DNA of 59,847 nt, counting the filler. It is 6 parts of 6 records of this genome, joined end to end, with 100 filler letters (N's around TTAATTAATTAA, not from the genome) between each part and the next. Parts side by side here need not be neighbours in the genome. Positions count along the whole stretch, not along the records: positions 26,436 to 43,453 come from DRR723986_20580; 5 more parts are not named here. One strand, given 5' to 3'. Below, piece by piece: positions 1-59,847 of the stretch; the first letter of the stretch is position 1; every line of letters starts with the position of its first letter. Made by a program: the position numbers and the translations under genes. The notes beneath the pieces were generated by a model. That model was not told the origin of the DNA. It saw only the letters and a program-made list of their open reading frames with translations, and ran no database searches.

Positions 1-3000
1 ATGGACGGGTCGTCAGGGTGGACGTCCAGCACCGGCGTGTACCAGCGCATGTACCCCACCCCCTTCGGAACCACTGCGCTGCAAACTGCTGCGGATTGTG
101 CTTCTGGTGCCGGGACCGTGTGCCAAACCGTCACGACCACGCCCGCCGAACGGCACACTCTGTCCTTTGCGGCGACCGGCATCACAGCGTCGACCCTGCA
201 GGTGCAACTGATCGCGAATGGTACCACGGAGACGCTGTCGTTCTCTGTCGCACCCGGGGTTGCAGGAGGTTCGCTATGCGCCCCGCCGAGTGCGTGTTCT
301 TGTTACCGACTGACCAACGCAACCCTTCCCCCCCCTCCTCCTCCCTTTGTATTCGGGCAGGCACGTGCACGACGTCCCTCGTTGCACAGTACGCAGACGT
401 CACGGGACTGCTGATTGGGTCGTGCAACGACGGGTTTGGTTCCCAGAGCGCGTTTGGTGACCCTGCCGACTACTGCGCGTACTTGTGTAGCCACGAGTTG
501 GAGTGCGCGGCGTTCTTTTCCCATACTGTGGCGAGCCCCACGTCCGGCAGGTGCTGCTTGTTCTCGAGCACGGCGGTCACCTCACCGGTCGCCGGAACGG
601 ACGGCACGCTCTTCACCCAAGCGTGCGATTGGTCCAGCACGGAGTTTGGCGACTGGAGGTCGCATTCCGCAATGTTTGTGGCCGCGGCCAACGAGACCCA
701 GATTTGCTTCTTGACAGACGCGTCCGAGTGCGTGCTGATTGACCACGTTCGACTCGTGCAAGGTGCGCGGTCTGTTGTGATTGGATTGTTTTGTCGTTGT
801 GTTGTTGCGCGTTCGTTTGACAAACTTACCCCGTGCGTGCTCGTGGTTGTACAGGAGCTGCCCGAGCAACAAGTGAGCAGAGCAGGCCCCTCTTGCATCC
901 GCGTTGAACAAACTGAAATCTCCCCCCTTCCTCCTTCCTCCCTCCTCTCAGGCTGCCCCTCAAGCGACTTTGCGCTGTCCTCGCTCGAGGGAAATCTGGT
1001 CGACGCCAACCTCGGGCACACGGGCGTGTGGGAAACCGAAACGTTCGTGCTCGGGTCGGACGCTGTGTTCACGTTCGATATTGCAGGCTCTGCACAACCG
1101 TGGGACGGCGCCGGTTCGCCCAGCGCACCTGCTGGGGGGGTGTGTGCCCTCACGCTTGAGCGGTACGAGTCGGCCACGGACACCTGGGAGGTTGTTGCTT
1201 CGAGCACGGGCAGCGGAGAGACGGAGCTGCGAGGGAGCCACTGGACACAGGCGTTTCCACACCACTCGTGGGCCGCCGGCGCCTACGCCGGGGACACGGT
1301 GCGCATTCGCGTGTACGACACCAGCGCGGACGGGTTCATTGTGGTGGACAACCTCGCGTACAAGGCGCAGTTTGTGGACACCGAGTTCTTGATTCGCTGG
1401 TCGAACTCGTCGCTGGACGACCAGTCGTACCAGCACTGGCAACAAGCCAGCAACCCTGCCACCGACCACGAGGTGGTGAACTACGTGCAGAGGCTTGTGG
1501 GCGAGACGAGCGCCGGTGCGTTCGGGGGCCTTGCCAAGTCGGGCGCGCGACAAACCTTGGGGTGCTTCTACATGGACGAGGGGGAAGGCGGCATCGACTT
1601 GCGCACCATGCTGGACTCGCCCCTCGAACCGGCGCTCTGCGCGCGCCATTGCCGAGGCCTGGACTTCCACTACGCCGCCGTGTTCCGCCAGCGCGTGGAC
1701 GGGGCCGAGGTGGGCAAGGGGAACTGCGCTTGCATGGACGCGTACGGGTCGGGCGGATTGTCCACCACGTGTTCCAATGGTGTGGGGAGCTCCGACTCTT
1801 ACAACGCGTACTCCTCGGGTGCGTCAAGGACGTCCCCCTCCCCCCCCAACCAACCCACTCTCCAAAACCTCTATCTCCCCCATTTTTTACCCGGTTTGGT
1901 GTTGCCCTCCAAGCAGACTCGCGCAAGGCACGCTACTGGCGGATCCGCGCCACACCGTTCGACATGCAGGGGGTGAGCCTGGCGGAGCTGAAGTTCGTCG
2001 TGGACGGCGAGGAAACGTCGTTGGACACCCGCACTGTGACCTCAATGGTGGCCGCTTACGACCACGAAGACCAGTGGGTGCTTCCGGTGGCGTGCTCCAC
2101 GGGCGCAGGCGCGGTTGACGCGACCACGTGCAACAACGCGATCGACGGCGACTCTGGCACGTCCTTCAACGCGGACGTCAGCGCTGGCGCGGGGTTCGAC
2201 ATCACGCTGGACCTTGGGTCGATCAAGCGGGTGACGAAAATGGAGCTCTACAAGGCGGCAACTGCGCTGACGCACGGCGTGCAGGAACTGAGGCTGGAGT
2301 ACGCCCAGGTGGCGACCGGCGAGCGGACGAGCGCCGGGTCGTTCTTGTCCCCGCTGGCCCCGCTGACGGAGCACGAGGTGTTCCAGGGCTTCGACTTTGA
2401 GGCCCGGGTGGTGTACGTGACGGTGGTGAGCGTGCACGGGGCGTCCGACTTCGCCGAAATCGTCGACCTGCGGTTCTTCTCTCCCGAGACGTCCAGCGGC
2501 GTGGAGCTCGCGTTCGACGGGCTCTTCCCTGCGTTCGAGCCGTCGTGCGGCGGCAACACCTGGCACGTGCCGGGCCACGCGGGCGACATGGACTTTTTCG
2601 TGGACATGGGCGAGCCAGTCGCCGTGGAGGGCTTGATGTGGGGCCCGCAGTGCTGTGCCGGGTGCCACCGCCCCGCATCGTTGAGCGTGTCCAAGTCGGA
2701 CGACTCTGTGGTGTGGATTCCTGTGCACGCCATCGCGGAGATCGACGCCGGCGAGTGGCCCAGCAACGTGGGCGAGTACCTGAGGCTGGACCTGCACCAG
2801 TTCCCCGGGGCACAAGAAACGTGCGAGACGCACGCGCTGTGGGCCAACGCGTGGGCGCCCGGCGCGGCGTGGGACGTGGACGTCACGGTGGCGTCCGCAC
2901 GGGCGGTGAGCATGGTGCTCACCAACGCTGCCGCGGGCGCGTTCGGGCTGTTCCAGACCGTCACCCTCGTGTCGGGGGCGCAGTACGTGCTCATCGTGCG

Positions 3001-6000
3001 CGGCAGCTCGTCGCGGGGCAACGCGCACCTGTCCGTCGACGGCACGCCCGACGCGGTTGCCGTGCTGCCCACCGGCGCGGCGACGGTGACGACGCACTTT
3101 GGCGCGGCGTCTTCGTCCGTCGCCGTGGGCGTGGTGTTCGCGGCGCTCTCGGGCGGCAGCACGGTGGTCGGCGACCGTGCCGTGGTCCAGCACGCCGAGG
3201 TGCGGCGCGCGTGCGAGCAGGGCGGGTTCTGCAACATGGTGGCCGACTCGGCACCAGCGGCGTGGGCCTCCGCAACTCCCGGGTCCACGTCGACCGTGGC
3301 CACCTCCGGGGACTGCTCCGGCGCGTGCGAGGCCGACCACGCTTGCGCGCAGGCCGTGTTCGACGGCACGACCTGCCACGCGTTTGGGACGGTGCTGCAA
3401 GGCGGCGCACTGGAGCCGAGCGCGGGGGTGTCCGCTTGCACCAAGTCGCGCTCCCCGGTGGCGTGGTCCAGCGCCGGGGCGTTGGAGGACGACCTGCTGC
3501 TGTCGCAGCCCAGCGCAGGCACGGGCAGCACGGTGGAGGTGTTCGTGCGCGAGAGGGACGGGGAGGCGCCGAGCGTGGTGGTCACGCGCGTGTCGCCCGC
3601 GCTGTGCACGGACATGGCGCTGCGGTGGGAAGTGCTTTTCAGCGAGGCGGTGGACGGCTTCTCCGCGTCCGATGCCACCGTGCAGATGCCGGACGCGGGC
3701 ATGGAGGCCAAGCACGTGGCGATCGTGTCCACGCTGTCCGAGAAGCGCGCGTTCGTGGTGGAGGTGCTCGTCGACTACGAGCGGTACGGTGCGCGGGTGA
3801 CGGGCAACTACACGCTGTCGGTGGGCGCGGGAGCAGCGCGCGATGCGGCGCACAACCCGTCGCTCGAGTCCAACGCCGACCAGTACGTCTACTTGGACAC
3901 ACCGCCCACGGTGCGCGTGACGCGCGTGAGCGCGGAGGTGTCGTCCGTGGGCGCGAGCATGACGTGGTCGGTCAAGTTCAACGAGCCGGTGCAGGGGTTC
4001 TCGGTGGCGGCCGCGCTGCAGGTGCGCACCGCGCAAGGCGCCAGCCTCGGCTCGGGCCCGTCGCTGATCGCCACGCGCGTGCCGTTCCAAGAGTTCCTGG
4101 TGGAGGCGGTGGCCGGGGCGACGGGGGTGGTGGACGTGGTCGTGCCGGCGGGCGTGGTCACGGACGCCTCCGGCAGCCCGAACCTGGGCTCCGCCGCGGG
4201 CCGCACGGCGGTGCTGGTGCGCGACGTGCACGACGAGCTCGCCGCGTACCTCACCTTCGACGCGGTGGACGTGGACGTGTCCGGCGACTTTGCGGCGGCA
4301 CCGCGGGTGTCGTTCGGGGACAACTCGGGGCTGGTGGACGCCACGCTGTCCGGCGACTACGTGCTCACGGCGAGCATGTTCGGCCAGGCCGTCTCGTTCG
4401 CCGGCGACGCTGCCACAGGCGTTGGGGGGTTCGTCGCGCTCAACGAGCACACGGACCCCAAGGGAGGCAGCTTCACCGTGGCACTGTGGTTCCGCTACCC
4501 GCACGGGGTGCCCTCGGAGGACGAGCTGCTGGTGGGCGACGGGTACGCCGGGGACGCGTCCGACGGAGGGTGGTGGGTCACCGTCGTGGACGGGGGCAGC
4601 GTGCTGAACGCGACCGTGCAGAACGAGCCCGGGTTCTCGCTCAGCGAAGGCAGGGCGCTGCCGGGCGACGGCGCTTGGCACCACTACGCGCTGGTGCTGG
4701 ACCGCGACAGCAACCTGCTCGTCACGTACGTGGACGGGGTCTCCAGCGCCGGCACGTTCATGTCGCCCGCCTTCAACCTGGAGAGCCGCGACTACACCCT
4801 GAGGGCGGGCTTCGTCTCCGGCGTGCCGCACGCCTACTCGGCGACCATTGACGACCTCGCGTCGTGGTCGCGCGCGCTGGGCGAGTGCGAGGTCGCCGAG
4901 ATCTACGCGCGCGGCGTGCGGCGCGTGCAGGCGGCGGAGGACTGGGAGATGCAGTACCGGCGCGACGCGCTGCACCTCTCGCCCCGCGAGCTGGAGACCA
5001 CGCTGCACGAGTGCGGCGCGTACCGCAGCTCGGAGTTCGCGTGCGGCAACGCGCTGGAGGTGGTCGAAGACGATGGCCTGGGGCACGCGTGGCTGCTACC
5101 GGACGGCGAGTCGGGCAAGGGGTTCGTGGTGGACCTCGGGGTGGCCAAGGCCGTCACGGCGGTGCAGCTGCGCAACACGCGCAACTCGGTGCACGGCGAC
5201 CGCGGCACGGAGCGCTACCGCGTGCGCACGTCGGTGGACGGCAGCACGTGGCACACCGCGCTTGCGGGGGTGATGGCCGACCCGCGCGGCGTGGACGCGG
5301 ACATCGACCTGTTTTGGGAAGTGGAGGAGGTGACGTCCAACACCACGCTGTGGGACTTTGAGTCGGGCACCACCGACGGGTGGACCGCCAAGCCGTGCGG
5401 GCACGGCAACGAGCAAGCGTTCCGCACCGGGCACCAGCCTGCGAGCGTGTCCACCAGCGCGTTCGCCGGGGCCGCGGCGTGTCCGTCGCAGGGCGACTGC
5501 AGCGTGGACGGCAGCTTCTTCGTGGTCTCGAACGAGGGCCGCCACACCCTTAGCGGGACCGCAAACGAGGACACGGGGATCCTCGAGTCTCCCGTGTTCG
5601 ACGTCGCGCCCAACACTGTGCTCACGCTCAAGGTGGGGGGCAGCAACGGTCCCTGGCCGCAGGGCGCTGACCCGGCGGCGCCGCCCGCGGACGTGGCGTG
5701 CGTTGCGCTGGAGTCCCTCAACTCGGCCACCTTCGAGTGGACCACCCTCCTGTCGGCCACCGGGTCGGGCACGGAGGCGTTGGAGGAAGTGGAGTGGGAC
5801 CTGAGCCACCACGAGGGATACACGGTGCGCCTGCGGCTGTACGACACCCACGAGGGCGGCTTCGTTGCGCTGGACAGCGTCAGGGTCGCCTCGAACCGGC
5901 GCAACCAGGCGCTGGGCGAGAGGTGGTTGGGGGTGCGCGACAGCACGGCACCCGCGTGCGTCTCGTTGGGCGCAGCGTCGACGGCGAGCACCGAGGCCGA

Positions 6001-6028
6001 GTGCAAGGTGCTGTGCAGTGGCACCCCA
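1..6028 (+). CDS. Partial spliced eukaryotic gene for a giant extracellular mosaic protein (PAN/apple, WSC, F5/8-C discoidin, bacterial Ig-like, LamG domains). Predicted exons <1-289, 361-762, 855-872, 952-1818, 1917->6028
   Basis: Three ORF-track frames join in phase across GT..AG introns with pyrimidine tracts: 290-360 (GTGCGT..CAG), 763-854, 873-951, 1819-1916. WSC-like LGCF..ALCARHC..YAAV..CAC; Ig-like VLFSEAVDGF..DAAHNPS and VKFNEPVQGF..DASGSPN; LamG-like FTVALWF..WHHYALV..TYVDG..IDDLASWSRAL. Confidence 0.75.
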
Positions 6029-6128
6029 NNNNNNNNNNNNNNNNNNNNNNNNNNNNNNNNNNNNNNNNNNNNTTAATTAATTAANNNNNNNNNNNNNNNN
6101 NNNNNNNNNNNNNNNNNNNNNNNNNNNN
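6029..6128. other. Artificial contig linker (N44-TTAATTAATTAA-N44)
   Basis: Same linker recurs at 12292-12391, 17591-17690, 26336-26435 and 43454-43553; composition and taxonomy change across each. Confidence 0.99.
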
Positions 6129-6158
6129 GGGCCTCGGCACATGCCGGGGCCCTTTTTC
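6129..6158 (+). terminator. Rho-independent terminator of a gene upstream of the contig start
   Basis: GGGCCTCGGCA-CA-TGCCGGGGCCC hairpin followed by a T-run. Confidence 0.6.
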
Positions 6159-6319
6159 TGTTTCCGGGCTGCAAACGATCCCGGATAGCTGTTTCCCAAT
6201 TACCGCCGCATTTTGTCCATAATTGCGCATTTTTGCCGTATTTTCGCCCCAGTTCGCCGCGATCTTGCCATGGTCTGCTCGGGATGCTGCCACATCCCTC
6301 AACCCCTGGAGGATCTGCC

Positions 6320-6517
6320 ATGCGTGCAACTGCCCGCCTGAAGTCGTTTGCCCTATGTGAATCTGGTGTCGTGACCGTTGATTGGGTCGTCCTGACCGCT
6401 GCCATGGTCGGTGTCGGCCTTGCCGTTACCAACTCGGTTGCCGATGGTCTGGAAGACCTGTCCAACGAAATTCGCATCCAACTGGAACGCGACCATATCG
6501 TCGATGAGTTCAACTGA
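6320..6517 (+). CDS. flp: Flp/Tad type IVc pilin
   Basis: ESG|VVTVDWVVLTAAMVGVGLAV prepilin motif with hydrophobic helix; GGAGG RBS before ATG 6320. Confidence 0.85.
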   Translation: MRATARLKSFALCESGVVTVDWVVLTAAMVGVGLAVTNSVADGLEDLSNEIRIQLERDHIVDEFN

Positions 6518-6723
6518 AATCTCCGGTTCCGCTCTGCCAGACGGAACCCGCTTACTTTGCCTAAACTGGTAGGGATTCGGCGTCACGCCGTCCCTGCTCT
6601 GCCTTGTTTCTGCCGTGTCCGGGGGGGCATATTCCCCCTGCCCCTCAGAGGGTTTGCGTCAGAATGCGCTGCTTTCCCGCCGATTGGCGGGTCAACACCA
6701 ACAAGGCAAAGCAGGAGCACGCC

Positions 6724-6936
6724 ATGTCCATGAAATCCTTTACGTCCTTTCTGTCCGAGGAGTCGGGCGCCGTCACCGTTGACTGGGTTGTTCTGACCGC
6801 AGCGCTCGTGGGGCTTGGCCTCGCTGTGATCTCGGTCGTATCCACAGGCCTCGAAGACCTGTCCGGCGACATCCAGGGTCAGCTTGAATCCGACCACGTG
6901 ACCGCAGGGTTCTCCAGTTCGACGACCACGGACTAA
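6724..6936 (+). CDS. flp: Flp/Tad type IVc pilin (second paralog)
   Basis: ESG|AVTVDWVVLTAALVGLGLAV; AGGAG RBS; lies directly upstream of cpaB. Confidence 0.88.
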   Translation: MSMKSFTSFLSEESGAVTVDWVVLTAALVGLGLAVISVVSTGLEDLSGDIQGQLESDHVTAGFSSSTTTD

Positions 6937-7110
6937 GGCGCCTTGCGCCCGCCTGAGGGGCCGCATCGTCGGCCCCAAGGGCCGCCCGCTGCCGAAGGAT
7001 GGTCGAGAGCCGACCATTCTTTTGCCCAATTTCTCTGCAAGGATCACCCTGATGAGAGCGTGCCGGCAATGACCGGTGCGCCAGATAGAGCACAAAAAAA
7101 GGGCAGTAGC

Positions 7111-7932
7111 ATGCGAGTCATTTTTGGACTTGTCCTGATCATTGGTATCGGCCTCGCGGGCTTTGCAGTCTACGTAGCAAAGGACCGCTTCACTCAATAT
7201 CAAGCCGCGCTGGAATCTCAGCGGGGCGAAATCGTTCCCACGACCACCGTCTATGTGGTGACCCGGCAGATGCGCTACGGCGAACAGCTGCGTCCCCAGG
7301 ATGTCCGCGCTATCGAATGGCCCGAAGCTTTCGTACCCTTCGGGGCTTTCACCAGTTCCGAGGATCTGTTCCCGGCCGACGCGGACGAACCCCGCACTGT
7401 ACTGCGCGTGATGGAACGCAATGAACCTGTCTTGGTGTCCAAGGTCACAGCCCCCGGCGAAGATGCGGGCGTCGCCTCTCGGCTGGGGCGCGGTATGCGC
7501 GCCTTCGCGCTGCGCGTCGATGTTGCCAGCGGCGTGTCGGGCTTTCTACGCCCCGGCGACCGGGTGGATGTCTACTGGTCCGGCAATGCGCGCGGGGAAA
7601 ACGTGACGCGGCTCATTCAGGCGTCATTGCAGATCATCGCCATCGACCAGACCGATGACGAGGACCGCAACAACCCAACCATTGCCCGCACCATTACGGT
7701 CGAGGCGCCGCCCGACCAGATCGCCGCGCTGGCACAGGCGCAGGCAACCGGTAACCTGACCCTGGCGCTTGTGGGTGTGCGCGACGACACGGAATCCGAA
7801 ACCATCGAAGTGACGCAGGACAGTCTGCTCGGGGTGGCCGAAGCCCCGGTCGATGCGGGCCCGCGGATCTGTACGGTTCGCAATCGTCGCGGGGCAGAGG
7901 TCATCGTGACCCAGGTTCCGTGCACCAACTGA
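7111..7932 (+). CDS. cpaB: Flp pilus assembly protein CpaB/RcpC
   Basis: N-terminal TM, SAF domain, GMRAFALRVDVASGVSGFLRPGDRVDV motif. Confidence 0.93.
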   Translation: MRVIFGLVLIIGIGLAGFAVYVAKDRFTQYQAALESQRGEIVPTTTVYVVTRQMRYGEQLRPQDVRAIEWPEAFVPFGAFTSSEDLFPADADEPRTVLRVMERNEPVLVSKVTAPGEDAGVASRLGRGMRAFALRVDVASGVSGFLRPGDRVDVYWSGNARGENVTRLIQASLQIIAIDQTDDEDRNNPTIARTITVEAPPDQIAALAQAQATGNLTLALVGVRDDTESETIEVTQDSLLGVAEAPVDAGPRICTVRNRRGAEVIVTQVPCTN

Positions 7933-8137
7933 TCCAACCGACACGCGTATCCGGCCCCCAGCATCTTGGGGGCCGCTTGCCGTTCCGGGCCAGACTTGGG
8001 CCATCGTGCTTTCCCGACAACATGAAGTGTGGCCTGCAAGATGCTGATTCTTGCGCCAGAAAGGGTTTTCGGGCATTGTGCACCGAAAGGGGCCGTCAGA
8101 GCCCACCCAAAAACGTGATCAGAGAGGCAGGATCACA

Positions 8138-9550
8138 ATGAGCATTTTGCGCCATATCTGCGCCGCCCTTGTTGGCTGTGCGCTGGTCGTATCGACACCC
8201 ACGCGTTCATATTCGCAGGCTCTCCGTGTATTGGAAGGGGCCACATCCGCCACGCTGCGTGTGCCGATGAACCGGGCCGTGGTGGTCGAAAGTGAGGCGC
8301 TGTTTGCCGAACTTTCCGTCGCGAACCCCAACATCGCCGATATCGCAACACTGTCGGAACGGACCATCTACGTTCTTGGCCGCGCGCCGGGGCGCACCAC
8401 GATGACGCTGCTCAGCGTCGAGGGGCAGTTGATCGCCAATGTGGAAATTCAGGTTGTGCCCGATCTGGCCGAATTCCGGGAACGCCTGCAGGAAATCCTG
8501 CCAAGCGAAGAGATCGAGGTGCGCACTGCCAATGACGGTATCGTCCTCTCCGGCACCGTTTCATCTGGCCAGGTGCTCGACCGTGCGATGGAACTGGCGG
8601 AACGCTACGCGCCGGGCCGTGTCTCGAACATGATGATGGTGGGTGGCAGCCAGCAGGTCATGCTGCGGGTGCGCTTCGCCGAAATGTCGCGCAGCGTCAG
8701 CCGCGAACTGGGGGCCTCGCTTGGGATCGCCGGTTCGGTCTTCGGCGGTGACGGCGGCGCGACCCTTGGCACCGGCGGTATGAACGCAACCGGACCCGCC
8801 GGGTTCGGCATCGGGCAATCCCTGCCCGCCAATACCACCGGCCGCAATGGTGCGCTTGGGGTCAGCTTTGGCACCAACAGCCTGCAACTTTCGGTCATGC
8901 TGGAAGCTCTGGAAGCCAACGGCGTGGTCCGTACCCTTGCGGAACCGAGCCTGAGCGCGCTGTCCGGCGCGACCGCAACCTTCAATGCCGGCGGTGAATT
9001 TGCCGTTCCGGTGCAGACGGAAAACGGTGTATCGGTTGAATTCCGTCCCTTCGGCGTGGTGATGAACTTCACCCCCACGGTGGTGTCGGACGAAACCATC
9101 AACCTGCAACTATCGGCCGAAGTTTCGGCCATTGATACGCTGGTGCCCACGGTCAACGGCGTTCCCGGCCTGCGCACCCGATCTGCCTCCACGACCGTTG
9201 AGATGCGCGACGGCGAAAGCTTTGCCATTGCCGGGCTGTTGCAGGACGATTTCCGCGATGCGATCGGCCAGGTGCCGTGGCTTGGCGATATCCCGGTTCT
9301 GGGCGCGCTGTTCCGCAGCGCCAGCTATCAGCGCGAACAGTCTGAACTGGTGATCATCGTCAGTGCCCATCTGGTATCGCCGACGCGCGGCGAGGCCCTG
9401 GCCCTGCCGACGGATCGCATACGTATCCCCACCGAAAACGAGCTTTTCCTGCTTGGCCTGACGGCCGGGCGCGTTCCAAACGCGGGCACTCCCGCGGGCG
9501 ATGTCGCGCAGCAGGATTTCGGCGGTTCCTACGGCTATGTGATGGAGTAA
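8138..9550 (+). CDS. cpaC: Tad secretin CpaC/RcpA
   Basis: Signal peptide, BON-like domain, QQVMLRVRFAEM, LAEPSL..SG..A.F.AGGEF, VPWLGDIPVLGALFRS. Confidence 0.95.
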   Translation: MSILRHICAALVGCALVVSTPTRSYSQALRVLEGATSATLRVPMNRAVVVESEALFAELSVANPNIADIATLSERTIYVLGRAPGRTTMTLLSVEGQLIANVEIQVVPDLAEFRERLQEILPSEEIEVRTANDGIVLSGTVSSGQVLDRAMELAERYAPGRVSNMMMVGGSQQVMLRVRFAEMSRSVSRELGASLGIAGSVFGGDGGATLGTGGMNATGPAGFGIGQSLPANTTGRNGALGVSFGTNSLQLSVMLEALEANGVVRTLAEPSLSALSGATATFNAGGEFAVPVQTENGVSVEFRPFGVVMNFTPTVVSDETINLQLSAEVSAIDTLVPTVNGVPGLRTRSASTTVEMRDGESFAIAGLLQDDFRDAIGQVPWLGDIPVLGALFRSASYQREQSELVIIVSAHLVSPTRGEALALPTDRIRIPTENELFLLGLTAGRVPNAGTPAGDVAQQDFGGSYGYVME

Positions 9551-9554
9551 GATC

Positions 9555-10172
9555 ATGGGCATCCCGATGAAATCCCTCCTTCTGGTCGGTGTCGCGGCGC
9601 TTGCGCTGACCGGCTGTGACCGCATCCGCAACGTGGGCGAAGCCGGTAGCTTCCTGGACGAAGGCGGCTTCGGCGACCCGACCATGAACAACGTTCTGGT
9701 GATGACCGGGCAGCGATCCTATGTGGAAGAGCTGTCGACCCGCTTCGCGCAGGAAGTCCCCACCACCATCAACTTCGCCTTCAACAGCGCAGCACTCGAT
9801 TCGCAGGCACGGGCGGTTTTGCGCCAGCAGGCGCAGTGGATTCTGCAATTCCCCGAGGTCAGGTTCAGCGTCTATGGCCACACCGATCTGGTTGGCTCGG
9901 ACGCCTATAACCTCAGCCTCGGACGCCGCCGCGCGCAGGCTGCCGTGACCTTCCTGGTCAGCCAGGGCATTGCCCGCAGTCGCCTCGAAGCGCTTGTAAC
10001 CCTTGGAGAATCTCAGCCCCTTGTGGCCACGCAAGACCGCGAATTGCGCAATCGGCGCACCGTCACCGAGGTCAGCGGATTCGTTCAGAATGACCCGCTG
10101 GTGCTGGACGGGCGTTATGCCGATATCGTCTATCGCGCCTATGCCGGCCCCCGGTCAACCGGAGGCGGCTGA
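9555..10172 (+). CDS. OmpA-family lipoprotein in the Tad locus (CpaD/pilotin position)
   Basis: Lipobox LTGC; INFAFNS, GHTD..GS..YN..LG.RRA and NRR OmpA motifs. Confidence 0.88.
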   Translation: MGIPMKSLLLVGVAALALTGCDRIRNVGEAGSFLDEGGFGDPTMNNVLVMTGQRSYVEELSTRFAQEVPTTINFAFNSAALDSQARAVLRQQAQWILQFPEVRFSVYGHTDLVGSDAYNLSLGRRRAQAAVTFLVSQGIARSRLEALVTLGESQPLVATQDRELRNRRTVTEVSGFVQNDPLVLDGRYADIVYRAYAGPRSTGGG

Positions 10173-10387
10173 CCCGCTCGACGCGGGCAAGCCCCGGTAA
10201 ATACCCAATAGTTTCGGTTTTTTGGTCGTATTGTTGCCCAACTTGGAGGCCAAACAGATCATCGGAGGCAGAGTGGCGGGGTCCTGATCGAGCGGGAATC
10301 AAGCCTGACCTCCCGGTGAGCGGCGCTTCTGCTGCGACCGAAACGACAACCGACCCGGAAAAATCCGGGCATTCCGGGGTATAAACG

Positions 10388-11710
10388 ATGAGTGGAGGCC
10401 TAGCGCTGAAATCGACTCCTGCACCGATCGTGGCATGCACCATTGCCCGCGACGTCCAGACGTTTGATTTGCTGATCGACGATATCGAGGCCGAACTGGG
10501 CGAGGCCTGGGGCGACCTCAACTTCATGGAAGCGCAGGCCTTCTTCGTGCAGCCAGAGGCAGACGACCTTGAGTTTGTCGCCGTCGCCGTCGATGACGAG
10601 GACGAACAGGATATCGAACTGATCATCCGTGTGATCGAGAAGGCAAAGGCCAAGGGCGTAAAGGTCATTCTGATCGCCGAGGATGTCAGCCCGCCGATCC
10701 TGCACCGCCTGCTGAACGCGGGAACCGATGATTTCGTCCCTTATCCGCTGCCGGAGATGGCCTTCCATCACTCGGTGGAACGGATTCGCTCCGGCCAGTC
10801 CATCGCCGAGGCTCCTGCCGCTGCTCCGGCTGCTTCCCCGGCTCCAGTCGCCGCGCCGCAGCCCGAACCGGCTGCTGCCGCGCCCGCAGAACCGCCGGCC
10901 CCGGCCCAGATCCGCACCCCCACCACCCGCATGGGCGATCGCGTCGTATTCGCGGTGCAAAGCATGGCGGGCGGCACCGGGGCGACCACTCTGGCCGTGA
11001 ACCTGGCCTGGGAAATCGCGACAGCCGACAAGAAGGCCCCGCCCTCTGTCTGCCTGATCGACCTGGACCTGCAATTCGGATCGACCTCGACCTATCTCGA
11101 CCTGACGCGCCGCGATGTGATCTTCGAAGTGCTGTCCGAGGCACAATCCATGGATGTGGACGCCTTCAAGCAGGCCCTTCAGACCTATGATGGCAAGCTG
11201 TCTGTCTTTACCGCGCCCGCCGATATCCTGCCGCTCGACCTGATTGGCCCGACCGAAGTGGAAGCGCTGTTGAAACTGGCGCAGGAATGTTTCGATGTGG
11301 TTATCGTCGACATGCCCACCACCATCGTGCAGTGGACCGAAACCGTGCTGAACGCGGCGGATGTCTATTTCACCACCTTGGAACTGGACATGCGGTCGGC
11401 TCAGAACACCATCCGTTTCATAAAAGCGCTTCAGGCCGAAGACCTTCCGATCGACAAGGTCCACTACGTGCTGAACCGCGCGCCCAAGGGGCTCGACATG
11501 GGCGGCAAGAGCCGCGTCAAGCATCTGGCGGAAAGCCTGAATATCGAGCTGAACACGCAACTGCCCGATGGCGCGAAACAGGTCACCCAGGCCTGTGACC
11601 ATGGCGTGCCGCTGGCTGTGTTCGCCAAGAAGAACGTATTGCGCAAGGAAATCGCCAAGCTGGCGAAAACCCTGCATGACGCGATCCGCGCCGAAGCGAC
11701 GGCAGGCTGA
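10388..11710 (+). CDS. cpaE: Pilus assembly protein CpaE/TadZ (receiver-like domain plus MinD-like ATPase)
   Basis: Deviant Walker A AGGTGATT, LIDLDLQFG, Ala/Pro-rich linker; position before cpaF. Confidence 0.9.
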   Translation: MSGGLALKSTPAPIVACTIARDVQTFDLLIDDIEAELGEAWGDLNFMEAQAFFVQPEADDLEFVAVAVDDEDEQDIELIIRVIEKAKAKGVKVILIAEDVSPPILHRLLNAGTDDFVPYPLPEMAFHHSVERIRSGQSIAEAPAAAPAASPAPVAAPQPEPAAAAPAEPPAPAQIRTPTTRMGDRVVFAVQSMAGGTGATTLAVNLAWEIATADKKAPPSVCLIDLDLQFGSTSTYLDLTRRDVIFEVLSEAQSMDVDAFKQALQTYDGKLSVFTAPADILPLDLIGPTEVEALLKLAQECFDVVIVDMPTTIVQWTETVLNAADVYFTTLELDMRSAQNTIRFIKALQAEDLPIDKVHYVLNRAPKGLDMGGKSRVKHLAESLNIELNTQLPDGAKQVTQACDHGVPLAVFAKKNVLRKEIAKLAKTLHDAIRAEATAG

Positions 11711-11720
11711 GGAGCGACAG

Positions 11721-12291
11721 ATGTTTTCCCGCTACAAGAAAAATGCCCCCTCCAGCCCGGTTCACCCGGCCCTGACAACCGACCCGGAACCGGCTGCGGC
11801 GGACACCACAGGCCCGGCAACCGGTGGCGATGGCCGCCCCAAGATCGCGCGTCGGCCCAAGCCAAAGCCAAGCGTCGCTCCGGCAGAGCCGGTGGCGCTG
11901 GACAAAGAGGCCAAGCGCCGGGCCCGTCTTGACGAGATCAAGACCGAGATGCATTCCCGCCTGCTGGACAACCTGAACCTGTCCGCACTGGAAAAGGCCA
12001 AGGAAAGCGACCTGCGCGCCGAGATCAACTCGATCACGACGGACGAACTGACGGATATGGGCGTGGTCCTGAACCGCGAGGATCGGCAGACGCTTCAGAC
12101 GGAACTGTTCGATGAAGTGACCGGCCTTGGCCCGCTGGAACCGCTGCTGAAAGACGACACCGTCAACGATATTCTGATCAACGGGCCCTTCAACGTCTTC
12201 ATCGAACGGGCGGGCAAGCTGCAAAAGTCGGATTGCCGGTTCAAGGACGAACGTCACCTGCTGCGGATCATCGACAAGATCGTGTCCGCCG
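11721..12291 (+). CDS. cpaF: Pilus assembly ATPase CpaF/TadA, 3'-truncated by contig end
   Basis: DEVTGLGPLEPLLKDDTVNDILING motif. Confidence 0.92.
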
Positions 12292-12407
12292 NNNNNNNNN
12301 NNNNNNNNNNNNNNNNNNNNNNNNNNNNNNNNNNNTTAATTAATTAANNNNNNNNNNNNNNNNNNNNNNNNNNNNNNNNNNNNNNNNNNNNTCCGCTGCT
12401 GACCCAT

Positions 12408-12436
12408 AAAAAAAGCACCCAACGTGGGTGCTCTTT
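12408..12436 (-). terminator. Rho-independent terminator after tRNA-Pro
   Basis: AGCACCCA..TGGGTGCT stem with an A-tract on the + strand (U-tract on the minus strand). Confidence 0.7.
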
Positions 12437-12443
12437 AGTAAGT

Positions 12444-12520
12444 TGGTCGGGACGGCAGGATTTGAACCTGCGACCACCACACCCCCAGTGTGGTGCGCTA
12501 CCAGGCTGCGCTACGCCCCG
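12444..12520 (-). tRNA. tRNA-Pro(GGG)
   Basis: CGGGGCGTAGCGCAGCCTGGTAGCGCA-CCACA CTGGGGG TGTGG-..GGTTCAAATCC..CCCGACCA; 77 nt cloverleaf with encoded CCA. Confidence 0.97.
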
Positions 12521-12576
12521 AAGAGGTCGCTCTTGGCGAGGGCGGCATTATACTCAATACCCCCGCGGTGACAAAA

Positions 12577-12939
12577 TTATTTGCGGGGGGACAGGATTTC
12601 CAGCAATTGCTCGAGATCGCGGATCGCATCCTGCAGGTCTGCGTGCATCGCTTCCGGGTTTACCCCGTCCTTTTCATCGGTCATCCGCTGGCGGGCACCA
12701 CCGATCGTATAGCCCTGCTCGTAGAGCAAGCTGCGAATCTGGCGAATGGTGAGTACGTCTTCGCGCTGGTAATAGCGGCGATTACCGCGGCGCTTCACCG
12801 GCTTCAGCTGCGGGAACTCCTGCTCCCAGTAGCGCAGCACGTGCGGCTTGACCGCACACAGTTCGCTTACCTCACCAATGGTGAAGTAGCGCTTGCCCGG
12901 AATGGCGGGCAGTTCGTTATTGTGACTCGGTTCCAGCAT
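12577..12939 (-). CDS. MerR-family transcriptional regulator (conserved downstream of ihfA)
   Basis: [36 protein letters not shown]. Confidence 0.93.
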
Positions 12940-13222
12940 AAGCTTCCACGCGTGCTTTGAGCTTCTGGCCGGGGCGGAATGTCACCACCCTACGGGCTGA
13001 AATGGGAATCTCTTCACCAGTCTTGGGATTGCGACCGGGACGCTGGCTTTTATCGCGCAAATCGAAATTACCGAAACCCGACAATTTCACCTGCTCGTTA
13101 TTTTCCAGGCACGACCGTATCTCCTCGAAGAAGAGTTCGACTATCTCCTTGGCTTCCCGTTTGTTGAGCCCAAGCTCTTCAAACAGGCGTTCAGCCATCT
13201 CGGATTTCGTCAGTGCGGTCAT
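12917..13222 (-). CDS. ihfA: Integration host factor alpha subunit
   Basis: [47 protein letters not shown]. Confidence 0.98.
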
Positions 13223-13233
13223 GGTCCCGTGTA

Positions 13234-15609
13234 CTAGTTCCTGAGCTCTGCGTTATAGTTTTTTTCCAATGAATCAATGACTTGATTCACAGCCAGGTTG
13301 ACATCATCGTCGCTAAGAGTGCGCGATTGATCCCGAAATGTCAAACCGAGGGCAAGGCTTTTTCTTTTAGGATCAATGCCTTTGCCTTCATAGACATCAA
13401 ACAGGGTTAGGTCTGTGAGGTAAGTCCCTGCCACTGCTCGAACATCTTGCATCAACTCCGCTGCCTGCACCGATCTGTCGACAACAACGGCCAAATCACG
13501 ACGAACCTCGGGGAACTTGGAGAGTTCTGCAAAGTTTGGCACCTCTGCTTCCAGCAGCGCCGCAAGCCGGATTTCAGCCACCAGCACCACGCCGCTGACA
13601 TCAAGCTGCCGGGCAATCGTCGGGTGCAGCGCGCCCAGGAAACCGACGGCCTGACCCTCGCGGGTAATCCGCGCGGTTTGCCCGGGATGCAGGCCATCGC
13701 GCTCACCGGCCTCAAATGCGAAGCCCGCCGCGTTGCCCGTGAGTTCGACCAGGCTCTCGAAATCTCCCTTGAGGTCATAGAAATCAACCGCTTCCGCGCC
13801 GCCCGACCAGGACTCCTCGACCCGCGGACCACTGATGACCATCGCCAGCGTAGGCTCCTGCACCAGGCCGGCTGCTCCGGGAATAAAGCTGAGCCCGGTC
13901 TCAAACAGCCGCACCCGCGCTTGCTGGCGCTTGGTGTTGTGCACCACGGCCTTCACCAACCCGGGAAGCAGGCTGCTGCGCATCACCGCCATATCTGCCG
14001 AGATCGGGTTCTTCAGCGCCACCGGCGCGATGTCCGGGTCAAATAACTGCTGAATCTTCGGGTCGATAAAACTGTAGGTGATCGCTTCCTGGTACCCGCG
14101 AGCTGCCAGGTGCCGGCGCAGGGTACGCAGGGCAAGCTGACGCTCCGAACGATGGGGGATTACCAGGTCTGCCTTGATATGGGTCACCGGCAGGTTGTCA
14201 TAGCCATAGATGCGGGCGAGTTCTTCCAGCAGATCTGCTTCCATGCTGATATCGAAACGCCAGCTGGGAACGCTCACCGTCCAGCCCTCCCCGCTCGCGG
14301 TCACGCCAAAGCCCAGGTCACCGAGAATACGTTCGACCTGAGCGCCATCCATGTCGAAGCCGAGCATACGCCGGATACTGGTGGGGCGCAGGCTGACCGG
14401 CGCAAATTCAGGCAGTGCTTCCACGGCTACCGCCTCGTTCACCGGGCCGGCGTCACCACCGACGATATCCAGTAGCAGACGGGTCGCACGCTCCATGGCA
14501 GCGGTCTGCAGCTTGAAGTCCACGCCGCGCTCATAGCGGTGGGAAGAGTCCGTATGCAGGCCATAGCTGCGCGCCTTGCCCGCCATTGGCTGTGGCGCGA
14601 AATACGCGACCTCGAGCATGATATTCGTCGTATTTTCGCTGACTGCGCTTGGCTCGCCACCCATGATCCCGGCCATGGCCACGGGGCCACTGTGATCCGC
14701 GATCACCAGGGTTTCGCTGCTCAGTTCAACGGTCTGGCCGTCGAGCAGGGCCAGGGACTCGCCCTTCCCCGCCAGGCGCACAACAATGCCACTGTCCAGC
14801 CGATCAAGATCGAAGGCATGCATGGGCTGGCCGAGTTCCAGCAGCACATAGTTGGTTACGTCCACCACCGGGTCGATGCTGCGGATGCCGCAACGACGCA
14901 GGCGCTCCTGCAACCAGAGCGGGCTGGCACGCGAGACATCGACATTGCGGATCACCCGGCTCAGGTAGCGGGGGCAGCGCGCAGGCTCGGCCAGTTCAGC
15001 GGGAAACGTTTGCTCTATGGTCGGCGCAACCGGCTCGCAGGAGACCGGGCACACCGTTAACTCATTAAGTACGGCCACTTCCCGGGCAATGCCGGCGATG
15101 CCGAGGCAATCAGCGCGATTGGGGGTAAGGCCAATTTCAATCGTATGGTCGTCCAGTTGCAGGTAGTCGCGCAGGTCAGCCCCGACGGTCGCATCCGCCG
15201 GCAACTCCATAAGTCCCTCAGCGGCTTCCGACAGGCCCAACTCCTGCTCTGCACACAGCATGCCCTGGGACTCGACACCACGCAGCTTGGCCTGCTTGAT
15301 CTTGAAGTCTCCCGGCAGCACAGCCCCTACCCGTGCCAGAGGTGCTTTCAGGCCGGCGCGCGCGTTCGGCGCACCGCACACGATCTGCACGGTTTCACCC
15401 CCGGCGTCCACCTGGCATACCCGCAGCTTGTCCGCATCGGGGTGCTGCTCGGCACTGAGAATTTCGGCCACGACCACGCCACTGAAGCTGCCGGCTACAG
15501 GCTCGATGGCATCCACCTCGAGACCGGCCATGGTGATCTGGTGGGCGAGCGCCTCGGTGTCGAGGTCCGGGTTCACCCATTCACGGAGCCATTGTTCACT
15601 GATTATCAC
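13234..15609 (-). CDS. pheT: Phenylalanine--tRNA ligase beta subunit
   Basis: [38 protein letters not shown]; 791 aa. Confidence 0.98.
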
Positions 15610-15623
15610 TACTTGATCTCCGT

Positions 15624-16661
<1,038 letters not shown>

Positions 16662-16694
16662 TTATCAGTGCTTCCTAATTCGAGCACTGTTTTC

Positions 16695-16808
16695 GCCCAG
16701 AGCAGAGCCGGGGCAACGCCGGGACACGCCGTAAATACGTCCATGTAGGCTCGACTCGCGCATCCATGCGCGAGACGGTCCCGCCATTGCCCCGCCTCCA
16801 CTCCGGGC
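16695..16808 (+). repeat. Structured palindromic intergenic repeat, copy 1
   Basis: Core GGGACACGCCGTAAATACGTCCATGTAGGCTCG-hairpin-GACGGTCCC inside imperfect inverted arms. Confidence 0.75.
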
Positions 16809-16876
16809 TCCTTCATCTTGCCGGAAGGGCTGTTGCTCCAACCCATTCCTGCCATTTCGGAGCGCGATGCAGCGCT

Positions 16877-16981
16877 GCCTGATTGGCTGATACGTCCCGG
16901 ACCGTCTGCGGCCACGGATGGCCGCAGCGAGCCCCCATGGACGGGTTTACGGCGTGTCCGGGGCGTATCAGCCAATCAGGC
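16877..16981 (-). repeat. Structured palindromic intergenic repeat, copy 2 (inverted)
   Basis: Minus-strand core GGACACGCCGTAAACCCGTCCATGGGGGCTCG-hairpin-GACGGTCC inside arms GCCTGATTGGCTGATACG / CGTATCAGCCAATCAGGC. Confidence 0.8.
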
Positions 16982-17011
16982 CGCGCGGGACAGACCTCAA
17001 ACCCGAACAAT

Positions 17012-17044
17012 AAAAAAGGGAAAGAGCCAGGCCCTTTCCCTTTG
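17012..17044 (-). terminator. Rho-independent terminator of rpmI-rplT
   Basis: AAAGGGAAAG..CTTTCCCTTT stem with U-tract on the minus strand. Confidence 0.7.
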
Positions 17045-17106
17045 TGTTACGTGTCGCCAGCGATCCACCGGGCGCGATCATTTGCGCCGCGGTGGTGGGT
17101 TTGGGC

Positions 17107-17466
17107 TTAAGCGGCGAGGGCCGCTTTCGCTTGCTCCACGATCGCTGCAAAAGCCGGCTTGTCGTGCACAGCCAGGTCCGCCAGTACACGACGGTCGAGG
17201 CCGATATCGGCTTTCTTGAGACCATTGATCAGGCGGCTGTAGCTCAGGCCGTTGGCACGGGATTGGGCGTTGATACGCGTAATCCAGAGGGCACGGAACT
17301 GGCGCTTGCGCTGGCGACGATCACGGTAGGCGTACTGGCCTGCCTTGGTTACCGCCTGCTTGGCTACCCGAAAAATACGGCTGCGGGCACCGTAGTAACC
17401 CTTGGCCTGCTTCAGAATCTTCTTGTGACGGCGGTGAGCCACCACACCACGTTTTACGCGAGGCAT
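17107..17466 (-). CDS. rplT: 50S ribosomal protein L20
   Basis: [41 protein letters not shown]. Confidence 0.99.
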
Positions 17467-17496
17467 ATGTCTTCTCCTTTCCTTTTCAGATAACCG

Positions 17497-17590
17497 TTAT
17501 TTGGCACGCAGCATACGATCGATAAGAACCTTGTCGCTCTTGTCGACCATGGAGGTACCGCGCAGCTGACGCTTACGCTTGGTGGTCATC
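17497..17590 (-). CDS. rpmI: 50S ribosomal protein L35, C-terminal part (5'-truncated)
   Basis: Manual translation ..MTTKRKRQLRGTSMVDKSDKVLIDRMLRAK*; directly upstream of rplT. Confidence 0.92.
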
Positions 17591-17690
17591 NNNNNNNNNN
17601 NNNNNNNNNNNNNNNNNNNNNNNNNNNNNNNNNNTTAATTAATTAANNNNNNNNNNNNNNNNNNNNNNNNNNNNNNNNNNNNNNNNNNNN

Positions 17691-17737
17691 ACACGCGGAT
17701 TTTCAATCCGCTGCTCTACCAACTGAGCTATCTGGGC
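17691..17737 (-). tRNA. tRNA-Phe(GAA), 5' part (3' end cut by the contig edge)
   Basis: GCCCAGATAGCTCAGTTGGTAGAGCA-GCGGA TTGAAAA TCCGC. Confidence 0.93.
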
Positions 17738-18061
17738 GTGCCTTGCAAGTGGTCCGGGGCGAGCCCCGTTCGCTGAAAGCCCGGTCCTTATAGAGGCTCC
17801 CTGAAACCTTGTCCAGCACCCCGGCAAAGTTTTTTGCCGAACGGCCTCACCTCACCTGTTGAAAACTTTCAGCCCCACTAACCTTCTGAAAAACAATACC
17901 TTTCCCGAGCCTGACCAAAATCGTTTCGTACTGTCTCACATATATCTCGGCTTCTGTTGCAACAAGGCACGTGGTCGGAGGCTCTCTGGCCCACAGTCAA
18001 GTCATCACCTCTATCCTGCGGTACGCACCCGATCTCCCCTAAATACTGACGTGCAAACGAA

Positions 18062-18089
18062 AGAAGCGCGCCACGAATGGCGCGCTTCT
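18062..18089 (-). terminator. Terminator hairpin after the 5'-nucleotidase gene
   Basis: AGAAGCGCGCCA-CGAA-TGGCGCGCTTCT perfect 12-bp stem. Confidence 0.7.
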
Positions 18090-18115
18090 GACAGTCATCA
18101 ACGATCCTGTAGATC

Positions 18116-19711
18116 TTATTTCACGGTGATCCGGTCGTCCGTGTAAGCGGAGTAACCATTCTTGCCTGCAAGATAATCGGATACCACATCGGCCAGGTCC
18201 GGGCCGAAGTCATAGGCGTTCATGCCGTTGGTCGCGAAGATCTTGTAGCCGTCGCCGCCACCGCGCATGTAGTTGTTGGACACCACGCCGTAGACCTTTT
18301 CCGGATCCAGCGGGACGTAGCTGTCGCCTTCCATCACCATGACATCGGAGATCCGCTCCCCGGCAGGTTTGGTCTTGTCGAAGGAATACTTAAGACCGGC
18401 GACTTGCGGGAAACGGCCCGCGCCCTCTTCCACCTGGCTGACACCGTTTTCAAGAGCCGCGATCACATCGGACCCCTTCAGTTCGAAAGTGGACAGCGTG
18501 TTCTGGAACGGCAGCACCGTCAGGACTTCGCCCTTGGTGATCTCACCGGCGTCGATGGAGGCACGCAGACCACCGCCGTTCTGGATGGCGATCTGGACAC
18601 CCTGGCCCTTTACGCGATCAAGCATGGCATCTGCGACCAGGATCCCCATTTCGCAAGCCTGGGCCCGGCAGACTTCCCGGTCGGCGCCGATGGGAGCATC
18701 GGCCTGGGCAACGACTTCCTTGCGAATTTCGTCGAGCGGTTCGGCGAGTTCCTTGATGCGGGAAACAAGTTCCGGATTTTCGACGATGGTGTTGTCGATA
18801 ATGATCGGCTCACCGGCAGCTTCCGTAATGACGCCATTGTCGTCAAAGGTCACGTTCAACTCGCCCAGGAACTTGCCGTAGGCGTAGGCCTGAACGACGG
18901 CGGTCGGCGTTCCATCCGGACCGTCGATCATGGTCGGATACGGGCCCTCGGCATCGTCCGACGTGTTGGACAGGTAAGTGTTGGAGTGACCGCCGACAAT
19001 CACGTCGATGCCAGGTGCCTTGGCAGCAACTTCCTTGTCGACGTTATAGCCGGAGTGGCTGAGGACGATGATCTTGTTGACGCCTTCGGCAGCAAGTTTC
19101 TCCGCTTCGCGGGTTACGGCCGCAACCGGATCGGTGAAGGAAATATTCGCGCCGGGGCTGGCCAGTTCATCGGTGTCTTCCGGCGTCAGGCCGATCAGGC
19201 CGATCTTCTCACCGCCGCGTTCGATGACGATCGAAGGCTTCAGCACATCGGCAAGCTGAGGCTCCTTTGACACATCCGCGTTGGACATCAGGACCGGAAA
19301 CTCCACCGCATCCATGAACCCGCGCAGGACTTCAGGTCCATCATCAAATTCATGGTTGCCGACGGTCATTCCGTCGTAGCCGAGCTTGTTCATGAACTCG
19401 GCGGCAGCCTTGCCCTTGTAATAGGTATAGAACAGCGTGCCCTGGAACTGGTCACCACCGTCGACGAGGATCGTGTTGTTGCTGGCCGCGCGGCGATCCT
19501 TGATGATCGTGTCGAGGCGCGCCGTGCCACCGAAGCATTTGCCTTCTGCATTGTCCTCTTCACCGCAGGTCGAATCGTACTTGTTGATCGGCTCGATGCG
19601 GCTGTGGAAGTCGTTGGTATGCAAGATCGTCAGCGAATAATCGGCATAGGCTGCCGTCGACAGTGCCGTGGTCACGGACAGCACTGCGGCGCTCAGAAAA
19701 CGTTTTTTCAT
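18116..19711 (-). CDS. Periplasmic bifunctional metallophosphatase / 5'-nucleotidase (UshA family)
   Basis: Signal peptide; HTNDFH, DGGDQFQG, GNHEFD, LSHSG, GGHS, NGGGLR motifs. Confidence 0.93.
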   Translation of the reverse strand: MKKRFLSAAVLSVTTALSTAAYADYSLTILHTNDFHSRIEPINKYDSTCGEEDNAEGKCFGGTARLDTIIKDRRAASNNTILVDGGDQFQGTLFYTYYKGKAAAEFMNKLGYDGMTVGNHEFDDGPEVLRGFMDAVEFPVLMSNADVSKEPQLADVLKPSIVIERGGEKIGLIGLTPEDTDELASPGANISFTDPVAAVTREAEKLAAEGVNKIIVLSHSGYNVDKEVAAKAPGIDVIVGGHSNTYLSNTSDDAEGPYPTMIDGPDGTPTAVVQAYAYGKFLGELNVTFDDNGVITEAAGEPIIIDNTIVENPELVSRIKELAEPLDEIRKEVVAQADAPIGADREVCRAQACEMGILVADAMLDRVKGQGVQIAIQNGGGLRASIDAGEITKGEVLTVLPFQNTLSTFELKGSDVIAALENGVSQVEEGAGRFPQVAGLKYSFDKTKPAGERISDVMVMEGDSYVPLDPEKVYGVVSNNYMRGGGDGYKIFATNGMNAYDFGPDLADVVSDYLAGKNGYSAYTDDRITVK

Positions 19712-20198
19712 CGGACCCTCGCCCTTGGATAGGTTGGTTATGCCGTATCAGGAACGAGACGCCTGACGCCGGCTTCCCGGTGTTCTTAAAAACCCCGTAC
19801 GCCCCTCAACAAAAGGCATCAACCCTACCGGACAAAACCGGAATTCAGGGCGTCAGGATCGCCGGTATAAAAAGATCTTGGTGCAGTTTTATGACAGCTG
19901 CAAGTGTTTGGCGGCATGAAACTGAAAAAAATTTTGCTGGATAAATATTTTTGCAGCGCTGCCTAAAAATAGCTCAATCCCGCCAACTCTGCCGAGCCAA
20001 GTTCCGTGGCAACCGGCTGAACAGGCAAATGGCAAGCCTTCCCGAAAACTCCGGTGACGGGCGGTTTTCAGGGTCTTTTGAGAAGATTTTCGGGAAAGGA
20101 GCACCGAGGCGCCGAGTTCTACCTGGAATACCGGCAAGGCCTTCGCACCTGCTTCGCCGGCAAACGAACCAGCGGATCACATGGCGCACCAGGACCTG

Positions 20199-20402
20199 TC
20201 AGGAGCGGTCTTCGTCCGGGAAATTGCTCTCGTCGATATCGTCGGTTTCCACCACGGGTATGGTGTACCCCTCGGAGAACCAGCGGTTCAGATCGATCTT
20301 GGCGCAACGATCCGAGCAGAACGGATAATCGTCCGGCGTCGACAATTTCGAGCAGATTGGACAGGGGCGCATGCGCCGTTCGGGTTTCTGGCTTTCGGCC
20401 AT
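20199..20402 (-). CDS. yacG: DNA gyrase inhibitor YacG
   Basis: CPIC..YPFCSDRCAKIDLNRWF zinc finger. Confidence 0.93.
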   Translation of the reverse strand: MAESQKPERRMRPCPICSKLSTPDDYPFCSDRCAKIDLNRWFSEGYTIPVVETDDIDESNFPDEDRS

Positions 20403-20490
20403 TTCACTCTCCGGATTTCAGCTTCGCGCCAACTGCTGAAAAGGCAGCCGGTGATGGATCATCGGCTTGCCGAACACGATCTCGACAGCT

Positions 20491-21117
20491 TCAGGCTGCC
20501 GCTGTCGCCCAGCCCTGATGCACAGGGTATCCGGCTGAACTCAGCAGGTTCGCGGTTTCCACCAGGGGCAATCCGACCACCGCCGGGTAGGATCCGACCA
20601 GTTTTACGACAAAACTTCCCGCGAGCCCCTGAATGGCATATCCGCCTGCCTTGCCACGCCACTCGCCGGAGGAAATATAGTCGTCCATGTCCTTGCGAGT
20701 CAGGCGTTTGAACCGCACGCGGGTTTCGACAAGCTTGGAACGGACCTTGCCGTTTGCCTCTGCAACGGCCACCCCGGTGAACACCCGGTGGCCACGACCC
20801 GACAGGAGAGACAGGCACATGAGCGCCTGATCGGTCAGCTCCGCCTTGGGCAGGGCCCGGCGACCGACCGCAACCACGGTATCGGCAGCCAGCACCACAC
20901 TGTCCTGCATCGCTTCGGACGCGTCGGCCATCTGACGAACGGCTTCAGCCTTTGCACGCGCCAGGCGCAGCGCAAGACTGCGCGGTGTTTCATGCTTCTT
21001 CGGCGTTTCGTCGATATCGGCCGGCAGGAGGTGATCCGGCTCCAGTCCGATCTGCTGCAGCAGCGCGAGGCGGCGCGGCGAGGCGGAGGCCAGGATCAAC
21101 TGAGGGGCATTGGTCAT
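20491..21117 (-). CDS. maf: Maf-family nucleotide pyrophosphatase
   Basis: LILASASPRR, ADTVV, KAGGYAIQG, VVGLP. Confidence 0.95.
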   Translation of the reverse strand: MTNAPQLILASASPRRLALLQQIGLEPDHLLPADIDETPKKHETPRSLALRLARAKAEAVRQMADASEAMQDSVVLAADTVVAVGRRALPKAELTDQALMCLSLLSGRGHRVFTGVAVAEANGKVRSKLVETRVRFKRLTRKDMDDYISSGEWRGKAGGYAIQGLAGSFVVKLVGSYPAVVGLPLVETANLLSSAGYPVHQGWATAAA

Positions 21118-21160
21118 CTAAGAGCGAGCCTTGCAGCCGGGGTCACCTTGAAGGATCCGC

Positions 21161-21379
21161 TTACTTGAAGCGGTAGGTGATCCGCCCCTTGGTAAGATCA
21201 TACGGGGTCATTTCGACAAGAACCTTGTCGCCCGCCAGTACGCGGATACGGTTCTTGCGCATACGCCCTGCCGTGTGGGCAATAATTTCGTGATCATTTT
21301 CCAGTTTTACGCGGAACGTCGCGTTCGGCAACAGTTCTGTTACGACGCCCGGAAACTCCAGAGCTTCTTCTTTGGCCAT
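21161..21379 (-). CDS. infA: Translation initiation factor IF-1
   Basis: [46 protein letters not shown]. Confidence 0.99.
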
Positions 21380-21496
21380 TTGATATCCTGAATAAAGCGG
21401 GCCCTGCCCGCGGGTGCCGGGGAAACTAACGGATTAGCGGCAGAAAGTGAACCTTTCTTTCCACCGCTATGCAAAGAAACTGCCAGATCCTATGCA

Positions 21497-22111
21497 TCAC
21501 CCCCTGCGATCGCCATTTCCTGCCGGATTCACGCCGGAAAACCCGGTATTTTCCTGCTGTTCACGCCACTCATCTTCAAGAATTGCATAATAGAACTCTT
21601 CGTCCCAACCACCCTTGAACAGGGCATGCTCGCGAAAATGGGCCTCCCTGCGCATGCCCAGGCGCTCCATCACTCCCCAGGACGCATTGTTGCGGGCGTC
21701 GCAGCTGGCGAAGATGCGGTGCAGTCCCAGATCCTCGAACCCCATGCGCAGCAGCGCGCGGCCAGCCTCCGTGGCAAAGCCCCTGCCCTGATATTGGGGA
21801 TTCAACGTGAACCCGATGGTGCCCTGGCGCGCCTCCACGTTCGTCACCCTCAACGAAACGTCACCGATGACACCACCGTCCTTCCGTTCCTCTACCGCTA
21901 AGGCCAGTGTCCCTTCACCATCCAGGCACTTCATGTCCGCCCATTTGGTCAGTTTCGACCGGATTTCCTCCAGGCTCCGTGGTTCCCAGAACTGGAAACG
22001 AGCAACCTCCGGCAGAGACTGGTAGGCATGGAGTGCCACCGCATCGCCTGGCTCCATGGGACGCAGTACCAGCCGGTCCGTCAGGACCTGCGACGTGATT
22101 TCGAATTTCAT
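21497..22111 (-). CDS. GNAT acetyltransferase (RimJ/RimL family)
   Basis: TDRLVLRP, YQGRGFATEA, N.ASWGVMERLGMRRE. Confidence 0.9.
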   Translation of the reverse strand: MKFEITSQVLTDRLVLRPMEPGDAVALHAYQSLPEVARFQFWEPRSLEEIRSKLTKWADMKCLDGEGTLALAVEERKDGGVIGDVSLRVTNVEARQGTIGFTLNPQYQGRGFATEAGRALLRMGFEDLGLHRIFASCDARNNASWGVMERLGMRREAHFREHALFKGGWDEEFYYAILEDEWREQQENTGFSGVNPAGNGDRRG

Positions 22112-22126
22112 CTTGTTCCTTCAGGT

Positions 22127-22579
22127 TCAGCCGCTTGGCGGCGGCGCCCAGTCCAGGCGCTTCTTGATGCGCATCATGAGCTGATCGCGCACTGCCCGGT
22201 ATTCGCCCAGGATCTGCTCCCGGCTGCCGGTGGCAAGGGTCGGATCGAGTGTCGGCCAGTATTCGACTTCGACCGATTCCGTTCTCGTCATGTCGAGCGC
22301 CTTATGGTGTGCCTCGGGAGCGAGAGTGACCACAAGATCGAACCCGGATTCGTCCAGATCCTCGAATGTCTTCGGCGTGTGCCGGCTCATGTCGACGCCT
22401 ATTTCGGCCATGACCGCGTCAACGAACGGGTCAACCTTGCCGGAACGGACACCGGCGGAACGCACATAAATCTGGCCGGGAAAGAGTTTGGCCGTCAGAG
22501 CCTCGGCCATGGGCGAGCGTACGGAATTCATTCCGCAGGCAAAAAGCACCGCAGTCGGACGCATGCCCGGCCCGGCCAT
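22127..22579 (-). CDS. Low-molecular-weight phosphatase / ArsC-like protein
   Basis: VLFACGMNSVRSPMAE P-loop. Confidence 0.88.
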   Translation of the reverse strand: MAGPGMRPTAVLFACGMNSVRSPMAEALTAKLFPGQIYVRSAGVRSGKVDPFVDAVMAEIGVDMSRHTPKTFEDLDESGFDLVVTLAPEAHHKALDMTRTESVEVEYWPTLDPTLATGSREQILGEYRAVRDQLMMRIKKRLDWAPPPSG

Positions 22580-22584
22580 ATCCG

Positions 22585-23088
22585 TCAGCCCTTCCAGTGC
22601 AAGGCGTAAACGAGGGTAAACAGCCGTCGTGCCGTCTGCATGTCGACTTCTATCTTCCCTTCCAGCCGCTCCATCAAAATGGCAGAACCTTCGTTGTGCA
22701 CCCCGCGCCGCCCCATGTCGATCGCCTCGATCTGGCTCGGTGTCGCGTGGCGGATGGCCTCGTAATAGCTTTCGCAGATCAGGTCGTAGTCCTTGACGAT
22801 CTTGCGCAGCGGAGACAGTGACAAAACATGAGTGACGACTTCCTTGTCGTCATCGGTCCTGATCCGGAAAACCAGCTTCTTTTCGATTACCGACAGGTTG
22901 AGAACATAGCTCGCAGGCGGATGCCCGACGGGCTGAAACGCGTTTTCCTCAATCAGGTCGTAGATCGCAACAGCACGGTCATGCTCCACTTCCGGTGTGG
23001 ACCGGGCGATAGAGGCTTCGTCCAAAACCACATCAACCAGCTTTCCGCCGGTTTGCTGCGGTTCGGGATCCGGGTGCGGTTCGCTCAT
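22585..23088 (-). CDS. UPF0262 family protein
   Basis: [33 protein letters not shown]; conserved position after hisD. Confidence 0.9.
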
Positions 23089-23118
23089 CTGGTCGAAGCC
23101 TCTTCTTCAAATCGGGAG

Positions 23119-24414
23119 CTATAAATTCAGTCTGATGGAAACAGAGCGCGCGTGCGCCGACAACCCCTCTGATTCACCAAGAGCGATTGCCGCCGGCCCG
23201 AGCTGACGCAGATTATCCGCATTGCATTTCAGGATCGAGGTGCGTTTGACGAATTCCAGCACGCTCAGACCCGACGAAAAGCGAGCCGACCGCGCGGTCG
23301 GCAACACATGATTGGAGCCGCCGACATAGTCGCCAATGGCTTCAGGCGTATAATGGCCCAGGAACACGGCGCCTGCGTTGCGCACCTTCTTCAGCAGCGC
23401 TTCCGGATCGGCAACGGCAAGTTCCAGGTGTTCGGGAGCAATTCGGTTGGCTAGCGGCATTGCCGCCTCCAGATCGTCCACCAGGATGATTGCTCCGTAA
23501 TCCTGCCAGCTGGCACGGGCAACATCTTCGCGCGGCAACGTTTTCAACTGCGCTTCGACGGCAGCTTCCACCTGGTTCGCAAGATCTTCGCTGTCGGTGA
23601 TCAGGATCGACTGCGCAGCGGTATCGTGTTCGGCCTGTGCCAGCAGATCGGCAGCAAGCCAGTCGGCATTGTTGCCGCTGTCGGCCAGGATCAGCACTTC
23701 GGACGGGCCCGCGATCATGTCAATGCCAACCGTGCCGAAGACACGGCGCTTGGCAGCCGCCACAAAGGCGTTGCCCGGACCGACGATCTTGGCGACCGGG
23801 GCAATGGTCTGCGTTCCATAGGCAAGAGCAGCCACGGCCTGTGCACCGCCAATACGATAGATTTCCGTGACACCGGCGATTCTGGCGGCAGCCAGCACCA
23901 GCGGGTTCAACACCCCGTCCGGGCTCGGCACCACCATGACGATGCGTTCCACGCCCGCGACCTTGGCCGGCACGGCATTCATCAGAACCGAACTCGGGTA
24001 GCTTGCGGTACCACCGGGCACATAAATGCCGACAGCCTCGACAGCGGTCCAGAGCGAACCGAGTTCCACGCCGATGGGATCGGTATAGCGGTCGTCCTTC
24101 GGTATCTGGCGGGCATGGTGAGCGTGAATGCGGTCGTGGGCAAGCTGCAGGGCGTCCAACGTCTCCTGCGGCACCTTTGCAAGCGCGGCATCAATTTCTG
24201 CGGCGGACACCGTCAGTTCGGCCATGCTCTCGGCCTGCAGCCGGTCGAACCTTGCCGTATAGTCGAGGACTGCCTTGTCGCCTTCGGTGCGAACACGCTC
24301 AAGAATGTCCCGGACGATCTGGTCGACATCCTCCGACACTTCCCGTTTGCCGGAAAGGAGAGCCTTGAACTGGTCTTCGAAGCGGGCGTCGTTGATGTTA
24401 AGGCGTAGAACCAC
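23119..24414 (-). CDS. hisD: Histidinol dehydrogenase
   Basis: GIYVPGG, KIVGPGN, IDMIAGPSE, QAEHD, APEHLEL, GDYVGGSNHVLPT; GTG start inferred. Confidence 0.96.
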   Translation of the reverse strand: MVLRLNINDARFEDQFKALLSGKREVSEDVDQIVRDILERVRTEGDKAVLDYTARFDRLQAESMAELTVSAAEIDAALAKVPQETLDALQLAHDRIHAHHARQIPKDDRYTDPIGVELGSLWTAVEAVGIYVPGGTASYPSSVLMNAVPAKVAGVERIVMVVPSPDGVLNPLVLAAARIAGVTEIYRIGGAQAVAALAYGTQTIAPVAKIVGPGNAFVAAAKRRVFGTVGIDMIAGPSEVLILADSGNNADWLAADLLAQAEHDTAAQSILITDSEDLANQVEAAVEAQLKTLPREDVARASWQDYGAIILVDDLEAAMPLANRIAPEHLELAVADPEALLKKVRNAGAVFLGHYTPEAIGDYVGGSNHVLPTARSARFSSGLSVLEFVKRTSILKCNADNLRQLGPAAIALGESEGLSAHARSVSIRLNL

Positions 24415-24468
24415 GCAATTCTCCATCATGTGCGGTGCCGTGCACCGTCTGTCATTCCGTGCGAGCGG

Positions 24469-24906
24469 TCAGCTGAGGTCGTGTTGCGGCAGGTTCGGCG
24501 TGGACCATGCGGCGCCCAGGTCCGACAGTTGCGCCTCGATGCAGTCCACCTCGAGCGCAAGGCTGCCACCACCTGCAAAGGCGAGCTGGATCGTGCCGGC
24601 CGGCTCTTCGCCCGGCTCGAAGGTCACGGCGAGCAATTCCAGGACGGCACCCTTGGCCTTCTGGTTGATGTTCTGTGCCTTCATGGCCTTGACCTGCGCA
24701 AAGGCGAGAGCCGTGCGGCGGCGCTCATGTTCCTTCGATCGCTTGTCGGCTTCCTTGTCCCACACGAACCGGTTCAACACGAACACGGCCTTCTGCTCCT
24801 TCGGCAGATAGCGGATATCCGCGATGGTGATCACCGCGTCCTGCAGATGGGCGGAAAGAACCTGAAGGTCTTCCTGGTCAAGGGCGGCAAGTTTCAGCTG
24901 GTCCAT
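24469..24906 (-). CDS. DUF2948 family protein
   Basis: LKLAALDQEDLQVLSAHLQDAV..LNRFVW..LEVDCIEAQLSDLG; conserved between murA and hisD. Confidence 0.88.
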   Translation of the reverse strand: MDQLKLAALDQEDLQVLSAHLQDAVITIADIRYLPKEQKAVFVLNRFVWDKEADKRSKEHERRRTALAFAQVKAMKAQNINQKAKGAVLELLAVTFEPGEEPAGTIQLAFAGGGSLALEVDCIEAQLSDLGAAWSTPNLPQHDLS

Positions 24907-25054
24907 TTGCTCTTGTTCTGATCCGGTCATGCGTTGTCTGGCAGGACGCATATAAGCGACTTTCTGCCCGGTCCCAAGGCTGTTGCCTAATGGGGAATAA
25001 CGGTTTTGGCAATCTCCAATGCCCTGAAACATGCCTCGCGGCATCGTGGAGCCC

Positions 25055-25267
25055 TCAAGGGCCTTCATCCACCCGCTGGCGCAGATCCGCCTTGACCTCG
25101 TCCAGCGATGCAATCCGCCGGAAGATCCGACGGCCCAGCCAGAGCCCGAACACAAGCAAGAAGAAGCCCAGAGACGGCCCGTAGGGCGCCGGAACAAGGA
25201 CAACAGCGAACAGTGCCGCAAAGGCAAAGGCCAGCTGGACCAAAAACCGGATTGTCTGTGCATTCAT
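25055..25267 (-). CDS. Small two-TM membrane protein
   Basis: Two hydrophobic helices followed by a charged tail. Confidence 0.6.
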   Translation of the reverse strand: MNAQTIRFLVQLAFAFAALFAVVLVPAPYGPSLGFFLLVFGLWLGRRIFRRIASLDEVKADLRQRVDEGP

Positions 25268-25422
25268 GCAGTCGCTCCAACATCGTCCCGCAGGTTTTCC
25301 CGGCGTCGATTTGTTATCACCTGCCATCTGCCTTCCGTCTTGCAATCAGGGCACGCATTCTGGAAAGTGACGCCAGCACATCAGGGCGATACCCTACCAT
25401 CACACGAACGCACGGGCACGTA

Positions 25423-25911
25423 ATGCTGAAACGATCCACCTGCCTCGGCCTGCTGGCAGGCAGTCTGCTTCTTTTCCAGACGCCGATGGATGTCCAGTCA
25501 CAGGATTTTACCGAGAAGGTTCTGGGTGAGACCATATATGTCCCGGCCTATTCGCGGGTCTTTTCCCATCCGAACAGGTCCGACCTTCTGGCGGCAACAC
25601 TTGCCATCCACAATGTCGACCCTGAAGCCACCATAACGTTGCAGCAGGTCGATTATCACAACGAGGATGGCACCTTGCTGCGCACTCTCCTGGATGCGCC
25701 GGTGGACCTTGCGCCCCTGCAGTCCAAAACAGTGCTGATCCCGATCAACGACACCTCTGGCGGCGTCGGGGCGAATTTCCTGCTCGTGTGGTCGTCGGAT
25801 AGCGGTGCCCTCAGCCCCATCGCAGAAGCCATCATGACCAGTGGCAGCGGCGGTCCCGGCCCCTCTTTCACGTCACGAGGTCGGGTGATCAAGCGGCAAA
25901 CGGCGGAGTAG
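25423..25911 (+). CDS. DUF3124 family exported protein
   Basis: G.TIYVPAYS, L.ATLAIHNVD, SGGVGANF, PIAEAIM, SFTSRG. Confidence 0.85.
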   Translation: MLKRSTCLGLLAGSLLLFQTPMDVQSQDFTEKVLGETIYVPAYSRVFSHPNRSDLLAATLAIHNVDPEATITLQQVDYHNEDGTLLRTLLDAPVDLAPLQSKTVLIPINDTSGGVGANFLLVWSSDSGALSPIAEAIMTSGSGGPGPSFTSRGRVIKRQTAE

Positions 25912-25990
25912 ATTTCGCGAAAAATGCATTACATGAGGTGCGGCGCAGTCCACGCCGCCCATGCTTTCACACCGTAATTCGACGGCTTTA

Positions 25991-26335
<345 letters not shown>

Positions 26336-26435
26336 NNNNNNNNNNNNNNNNNNNNNNNNNNNNNNNNNNNNNNNNNNNNTTAATTAATTAANNNNNNNNN
26401 NNNNNNNNNNNNNNNNNNNNNNNNNNNNNNNNNNN

Positions 26436-26505
26436 AATACGTCGTTTCCAACTGAGGCGGTGCATTGGGGCTATTGAGGATATTGCTCAGACCCGTTGAA
26501 TTCAT
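26436..26505 (-). CDS. N-terminus of an unknown gene cut by the contig edge
   Basis: AGGAG RBS then ATG at 26505, open to the edge (MNSTGLSNILNSPNAPPQLETTY). Confidence 0.35.
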
Positions 26506-26604
26506 AAGACTACTCCTATTTTTGGATCGCTATTTGAGATCAAACTCTCACTTTTTGTATTGTAAACGAATGTCAAAAATTTAGTCGAGCAATAAATACT
26601 TGTA

Positions 26605-29600
26605 CTACAAGGATACGGTAATATCGACAACTGTCCCAGGTCTTTTTTCGTCATTTTCATTGAACTCCTTTGTATCAACACTGATTTTCCCCATACCTGT
26701 CTTTACATGTAATTCCATCCTTTGTTTAGTTAACCGCAAACCATGAGATTTATGAGTGCTTTTTCTCTTATCTCCATCCTTTCTGTCATTGTTAATTCCA
26801 AGACCATTATCACTAATTGAGATTCTCAGTGTTTCGGGTTCGGAGTTCCAGACCTTGACTCGTACTTCCCCATTCCCGTCTAATGGGTAAATTCCGTGCC
26901 AAATAGCGTTTTCTACGTATGGCTGTATAATCATAACCGGTATAAAAATTTCAGAAGGGTCGTCTATGACATCGACTTCTAGATGCCATTCAAATCGTTT
27001 TCCTAAGCGCATTTTTTCCAACTCGAAATAAAGCCCGAGTCTATTAACTTCATCTTCCAATGATATTGTTTCATTGAGAGAGTCGTCAAGGATCAATCGC
27101 ACAAGTTTTGAAAATTTTGACAGATAAATATTTGCTCTCGAGATAGTTTTATCAGTATTAAAGAAATGCTGAATTGATGTTAACGCATTAAATAGAAAGT
27201 GTGGATTGACTGTCAAATTTAGCGCTTGCTGCTGCAGTTGTGCAATCGATACCAATAATTGCTGTTTTTCCGCCGTTCGTTTATTTTTCGCTCTAATCAA
27301 AGCAAGAACAACGACGGACGAAACTAGCATGCCCACACTCAACACTGCCAACTGAAACCAAAGCCTTTGCCAAAATGGAGGAATAATGTGAATATTTAGT
27401 GTGGCAAGCCTTTTTGACCAATCGCTATTGTCAATTTTCGACTTCAGAATAAATGTATAGTTTCCTGGACTCAAGTTAGTATACTCTTTGAAGCTTTTTC
27501 TAGTATAGTTCCAATCAGCATCGACATTTTCCAGTTTGTACTGGAATTGTACTCCTTCTGGAAACTCATAGTTCAGTCCCACAAAGTCGATAACAAACTT
27601 TGACGAGTCATGTGGCAAAGTGATAGAGTCTGGATCCAAATATACTTTGTCATAAGAATTCACTCTAGTTATATATGTTTCGGGCGTAGACGTGTGAGCA
27701 GGTGTAAACTGTGTAGGTACAACTACAGAAGCACCCGCAGCAGTCCCGACCCACAAATTCTCATTATTATCAATTTGAAGCGACAATATTTCGTCCGAGA
27801 TAAGCCCCCGTTGTTTATTTATCGTGACAACTCCTGATGCTGTAATGCAGTTCAGTCCTTGCTTTGTTCCTACCCATATATTATGATTTGCGTCCATTGC
27901 TAAAGCCGTACATATCCGGTGAGATAGTCCATTACTTTGTGTATACTTTAACCATTCTCCATTACAATATCGAGCAACTCCGTTATCTGTAGCAATCCAC
28001 ACTACCCCATTTTTAGCTTGTAGAATGTCGCGCACCACATTGCTTGGAAGTCCATTTGAAACAGTGTGATGTTCATAATTTTCATCGTTAAGTAATATTA
28101 ACCCCATTTCAGTACCAATTAGTGTTCGACCAGCCTCATTATAGTTAATACAGAGTACCCTTGAATCCTTCAATTTTGTTGGTAGTTCATAACACTCTTT
28201 GATTTCATTGTTTTGAATGGAATATATTCCATCCCAGAACACACAGATGATTTGGTTGTTCTCAATTGGATACATTTGTAAGGGGGTTCCTGTCCTATGT
28301 ATTTTCTCAGCTGAAGAATCAATTCCTGTTTCATCTTTGGCCATCAAATACGAACCGTTCCTACTATCGGATTTTTGCCACACAAATTCATATTTGTCAT
28401 AAGTTGGCACTAGCCTTCCATAGTCAATTGTTGTTAATGAATTTGGATGATGGCTTACCAGTATTTTTGAATCAAGTGTTACAGCAACAGCATCAATTGT
28501 TTCTTGTGAAAATAGCTCTTGATAAACTAGTGTATCATTAGAAAGTGCTTTACCGCTGTCTTTTATCAAATATACAGCGTCATAACACCCTAGAATAACA
28601 TTTGAATCGCCTTCTAAACCAATAGAATGTACATACTTTCCTTTATGAATCTTTCGTATGTAAAGTGGTTTAGATTGCTTTATTGGTATAGTAAATACTC
28701 CGCTACCAAACGTGGAAACCCAAACGTTATTCGTTGAGTCAATGATTACATCATTTATCTGAGATTGCAAATTATCTACCAAACCCGAATAGTTTTCAAC
28801 TCCATTTCTCCCAACTTTGATTAGATCACTACCCTCGCCAGAAATCCAAAGATTGTTCCATCGGTCAGTCTTGATGTGCTGAACTTTATTAACTTTTTCG
28901 ACGCTTAGGTCTATGTATGAGCTTACACTTTCACCTTGAATAATGTATATTTTCCCGTCTGAACCGCAGTTTAAATGATTATCGTTTGATTCCTCAATAC
29001 AATATACAGGTTCATTTATTTCTGTTTGAAAATGACGTTCAGCAATACCATTTGAAACTTTAATTATTCCTATATCAGTTCCTAACAGCTTGTCTTGGTT
29101 CCCATACTCATATACACAGTAAATGTTTGGTTGTCCAGGTGTGAAGTTAGAGTGAATTTCATCAAACGTAAACTCTTTTACTATTTGGGGACTCAGACCT
29201 ATTCTGACATATGACAGATTCGTGGTAGAGAAGAGGCTTTCTCTTTTGCCGAGAATTAGATTAAGGAGACTATGAGGCAACTCCCCTTCCACTGGAACAT
29301 ACTCCTTAAATGCCCCATCCTTATATGTATGAAGCCTCCCATCATACGTGTTGATCCAGATCGTGCTATCTCGGGATTCAATGATTCCCAAAATTTGGCG
29401 GTCTTGAATCGGCTCGTATTGCTCAAATCTCTCAAACCTCTTGCCATCGAATCGGCACAGACCTAACTCTGTGCCGATCCAAATAAATCCCTTGCTGTCC
29501 TGGAAAAGTCTGAATACATTCGAATGTGGTAGGCCATCGTCAATCGTATATTGACGATACACTAAGTCCTGACCAAATACAAAATTACCAGAAAACAAAA

Positions 29601-29643
29601 GGATTGCCGTTATCAATGTGTACAGGTTCTTCATATTTTTCAC
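26605..29643 (-). CDS. LytS-type sensor histidine kinase with periplasmic beta-propeller and Y_Y_Y domain
   Basis: Signal peptide; repeated GL.SN..D..G.IW.GT propeller units; YKLEN..YTNLSPGNYTF; TM; NPHFLFNAL; QPYVENAIWHG; DNGLG. GTGA overlap with the upstream regulator. Confidence 0.93.
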   Translation of the reverse strand: MKNMKNLYTLITAILLFSGNFVFGQDLVYRQYTIDDGLPHSNVFRLFQDSKGFIWIGTELGLCRFDGKRFERFEQYEPIQDRQILGIIESRDSTIWINTYDGRLHTYKDGAFKEYVPVEGELPHSLLNLILGKRESLFSTTNLSYVRIGLSPQIVKEFTFDEIHSNFTPGQPNIYCVYEYGNQDKLLGTDIGIIKVSNGIAERHFQTEINEPVYCIEESNDNHLNCGSDGKIYIIQGESVSSYIDLSVEKVNKVQHIKTDRWNNLWISGEGSDLIKVGRNGVENYSGLVDNLQSQINDVIIDSTNNVWVSTFGSGVFTIPIKQSKPLYIRKIHKGKYVHSIGLEGDSNVILGCYDAVYLIKDSGKALSNDTLVYQELFSQETIDAVAVTLDSKILVSHHPNSLTTIDYGRLVPTYDKYEFVWQKSDSRNGSYLMAKDETGIDSSAEKIHRTGTPLQMYPIENNQIICVFWDGIYSIQNNEIKECYELPTKLKDSRVLCINYNEAGRTLIGTEMGLILLNDENYEHHTVSNGLPSNVVRDILQAKNGVVWIATDNGVARYCNGEWLKYTQSNGLSHRICTALAMDANHNIWVGTKQGLNCITASGVVTINKQRGLISDEILSLQIDNNENLWVGTAAGASVVVPTQFTPAHTSTPETYITRVNSYDKVYLDPDSITLPHDSSKFVIDFVGLNYEFPEGVQFQYKLENVDADWNYTRKSFKEYTNLSPGNYTFILKSKIDNSDWSKRLATLNIHIIPPFWQRLWFQLAVLSVGMLVSSVVVLALIRAKNKRTAEKQQLLVSIAQLQQQALNLTVNPHFLFNALTSIQHFFNTDKTISRANIYLSKFSKLVRLILDDSLNETISLEDEVNRLGLYFELEKMRLGKRFEWHLEVDVIDDPSEIFIPVMIIQPYVENAIWHGIYPLDGNGEVRVKVWNSEPETLRISISDNGLGINNDRKDGDKRKSTHKSHGLRLTKQRMELHVKTGMGKISVDTKEFNENDEKRPGTVVDITVSL

Positions 29644-30449
29644 TTCTTTGTATCTAATTTCCCTACGAGGCCTACAAAGTCCTGCAACTTGGATAAAAAC
29701 TCCCTCGTTCTACGCTTTGATACAATGAGCTTCTCATCATTACTAAGGCAAATTCGACCTGCAGAAGAGTAACAATACTCAGCTACATGCTGAAGATTAA
29801 TCAGGTGTGATTTATGGACTCTGCAGAAATACGCCCACCCAAGTATTTCCTCATAATCTTTCAAAGATCCCGTCACTATTAAGTCTCCCTCGTCTACAGT
29901 CCGCACCGTTGTGTAATGTGCATCGCTTCTGATATATATGATATTACTAATATCTACCACTTTTATTCCCCGTGGCCGATGCAATATAATTCTTGAAAAC
30001 TGTCCCTTTGCATTCAAATTATCATACAGGATGCCAGCTTGTGCTCCAAATGCAAAATTTCTGCCTAGCCCGTTTCCGGGATTTTCATACATTTCGACCA
30101 CTTTGTTGACAGCTTCGCGTAACTCCACTACATCAACTGGCTTCAACAAATAGTCTGCAGCCGAAGCTTTAATTGCACGAATTGCATGTTCATGATATGC
30201 AGTGATAAAAATGACAGAAAAAGAACGGTCCTCATAACCATCCAAGAATTCAAATCCATCCTCTTGAGGCATCATAATATCCAAAAATACCACGTCTGGA
30301 TGATGTTGTGCAACCAATTCTCTTGCTTCGACTGCAGATTTTGCGACACCTACGAGCTCTAGCTCTGGGCAATGATCACACAGAAGCTCAGAAATTACCT
30401 TACGGCTGTTCGCCTCATCGTCAACTATAATTGCAGTTAGTTTATCCAT
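29640..30449 (-). CDS. LytTR-family response regulator (copy 1)
   Basis: IIVDDE, FLDI.MP, TAY, DYLLKP receiver; FCRVHKSHLINL and VSKRR LytTR domain. Confidence 0.95.
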   Translation of the reverse strand: MDKLTAIIVDDEANSRKVISELLCDHCPELELVGVAKSAVEARELVAQHHPDVVFLDIMMPQEDGFEFLDGYEDRSFSVIFITAYHEHAIRAIKASAADYLLKPVDVVELREAVNKVVEMYENPGNGLGRNFAFGAQAGILYDNLNAKGQFSRIILHRPRGIKVVDISNIIYIRSDAHYTTVRTVDEGDLIVTGSLKDYEEILGWAYFCRVHKSHLINLQHVAEYCYSSAGRICLSNDEKLIVSKRRTREFLSKLQDFVGLVGKLDTKK

Positions 30450-30628
30450 AGTACTTTTCTCCAGAATGAGTCACTTAATATTGAAGTTTGAGTGTTCATG
30501 ATGAATTATGTGATTCCCCTTTTTCGTGCTCGCCTGCCTCTACATCAACAATAGTGTATTAAGCATTCAATGGGTCAAGAAGGGTGAATCAAATTGTTTG
30601 CCTGGTAGCAAAACCACGCACTAGCGTA

Positions 30629-30865
30629 TCAGCTAGGTTTAGTCAGGTGTGTTTCTGTGACAGTTATAGCAGCTTCGAGGCCTTCCAATACTGCTTTGTG
30701 ATCAAACTCGATGGTCTCATAGATGGGTGCCACATCACCTTCTCCCCTACGCGGATCATCAATAAATATGAATTCATCTTCCTGTAAATATGGTATAGAT
30801 CCAAATGCTACGCTGGAGTCTGTAGCAGTACTGCTGGTATTTGATGTGAAATTCGGTTTGAACAT
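30629..30865 (-). CDS. Small acidic protein (78 aa), paralog of 33308-33577
   Basis: Strong GGAGGAG RBS; shares P[YF]..[ED].., F[IL]DD, P[IV][YF]..[IL]E and [IV]T[VI][TS]E blocks with the second copy. Confidence 0.7.
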   Translation of the reverse strand: MFKPNFTSNTSSTATDSSVAFGSIPYLQEDEFIFIDDPRRGEGDVAPIYETIEFDHKAVLEGLEAAITVTETHLTKPS

Positions 30866-31010
30866 GATGATGTTTACTCCTCCAAGAACCTAGAATGACA
30901 AAGCGTTTTAGATTTACTGTTGAAGAAATGTATACAAGCGACTGGCAGTGTTTACTTGTATTCTTATTCAACTATTTGTGGTATCAAAGTATAATCGTGT
31001 AATGCGATTT

Positions 31011-31074
31011 CAAACAATATAAAGTTAAACGGCCCCTATTTTGGGGTAACCGTCCTGTAAAACAGGTTAAACGG
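31011..31074 (-). promoter_or_regulatory. Three direct repeats at 21-bp period, probable LytTR operator
   Basis: TAAACGG at 31026, TAACCGT at 31047, TAAACGG at 31068; CAAAC 15 bp before the first. Confidence 0.75.
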
Positions 31075-32034
31075 GAGTCAACTTTTGAATTTCATTCAAG
31101 TTGATAGAAGAATTACTCGCAATTTTTCTCTGAAATGACGCACTTAACAATCATATTTTACGTGATCTGATAGTTAGATTACGATTATCCTTGGACTCTT
31201 GAGGAAGCCGCTAGAATTTGATGGACAGTTGCAACCCTTAATTAATTGATTAACATTTTACCAATTCGGAAACTCCATATTAACCAAGTGATTAACTCTC
31301 ACAAAATATTCGGAATAGAATTTGATATATAAGAGTATACCAGAGTCCAGACAATATTGAATTGACCTTGATTTACTCGAGAATCAGCCTCCTACGTCCA
31401 GCCGGAACAACAAAACTTCTGTTGGCTAAAAACAGATGTATAACTAATTATAAGCACTAGGTGTCGGGGCTGTCTGTCCATTTTCTAAGAAAGTGAACAA
31501 CAGAAGCTCTAGAAAAAAACAATTAGCGATTATTCTGAGGCTTCAAAAATCGGAATAATTCTTTCTGAAGTCTTAGTTCTTTCAGCAGTCAAGAAAGAGA
31601 CAAAAATGCAGCAACAAAGGCTCTAGAAATGAATTCAATCAGCATGTAGTTCAATCATCTTTGGTGAAAACACACTACAACGCCTCGCTAAAAACTTCTA
31701 ACTACAACAGAGCTAGAGTTTTGCCGTATAACAGCCCACTCAAGAATTGGCATGTAGGTGACGGTGTTTTTATGCTGTTTTTTGCTCATCCTGCAGCATC
31801 TAAGTAGTAAATAGTTGATCGTAACTATGGGTACTTTAAACATGCCGCTTTAATGGCTGTAGTTTAAGCATTGAACCGTAAAAATTGTTAATCCGCAAGG
31901 GATATTTCTACTCTATAGGGTTGATTTGGAGCCTTCAATAGCTATCGCGGGTATTTCCAAAACAAGCATGTTGACTGTTAGTTTTACATTGCCTGAAAAC
32001 CGTCCATATCAATAACACAGTGGACATTTAAGCT

Positions 32035-32847
32035 CTACTTCTTAGATACGGACCGGTCGATAATATCGACATAGTTCTGAAGATCTAACAGGAACTCACG
32101 GGTTCTGCGTTTTGAAACAGTTAGAGTCTCGCCATTAGACAGTGATGCTTTGCCGCTGGTGTCATATGTATATTCGGTTACATGCATTAGGTTAACCAAA
32201 AATGACTTGTGAATTCGGCAGAAGCATAAATAACCAAGCATTTCTTCATAGTCTTTTAGTGACCCCGTAACAATTATATCTCCATCATCTACTAACCTGA
32301 CAGTCGTATAATTTGAATCACTTCGGATGTACAACACCTCGCCGATATTAACAACTTTTATTCCGCGCGGTCGATGAAGAATAATTTTTGTGAACTCTCC
32401 TTTGGCCTGTAAGTTGTCATACAAAATTTTGGCGTGTTCTTTCCCTTCAAAGTTGGGCCTGGACAATCCGCTCTTTTCTTCTCGATGTAGACTAATCAGT
32501 TTTCGAATCGCCTCGCGAAGATCAACTAAATCTATTGGTTTGAGAACATAATCTACTGCTGATGCTTTAATTGCTCGCAGTGCATGTTCGTGATAGGCGG
32601 TAACAAAAACAACTGAAAAAGGGCGATCTTCATATCCATCCAGAAAGTCAAACCCAGATTCTACCGGCATTGTGATATCTAGAAAAACGACGTCTGGTGA
32701 ATGTTCTTCAACAAGCTCTCTTGCAGCAGCAGCCGAATCTGCTATCCCGGCAACTTCTACTTCTGGGCAGTGATCAGTTAATAGCCTAGACAAGACTTGG
32801 CGGCCATTCGCTTCGTCATCGACAATTATTGAGATTAGCTTATCCAT
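32035..32847 (-). CDS. LytTR-family response regulator (copy 2)
   Basis: Same motifs as copy 1; about 70% identical in the receiver domain by manual alignment. Confidence 0.95.
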   Translation of the reverse strand: MDKLISIIVDDEANGRQVLSRLLTDHCPEVEVAGIADSAAAARELVEEHSPDVVFLDITMPVESGFDFLDGYEDRPFSVVFVTAYHEHALRAIKASAVDYVLKPIDLVDLREAIRKLISLHREEKSGLSRPNFEGKEHAKILYDNLQAKGEFTKIILHRPRGIKVVNIGEVLYIRSDSNYTTVRLVDDGDIIVTGSLKDYEEMLGYLCFCRIHKSFLVNLMHVTEYTYDTSGKASLSNGETLTVSKRRTREFLLDLQNYVDIIDRSVSKK

Positions 32848-33307
32848 GCTTTGGGGTATGTTTGTGTATTTCTGTGATAATCAATGCTATGCACTATTCT
32901 GGTTGTATAAACCGGAATTACTCAAAATATCTCATGTGTCCAAGCACTTTCTTCACACTTGTGGAGAGTCTCTTCATGGACAAGACTTCCAGATGGTCTT
33001 CGCTACCTAAAATTGTGCAACCCTGCAAAAATGCGACCTTCGGTCCATATTCTTCGGGTTGGATGAGAACGTGCTATTAAGGCCTTTTACGACTGGAGTA
33101 CCTATCAAGGATTGTTTCCATAGCCAATTGCTCACTATCTGGAAGAATCAAAACCGTTTGTGCCCTCAAAATCACTCACAATTTGTAAGTGGCAGACGCA
33201 AAGTTACTTGCCCAGATCTTTCGACGTTTGATCTCTCTAGTCAGGCCGAAACGTCTACTGTATCTAACGTGCTAGATAGCTACTGAGACTTCTCGGTACA
33301 GCAAAAG

Positions 33308-33577
33308 TTAGGCTGCGATAGAGATTCTTGTATTACGCAGAAGTTTGAGCGATTCGGATATAGTAACGACGTCCTTGGTTTTGTCTACCATGCTTTCAGT
33401 TTCCAGCGCAATGAACACGGGACGATTGTCTTCTTCTGATTCCGTCTCTGCTTCCATTGTCAGCTCAAAGTCCTCAGAATCATCCAGAAATGACAGGCTG
33501 TTGTCTTCATCTTTTACAAATGGTGTGAGTTCAGGGCGGAAAATAATAGATTTGATCAGTTGGTTTTGCGTATTCAT
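33308..33577 (-). CDS. Small acidic protein (89 aa), paralog of 30629-30865
   Basis: Same position in the duplicated module and the same motif blocks. Confidence 0.65.
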   Translation of the reverse strand: MNTQNQLIKSIIFRPELTPFVKDEDNSLSFLDDSEDFELTMEAETESEEDNRPVFIALETESMVDKTKDVVTISESLKLLRNTRISIAA

Positions 33578-33689
33578 AGCTGTTTTCGCCTAAGTTTATC
33601 GTTTCGATTCGTGCTTGGAAGGACTCTTTTCCTGTCCAGTCACTGAGTTATTGAATTCGATTGCAATCTATGGCGCGGACGCAAGTGCT

Positions 33690-33753
33690 CAAACCACATA
33701 AAATTAAGCGGGCAGTATTTCCGGGTAACCGGTCAGGAATTCGGGGTAACCGG
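33690..33753 (-). promoter_or_regulatory. Three direct repeats at 21-bp period, probable LytTR operator
   Basis: TAAGCGG at 33705, TAACCGG at 33726, TAACCGG at 33747; CAAAC 15 bp before the first. Confidence 0.75.
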
Positions 33754-33826
33754 GAATGAACGCTGTTCAAATTTGTTTTACGTTCGACGTTTCTAACATC
33801 AGTTTTGAAATTGGAATGACCAGATT

Positions 33827-36316
33827 ATGCCAAATATCCGCTTTTATAGGACATTCATTCTGCTTGTACTAAGCCTTGTTTGCATTCACTCTACAGGAAG
33901 GGCGCAGTCATCTGAATTTGACGAGATTATTGAGAAGCTAGATATTCTGGATGGATACTTTCCATTATATATAGACAGTGAGAGTGATGCGGTCTACATG
34001 TCGATTGAAAAGTCCCAGGGAGAGTTCCTCTATGTGACTTATCTGAGCTCAGGCGTCGGTTCCAATGACCTTGGTCTAGATCGCGGACAGATTCGCAGCA
34101 CACAACTGGTCGAATTTCAGAAGCTGGGGAACAAATTGCTTCTTGTGCAGCCCAATGAGACATTCATTGCATCCAGCACCAATAGTTCTGAGGTACGAGC
34201 TGTACGCGAAGCCTTTGCGCACTCTGTACTGTGGGGTTTTACAATCAAGGCTGAAAAAGACGGTACATACCTAATCGATGCCTCGGATTTTCTGCTTCGT
34301 CCGGACAACTCTCTCAGCAGGTCATTAAATAATCGCAAAGAGGGCAGTTTTTCTGTGGATGCTTCGCGATCTGCGATAGATTTCTCCAACTGTAAGTCTT
34401 TTCCGCAAAACACTGAAATCAATGTTTTCCTTACGTATACTGGTGGACCTGCAGGCAGGTATCTGCGTTCCGTCAGTCCCAACGCAAATGCTTTTACCGT
34501 TGGAATCCGGCATTCATTTGTTCAGTTGCCAATAGAACAATTTGAGATGCGACCGGCCGACCCGCGGATCGGGTACTTTACATTAGAGAAGTATGACTAC
34601 GCAGCGCCATACAATGAACCGATCCGTAAACACTACGTCATTAGGCATAGGCTTGAAAAGACAGACCCAGGTGCGGCCAAAAGTACTGTCAAAGAACCCA
34701 TAGTCTACTATCTGGATAGTGGAACTCCGGAACCTGTTAGATCTGCACTTCTTGACGGTGCCCGCTGGTGGAACACGGCTTTTGAAGAAGCGGGGTTCAT
34801 CGACGCTTTTAGAGTGGAGGTAATGCCGAGTGACGCAGACCCACTCGATATTCGCTATAACGTAATTCAGTGGGTACACCGCGCGACACGCGGATGGTCT
34901 TACGGGGCTTCAGTAGTCGACCCACGAACCGGTGAGATTATTAAAGGCCATGTGACCTTGGGATCGTTGCGCTTTAGACATGACTATAAGATTGCAGAAG
35001 CTTTACTTCAGCTATATTCAGATCCGGTATCTGATAGTAAAGTAAATCAGGCGCGTGAAATGGCAATTGCCCGTCTTCGGCAACTTTCAGCTCATGAAGT
35101 TGGCCACACTTTGGGACTGCTTCACAACTTTGCAGCCAGTTCATATTCCGATGGACTCGGATCTGTTATGGACTACCCACATCCGATGGTCACTTTCACA
35201 AGTGATTCTGCGCTGTCGCTCACCAATGCATATCCAACAGGCGTAGGTACGTGGGACAAGTTCGCTATCAAATATGGTTACTCTGACTTTGGTGAAAAAG
35301 GCGCTGAACTTAAGTTTTTACGAGAATACACGACTCGCAATATTTCTAGTAATACAAGCTACATTTCAGATAGTGATGCAAGAGCCGCAGGTGGAGCTCA
35401 CCCAAAGGCACATCTCTGGGATAATGGTACCAATGCAGCAGAACAACTTCAATACGTCCTTGATGTACGGCGTAAAGCAATTGAGCAATTTTCGGAACGA
35501 GCTATTCGCAATGGTACACCAATGTCTGAACTCGAATCGAGTTTCGCTCCTTTGTACTTCTTTCACCGATATCAGCTAAGCGCATGTTCGAAACTTGTGG
35601 GTGGAGTTGATTACGCATACAAAGTTCGAGGTGACAATTCTGATTTGGTGCAGGTTGTGGATCCAGGTGTCCAACGTGAAGCTATCGAGGCAATGATTCG
35701 CTCTGTATCTGTCCCGGATTTAACGATTCCGCCAAGATTGAGTAAAATGATCGTTCCGCCGGCACCTTATTACGGCGGAGACCGCGAAGGATTTGAGGGT
35801 TATACCGACCCAATATTCGATCCAATCGCCGCCGCTAAAAGTGCCGCAACAATGAGTTTAGAAGCCTTATTGCACCCAAACCGCGCTGCAAGACTGATTG
35901 AACAACACGCAAATGACAGTGCCCACTTGTCTTTCATTGATCTCTTGGAGAGGCTCCATGAAGTCGCGTTCTATGAAGAGCAAAAATCAGAAATGGATAG
36001 GACAATTCAGCGAACAGTGGCTCAAGCCTACCTGGCCACGATGTTCGAACTTATCGCAGATACTCAAATATCCGAAAACGTCAGAGCTCAGGCATATTAT
36101 TCACTTCAAATGCTTGCAGAGAAATTGACGGAGAGGTCTGGAGAAATAAATGACAGAGCTGAACTTGCGCATCTGACATTTTCACTTAAACAAATTGAGC
36201 TTATCCAGACGCCATCGGAGATTATTGGTTCCAGTTCGACACCTGATGCTCCACCGGGGTCCCCTATCGGGTCACCTGGACATATAGGATGTGACTGTTA
36301 TTCTACTCGTCCATAA
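33827..36316 (+). CDS. Secreted zinc-dependent metalloprotease (DUF5117/DUF4953, EcxA-like metzincin)
   Basis: Signal peptide; DPRIGYF, DPRTGEIIKG, HEVGHTLGLLHNF, SVMDY Met-turn. Confidence 0.9.
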   Translation: MPNIRFYRTFILLVLSLVCIHSTGRAQSSEFDEIIEKLDILDGYFPLYIDSESDAVYMSIEKSQGEFLYVTYLSSGVGSNDLGLDRGQIRSTQLVEFQKLGNKLLLVQPNETFIASSTNSSEVRAVREAFAHSVLWGFTIKAEKDGTYLIDASDFLLRPDNSLSRSLNNRKEGSFSVDASRSAIDFSNCKSFPQNTEINVFLTYTGGPAGRYLRSVSPNANAFTVGIRHSFVQLPIEQFEMRPADPRIGYFTLEKYDYAAPYNEPIRKHYVIRHRLEKTDPGAAKSTVKEPIVYYLDSGTPEPVRSALLDGARWWNTAFEEAGFIDAFRVEVMPSDADPLDIRYNVIQWVHRATRGWSYGASVVDPRTGEIIKGHVTLGSLRFRHDYKIAEALLQLYSDPVSDSKVNQAREMAIARLRQLSAHEVGHTLGLLHNFAASSYSDGLGSVMDYPHPMVTFTSDSALSLTNAYPTGVGTWDKFAIKYGYSDFGEKGAELKFLREYTTRNISSNTSYISDSDARAAGGAHPKAHLWDNGTNAAEQLQYVLDVRRKAIEQFSERAIRNGTPMSELESSFAPLYFFHRYQLSACSKLVGGVDYAYKVRGDNSDLVQVVDPGVQREAIEAMIRSVSVPDLTIPPRLSKMIVPPAPYYGGDREGFEGYTDPIFDPIAAAKSAATMSLEALLHPNRAARLIEQHANDSAHLSFIDLLERLHEVAFYEEQKSEMDRTIQRTVAQAYLATMFELIADTQISENVRAQAYYSLQMLAEKLTERSGEINDRAELAHLTFSLKQIELIQTPSEIIGSSSTPDAPPGSPIGSPGHIGCDCYSTRP

Positions 36317-36373
36317 TTCCGTAAATTGACTTGTGCATTTGTACAATTAGAATTTCGATTGTGACTAGCCGAT

Positions 36374-37066
36374 ATGAAACACTTCTGCCGAAATTTCGCG
36401 CTCATATTGAGCTGCATATTCTTACTGCAAGCTTGCCAAAACGGTGAAAAAGACACTGAAGCTATTGAGGTGCTATTTAAGAAGGGTGTGCGGCATTCAA
36501 TGACTGCCGCTGAATTTCTTGGCACTGGTAATATCGGCGAAGCAGATAAAGAATATGGCCTTTCTGTTGAAACTTTTCAGCAAGTCATCGCCAAAGATTC
36601 ACTACACCTGGGAGCTGTTGGAGGATTGGGACACAGCTACTTCCAGTTGGGAGAATACGAGAAAGCCATTGAAAGTCTCAAGAGTGCAATTAACATTGAC
36701 TCAGATTTTGCTGAAAACCACAGACTCCTGGGACTTTCACTTATTAACTTCGGCGACCTTCTTGAAGGCGGCAAAGAACTGCAGTACGCTCATCAGTTGA
36801 ATAATGACACTTCTTACTTCAAAACCACCATGCGCGATCTGGCCGGTATTGGGAAATCATCCTTTGAAAAAGGTTTAAGACTTGATAATACAATGGGGAA
36901 AAATGCCGGTCGGTCATATCAACACTTTGCCGTGGGAGTTTACATGTTAGCACATGACCTGGATTCAACCGATCGCAACATCATGCAAGCAATCGTTGAT
37001 ATGTGTACAAAGATTGGAGATACAACTACCGCTCAAATATTTGAACGTAAGTTGGCTGGTGATTAA
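36374..37066 (+). CDS. TPR-containing lipoprotein
   Basis: Lipobox LQAC; LGHSYFQLGEYEKAIESLKSAINID TPR. Confidence 0.75.
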   Translation: MKHFCRNFALILSCIFLLQACQNGEKDTEAIEVLFKKGVRHSMTAAEFLGTGNIGEADKEYGLSVETFQQVIAKDSLHLGAVGGLGHSYFQLGEYEKAIESLKSAINIDSDFAENHRLLGLSLINFGDLLEGGKELQYAHQLNNDTSYFKTTMRDLAGIGKSSFEKGLRLDNTMGKNAGRSYQHFAVGVYMLAHDLDSTDRNIMQAIVDMCTKIGDTTTAQIFERKLAGD

Positions 37067-37635
37067 GTATGATTAGATGTGGAAGTTTGAGGGCTAACAC
37101 TATCTGGAAAAGAATTGACGCGATTTAACCACCCTCTTAGGAATACTTTTAATTTTGGTTTTCGCGCTGCCAGTGACTCGTAATAGTTTGCACGAGACTT
37201 TTTGTAAGCCAGATAGAGTGTGTTGAGTTCTTCACTATTTATGGCTCTTAGAGTATTTGGTCCAAAAGCTCCATCCACTGCTAATGGCTTTTGGTTTGGG
37301 AATGTTGCATTATATGTTCGTTGAAAAACACGAATTGCATTGCCGCCGGCATTAACATAAAAGTCAAATGTGAAATCTGCCATTATTTGATTCTGAATAT
37401 CATCGCCAGAAATTCTATCCCAGTAGAGTGCTTTGTATATCTTAAAACACTGAGCATCCGTCAGGTTTTTAAGATTTTCCAATGTAGGTTCAATTCCAAG
37501 GATGCGCTGGGCTGTATTGCGAAAAGTTCCAATCGTAATCCCTTTGTTGGTTGCTCCTCCTGGATCATTTGGATTGTCTACGAATCCACCTTCATGTTTA
37601 AGGAGTGTCGGGAAAAAAACTTCAAAGTTCGCCAT
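37063..37635 (-). CDS. Glycoside hydrolase family 108 muramidase with peptidoglycan-binding domain
   Basis: HEGGFVDNPNDPGGATNKGIT; VDG.FGP.T; FLRGWLNRV. Confidence 0.92.
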   Translation of the reverse strand: MANFEVFFPTLLKHEGGFVDNPNDPGGATNKGITIGTFRNTAQRILGIEPTLENLKNLTDAQCFKIYKALYWDRISGDDIQNQIMADFTFDFYVNAGGNAIRVFQRTYNATFPNQKPLAVDGAFGPNTLRAINSEELNTLYLAYKKSRANYYESLAARKPKLKVFLRGWLNRVNSFPDSVSPQTSTSNHT

Positions 37636-37659
37636 GATTCACCTTAGTGTTAATTTAGA

Positions 37660-38583
37660 CTATCTGTCGATAGTAGCTGATGGGTCGAGTGGTCTTGATA
37701 TGGATATTCCAGTAAAATACTTTTTGTTACGAATATATTCTGCTAGATCGCTATCCAAATAAATTCCGTGGGTTGTAGAAGCATGTAGAAGACGGCAATT
37801 GCCTTCTTCGTCAAAATGTACAAATCCTGTGTGCGCATAGTCCAATCCAGCAATTGAAGTAGAGATACAGACTATATCACAGTTTTGCAGCTTGTCGTAT
37901 GCAGCTTCAATATCGTCTTGATCTATGTAAAGCCGTTTGTCTCTGTTTATCAATTTCTCGAAGGCGGCAATTTTACTAATAAATTCCGGATGCTCAACTA
38001 GTGCGGGGTACTTATCCGGATTTGTAGACATGAAGTTAACATCACCGACATATTTGGTGGCCCCTAGTTCAGCAGAAATATCTATTACCACCTGTTTGCT
38101 TTGATTATCCGTGATCCATTCGGATGTATAGTGCAGTCTTGAATCATATCCCTGCATTTTGCCTTTGCGGTAGCGCGTAAACTCAATTTCGGCAAGTAGT
38201 TCTTCCAGCGTTAGCCGCTGAAGTTTGATATTCCGCGCAATACATACAACAGCTTCGTAATATGTCACACAGTCAAAACCACCAAAATTGATTCGACACT
38301 GTTCCACTTGCGGATTTTCGAGTGTTCCAGCTTGGTAGGGCGTATCCAGAAATGAAAGTGCAATTTTTGTCATAAGAGCCGACATGGGCAATGATTGCCA
38401 GTTCTCAGCCTTTGACGTTGTAATAATTTGGTTAAACGCATCGACAGTTGTTGTTGACGGCGTGGGATATTCAGTGTTAACAATATTCTGGGCATCACCA
38501 CTACCAACTGCATAAAACAATACAGGGACTGTAAGCAATAGTGCGATACAGATTGAAATGATTGTGTATTTGCGACGATTCAT
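37660..38583 (-). CDS. DUF1460 NlpC/P60-like N-acetylmuramoyl-L-alanine amidase
   Basis: FLDTPY.AGTLE, FDCVTY.E, RLHY.SEW, GLD.AHTG, LHAS. Confidence 0.88.
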   Translation of the reverse strand: MNRRKYTIISICIALLLTVPVLFYAVGSGDAQNIVNTEYPTPSTTTVDAFNQIITTSKAENWQSLPMSALMTKIALSFLDTPYQAGTLENPQVEQCRINFGGFDCVTYYEAVVCIARNIKLQRLTLEELLAEIEFTRYRKGKMQGYDSRLHYTSEWITDNQSKQVVIDISAELGATKYVGDVNFMSTNPDKYPALVEHPEFISKIAAFEKLINRDKRLYIDQDDIEAAYDKLQNCDIVCISTSIAGLDYAHTGFVHFDEEGNCRLLHASTTHGIYLDSDLAEYIRNKKYFTGISISRPLDPSATIDR

Positions 38584-38620
38584 GTGACTTTCGGAGTTTC
38601 GTGTTTAACTAATACCTGTC

Positions 38621-39697
38621 TTACAACCCGGTTAACTCCAAAAGTTCTTTGCCTTCGGGATAACGCTCTACCAGTGACTTTTCATGAGTTTTTAAGCGGG
38701 CATAAGAGTCACTGAAAGAATGTTTGGATTCGTCAGTTCGTTTTTGGCGGTACAGAAAAAAGGATAGAAAAATCCCACCAAATGTATACTCTGGAAACGC
38801 AACCGGAATTTCACGAAGGTAACTTTCGGCCAACTCAAATTCTTTGCGGTCTTCACATATCTTCGCGATGTTTAATCGCGCTCGTGCAAAAGAAGGTTTA
38901 GCGCCGATTGCGCGAGAATACCATAACAATGCTTCATCTGTTCTGTTTAACTTTTCTAAAGCAATCCCCAGTGCCAACATCGTAGTTTCTTCATCAGGCA
39001 TTAATTTCAGAATAGTTTGGCATGTTTCTACAACTTGATCCCACTGTTTTAGGACCTGATAAACCTGAACCTTAATTGCGTGATATCGGTAGCGATAAGG
39101 ATCAGAAGTTATTAATCGATTAATTACTGGGACAGCTGTCTTTTCGACATCAATGTCATGCCCTTGAGCCTTGGCCCAAGCCATGGTAAAGGCATAGTCT
39201 TCCAGTCCAGATGGAAGCTCACCTTCTGCGAGATTGGCAACTACATCCTGAAATATATTAAGTGATTCTTCAGTGCGCCCGCGCCAGTTTAGAGCAAATC
39301 CAAGTGCAAGTCTTACAGATGGATCTTTGGACATGCCGGCTTGTTGTATCAACTCTTCAGCGGCTTGTTCATCTTCCAAAAAGGCGATGTAGGTTGCTTT
39401 TAACAATTCGGAATTAGTCTGTTCAATTCCTTCTGTTAATGCTGTTTCCCCGGCTTCATCCATCCGGGTTACATCGCGAAAACAGGCAAAAGCCAGGAAG
39501 CTGTACCATTCGGGGTTACCTGTTGGATTGAGATAGATTGCACGTTTTAAGAATTTACGTGCAATGTTCAGGCGAGTTCTTGACTCTAGTTCAATGCCGA
39601 TTTCACCGACGCGTTCTGCGTTATTCCAGTGAGTATATGCTTCGTCAATTAAATGTTCTATCGTTTGGAACTGCATTGTCTGCCAACTATTGATCAA
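38621..39697 (-). CDS. Tetratricopeptide repeat protein
   Basis: Multiple TPR-like helical repeats (LALGIALEKLNRTDEALLWYSRAI); true start may be 39676. Confidence 0.75.
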   Translation of the reverse strand: MINSWQTMQFQTIEHLIDEAYTHWNNAERVGEIGIELESRTRLNIARKFLKRAIYLNPTGNPEWYSFLAFACFRDVTRMDEAGETALTEGIEQTNSELLKATYIAFLEDEQAAEELIQQAGMSKDPSVRLALGFALNWRGRTEESLNIFQDVVANLAEGELPSGLEDYAFTMAWAKAQGHDIDVEKTAVPVINRLITSDPYRYRYHAIKVQVYQVLKQWDQVVETCQTILKLMPDEETTMLALGIALEKLNRTDEALLWYSRAIGAKPSFARARLNIAKICEDRKEFELAESYLREIPVAFPEYTFGGIFLSFFLYRQKRTDESKHSFSDSYARLKTHEKSLVERYPEGKELLELTGL

Positions 39698-40449
39698 AGA
39701 AAAACATTCAGACTTGGGAGGCCAATAGGCTCAATTGAATAAAAAGCTTCTGCGTGAGTCACGCCAATTTTTGCACCAAAATAACGCGATCTGGCTTCCA
39801 GGAATCCAGAAAACTCTGGCCTGGAGATAAAAGTTTGCGGTTCATCTGCATAGTCAGTGTTGCCAGGAACATGAAATTGCGATGAATAGGCCTGTACTGC
39901 CTGAATCTTGTCCTCATAATATGCACTAATGTCAACATAGAATGCCGGTGCAAACTCATACGTTTGCATGTAGCAAAAAGTATTGAGTGGACGGTATGGC
40001 TTCTGAACGAGACCATTGTGCATACTCTTGACTTTACTTAGTCCAGATACAAATAGTGCGCGCCGTACAAGGTTATGTGTTTGTTCGTGATCTGGATGAC
40101 GATCTCGTTGAGGCGGAAATAATAGGAGTTTAGGGCGATAGTGCCTAAACACTCGGATCATTGCTTCAACCTGAGCCTCACTGCTGTCTATTTTTCCATC
40201 CGGTAATGCCAAATTCTCACGGAATTGAATCCCAAGCACTTGTGCAGCGTGATCAGCTTCGACTTTGCGCAACTCAGGCGTGCCACGAGATCCAAGTTCG
40301 CCACGGGTGCAATCAACAATTGCGACGCGTTTTCCACTTAGAACGGCAGATCTGATTGTTCCACCACATGATAACTCTGCATCATCGGGATGGGCCGCAA
40401 TAACCAGAATATCGACGTCTTCCTGGTGTTGGTTGTTTGCAGTGCTCAT
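39694..40449 (-). CDS. bshB1: Bacillithiol biosynthesis deacetylase BshB1 (PIG-L family)
   Basis: AAHPDDAELSCGG, TRGELGSRGT, DRHPDH, AYSSQF. Confidence 0.88.
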   Translation of the reverse strand: MSTANNQHQEDVDILVIAAHPDDAELSCGGTIRSAVLSGKRVAIVDCTRGELGSRGTPELRKVEADHAAQVLGIQFRENLALPDGKIDSSEAQVEAMIRVFRHYRPKLLLFPPQRDRHPDHEQTHNLVRRALFVSGLSKVKSMHNGLVQKPYRPLNTFCYMQTYEFAPAFYVDISAYYEDKIQAVQAYSSQFHVPGNTDYADEPQTFISRPEFSGFLEARSRYFGAKIGVTHAEAFYSIEPIGLPSLNVFL

Positions 40450-40619
40450 AATTTGGTGTATTCCGGCAATGGTTGGGTTTCTTTTGCAACTATTGCAAAA
40501 TGGGGATGATAGTGCAGAAGGTCAAACGCTATTTCATACTTGCCTGAAAATGTTGCTTTACAGGGGGATATTAGAACGTCTTCTCCTCAACATGTTATAG
40601 AATTGTTTACAATATCAAG

Positions 40620-41115
40620 AACGGTTTTCCACAATTATCGCGAAGTTATCCACACTAGATGCCTATTCTGATTTTGGTAGCCGAACTTTGAGCAATTTTC
40701 CGGGCCTCTTAAAATAAGTCGAAAAACACACAAGCTTTTGAGTGCTTTTTTTGACGGTTTTGGCAATTGTCAATTCAGTGACTGTCAAAAAAACGTCGAT
40801 TTCCTGCAAATATCGGAGCTTTTCCACCATTTCGTAACTTTCCCACATGGTTATCAACATGCAATCGCTTTTTATGTGGAAAGCACTGTAAAACTGTGGG
40901 AGTTTTCCAGATTTCAAGAGTGGTAGTCAGTCAATAAAGGTGTTTTCCCACAGTGATGTTGAAATCGTGATGTTTTCCACAGTGTTTTCCACATACTTTT
41001 TCACCAAGACTTTAGCGAATTACTATCGATTTTTTAGCGAAATAGGATGATTTAAAAACTTATCCACTTATCCACAGATGTATTAACATCATATAATAGA
41101 TATTTAAAAACTAAA
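40620..41115. other. Probable chromosomal replication origin (oriC)
   Basis: TTATCCACA at 40646 and 41068; 1-mismatch boxes at 40625, 40851, 40973, 40985, 41060; tandem boxes followed by TAT-TAA-CAT-CAT and an AT-rich tract. Confidence 0.8.
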
Positions 41116-41144
41116 AGCTTGAAAGGGAAAACCAGGATTTGAAA

Positions 41145-42413
41145 TCAAGCGCTTATTTCTGTCATGCCTACATAACTTTGCAGTGCCGCCGGAATCTTTA
41201 GACTGCCGCTTTCAGTCTGGTGACTTTCAATCAATGAAACAATGATACGCGGAGTGGCCAAAGCACTTCCGTTGAGCGTATGTACAAATCCTGTTTTACC
41301 ACCCTCTTTGGGACGATATTTGATTGATGCGCGCCGAGCCTGGTAGTCTTCGAAGTTGGAACAACTCGATACTTCAAGCCATTTTTGCTCCACAGGTGAC
41401 CAAACTTCTATATCGTATGTTTTGGCGCTCCCAAACGTGGTGTCACCAGCACATAGCAGAATTACGCGGTACGTCAGCTCCAGAGATTCTAATAGTGCTT
41501 CTACGTGGCTTACAAATGCCTCCAGAGCATCGTAGGAGTCCTCAGGCTTCGTAAATGCGACCATTTCAACCTTGTTGAACTGGTGTAAGCGCTGAAATCC
41601 ACGCGTATCTTTGCCATAACTGCCCGCTTCCCTGCGAAAACAAGGACTATATGTGCAGTATTTCACTGGCAAGCTTGCTTCCGGCATTATTTCACTGGAG
41701 TGATAGTTCGTCAATGGAACTTCTGCAGTCGGAATCAGGAACAGGTCATCCTCAGTGCAATGATACATGTCCTCCGCAAATTTCGGAAGCTGTCCAGTGC
41801 CAATCATTGATTGCCGATTGACAACAAAGGGAACCATCATTTCCTGAAAGCCACCTTTGTCTGTATTGAAGTCAAGGAAGTAGTTGATCATTGCGCGTTC
41901 AAGACGTGCGCCTTTACCGGTATAGACCGGAAATCCACGGCCAGAAATTTTTGCGCCGCGTTCAAAGTCATACATTCCCAGTTTATTCGAAACATCCAGG
42001 TGATCTTTGCGAAATCCTCTCTCCAGTAAAACTCCCGAGCGACGGATTTCAATATTGTCCTCGGCTGTATTTCCATCAGGTACACTAGCGTGTAACATGT
42101 TTGGGATTGACAACGCTATATCATTCAACATTTCATCCAATTCGCGGATGCGTTCATCTGCGCTTTTGATGGAGGTTGAGACTTCACGCATTGCTGCAAT
42201 CAACTCATCTGCATTTTCGCCATTCTTCTTTTTACTGGCTACTTCGGCACTTACACTATTGCGCTTGCTCTTTAATTCTTCGACGGATTGAATTGCCTGG
42301 CGGCGCTCAGTATCTAATTTAATGAATGTAGATACATCGGCATCACTGTTTTTGCGAATGGTGTTTGACTGAACGACTTCTGGATTTTGGCGAATAAAAT
42401 TACGATCAAGCAT
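41145..42413 (-). CDS. serS: Serine--tRNA ligase
   Basis: GTGQLPKF, LIPTAEVP, CFRREAGSYG, HQFNKVE, EVSSCSN, HTLNGS. Confidence 0.98.
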   Translation of the reverse strand: MLDRNFIRQNPEVVQSNTIRKNSDADVSTFIKLDTERRQAIQSVEELKSKRNSVSAEVASKKKNGENADELIAAMREVSTSIKSADERIRELDEMLNDIALSIPNMLHASVPDGNTAEDNIEIRRSGVLLERGFRKDHLDVSNKLGMYDFERGAKISGRGFPVYTGKGARLERAMINYFLDFNTDKGGFQEMMVPFVVNRQSMIGTGQLPKFAEDMYHCTEDDLFLIPTAEVPLTNYHSSEIMPEASLPVKYCTYSPCFRREAGSYGKDTRGFQRLHQFNKVEMVAFTKPEDSYDALEAFVSHVEALLESLELTYRVILLCAGDTTFGSAKTYDIEVWSPVEQKWLEVSSCSNFEDYQARRASIKYRPKEGGKTGFVHTLNGSALATPRIIVSLIESHQTESGSLKIPAALQSYVGMTEISA

Positions 42414-42472
42414 GGCAGTACCACGATAATAAGAATGTGAGTGTTAAATATTAACTACTACAATTATGCAAG

Positions 42473-43408
42473 CTACAATTTCCATTCGCGGTAGCCAAAC
42501 AATTGCATTTGCCGGCGCATAGTAATCAAACCATCGGCGATTTTGGAAAAGTTAATTCCCAAATCCGTTTCGGCCTTAAGTGTTACTAAGCCTGCTTTTA
42601 ATGGTCGTTGAACCGAAGGTTTTAGAGAGGCTGTTGTAATTGCTTGTAGCAAGTTGACATCAAGACTATAGGTTTTTGCAATTTTGGCTGCAAAGTCAAA
42701 GCGATTGCAATACTCTGAGCCGGCGACATTATAGATACCTAGCCGTCGTTTGTTAATCAGTTTTTTAACAGCATAGGCCAAATCATCAATTAATGTTGGG
42801 TTATGATACTGATCGTTTACAACGCCAAACGGTTTGCCTTGCTGAAATTTCTCTACAATCTTAATCACGAAGTCAGGTTTGAAGCTGGTTGTAGCCCCGT
42901 ATAGAACATTTGTACGCACTATTGCATATTCAATATTGCCTGTAGCGCAGACATTTTCTGCTGCCAACTTTGTTTTGCCGTAGTAGTTCACAGGATTGGG
43001 AGTGGCTGTTTCCGGATACGGACCAGCTGCACCATCAAAAATATAGTCCGTTGAAAGATGAATCAGATGTGAATCCAGAATACGACACATTCCAACCAGG
43101 TTTTCAACACCGCGGACATTAACATTCCAGGCTTCCTGTCTGTTGCTTTCACAGTATTCAACATTGGTAATAGCGGCCGTGTTAACAATTGTGGTGGGCC
43201 GTTCTTTTAAACATACTTCTTTTAGTGCCTTGCGGTCGGTAAAATCGCCTTTATAAAACGCGAGTTTTTCATCGTGTTCGGCAGTAGCTGTGTTTCTGGA
43301 AAGCAGAACAACACGATGATCTGTTTCCGTTTTTAACACTCTGGTGATTGCTTCTGCACTGCGACTTCCAGCACCGACGATCAGGATACATGCTTGATCT
43401 TTTTCCAC
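42473..43408 (-). CDS. dTDP-4-dehydrorhamnose reductase family (RmlD-like) SDR
   Basis: NTAAITNV, STDYIFDG, YGKTK, DQYHNPT. Confidence 0.85.
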   Translation of the reverse strand: MEKDQACILIVGAGSRSAEAITRVLKTETDHRVVLLSRNTATAEHDEKLAFYKGDFTDRKALKEVCLKERPTTIVNTAAITNVEYCESNRQEAWNVNVRGVENLVGMCRILDSHLIHLSTDYIFDGAAGPYPETATPNPVNYYGKTKLAAENVCATGNIEYAIVRTNVLYGATTSFKPDFVIKIVEKFQQGKPFGVVNDQYHNPTLIDDLAYAVKKLINKRRLGIYNVAGSEYCNRFDFAAKIAKTYSLDVNLLQAITTASLKPSVQRPLKAGLVTLKAETDLGINFSKIADGLITMRRQMQLFGYREWKL

Positions 43409-43672
43409 TTGAAGCCTCGGATTCTAAATACCGAAATTCTACTATATAGTAGANNNNNNNNNNNNNNNNNNNNNNNNNNNNNNNNNNNNNNNNNNNNTTA
43501 ATTAATTAANNNNNNNNNNNNNNNNNNNNNNNNNNNNNNNNNNNNNNNNNNNNTGGCAACGCAAGATCCATCATGGCCTTCTCAAGCCTCTCGTGAGATT
43601 ACCTCTCGCTCTGCCGGACACGTCGGTGTCGGCCGCTGCCTGCGGAGAGCTGTCCGCTGATGGCGGTGTGTT

Positions 43673-45085
43673 CTATTTGTTGCCTTTCGCACCGTTGGGG
43701 AGGTGGGTGGGGGCTCTTCTCTTCCCCTGGTGTGCCTGAGCCGACTGGCTATGCCCCTGAAGCGGGCACGGACCTGTCCGGCACCATGCCGCCTCCAGAA
43801 CAGGGAGCGTTCCGGCACGTTTCAGCTCGTAATACTTGGTTCTCCCGATGCCGAGCTTTTCCCAAGGCTTGTCACGGGAGGCGTTGTTCTTTGCCAGGTA
43901 TTCCCCCCGCGACAGGGCACCATTGTCGGACCGGCGCTGCCGCTCCACCTCCGCCTTGCGGCGTTTTCTTTCCTGATCGGGAATGACCTGCTGCAGACCG
44001 AGATTGCGCGCCATTTCCGGTGTGACTCCCAGGCCCTCGGCAATCGTCGCGCCCTTGTAGTGGTATCGCCCGTCACTCCAAACAGAGTTCGTTCTGACAA
44101 GCCTGGCCTTTTCCTCCGCTTGCCTGGCGATCGCGTTAATTTCGCCAGGCTTTAGGCCTGACGTTGCCATTTCCGCCGCCTTCTGCACCTCCCCTTCGAT
44201 GTCGGTGACATCGGGAATGTGCGTGAGACAGGTCGCGTGGAAATGCAGCCACGTGTTACGCAGGCCGGTCGGGATCACGCCGCCATTGGCTTTCCGAAAG
44301 ATCTCCAGGTCATCAAGGATCAATTGGAAGCGCCGTGATTGGGTCAGTCCCCTGGGCATCGCTGTGCCAGCACGCTTCCGTGTCTTCTTCTGCTTTTTGC
44401 GCTCTTCCAGTTCGGACCGGGTTGGTCTACCGTTGGCCCGGTAGATCTGGTCCGACAGGACATCGAAGCGATATCGATCTCCGGTGCCACCGGAAACACG
44501 GACCACCTTACCGGATTTTTCGTTGACGGTATCTGGAATGCGGAAAATCCGCGTTGCATCCTTGCAGGCCTTGTCCGCCCCGTAAGATGCTGAGAGCTCA
44601 ATCAAGTCACGCATTGCCCCCTGCCACCGCTTGAGCGCCGAAATCGGGGTTTCTTCGATCAGCCAGATCGCAGCGATGCCCCGGCCGGTATGCATGAAAA
44701 CGGAGGGCTGCGGCATGTCGGAAATCAGCAGGTGCGCCGAATACGCGGCCTGCACTTCATCCTGGGATTTACCGCGCCATCGCGGAGCATCGAAATAGTC
44801 GAGGTCGACATAGAGGGCATTAAGAGCGGCAAGCGACTTGCCTCTTCGTCCCTTCCAAAACCGGTTGAGGGTGAGAAAGCTCGAATGATCGAGAAACAAT
44901 GGCATCTGCATGATCATGCCGGCGTGGCCGAGGGAATGGTTTTCCACTTCATTCCGCCCGAGTTTGCACATTACCGCGGCCCGCCCCCGAGAGCCCTCGG
45001 GGTGCAGTAAGCTGTAATAATCCTCCGCAGAGAGGTCGGAAATCTGGTCGAGCGGGGCGAATTCGCTGGGATCTGAATGCTTCAT
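43673..45085 (-). CDS. Plasmid replication initiator (primase-like Rep with C-terminal HTH)
   Basis: ALYVDLD, TGRG.AAIW, D.ACKDATRIFRIPDT.N.KSG primase-type motifs; C-terminal KPWEKLGIGRTKYY HTH. Confidence 0.75.
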   Translation of the reverse strand: MKHSDPSEFAPLDQISDLSAEDYYSLLHPEGSRGRAAVMCKLGRNEVENHSLGHAGMIMQMPLFLDHSSFLTLNRFWKGRRGKSLAALNALYVDLDYFDAPRWRGKSQDEVQAAYSAHLLISDMPQPSVFMHTGRGIAAIWLIEETPISALKRWQGAMRDLIELSASYGADKACKDATRIFRIPDTVNEKSGKVVRVSGGTGDRYRFDVLSDQIYRANGRPTRSELEERKKQKKTRKRAGTAMPRGLTQSRRFQLILDDLEIFRKANGGVIPTGLRNTWLHFHATCLTHIPDVTDIEGEVQKAAEMATSGLKPGEINAIARQAEEKARLVRTNSVWSDGRYHYKGATIAEGLGVTPEMARNLGLQQVIPDQERKRRKAEVERQRRSDNGALSRGEYLAKNNASRDKPWEKLGIGRTKYYELKRAGTLPVLEAAWCRTGPCPLQGHSQSAQAHQGKRRAPTHLPNGAKGNK

Positions 45086-45194
45086 CCCAGGGAATTATTT
45101 CCCTCGCGGAGATCACGGAAAAAATCGGCTTGAATTTGTTTTCAGGCTGGAAATCTGGCCGGACACGAGCTCGGCCCAAGGCTCTCATCGACTT

Positions 45195-45300
45195 TCAAAC
45201 AAACCGACCCTACTTACATACAAACAAACAAACTTTCCGAGGTTTCAAACTTACAAACACACTCACAAACTTACTGACATTAATTACTTTTCAAACCTCT
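45195..45300 (+). repeat. CAAA/TTAC short-period repeat array between divergent rep and kfrA
   Basis: TTTCAAAC, ACAAAC and CTTAC units reiterated in an AT-rich tract. Confidence 0.55.
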
Positions 45301-45381
45301 GAAAAAGTTCGAAAGTTTGTTTTCCCATTTTCAGAAACGCACCCACGTCCCTCCTGCAGTCACAGAAAACAGGAGTATGAC

Positions 45382-46008
45382 ATGCCTCGCCCACCCATCC
45401 ATTCCGACCAGAAGATCATCGATGTCGGCGAAACTCTGGCGTCACAACTCGGCCGTGAGATCACAGCGACCGACATCCACAAGGCATTTGACGGCAAAGG
45501 CAACTTTTCCAGGATCCGCAAGGTCTGGGAAAACCACCTTGCTACGAAAGATGTGGAGCAGCCCGAGGAGTTTCCGCTGCCGGATGATGTTCAGTCGCAG
45601 ATCAGCGACGGGACCAGCGCTCTCGAGAAAGCCATGCATGGCATGGTTCAGGGCCTGATAGCCCGAATGACCGACCAGAATGTCCGGCAGTTCGCTCTCA
45701 AGGAGCGTGATTTCGCCATGCTTGAGGTCGAACATGCATCGAGGGTGCAGGTTCTGGAGGCTGAGGTCGCATACCTGACAGAATGCTTGGATCAGTATGA
45801 AGCCGAGGAGGAGATCACCGAGACCGAGGCCCCTGAAACCGCACCACCTGCTGCGTCAGCACCGGCTCCGGCTGCGGCCGCCCTGGCGGCGGTTCGTAAG
45901 TCTCCAAATCGACCTCGGAAGCAAATTCATCCGGTGCCTCGCAAGATGTCTCGTTCGAAGGCGCCTGCGCCGAAGAAATCGCCAGTTCCCACATCGAAGC
46001 CGACCTGA
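45382..46008 (+). CDS. KfrA-like plasmid DNA-binding coiled-coil protein
   Basis: AGGAG RBS; N-terminal SDQKIIDVGETL..G.EIT..DIH..GKGNFSRIRKVW (KfrA_N-like), then coiled coil. Confidence 0.7.
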   Translation: MPRPPIHSDQKIIDVGETLASQLGREITATDIHKAFDGKGNFSRIRKVWENHLATKDVEQPEEFPLPDDVQSQISDGTSALEKAMHGMVQGLIARMTDQNVRQFALKERDFAMLEVEHASRVQVLEAEVAYLTECLDQYEAEEEITETEAPETAPPAASAPAPAAAALAAVRKSPNRPRKQIHPVPRKMSRSKAPAPKKSPVPTSKPT

Positions 46009-47031
46009 CACTGTCGAATTGGGCGGAGGCCTCGACGGTGGCCTCCGCTTCCGCAGCAGTCTTTGCTTCCTGAAGCCGGCGTTTTTCAGCGTCGGCTTTC
46101 TCCTTTCGCTCGGCTTCCCGTTCGCGGGCGATCCTGGCGGATTCCGTCTGCCGGTCCTTTTCGCGCTGCAAAGCCCGCAATTCAAGCCAGGTGCGCCAGA
46201 GCTCATCATTGTGCTCTTGGATTTCAGCCCTGCGTTGCCCTGCCTTGCTGGTGTCGTTCCCATTCTCTTCAAGACGGCGTGATCTTTCGGCCAGGCGTGG
46301 GCCCAGATGATCCTGAGAGATAAGGCCCATCGGGCATCCCCGGCTTTGGCCATGTCTTCATAAGAACGCAGATCGACTCGCGCCGGCGAGCCGATCCGTT
46401 TCAGCGCTGCATTGGTCCTTTTCTCCCATTCCCCCCGAATTCGAAGGATCTCCTGGGGGCCGGTCTTCTTGTCATCCAGCACCCTGGTCTTGGCGCCGAA
46501 TGCGCCGGTCTCCGAGCATACCTCGCGGGTCGTCATCAAGAAATGGCCATGAAAATTCCGGTTGGTCCGCGTCGGATCGAAAAGAACATCCATGTATTCC
46601 TGCTGATCCATGGCCAGTTTGCTGGCGATGTGAAGCCGCTCTTCATCTCGGTTCAAGAACCTGGGCGCATGGATGTCGGCCTGCACTGCGACGCCGCATT
46701 CATCACGCAGCCACAGCGAAAATCCACGAACAAGCCTGATCTGTTCGGCAAGCGGTAGCTCGGCCGGCAGAGAGGGGCGCAGTTCCCTGATGACCCGGGC
46801 ATTGCACCGGGTCTCGGCCTTTTCTGCTGCATTCCATAGGGCTTCGGCGCCGCCCGCCCAGTTGATGAGTTCATGCGAAAGGAGGCCGCCATGTTTGCAG
46901 GAACGAAATCTCTGCCCCAACCGCTCGTCACGGTAGGACGAGCGCGCTGTATAGGCAGCGGATTTGACGGCGCTCCGGCCATCGGCCCGAGAATGAATGA
47001 CAACTTCAAGTCGGCTTGCTGGATGTATCAT
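45815..47031 (-). pseudogene. mobA: MobA/MobL (MOBQ) relaxase with a frameshift near 46333
   Basis: SRADGRSAVKSAAY, LWNAAEKAE, SLPAEL, DIHAP, NFHGHFLMTTR, RVDLRSY. The expected Q.HLGP motif and coiled tail continue in another frame (45815-46330). Confidence 0.8.
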
Positions 47032-47084
47032 GAAGAGGAAGTCGGTCCCGAAACCGAATTCCGCTCCAAAAAAGCCCGCTGCAA

Positions 47085-47120
47085 GCGCGCAGGAAAACTT
47101 CAGTTTGCGTAACTGCGCGC
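47085..47120 (+). promoter_or_regulatory. Putative MOBQ oriT/nic site
   Basis: Imperfect inverted repeat followed by TAACTGCGCGC (MOBQ consensus TAAGTGCG^CCC), between divergent mobA and mobC in the RSF1010 orientation. Confidence 0.65.
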
Positions 47121-47241
47121 ACGCACATGAATTCGTGCGAAGGGGCGTCCAGAAAGGCCCCCGGGAAAGTTCTTCATTTTTTCACGAGCGATCCATGCCC
47201 TGAGGCCTCATTTCCTCTCCGAAAGAAAATCGGAGAACATC

Positions 47242-47508
47242 ATGTCCTATGCAAAGCAATTGGAAAAACTGGAGAAGGAAAACGCTCAGGCTAAAGAGAG
47301 GGTGAAAGATCTGGGGGCGAGAAAAAGAAAGCTCATGAGGAAAGCCGATGTGCGCCGCAAAATCCTCTATGGGGTCGCCGTACTCGCCCTACTCAAGAAT
47401 CTGCCAGAGCACAAACGGCAAGCGACACTGAGCCGCCTGCATGAAAAGATCAACAAGAAGACGGATCGAGAATTTCTTGGTTTGCCAGTGATCGACAGTG
47501 TCGGCTGA
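47242..47508 (+). CDS. Mobilization accessory protein (MobC/MobS-like)
   Basis: RKADVRRKILYG..L..DREFLGL; divergent from mobA. Confidence 0.75.
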   Translation: MSYAKQLEKLEKENAQAKERVKDLGARKRKLMRKADVRRKILYGVAVLALLKNLPEHKRQATLSRLHEKINKKTDREFLGLPVIDSVG

Positions 47509-47653
47509 AAAAGTTGACGATGCTTGCATAAGACGTGAGTTCCACCCTTAACGGCAAGATCAGTCGCCACAAGGCGATCGGATACTTGCAGAAGTCGGTG
47601 GCCCTGACACAATCTTTCAGAGCACATGGGCTGTGAGCCTCCCAAACTGAGCC

Positions 47654-48058
47654 TCAGCCCGAAAATTCAGTTTTCGCGGTGGCTTTCTCGGCTTCGTACT
47701 GCATTCTTTCGTGGGCGCTTCCAAAGCGTGGTTTCTCGTAAAGTTCTAAAAAGTACTCGGTGCCACCGCCATCCGCGAACATCTCAGCTCCGTTGTCATA
47801 TGTTGGTAGACTTTTTACTTTCGCACGCATTTTCTCCAGTACGTGCTTCAGCTCGAATTTGTGTTCGTTGATTACCGCGACATCCCAAAGGCCAATTTCA
47901 ACGTCGCTAACAACGTGGGTGTAGAAGATGATCTCACCGGGGGGCTCATCATCGAATTCGTGTGTACAAGGGTAGAGCTCTGCGATTGCTGCACACCATG
48001 CCGCGATTTTTCTGAGATCCGAGATTGTAGCTTTGTTTACACATTCAAAATCCATCAA
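47654..48058 (-). CDS. Hypothetical cargo protein (134 aa)
   Basis: AGGA RBS and globular composition; no motif recognised. Confidence 0.55.
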   Translation of the reverse strand: MMDFECVNKATISDLRKIAAWCAAIAELYPCTHEFDDEPPGEIIFYTHVVSDVEIGLWDVAVINEHKFELKHVLEKMRAKVKSLPTYDNGAEMFADGGGTEYFLELYEKPRFGSAHERMQYEAEKATAKTEFSG

Positions 48059-48443
48059 GAATTCCTATTCACCAGACGAGGCCAGACGCTCTCACTGGTG
48101 GTTCAATACATTTCTTGCTCAGAAAGACTTGTAGTACTGAATGGCTGTCCATCCGTGTTCCTCTTTGGTTAGCTGCGGGTTCGCAACGCTCACCAAGTAG
48201 GTTGGCCTTTTTCGAGAGTTCCGAAGAGAAACGAGAAAATCGGTGGGGACCTTCGGCACTGAACCTCCTGCATGACAAAATCACAAGGAAAGGGACTCTT
48301 GAATAGGCTTGAGGTATTGATACATCCAATCAACACTTGGGTGTTTTAGGCTTTTCTTCAGTTTAGGCAGGCATTTGCTCCAAAGTGCCTATCGCCGAAA
48401 ATTTGCGGATATAGGATTTGAAAAAAAGGGTTGTGAGGTTTTT

Positions 48444-49952
48444 ATGAAAGACGATTGTTCCGATTTTGCGCAATGGACCAAAGTGGGCAAACTTGGTGGT
48501 CTTGATCCTCTGGGGATGCTTACACCAATCGAAAACTGCTATGGACAACTCTTGCCGGGCTTGACGTCGGTAACAGTGCGATATCGCTACTATTCGTTTT
48601 TCAGCTGGTGGATAGACGAATACACCAAAGATGGCGCATCCAGTTCTGCAAGCAAATTTGAAGAACACTTGCGCAGAGGCGAAGCTCTGATTGCACTCAT
48701 CACAGTCTTTGCTCAGGGCAATATCGAAGGTGTTGAGACAACATCGGGCGTTGCAGGTTCTGAGTGGGCTGCACGAGAGATCTCTGCCAGCGGCGATATG
48801 ATTGACTTCACGATCGCAACTTCGCTGGAAACTCCCAAAGGTGAAGGAAAGCGATACCTTGATGTCCTCGCATATAGCGCCGCCTATGGCTCACAGTTGA
48901 TTGAAATCGGCCTGATGTCTCGTCTTGAAGGCTATAGCCTGATCTCCCCCAAGCCGTTGGGTAGTGCTCTTGCAGACGCCTATAGAGAAACCAACACGGG
49001 AGAGAACCTTCATCTTTTTAAGCAATGCGCTGCAAAAGGCAAAGCAAGCAAAAACGACCTACTGAAAATGGCAATCATGCGCTTGTCTTTCCTGCCGAGT
49101 GAGTGTCGTGAGAGGTTCTTCTTGAGAGATTTGCTAATGGGACGCTTCTCAGAGGGAGGCGAGACACGCGCCGAAACAATGAAGGAGATCATGATCGCCG
49201 CAAAAAACTTAGGCAAGGTTCCCACACAAGACGATCTAAGGTGGCTTTGGTTTGACGGTGATATAGGTGACGATCATCCACACCGTGAGTGTCGGCTGGC
49301 ATGGCAATACTATCAGGTCGGTGACAGCCTAAGGGTTTGCATGGAAGCAATACTCTTCTTGTCCGTTCGTGCCATTTCAGATGCTGGTGACAACCTCAGG
49401 CCTCAAGATGTTTTGTTCAGACTGGTTGAGGGTATTCCCGATGACCTTTGTCTGCGGGATTTCTTTCTTTCTTTGAACTTTACCAATGAGGATAAAACCT
49501 CAGCCGATCTGAGTCAGTCTGCAATCGAAGCACGCGGACCGGCTGATGACATTCTTCCCCTCATGGCACGTCTTTACGGGAGATGGTCCGAACGAATTGA
49601 CGAACTTGCTCAAGTCTATCCTGAGTCCGACCGGTTTTCGACACCGGTTGCCTGCCTTCGCTTCCTGAAGGAAAGGGAAAATGACAGTGCCAAACAGGTG
49701 CTTGCACAGTTCATTCTGGAGAAGGTCATCCGCCAACATCTTTGGATCGCCACACGCAAAATGCACACCCAAGGAAACTTTACATATGTACTGGAATTTG
49801 AGGATGGGAGGCTCTCCGATCGAAGAGCTGGTGACACTGGATCCAGCGGGCCCCGCACCGCCATTGCAACAAGGTTTTTGCAAGAAGTTGGCCTGATTGA
49901 CGAAAACGGCATTACCACCGCTGGTGAAGAGGAAATATCCAATGCGGCATGA
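48444..49952 (+). CDS. Uncharacterised 'DPLG' protein (DUF6361-like N-terminus), candidate defence component
   Basis: GAGG RBS; LDPLG..LLPGLTSVT.RYRYYSFFSW; stop overlaps the next start. Confidence 0.7.
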   Translation: MKDDCSDFAQWTKVGKLGGLDPLGMLTPIENCYGQLLPGLTSVTVRYRYYSFFSWWIDEYTKDGASSSASKFEEHLRRGEALIALITVFAQGNIEGVETTSGVAGSEWAAREISASGDMIDFTIATSLETPKGEGKRYLDVLAYSAAYGSQLIEIGLMSRLEGYSLISPKPLGSALADAYRETNTGENLHLFKQCAAKGKASKNDLLKMAIMRLSFLPSECRERFFLRDLLMGRFSEGGETRAETMKEIMIAAKNLGKVPTQDDLRWLWFDGDIGDDHPHRECRLAWQYYQVGDSLRVCMEAILFLSVRAISDAGDNLRPQDVLFRLVEGIPDDLCLRDFFLSLNFTNEDKTSADLSQSAIEARGPADDILPLMARLYGRWSERIDELAQVYPESDRFSTPVACLRFLKERENDSAKQVLAQFILEKVIRQHLWIATRKMHTQGNFTYVLEFEDGRLSDRRAGDTGSSGPRTAIATRFLQEVGLIDENGITTAGEEEISNAA

Positions 49953-52284
49953 TCGCAGTTTTCGAGCTTCTGGCTATCATAGTGCGTTTCTTACCAGCTT
50001 CTCTTTTGACCCGATGGTTTTTGAAAATGTTGTTTTGCTGAACCTCAGACGCGGTAAATGCAGAAACATTTCTGTTCTCGCAGATGGGCGAATGGCACGA
50101 AAATCCATCTCAGAAATGGGTGCCCCTAAACTGGCAGGTCTTGACTATCATCTGGCCCAAAAGGATATTCCCGGCGCGTTCCATCCAAAGATCACGATCC
50201 AGTTAGGCCACAAAAATGGACGCCTGATGGTTGGATCAGGGAATCTGACCACATCCGGACTTGCCGGGAACCTCGAAACACTATCGGACTTGAAGTTTGG
50301 CGGTGAGGATTTGGAGGCAGCACCTCTGGTCGCGGCAGCTCTTGAATATTTTGAAGCCCAAGTTGATCCATCAGACCGTGCAATGATGCAGTCATTGCAG
50401 CGAGCGCGAGCACAATCTCCTTGGCTAAAGTCTGTGAGCGCACAAAGCATCCTCACCCTTCAAAGCGGCGAGCGTATCGGGTTTCTAACCGACACAGATG
50501 ACAGTGGCGTAGGTGACAAGTTTTTAGACTTCATTGGTGAAGATGAAATCTCAACACTTATCGTCGTGTCTCCATTCTGGGACCGAAACCTAGCAGGTAT
50601 CAAAAAGATCTGTGAACAATTAGGCAACCCCGAGCTTACGGTCGTTCCCGATCTCAAGTTTCAAGAATTTGACCAGGAAAGCCTCAACTCATTTGATCCC
50701 GTAAAGCTGTGCTCGCCCGAACCCCTTGGTGTCCATCGAGAGCGAAGACCACTGCATGCGAAAGTCATTGTCGCCAAAGGCCGCGACCGCGACTACGCCC
50801 TATCCGGAAGTATGAATGCAAGCGTTCCGGGACTATTCGGCAAAGGTAACAACGGCGGAAACTCGGAAGCGGCAATTGCAAGAACGATGCCCATCGGTGA
50901 GGCAATAGAAGTGCTCGGGCTCGAGCAGGTGCTACAAACACCATTGCTATACTCCGACCTGAAACCGAAGCCCAATCGGGAGAAGGATAAGGAAGATACC
51001 ACATCATTCTATCCGGGAGCCTTTGAAATCAGCGGAGGACAGATGGGTTTTGTGGCCGCGTCAGGCGTAAGGGCGACATCCATAGAAGTGTTTGGTCGCA
51101 CTGAAACAAAAATTGCCGCATTTGATTGCCCCGAAGGAAGTGCAGCCCGAGTGACCTTACCCGCAGACATGACATCTGCTCCTCGATTCGCTGTCGCCGT
51201 CAAAGAAAGCGGAGAAAGATCTTGTCTCGTTCCGATCATTTCTCTTGCCGATCTTGACCATGCCTCTCGACCTTCAGCATCCAATCGTGATCTGGCCATT
51301 CTTCGTGGTTTGGAGGAGTCAGGCAGGGTTTCAGATGAGGTCCTTGAGCTTTTAGAGAGAATGGGCGGCTTACGCGGGCCGGTCGAACTCCCTCCCAAGC
51401 GAAGTGGCCCTACCGGCGGTTCTTCACCTGGTTCTGATGATGAGGAAATAGAAACGCACCTCACCAAAGATGAAATCGAAAGGTTGATGCGCGAAAACGA
51501 TGAGGGAAAAGCACTTCGAGAAATCGGAACTCTCGACGAAATCCGCCGTTCAATGAACCGAACGTTGGATATTGTGCGCGCTCAAGAGGACCAAGGCACC
51601 TCAGAAGAACGCATTGCGGGAATTGATCTGCATATTTCCGATGCAGACCTTGAAGAGGGCAAAGGTCAAACTCCCGAAGACGAGGAAAATGACACAAGCG
51701 ATGAATTCGAGCAGAAAAAACCTCAAGATAAGCCGATTGTATCAGCTTCAGAGCGCCAAAACTCGATCAAAATCGAAGAGCGTCTGACGAAAACTGGAGA
51801 TGCTCTCGTTGGCCTCTTTGAACTGCTTGAACCAGGCAGGTTGCCGATGGGTCAAGCTTTGGTCCTTCGCGCATTCATAATGGCCACGATTGGCGCCGCC
51901 GCTAAACACTCTGCCAGCCAGAGATACCCCTTACCGCCATTGACCAACAAAGCTAAACAACCAGGTGGTTGGGTGCGATTGACAGGCCGAATTTTGTCTA
52001 AGTACCTGGACAAGTGGTGTGCGCCGGAATTCCTTGAGCGCGAGCACAAGGACTATGAGTTGGAAGCGTTTGCCCTGTTGATAAATGCAGGGTCTCTTTG
52101 GATGGAGTGCGCCCGACGCTCTGGCATTGGCGAGCCTGTGATTTGCGTCTTCCAACAGACATACACGACCTATGCCAAAGCTCTTGAAGGCACCGCGACA
52201 ATGCGGGAATCCGATAGGATTTACATCGAAACCTGTACCAATCGCTATGCCGCACAGGAGGATTTTGTACGACTAAAAGGATAG
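49942..52284 (+). CDS. Phospholipase D-superfamily protein with two HxK motifs (probable nuclease) and a long acidic/helical C-terminus
   Basis: TSFSFD, FHPK..VGSGNLT, VSPFWD, LHAK..SGSMNAS..NSEA; 11-nt overlap with the upstream gene. Confidence 0.8.
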   Translation: MRHDRSFRASGYHSAFLTSFSFDPMVFENVVLLNLRRGKCRNISVLADGRMARKSISEMGAPKLAGLDYHLAQKDIPGAFHPKITIQLGHKNGRLMVGSGNLTTSGLAGNLETLSDLKFGGEDLEAAPLVAAALEYFEAQVDPSDRAMMQSLQRARAQSPWLKSVSAQSILTLQSGERIGFLTDTDDSGVGDKFLDFIGEDEISTLIVVSPFWDRNLAGIKKICEQLGNPELTVVPDLKFQEFDQESLNSFDPVKLCSPEPLGVHRERRPLHAKVIVAKGRDRDYALSGSMNASVPGLFGKGNNGGNSEAAIARTMPIGEAIEVLGLEQVLQTPLLYSDLKPKPNREKDKEDTTSFYPGAFEISGGQMGFVAASGVRATSIEVFGRTETKIAAFDCPEGSAARVTLPADMTSAPRFAVAVKESGERSCLVPIISLADLDHASRPSASNRDLAILRGLEESGRVSDEVLELLERMGGLRGPVELPPKRSGPTGGSSPGSDDEEIETHLTKDEIERLMRENDEGKALREIGTLDEIRRSMNRTLDIVRAQEDQGTSEERIAGIDLHISDADLEEGKGQTPEDEENDTSDEFEQKKPQDKPIVSASERQNSIKIEERLTKTGDALVGLFELLEPGRLPMGQALVLRAFIMATIGAAAKHSASQRYPLPPLTNKAKQPGGWVRLTGRILSKYLDKWCAPEFLEREHKDYELEAFALLINAGSLWMECARRSGIGEPVICVFQQTYTTYAKALEGTATMRESDRIYIETCTNRYAAQEDFVRLKG

Positions 52285-52762
52285 TCAAGTCGCAAAGCTT
52301 TTTTAAAGAATTCTAAGGGCTATTCAACCTGTCGAATTGGGAATGGACCGATGGCGTTCAATTTCAGTCAAAAAAAGTCGGGCGTGATATCTGGCTCGCC
52401 TTCACAAATTTCCCTGGCGACACAACCGCTGTTGCTACCTTGCAAGGCAATGCGCAAACTGGCCGAGTGATGACTGAGGATGTTGATCGACTGGTGCCGT
52501 CAGACAAAGGAGAGCGTGTTCTCGTCATTGATGAGACTGGTCTTTGCTAAGTCGGATGTCAGTTTATCTGGGATAACCTTCGGCAACCGGGCCGTGCAGC
52601 AGGAAGACACGTACAACCGCTTTTGGGAAACCGCTTCGCAGCATGCGAACGATAACGAACGGCGGCAGTGGGCCGTTCGCGTGACTTTGCAAAGTACACT
52701 TCCTACGCGTATCTGACCTTCGGACGTTAAGTCGGAGTTTTCGCGGTCCAGCCCATGAGAGG

Positions 52763-52818
52763 TGTCTGCTATCAGCCCAAAGCGGACATGGCTTTTCTAC
52801 CGGTCTGGGCGGAGAGCT
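52763..52818 (+). repeat. Left arm of the composite inverted repeat flanking the SEFIR gene
   Basis: TGTCTGCTATCAGCCCAAAGCGGACATG-N18-GCGGAGAGCT. Confidence 0.65.
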
Positions 52819-52960
52819 GCCATTCGATGCACCTTACAACGATTTCCGTTTACGCGGTTAGCGGGCTTTGCTAGGTCGCGTGAACGGTCCAAATTCACTG
52901 GAACCGCTTCAACCTAAGCGGTAGAGTGAAAAACGTTAAACTTGAGCAGGAGCGTTTGTT

Positions 52961-54400
52961 TTGGCAGCGGTTAAAGTTTTTATTTCTTATAGTTGGTCTA
53001 CCCCTGAACATGAAGATTGGGTGCTTCGCCTTGCTACTGAACTTCGGGAATCAGGCGTCGATGCGATCTTGGACAAATGGGACCTTAAAGAAGGACATGA
53101 AGCCAACGCATTTATGGAGAAGATGGTTTCCGATCCAGGTATTTCCAAAGTCGTGATCATTTCGGATCGTGCCTATTCAGAGAAATCGAACAAGCGAACC
53201 GGTGGAGCCGGAACAGAAGCTCAGATCATTTCTTCTGAGATCTTCGCAAAAGAAGATCAGAACAAATTTGTAGTTGCCGCCACTGAACTGGATGACACAG
53301 GCAAGCCGTGCTTGCCGACGTATTATACATCGCGCATCTTCATAGATTTCACTGATGATAGTGGGTTCGCGGGCAGCTTTGAGCAGCTTCTTAGGTGGAT
53401 CGCGGACAAACCCATCCACAAGAAGCCTGAGCTTGGCACCCTTCCCAAATACATATCTGAACCTGAGGATGCTGTTGTTTTAGCTACTAGCGCAGCCAAA
53501 CGTCGCGCCATGGATGGCCTGACGAACTCAAAGCCCTTCGCTTATCCCGCTAGCAAGGAATATTTTGAACTTTTTAGTCGCGAGCTTGAAAAATTTCGGT
53601 TTGCGCAAAAAATCTCACCAGAGAGTGAGGGGTTTTTAGAGAATTTCCAGTCATTTGCCCCATATCGAGACGAGTTTATTGAAGTGGTTCGGGCAATCTC
53701 GAACTACACTGATGAAGAAAAATACATAGAACTTATACACAGCTTCTTCGAGCGGTTTCAGACGTATTTCCATCCTCCAAAGGGTGTAATTCAGTATAGA
53801 GAAATTGATTTTGATAACTTTAAGTTTTTTGCCCATGAATTGTTTTTGCATACCGGCGCAACTTTTATCTCGGAGGACCGTTATCACGCGTTCAATCACC
53901 TCGTTGAGACGCCATACTATTCGCCTGCTCGAGCAGATCGCGGGTTAGATCCGATGGAAAACTTTACAGAATTTCGGCACTATTTGAAGTCTTTGGCCTT
54001 CCGCAATCAGAAGTTAAAGCTGAACAGAATTTCCCTTTCTGCCGACATGCTTCACGATCGGTCTGGTGCATCAGGCATCGAGTTTTCGAACTTGATGCAG
54101 GTGGACTTCATATTATTCTTGCGTGCAGGACTTAGTGATCTTGGCGACTATCAAGATTGGTTCCCGGAAACACTCGTGTTCTTAGGTCACAGGCATCGTA
54201 CGTTTGAAATTTTTGAACGTTCGAGGTCTTCGCGGTTTTTCGAACGTATTAGGCCGTTGCTAGGAAATGCCTCTAAAGAGGATCTCGACAAACTCATCGA
54301 AGGTTACAATGCTGATCCACAGTCTGTTCCAAGATGGGAGGGGGCTCGAATTTCTCCCGCCAACCTCATGGGATTCCAAAATCTCTGCTCGCGATCGTAG
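52961..54400 (+). CDS. SEFIR/TIR-domain protein (bSEFIR-like anti-phage candidate)
   Basis: KVFISYSW..EH..WV..LATELRESGVD.ILDKWDLKEG..FME; GG.GTEAQIIS with conserved Glu; TTG start. Confidence 0.85.
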   Translation: MAAVKVFISYSWSTPEHEDWVLRLATELRESGVDAILDKWDLKEGHEANAFMEKMVSDPGISKVVIISDRAYSEKSNKRTGGAGTEAQIISSEIFAKEDQNKFVVAATELDDTGKPCLPTYYTSRIFIDFTDDSGFAGSFEQLLRWIADKPIHKKPELGTLPKYISEPEDAVVLATSAAKRRAMDGLTNSKPFAYPASKEYFELFSRELEKFRFAQKISPESEGFLENFQSFAPYRDEFIEVVRAISNYTDEEKYIELIHSFFERFQTYFHPPKGVIQYREIDFDNFKFFAHELFLHTGATFISEDRYHAFNHLVETPYYSPARADRGLDPMENFTEFRHYLKSLAFRNQKLKLNRISLSADMLHDRSGASGIEFSNLMQVDFILFLRAGLSDLGDYQDWFPETLVFLGHRHRTFEIFERSRSSRFFERIRPLLGNASKEDLDKLIEGYNADPQSVPRWEGARISPANLMGFQNLCSRS

Positions 54401-54447
54401 CGGCCGTCATGCGTTCGTACAGTTGAGAGTGTCGAAAACAATTATGA

Positions 54448-54502
54448 AGCTCTCCGCTAGGGGTATCTAACGTCCATGTCCGCTTAGGGCTGGGAGCCGA
54501 TA
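54448..54502 (-). repeat. Right arm of the composite inverted repeat flanking the SEFIR gene
   Basis: AGCTCTCCGC-N17-CATGTCCGCTTAGGGCTGGGAGCCGATA, the reverse complement of the left arm (10/10 and 23/28). Confidence 0.65.
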
Positions 54503-54644
54503 TTAGGGGCGCTTCGCACGAATGACCGCTTTGGGCCGTTTACGTCGACCAAAACCAGTTTACAGTTTTCATGTAAGCCATTGTTCCCCATGTGAGTGAA
54601 ACGCACACAGTTTACAATTTTTCTCTTTGTTTTCAGCGATGCCT

Positions 54645-54693
54645 GCGGATTGAAAATCCGTGTACACGAGTTCGATTCTCGTACTCGCCTCCA
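54645..54693 (+). other. tRNA 3' fragment (att-site remnant), tRNA-Cys-like body with a GAA anticodon loop
   Basis: GCGGATTGAAAATCCGTGTACACGAGTTCGATTCTCGTACTCGCCTCCA; no D-arm or 5' acceptor strand upstream; U discriminator. Confidence 0.8.
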
Positions 54694-54762
54694 ATCTTTT
54701 CAGTATCTTAGGCATCGCTGCCCCTTTACGGGTATCAGGTTCGCTTTCTCTGCTTGTTCTGT

Positions 54763-55400
54763 TCATCTGCGTTTTGCAGCTGCATGACGCGCCCGCATGA
54801 TTTGCCTTGCTTCACCTACGTACTTGTTGATCATTTTTTTTGCGGTGTGGCCGCTTAAACTGGCAATTTCATCGTCGGCACAACCGGCCCACGCCAGTTC
54901 CATCACACCACGATAGCGAAGAGGGTGTTGATCATATGACATCAACCCTAACCGCTTGCGTTCACGAACCATGACCCGAGCCATGGCGTGGTAGCCCATC
55001 GCAGAGCCGTCAGCCCGCATCAGATCACCCGCCCAATCAGCCCACGGTATCTGGGATTTCTGACGGTTCTTTGGCACTTTGAGCGGGTCCACTTTTGAAA
55101 TGGGTTGTCTGTGCGTCAGCGTTTGCGAATAGCCAACTTAGACAGCGTAGAGACCGCAGCTGGGAGGTAGTTGGCAAAGCGCACACGATGCCGATTTGCA
55201 TCCCTCGCGCCTTACACATCTGCAAGTGTCAGTATAGACACATCAGCATGGCTGATCTTTTCATTGAGGTACTCAAAAACCGGCTCAAGATCCTTTCGAT
55301 AACGAGGGGAGAAATTCGCCCACTTGTCGGTCTCGCGCTTGGCAATAGTCAATACGGCCCCTGTGGCACTCGCCGCTGTTTGGATCGATGTTGGCCCAAA
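54763..55400 (-). pseudogene. Tyrosine integrase remnant (internally broken)
   Basis: C-terminal HPLRY..LAWAGC.D.EIASLSGH..MI.KY catalytic motifs; N-terminal fragment KWANFSPRYRKDLEPVFEYL in a separate ORF. Confidence 0.75.
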
Positions 55401-55578
55401 ACGCGAAAAACGCGACGCTCCGAAACCTTCACCTAGCTGCGAACCAATTCGATGCAGGCGCGACGAAGCCGTACATCCTCTTTCTGAAGCCGCTTCAGTT
55501 CCCTGAGTTGTTCCGTGCCCATTCCGCCGCACCCTCAGCATCTCTCTCTCTCGAACCAATGGTGTTCGATGCCTCGAT

Positions 55579-55772
55579 CTTCCAGCGGTAATAGGTTTGT
55601 TCAGTTACACCGATCTGTCTGATTGCGTCTCTTCTGGGCATCCCTTGCCCCATCAGAACTTCAACCTGTGGTAACTTCACGACAATCTCTTCAGGCTTGA
55701 GCCTCTTCATCGACCTCTATGGTCCTCCAATTTCCAATCATGAGCGCGGACCACTTCAAAGGGGGAGGCTCA
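55579..55772 (-). mobile_element. IS3-family left end and truncated OrfA
   Basis: MKRLKPEEIVVKL.QVEVLMGQG..DAIRQIGVTEQTYYRWK; terminus TGAGCCTCCCCCTTTGAAGTGGTCC. Confidence 0.8.
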
Positions 55773-55774
55773 CA

Positions 55775-56010
55775 AATAACTGCCAACTCCCGTTGTGACA
55801 GTTCCGTTTCCTGTAGCGCCAGTTTGACAACATTGCGCCGAACCTCGCCAGCGATACGGTTCCAGACAGGCTTTGGTTTGGGAGATGCATCCTGCCGGCC
55901 AGCCTCGCCTCGCTGGAGATATCGATCATACCATCGAAAGAATTTGGTGCGAGGGATACCCAGCTTGGCCAGTGTCCAGCGCGCTGACAGAAGGCTTTTT
56001 TCGACAAAGC
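55775..56010 (-). pseudogene. Fragment of a second IS transposase (IS3-like)
   Basis: Manual translation: VEKSLLSARWTLAKLGIPRTKFFRWYDRYLQRGEAG..VWNRIAGEVRRNVVKLALQETELSQRELAV. Confidence 0.7.
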
Positions 56011-56129
56011 GCTGGCGTCAGACACTACTTTAAATTTTGGAGCGCAAGAAACCCCTTAAAAACTTCACGCACCACAAAACACACTGGGCCCCCCCAAGAC
56101 GTGTTTGACTATAACAAAATGGCAGCAGC

Positions 56130-57164
56130 TCACCCGGCCGGGGCAGCCAAAGATTCACGGATCTCAAGCGACGTTTCGATAAGAACTTTGTCCTGACCGT
56201 CTTTCTTACTGACCAAATTGATAAGCATCTTTGCCGCTTCTGTCCCCATGCGGCGGTGCGGCACATGCACGGTCGTAAGAGACGGCGAAGAGATTTTGGA
56301 AATCTCAATATCATCAAAGCCAGTCACCGATAGGTTTTCGGGGACTTTAACGCCCAGTTCCTTTGCCTTGGCTATGGCGCCGACTGCCAGCACGTCGTTG
56401 CCACACATGACGACCGATGGCGGGACGGGTTGAGCCATAAGATGTTCCAGCGCAGCGCCACCTTCGTCGATCCCATACGACGTCTCGACAATTGTAAGGC
56501 TTTCGACAGGTATTCCCGCCTCGCTCATCGCGCCTTGTATCCCCCTCAGACGCTCTCTGGCTCTGTCATTCTCTTGAATGGCCCCCGTGATCATCGCAAT
56601 TTTGCGGTGCCCCATGCTGATCACTTGTTCAGCCATAGACTTCATTGCCGCAAAATTGTCGAACCCAACCGTTGGGATATCGGCAGTTGGATCGAACACC
56701 CAAGCGACAACAACAGGTATGCTCTGACGCCGAAGAAACTCATAAATCTTTGGATCTCGATGGTACCCAATCAGGAACAGCGCATCCGCACCGCGCGACA
56801 CCAGAGTTCTAATTTGTTCCTCTTCAAGATCGGCTTGATACGAGGACGACGCAACCAAAAGTGTCATCCCGCTGCGGCCAAGCTCTTCCTGAAAGGCCTG
56901 AAGCCCCCGTGCGAAGATCGCATTTTCCATCGTGGGAATGATTGCACCGATTGTGTTTGTACGTTTCGCCGCAAGTGCGCGCGCATTGAAATTGGGCGCA
57001 TAACCCAGTTGCCGAACCGCCTCCAGAACCTTGTTGCGCGTTTTTTCGATAACCTGATCGGGTGAATTCAAACAGCGCGACACCGTCGCCGTTGACACGT
57101 TTGCAAGGTGCGCAACGTCGGCAAGGGTGGGAGTTCGCTCCCTGTTTGTATCATCCATTTTCAT
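56130..57164 (-). CDS. hpsR: LacI-family regulator, probable HpsR
   Basis: PTLADVAHLANVSTATVSR HTH, YAPNFNARAL, VTGFDD; divergent from the hpsK-like TRAP operon. Confidence 0.8.
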   Translation of the reverse strand: MKMDDTNRERTPTLADVAHLANVSTATVSRCLNSPDQVIEKTRNKVLEAVRQLGYAPNFNARALAAKRTNTIGAIIPTMENAIFARGLQAFQEELGRSGMTLLVASSSYQADLEEEQIRTLVSRGADALFLIGYHRDPKIYEFLRRQSIPVVVAWVFDPTADIPTVGFDNFAAMKSMAEQVISMGHRKIAMITGAIQENDRARERLRGIQGAMSEAGIPVESLTIVETSYGIDEGGAALEHLMAQPVPPSVVMCGNDVLAVGAIAKAKELGVKVPENLSVTGFDDIEISKISSPSLTTVHVPHRRMGTEAAKMLINLVSKKDGQDKVLIETSLEIRESLAAPAG

Positions 57165-57240
57165 TACAAGGGCTTTATCCTGTTTTCCCAAATACTGCAC
57201 TTCAAATTTTGAAAACCAGACTGCGCCTCCATACACTCAA

Positions 57241-57278
57241 TGTAAGCGCTTGCAATATTCACATGTAAGCGCTTACAT
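57241..57278. promoter_or_regulatory. Tandem LacI operators
   Basis: TGTAAGCGCTTGCA (57241-57254) and perfect palindrome ATGTAAGCGCTTACAT (57263-57278). Confidence 0.85.
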
Positions 57279-57324
57279 TGGTCGAGCGAATCAGGACTTC
57301 GTGCCGTTCCCCTTGGAGATGCCA

Positions 57325-57504
57325 ATGCTTTTACCCCTTGCCTTACTCTTGTTTGCCGTCTTTGGCGCCAATGTTGTTTTGGGATCCATGGGCATGCGTG
57401 GGTTTCTTGGGGATGTGCCTGAAATGCTGACTTTGTTAGCCGCCTCGATCAGTTTCGTGGCGGTCATTTTGCAAAAAGAAGCCGCTGAAAAGAAACAAAA
57501 ATAA
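57325..57504 (+). CDS. Small two-TM membrane protein leading the TRAP operon
   Basis: GGAG RBS; two hydrophobic helices; FLGDVPEML; basic tail. Confidence 0.65.
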   Translation: MLLPLALLLFAVFGANVVLGSMGMRGFLGDVPEMLTLLAASISFVAVILQKEAAEKKQK

Positions 57505-57537
57505 CAGTCGTGCTGATTTGTCCATCGGGAGGAAAAC

Positions 57538-58686
57538 ATGGACCGGAACACCAAAGAGCTTGCGTCATCTACGCGCCGAAATTTTCTGAAACTGGCCAGC
57601 ACCGGCGGCTTTACAGCAGCCTTGGTTGCAGGTGCCGCGGGCACGCTCTGGTCCACAGAGGCAGCGGCCCAGACCAATAAGGAAGAACGCGACCGGGAAA
57701 AGGCCGCAGAGCACATTATGACCTTGGCGACGGCCTATGTATTGGGGGCATCACGTAGCTATCCCATCATGCAGCTGGACCTGAAAGAGAACATTCAGAA
57801 CGCAACCAATGGCAAGGTTTACGTTAAATTGGCCCCCGGCGGTCAACTTGGTGCCGGCGGGGCACTGGTGCAAAAGGTCCAAGGTGGTACGATCCAGGCC
57901 GCGCAGCATTCACTGTCGAATTTCGCGCCCTTTGCCTCGACCGTTGATCTGATCAATATGCCGTATCTCTGCGGTTCAAATCAGCGCTTCACCAACCTCG
58001 TGAATTCAGATCACTGGAAATCCGAAGTACACCCCAAGGTCGAGGCCGCCGGGTTCAAGGCGCTGTTCTATGTCAACATTGATCCACGCGTTGTTGCGGT
58101 ACGCAAAGGTGGCGCCGGTGCGGTGCTTAGCCCATCTGACCTGTCAGGCGTTAAATTCCGCGTCCCCGGGTCGAAGATGCTGCAGCAGTACTACCGCTTG
58201 GTTGGCGCAAACCCGACGCCGGTTGCATGGGGCGAAACCCCATCGGCGATCAAACAGGGGGTGGCCGATGCGCTTGATCCTTCCGTTGGCGCGCTCTTTG
58301 TCTTTGGTTTCAAGGATATCCTGAGCCATGTGACCTTTACGCAGGCCGTCCCTGACAGTCAGGTTTATTCCTGTAACCTAGAGTGGTTCAACAGCCTGCC
58401 TGCAGATGTGCAAGAGGGCGTCATGTGGGGATCTGAAATGACCGCGCACCAGAACCTGTCCAAAGTGCCATCTGCCCGCGCATTCGCGATGTCGGAACTG
58501 GCGAAATCAGGTGTGCAGTTCCACTCGCTCAGCGACGACCAACTGGGCGAATGGCAGGCTGCCGGCGGATATCAGCGCCCAGAATGGGATGAGTTCAAGA
58601 AAGAACTAGCCGGTTCCATGGATGCCTTCTCTAAGCTCGAAGAGGCCGCTGGGACCCAAGGGAAATACTACGTTCACGACGCGTGA
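57538..58686 (+). CDS. hpsK: TRAP substrate-binding protein with Tat signal, probable DHPS-binding HpsK
   Basis: TRRNFLK Tat motif; DctP-type KFRVPGS, PTPVAWGE..IKQGVAD; resembles roseobacter HpsK from memory. Confidence 0.75.
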   Translation: MDRNTKELASSTRRNFLKLASTGGFTAALVAGAAGTLWSTEAAAQTNKEERDREKAAEHIMTLATAYVLGASRSYPIMQLDLKENIQNATNGKVYVKLAPGGQLGAGGALVQKVQGGTIQAAQHSLSNFAPFASTVDLINMPYLCGSNQRFTNLVNSDHWKSEVHPKVEAAGFKALFYVNIDPRVVAVRKGGAGAVLSPSDLSGVKFRVPGSKMLQQYYRLVGANPTPVAWGETPSAIKQGVADALDPSVGALFVFGFKDILSHVTFTQAVPDSQVYSCNLEWFNSLPADVQEGVMWGSEMTAHQNLSKVPSARAFAMSELAKSGVQFHSLSDDQLGEWQAAGGYQRPEWDEFKKELAGSMDAFSKLEEAAGTQGKYYVHDA

Positions 58687-58792
58687 TTGTACGTTTTGAG
58701 AGCCTGAATTCAGGCTCTCAATTTCCCACTTGCATTCAAGCTGGCGCGCCAGGCGACGCTGGCCTTGAATTCCTATGACATCGGGGTAGGCA

Positions 58793-59305
58793 ATGAACTT
58801 CCTTAGACTCATCGACAAAAATGCCGAACGGTGGCTGCTTTTGGTTTTTTACGTGATGCTTGTTGTCACGATGGCCGTCGAAGTGCTGCGGCGAGAGGTC
58901 TTTTCCTTTTCCTCCATCTGGGGGGAAGAGATTGTACGATATTCTTTCATCTACCTCGCGTGGATCGGCGCGGCAGCAGCCGTAAAAGAACGCGCGCACA
59001 TCCGTATCGACGTGTTGTTGCATTATCTCGGGCCCAAGCCCAAAGCGCTGGTTTATATCTTTGGCGACCTTGTGATGTTTGCTGTCGCTTTGGTGGCGCT
59101 GTTCTGGTCGGTCGAAACCGTACTGGTATCGGCAAAATTCGGGTCGGTCACAGATGGTCTGCGCATTTCCAAGGTCTGGTTCCTTGCCGCTGTCCCGGTT
59201 GGCTTTTCGCTCATGATCTTTCGCCTCGTGCAATCCTTCCTGCGTGATTTCCGATCTCTTCGTGACGGCACCCCCGTCTACGAAGGCGACAAACTGTTTG
59301 ATTGA
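58793..59305 (+). CDS. hpsL: TRAP small permease (DctQ), probable HpsL
   Basis: Four TM; WGEEIVRY..AHIRID. Confidence 0.75.
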   Translation: MNFLRLIDKNAERWLLLVFYVMLVVTMAVEVLRREVFSFSSIWGEEIVRYSFIYLAWIGAAAAVKERAHIRIDVLLHYLGPKPKALVYIFGDLVMFAVALVALFWSVETVLVSAKFGSVTDGLRISKVWFLAAVPVGFSLMIFRLVQSFLRDFRSLRDGTPVYEGDKLFD

Positions 59306-59316
59306 AGGACAACACG

Positions 59317-59847
59317 ATGCTTTGGAATAACCTTCAACAGACGGTCGAACTTGGCTGGGATTTTTATCTGCCTGTTCTCCTTTTTGTCGGCCTAATCGCT
59401 ACGGCTGTACCCGTTTGGGCCGCCATCGGCTCTGCCGCCATCCTTATGCTGATCATGTCTGGCGATCTGCCACTCAGCCTTGTGGGGGAAAGCCTGTTTT
59501 CGGGCATTGATGCCTTTGCCTTGACCGCTGTGCCGTTGTTTATCCTGACCGGCGATGTGCTGGTGCGGACGGGTCTGAGCCGCAAATTCCTCAACGTGGC
59601 TGAGGCTCTAACCTGCTGGGCCAAAGGCGGATTTGGATCTGCAACGGTTTTGGTCTGCGGGATGTTCGCCGCAATTTCGGGCTCTGACGCGGCTGGTGCT
59701 GCTGCGGTTGGGCGTATGACCATCGACCGGCTGGTCGAAAGCGGTTACCCCCGTCCCTATGCCTGCGCCTTGGTGGCTGCGGGCGCCTGTACCGGCATCC
59801 TGATCCCACCGTCGATTGCCTATATCATCATCGGTCTTGTCCTTGGC
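59317..59847 (+). CDS. hpsM: TRAP large permease (DctM), probable HpsM, 3'-truncated
   Basis: Manual translation: LTAVPLFILTG, FAAISGS, GILIPPSI. Confidence 0.8.
   Translation, partial: MLWNNLQQTVELGWDFYLPVLLFVGLIATAVPVWAAIGSAAILMLIMSGDLPLSLVGESLFSGIDAFALTAVPLFILTGDVLVRTGLSRKFLNVAEALTCWAKGGFGSATVLVCGMFAAISGSDAAGAAAVGRMTIDRLVESGYPRPYACALVAAGACTGILIPPSIAYIIIGLVLG

Follow-up and report, generated by a model that had tools for sequence, protein, structure and literature searches.

A candidate autoregulated two-regulator LytTR system with small acidic proteins encoded first in its operons

Described LytTR systems

Several described two-component systems, including BtsS/BtsR (YehU/YehT) and YpdA/YpdB of E. 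coli and LytSR of Staphylococcus, pair a PF06580 plus HATPase_c kinase with a REC plus LytTR regulator, as does the locus described here. LytS-type systems sense through the multi-pass LytS membrane domain, whereas the kinase of this locus carries a periplasmic double propeller and a Y_Y_Y domain. Periplasmic sensors built from Reg_prop repeats and Y_Y_Y are also found in the hybrid two-component systems of Bacteroides, in which kinase, receiver and AraC-type output are fused in one chain; this locus instead combines a LytS-type kinase core with two separate LytTR regulators as output. Gram-positive cassettes place a small gene ahead of a LytTR regulator and kinase, and PlnC and PlnD are two LytTR proteins within one circuit. 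The likeness to AgrCA, ComCDE, PlnABCD and BlpHR/BlpS covers this small leading gene, ∼21-bp direct repeats upstream of the -35 and positive autoregulation. BlpR and BlpS likewise appear in the literature as two LytTR proteins of one circuit.

Between them, four sources describe paired or triple 21-bp-period repeats before the -35, positive autoregulation and circuits with two LytTR proteins (PMC6193735, PMC11347149, PMC4847170, bioRxiv 10.1101/2020.06.04.131722). LytTR repeats span 9-11 nt with spacers of 11-13 nt (PMC4847170), and operators favour 12 bp between repeats, a position 10 bp upstream of the -35 and positive autoregulation (PMC6193735). The operators of RcoM1 and CoxC are repeat triplets, as here, with three imperfect direct repeats at 12-13 bp spacing (PMC11347149). 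Unlike the proteins of this locus, RcoM1 and CoxC are one-component CO regulators with haem/PAS or MHYT sensors in that account; their repeat sequence (TTCNNGCA / TTNNNGCN) differs from the boxes here, and the CoxC operator overlaps the -35 and represses, whereas the present boxes lie upstream of a -35-like hexamer. By analogy, the LytTR Regulatory Systems HdrRM and BrsRM are the closest precedent for the role proposed below for the small proteins. According to PMC6193735, their operons are autoactivated via 12-bp-spaced direct repeats ∼10 bp upstream of the -35, and the LytTR regulator is under the control of a small protein from the same transcript. However, their regulators have neither a REC domain nor a kinase, and their inhibitor is transmembrane and encoded downstream, whereas the small proteins here are soluble, acidic and encoded upstream.

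Set against BtsSR, YpdAB and LytSR, the present locus differs in its two regulators, its three boxes, the apparent autoregulation of the regulators' operons and its small acidic first genes. Set against the peptide cassettes, its small proteins come without leader, membrane segment or exporter, its kinase is of a different class, and its second regulator, a complete REC+LytTR paralogue, has a promoter and a small gene to itself. Docking sites and regulators are thus familiar in type, whereas the small acidic first-gene proteins are undescribed. The original prediction that this is not a described system was therefore overstated for the core but holds for the small proteins, for which literature searches found no description as partners of LytTR regulators.

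We give a probability of roughly 55%, weighted to the core, to the reading that this is a two-regulator LytTR system with positive autoregulation, in which the first product of each operon acts as a cytoplasmic modulator. The kinase would sense an extracytoplasmic ligand through its double-propeller/Y_Y_Y domain, as its domains suggest, and would phosphorylate its operon-mate regulator, RR1, and probably the kinase-less paralogue, RR2. The phosphorylated regulators would bind three direct 9-bp repeats with a 21-bp period and the core CCGNTYA, a step to which repeat geometry and conservation point, and their binding would activate both s89-RR2 and s78-RR1-kinase, giving positive feedback. The small proteins s78 and s89 would stay in the cytoplasm and modulate, most likely damp, the cognate regulator or kinase. 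Each unit would so carry its own feedback element, a small acidic disordered protein with a short conserved motif and a C-terminal helix.

Layout and conservation of the locus

The window, that is, the whole 59,847-base stretch of DNA analysed, consists of several contigs of very different GC with N spacers between them; both units lie inside one contig of 17,018 bases and 40% GC (26436-43453). Each unit runs on the minus strand from a three-box promoter through a small acidic ORF to a REC+LytTR regulator, and the second is followed by a single propeller/Y_Y_Y LytS-type kinase gene. The ORF list agrees with the predicted small ORFs, s89 (89 aa, pI 4.2, 33308..33577, -), the first gene of the s89-RR2 unit, and s78 (78 aa, pI 4.3, 30629..30865, -), the first gene of the s78-RR1-kinase operon. 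Both regulators behind them match Pfam Response_reg and LytTR: RR2 (270 aa, 32035..32847, -), which has no kinase gene of its own, and RR1 (269 aa, 29640..30449, -; E 2.5e-21 and 2.4e-20), whose stop is overlapped by 4 nt by the start of the kinase gene in the same operon. This layout, together with box geometry, fits the predicted autoregulatory circuit, in which a single LytS-type kinase is joined to two regulators.

The three-part unit had been said to occur twice. Regulators and promoters are indeed duplicated at the DNA level (65% over 785 nt and 70% over 96 nt, the latter with E 5e-9), and outside them all remaining matches between the units have E values of at least 0.1. No homology was detected between s78 and s89 (BLASTP E 0.12; profile-profile probability 0.25%, E 0.25), so that duplication covers two of the three parts, with the third analogous only. 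As proteins, RR1 and RR2 are 65% identical. Judged from the tree, their duplication is old, because they form sister clades with 100/99 support; the RR1 branch is the longer (0.41 vs 0.06). The REC active-site columns D10, D11, D57, T83 and K103 are invariant or nearly so in a 38-row alignment that includes both. In NCBIfam, RR1 (121 bits) and RR2 (114 bits) both match BtsR best, yet neither is a BtsR orthologue, since the equivalog cut-off is 246 bits.

The predicted propeller sensor kinase (1012 aa, 26605..29643, -) was recovered by Pfam and the ORF list, with a signal peptide, a double beta-propeller (Reg_prop), Y_Y_Y, one membrane helix (residues 765-783, hydropathy maximum 2.71), a LytS-type His_kinase domain (PF06580) and HATPase_c. 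It is 51% identical to its orthologue in the related genome G804, with 84% in the His_kinase domain and 40-51% in the propellers. This one kinase probably serves both regulators, although a kinase encoded elsewhere may serve RR2. The ∼950-nt spacer between RR2 and promoter PB (31081..32034, -) may mark the place of a kinase gene since lost. It contains no ORF longer than 51 aa in the ORF list, no match to Rfam, no tblastn match to the kinase with E below 1.1, and no DNA conservation found against G804.

Close regulators occur in only 3 genomes of a 254-genome order. Two of these, G804 and G803, keep the entire layout, including both promoters and both small ORFs; the gene order in G804 is zincin, PA, s89, RR2, PB, s78, RR1, kinase, and G803 has the same order but with decay. 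RR1 orthologues there are 64-65% identical, and RR2 is 87% identical to its G804 orthologue (93% in the LytTR domain). Among more distant regulator homologues, 106 loci showed neither the small ORFs nor the boxes, and in the six closest extra-clade regulator-kinase pairs, all in genome G801, both triple repeats and small ORFs are lacking; hence this design is not a general one. The co-occurrence proposed as a check across FCB-group genomes extends to G804 and G803 and stops short of the 106 distant loci and the six G801 pairs. Homologous regulators without boxes and small ORFs, which the original prediction had named as evidence against it, limit the module to a small clade and do not refute it.

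Triple-box promoters

As predicted, six TAANCGK boxes start on the + strand at 31026/31047/31068 and 33705/33726/33747 with an exact 21-bp period, and in both copies CAAAC starts exactly 15 bp ahead of the first box. These six make up two-thirds (6/9) of all + strand occurrences on the 17,018-base contig. The pattern CGNTTA-N15-CGNTTA-N15-CGNTTA matched twice in the window and never in 100 dinucleotide-preserving shuffles, and no CGNTTA pairs at 20-22 bp were found in 855,703 bases comprising 76 loci around distant regulator homologues.

Promoter PB (30986..31073, -) was assigned by sequence reading and the triple-pattern match. Its boxes, CGTTTA (31068-31073), CGGTTA (31047-31052) and CGTTTA (31026-31031), are followed by 10 nt, a -35-like TTGAAA (31008-31013), 16 nt and a -10-like TACTTT (30986-30991); boxes and spacing are kept in G804 and G803. 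Promoter PA (33665..33752, -), assigned in the same way, has the boxes CGGTTA (33747-33752), CGGTTA (33726-33731) and CGCTTA (33705-33710), then 10 nt, a -35-like TTGAGC (33687-33692), 16 nt and a -10-like TAGATT (33665-33670). PA is 76% identical to its G804 counterpart over 71 nt, in which the boxes, the -35 and CCATAGnTT are kept. Boxes, spacing, -35 and -10 are retained, whereas the intergenic DNA around them is not. The -35 and -10 assignments rest on alignment by eye, because a generic sigma-70 promoter scan showed no enrichment (10 found vs 11.2 expected).

The resulting geometry, 9-bp direct repeats with 12-bp spacers and a proximal repeat ending 10 bp upstream of the -35-like hexamer, is by its sequence that of a canonical LytTR operator. 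The core CCGNTYA resembles the boxes of the yjiY BtsR site, with their period of 20-21 nt: by our own count, the E. coli ‘yjiY YehT bs’ oligo holds CCGCTCA, CCGCTTA and CCACTCA at 20- and 21-nt steps. Probably, the boxes serve the two regulators as operators, and the circuit regulates itself. A further possible target of the PA boxes is the divergent gene for a secreted Met-zincin (DUF5117 + DUF4953 by Pfam, 829 aa, 33827..36316, +), which starts ∼70 bp from PA box 1 and is syntenic in G804 and G803; PA may act on it as well.

In G804, 19 triple-box sites were found, against none for a reversed-pattern control, and 12 of the 19 share the box3/T-run/-35/-10 design. Approximately ten promoter-like sites of this design elsewhere in that genome suggest a regulon in the relatives. 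Of the 10 LytTR genes in G804, only RR1 and RR2 adjoin triple-box sites, but the eight other LytTR proteins could own the extra ones. The 21-bp-period pattern alone is not LytTR-specific, because in G804 it also picks out iterons lying 655 nt ahead of a Rep3 gene (L167), as well as a conserved, repeated non-coding element in four copies. Together with the location of several G803 sites at contig ends, these matches would fit boxes that serve another protein (a replication initiator, transposase or nucleoid factor) or are relics of repeated elements. For PA and PB this is very improbable: no replication or transposase gene lies near them, in each unit and in two further genomes the boxes stand at a constant distance from the -35- and -10-like hexamers, their core matches the E. 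coli BtsR site, and they flank the clade's only two LytTR genes.

The small acidic proteins

By their purifying selection and conserved motifs, s78 and s89 are real genes, and their retained synteny bears out the prediction of dedicated small ORFs; on the same sequence comparisons, they are confined to a few related bacteria. The s78 gene has a ribosome-binding site, GGAGGAG, 11 nt upstream, and encodes the motif IP[FY][LM]Q[DE]DE[FY][IL]FID[DY]P and a C-terminal helix. Its syntenic homologues in G804 and G803 are 23-30% identical, with dN/dS of 0.23 between these two. In s89, a strongly conserved stretch of 31 N-terminal residues precedes a variable, acidic middle and a C-terminus ending in SIAA; dN/dS is 0.38 between the window and G804. 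Its homologue in G804, P0001, is 45% identical over the full length and encoded ahead of the RR2 orthologue; another homologue, P0002, is encoded ahead of an RR2 remnant in G803. Both small proteins are predicted to be disordered (AF2 mean pLDDT 58 for s78, with a helix at 56-75, and 52 for s89).

The original prediction also hinted at peptide signalling. Here, s78 and s89 would be precursors of exported signals sensed by the propeller kinase, possibly after processing by the neighbouring secreted zincin, and the locus would be a quorum-sensing cassette of the comCDE, plnABCD or agr kind. An autoregulated unit that opens with a small gene, ahead of LytTR regulator and kinase genes, does mirror the Gram-positive cassettes, s89 combines a conserved N-terminus with a variable remainder, s78 and the kinase sensor domain both evolve fast, and a protease gene diverges from PA. 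Nevertheless, the proteins are strongly acidic and 78-95 aa long, and have no signal peptide, membrane or other hydrophobic segment (maximum 19-residue hydropathy ≤0.63 vs 2.71 for the kinase helix). Reading the sequences by eye revealed no double-glycine leader, no exporter gene lies around the locus on the contig, and the kinase, with its single membrane pass and propeller sensor, is no polytopic peptide receptor. The hint is thus not borne out, and such signalling is improbable.

That s78 and s89 are cytoplasmic modulators of the regulators is itself tentative. With regulators and boxes as described, they could equally be lineage-specific outputs or passengers outside the control loop, such as small proteins linked to stress or the envelope, or young orphan genes whose function is marginal. 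They are orphans: s78 has no match in Pfam or NCBIfam, neither protein has family or Atlas matches, s89 has two relatives among 5.8 billion clusters, and among 1.84 billion representatives the small-protein query A5 had only a single cluster of true relatives. Predicted disorder also fits passengers, as do the G801 regulator-kinase pairs, which work without small proteins. Against this stand the selection and motifs described above, and the position of the genes, always first in regulator operons and nowhere else among 159 loci (122 + 37). Moreover, the same slot in both units is filled by two unrelated small acidic proteins.

A modulatory role would also fit the evolutionary rates. Across two pairs and three genomes, each small ORF appears to evolve at the pace of its adjacent regulator: s89 and RR2 form a slow pair (45% and 87% identity), and s78, RR1 and the kinase a fast set (23-30%, 64% and 51%). 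In G803 the slow pair also decays together, RR2 lacking residues 30-198 and s89 its stop codon; the high dN/dS of s89 there (0.83) may partly reflect a frameshift.

Triple-box promoters of the locus

The window carries N runs, arranged as pairs of 44 N, at 6029-6128, 12292-12391, 17591-17690, 26336-26435 and 43454-43553, and its pieces range in GC from about 51-73% down to about 40%. It consists of six or more contigs linked by N spacers and, with this spread in base composition, is thus a mixture of organisms. The locus lies wholly within one piece (26436-43453; 40% GC), with which the nearest genome, G001, shares nothing, its matches falling on other window contigs.

In this piece, minus-strand CGNTTA boxes stand at window positions 33752/33731/33710 and 31073/31052/31031, with a period of exactly 21 bp in both sets. 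The triple pattern has two matches in the window and none in 100 dinucleotide-preserving shuffles, which bears out the two triple arrays of the original prediction. The CAAAC that it placed 15 bp from the promoter-proximal box was also found in both copies and is the -35-like hexamer (TTGAGC / TTGAAA) of the two promoters, here called PA and PB. PA precedes the small ORF s89 (33308..33577, minus strand; 89 aa) and the regulator gene RR2 (32035..32847, minus strand); PB precedes s78 (30629..30865, minus strand; 78 aa), the regulator gene RR1 (29640..30449, minus strand) and a kinase gene (26605..29643, minus strand; 1012 aa). The succession of small ORF and regulator after each array is as foreseen, as is the scarcity of further similarity between the units, which are alike only in the regulator genes and in a 96-nt promoter stretch (70%, E 5e-9).

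The repeats extend to 9-mers, among them CCGGTTACC, CCGCTTAAT and CCGTTTAAC, with 12-nt spacers between them. Counted in the sequence, both promoters consist of the proximal 9-mer, 10 nt, a -35-like hexamer (TTGAGC or TTGAAA), 16 nt and a -10-like hexamer (TAGATT or TACTTT); a generic promoter and terminator scan did not rise above shuffles. PA is 76% identical over 71 nt between the window and G804, a genome that keeps the locus layout, amid intergenic DNA that is not alignable; the box triplet with its spacing, the -35 and a CCATAGnTT element are conserved. For PB, boxes and spacing are kept in G804 and in G803, a second genome of this layout, with differences in single boxes (CGGTTA, CGCTCA, CGCTTA). 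Given this variation, the working core is therefore CCGNTYA.

The consensus of BtsR is reportedly ACC[G/A]CT[C/T]A with a 13-bp spacer. By our own count, the 'yjiY YehT bs' oligo of E. coli, as it appears in an excerpt of its source, holds CCGCTCA, CCGCTTA and CCACTCA at 20- and 21-nt steps (PMC4847170), and the sequence of the PA/PB core resembles this BtsR site. In published accounts, LytTR repeats are in most cases spaced by 12 bp, strongly favour a position 10 bp upstream of the -35 and drive positive autoregulation (PMC6193735); the usual operator pairs two repeats of 9-11 nt across a spacer of 11-13 nt (PMC4847170), and triplets are known for RcoM1 and CoxC (PMC11347149). The box layout of PA and PB is this published operator arrangement: the boxes are candidate sites of the same geometry, conserved in relatives, at which regulator binding is predicted from sequence.

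Regulators, kinase and relatives

Both regulators exceed the Pfam cut-offs for Response_reg (30.2 bits) and LytTR (22.6 bits), with 76.3 and 73.0 bits for RR1 and 72.8 and 67.3 bits for RR2. The two are 65% identical. In a 38-row alignment that takes in both regulators, D57 and K103 of the phospho-acceptor pocket are invariant and D10, D11 and T83 nearly so; judged by these residues, both receiver pockets are intact. The kinase combines Reg_prop repeats, Y_Y_Y, a LytS-type His_kinase (PF06580, 59.4 bits, profile positions 2-81 of 81) and HATPase_c (32.6 bits), with one membrane helix behind a ~740-residue propeller/Y_Y_Y ectodomain, and the start of its gene overlaps the stop of RR1. By domain content, RR1 and RR2 are members of the LytTR regulator family, and the locus as a whole falls into the broad class of LytS/LytTR kinase-regulator systems.

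Closer kinship with described systems was not supported. The PF06580 and HATPase_c core is common to the locus and the BtsSR/LytSR type. Orthology to BtsR or LytR was rejected on scores below cut-off (BtsR, the best NCBIfam match of both regulators, 121 bits against 246; LytR, 92 against 375), and a multi-pass LytS membrane sensor was rejected as well, the kinase having only Reg_prop, Y_Y_Y and one helix. The kinase of Agr/Com/Pln/Blp peptide cassettes is a polytopic peptide receptor, whereas that of the locus is a single-helix propeller/Y_Y_Y sensor; the small proteins have no hydrophobic segment, reading their sequences showed no leader, and the contig has no exporter gene near the locus. 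LRS regulators are REC-less and followed by a transmembrane inhibitor, whereas here REC is present and the small proteins, free of membrane segments, are encoded upstream; PA and PB do share with LRS, as excerpted, the direct repeats spaced by ~12 bp about 10 bp upstream of the -35 (cf. PMC6193735). A Bacteroides-type hybrid system is a single chain with propeller/Y_Y_Y sensor, kinase, receiver and AraC output; the 1012-aa kinase has a sensor of this kind but lacks a receiver or HTH domain. The propeller/Y_Y_Y sensors of these hybrids bind glycans. In the open-access literature, our searches turned up neither soluble small proteins that partner LytTR response regulators nor this propeller-kinase arrangement.

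Relatives of the organism, an uncultured lineage, were located with the contig's seryl-tRNA synthetase (SerS) as guide gene; among 301 Bacteroidota genomes, G227 came closest, at 60%. A regulator protein search returned a tight group at 48-87% identity, followed by a gap to 44% or less, and close regulators occur in only three of the 254 genomes searched from the order of G227: G804, G803 and G801. SerS of G804 and G803 is 76% identical to that of the window and lies on the same contig as their locus. In G804 the gene order is complete: divergent zincin, PA, s89 homologue, RR2, a gap of about 0.8 kb equivalent to 31081-32034 of the window, PB, s78 homologue, RR1 and kinase. Identity to the window is 87% for RR2, 64-65% for RR1 and 51% for the kinase, and by domain 93% and 71% for the LytTR of RR2 and RR1, 84% for His_kinase and 40-51% for the propellers. 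The orthologous locus of G803 (L127; about 7135-11600 in G803:C43:6000-24000) is decaying, being 71-83% identical to G804 against about 91% in its flanks; RR2 is without residues 30-198 and the kinase is in four fragments, while RR1, its promoter PB and the s78 homologue have stayed intact.

The third genome, G801, contains six pairs of regulator and propeller kinase (43-53% identity), with no triple repeat within 400 nt upstream and no small-ORF homologue. An alignment search for distant regulator homologues yielded 76 genome-contig and 30 metagenome-contig loci (best 41% and 36% identity), none of them with small-ORF homologues or CGNTTA pairs; the 855,703 bases around the 76 hold no such pair at 20-22 bp. 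Co-occurrence of small ORFs and boxes with the regulators, proposed from the sequence as a check, is thus confined, among the loci searched, to the window, the full layout in G804 and the decayed one in G803, and does not extend to the distant homologues or the G801 pairs.

RR1 and RR2 form sister clades in the tree (support 100/99), nested among regulator-propeller-kinase pairs, and the branch of the window's RR1 is much longer (0.41 vs 0.06). The regulator was thus duplicated in the ancestor of the window lineage and G804/G803, and a kinase was either not copied with it or lost later. The gap between RR2 and PB (31081-32034, about 950 nt) has no ORF >51 aa and no conservation with G804. It may be the place of a lost kinase gene; tblastn found no second-kinase remnant in it (E at least 1.1). 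Rfam gave no match on the contig at E <= 1.

The genes around the locus encode zincin, TPR, GH108, BshB-like, SerS and RfbD-like proteins. The secreted Met-zincin (DUF5117 + DUF4953; 33827-36316, plus strand) is divergent from PA and syntenic in G804 and G803. Only about 70 bp separate its start from PA box 1, and by position it may be co-regulated from PA. A lysozyme-like GH108 + PG_binding_3 protein, of a type that is often phage-derived, is encoded at 37063-37635 (minus strand), adjoining a 307-aa protein without known family.

The small proteins s78 and s89

We consider it possible, at little more than one chance in five, that s78 and s89 represent an undescribed class of partner proteins, soluble, acidic, disordered and devoted to LytTR response regulators. 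On this reading, the self-activated operon of each regulator would yield its small protein first, and that protein would attach to the regulator, for example by covering the basic DNA-binding face, so that each duplicated unit would be a self-contained activator-plus-brake module co-evolving as a pair.

Judged by their substitution patterns, both ORFs are coding: dN/dS is 0.23 for s78 (G804 vs G803) and 0.38 for s89 (window vs G804), with 0.10 for RR1 as comparison. A GGAGGAG site lies upstream of s78. All intact copies have a pI of 4.1-4.3, and a hydrophobic or membrane segment is absent from all five small proteins. They are predicted to be mostly disordered with a C-terminal helix, at a mean pLDDT of 52 (s89) and 58 (s78) from three-row alignments. 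A predicted complex of RR2 and s89, in which alignments were not used, scored 0.00 with a mark of 0.34 and speaks neither for nor against an interaction.

The relatives of s89 among 5.8 billion clusters are two, the genes upstream of RR2 in G804 and G803. A word search found none for s78, whose syntenic counterparts in both genomes share the motif IP[FY][LM]Q[DE]DE[FY][IL]FID[DY]P. Against 1.84 billion representatives, the s78-family profile returned its own cluster and one weak match, restricted to profile positions 11-36, in a 1095-aa protein. Neither small-protein profile matched anything else in 122 loci or in 37 further triple-box loci; the s89 profile had no match in 401 genomes of the class, and none of its 530 pattern matches in metagenome contigs was confirmed. 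No Pfam or NCBIfam family covers either protein, and ESM Atlas look-ups of both gave nothing usable.

Conservation of s89 is 45%, with 31 nearly invariant N-terminal residues, and that of s78 is 23-30%. In these comparisons the rates of the small proteins appear to follow their neighbours, s89 with RR2 and s78 with RR1 and the kinase. In G803, where RR2 is dead, s89 has lost its stop codon and shows a dN/dS of 0.83, a value to which a frameshift may contribute. Homology between s78 and s89 was not supported, their common P[FY]-x-x-acidic stretch spanning only eight aligned columns. The three-part duplicated unit originally described thus holds for regulators and promoters, which are alike, and not for the small proteins, which are not significantly so. 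s89 and its G804 homologue P0001 both end in ...SIAA, and the G803 copy reads through there; we take the Ala-Ala terminus to be reminiscent of protease-targeting tails.

Under the mechanism we propose, the kinase would sense something outside the cytoplasm and phosphorylate RR1, and probably RR2 too, both receiver pockets being intact. The regulators would then occupy the three boxes and activate both units, raising their own levels and that of the kinase. This retains the autoregulatory two-regulator circuit of the original prediction, with which LytTR operator geometry, domains and intact receivers agree, and drops its hint at peptide signalling, for which no leader, nearby exporter or polytopic kinase was found. 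As a further hypothesis, s78 and s89, made first and in step with circuit activity, would most likely act inside the cell on the cognate regulator or kinase. A damping role is favoured because of the analogy with BlpS and with the co-encoded inhibitors of LRS, as excerpted (PMC6193735).

Were they regulator-specific modulators, s78 and s89 would extend co-encoded LytTR inhibitors, so far streptococcal membrane proteins, to soluble two-component partners, and would exemplify small, fast-evolving proteins overlooked by annotation. In well-studied bacteria, LytTR regulators control virulence, competence and bacteriocins; to our knowledge, their propeller-kinase relatives, numerous in Bacteroidota, are essentially unstudied. 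The locus offers a clean test case: the operator is defined as three CCGNTYA boxes, the two regulators have diverged at very different rates, a single kinase is present and a relative supplies a candidate regulon. Its generality is limited by a narrow distribution (three genomes).

Other triple-box sites and a candidate regulon

G804 has 19 and G803 32 matches to CGNTYA-N15-CGNTYA-N15-CGNTYA (nine of the latter within one tandem array), against 0 for the reversed control; G801 has three against one. Sorted by reading, 12 of the 19 G804 sites, PA and PB included, follow a common design of box 3, T-run, -35-like TTGnnn and, at fixed distance, a TAgnTTG-like element; four others lie in a non-coding repeat element, one forms a Rep3 iteron set and two are unclassified. 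Only RR1 and RR2, among the 10 LytTR genes of G804, adjoin triple-box sites. The other promoter-like sites precede genes for a secreted LTD/FlgD_ig protein, a PQQ/BamB-like propeller, GNAT and FkbM enzymes, a PAPS reductase and epimerase, an OEP protein and a ResIII helicase. Under the proposed mechanism, RR1/RR2 probably drive about ten further promoters in the relatives.

Order-wide, 65 of 254 genomes match the pattern; outside G803 and G804, the matches listed (the first 150 of 316, plus five further genomes) are mostly exact or near-exact tandem arrays. The four copies of the non-coding element in G804 (L163, L164, L166, L168) have a conserved end, CATAGCTGCGCCCAAAATTT, after which come three CCGYTCA boxes spaced at a 21-bp period. 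Several G803 contig ends have similar sites no more than 300 nt away, and no tRNA gene was found at the copies; the element may be the end of a mobile element. L167 (G804:C26:67960-73007) has a triple box beside an EVE-domain gene and 655 nt upstream of the gene for a Rep3-type replication initiator. These boxes are probably plasmid-type iterons, and the triple-box pattern is therefore not specific to LytTR sites. In G796, which lacks close RR1/RR2 homologues, 20 kb of a single contig (G796:C44:20906-40549) hold about ten arrays built from a 21-bp unit (CGTTCACTCCGTTTTTGCCTA and variants); these might serve a gene cluster as a repeated promoter element.
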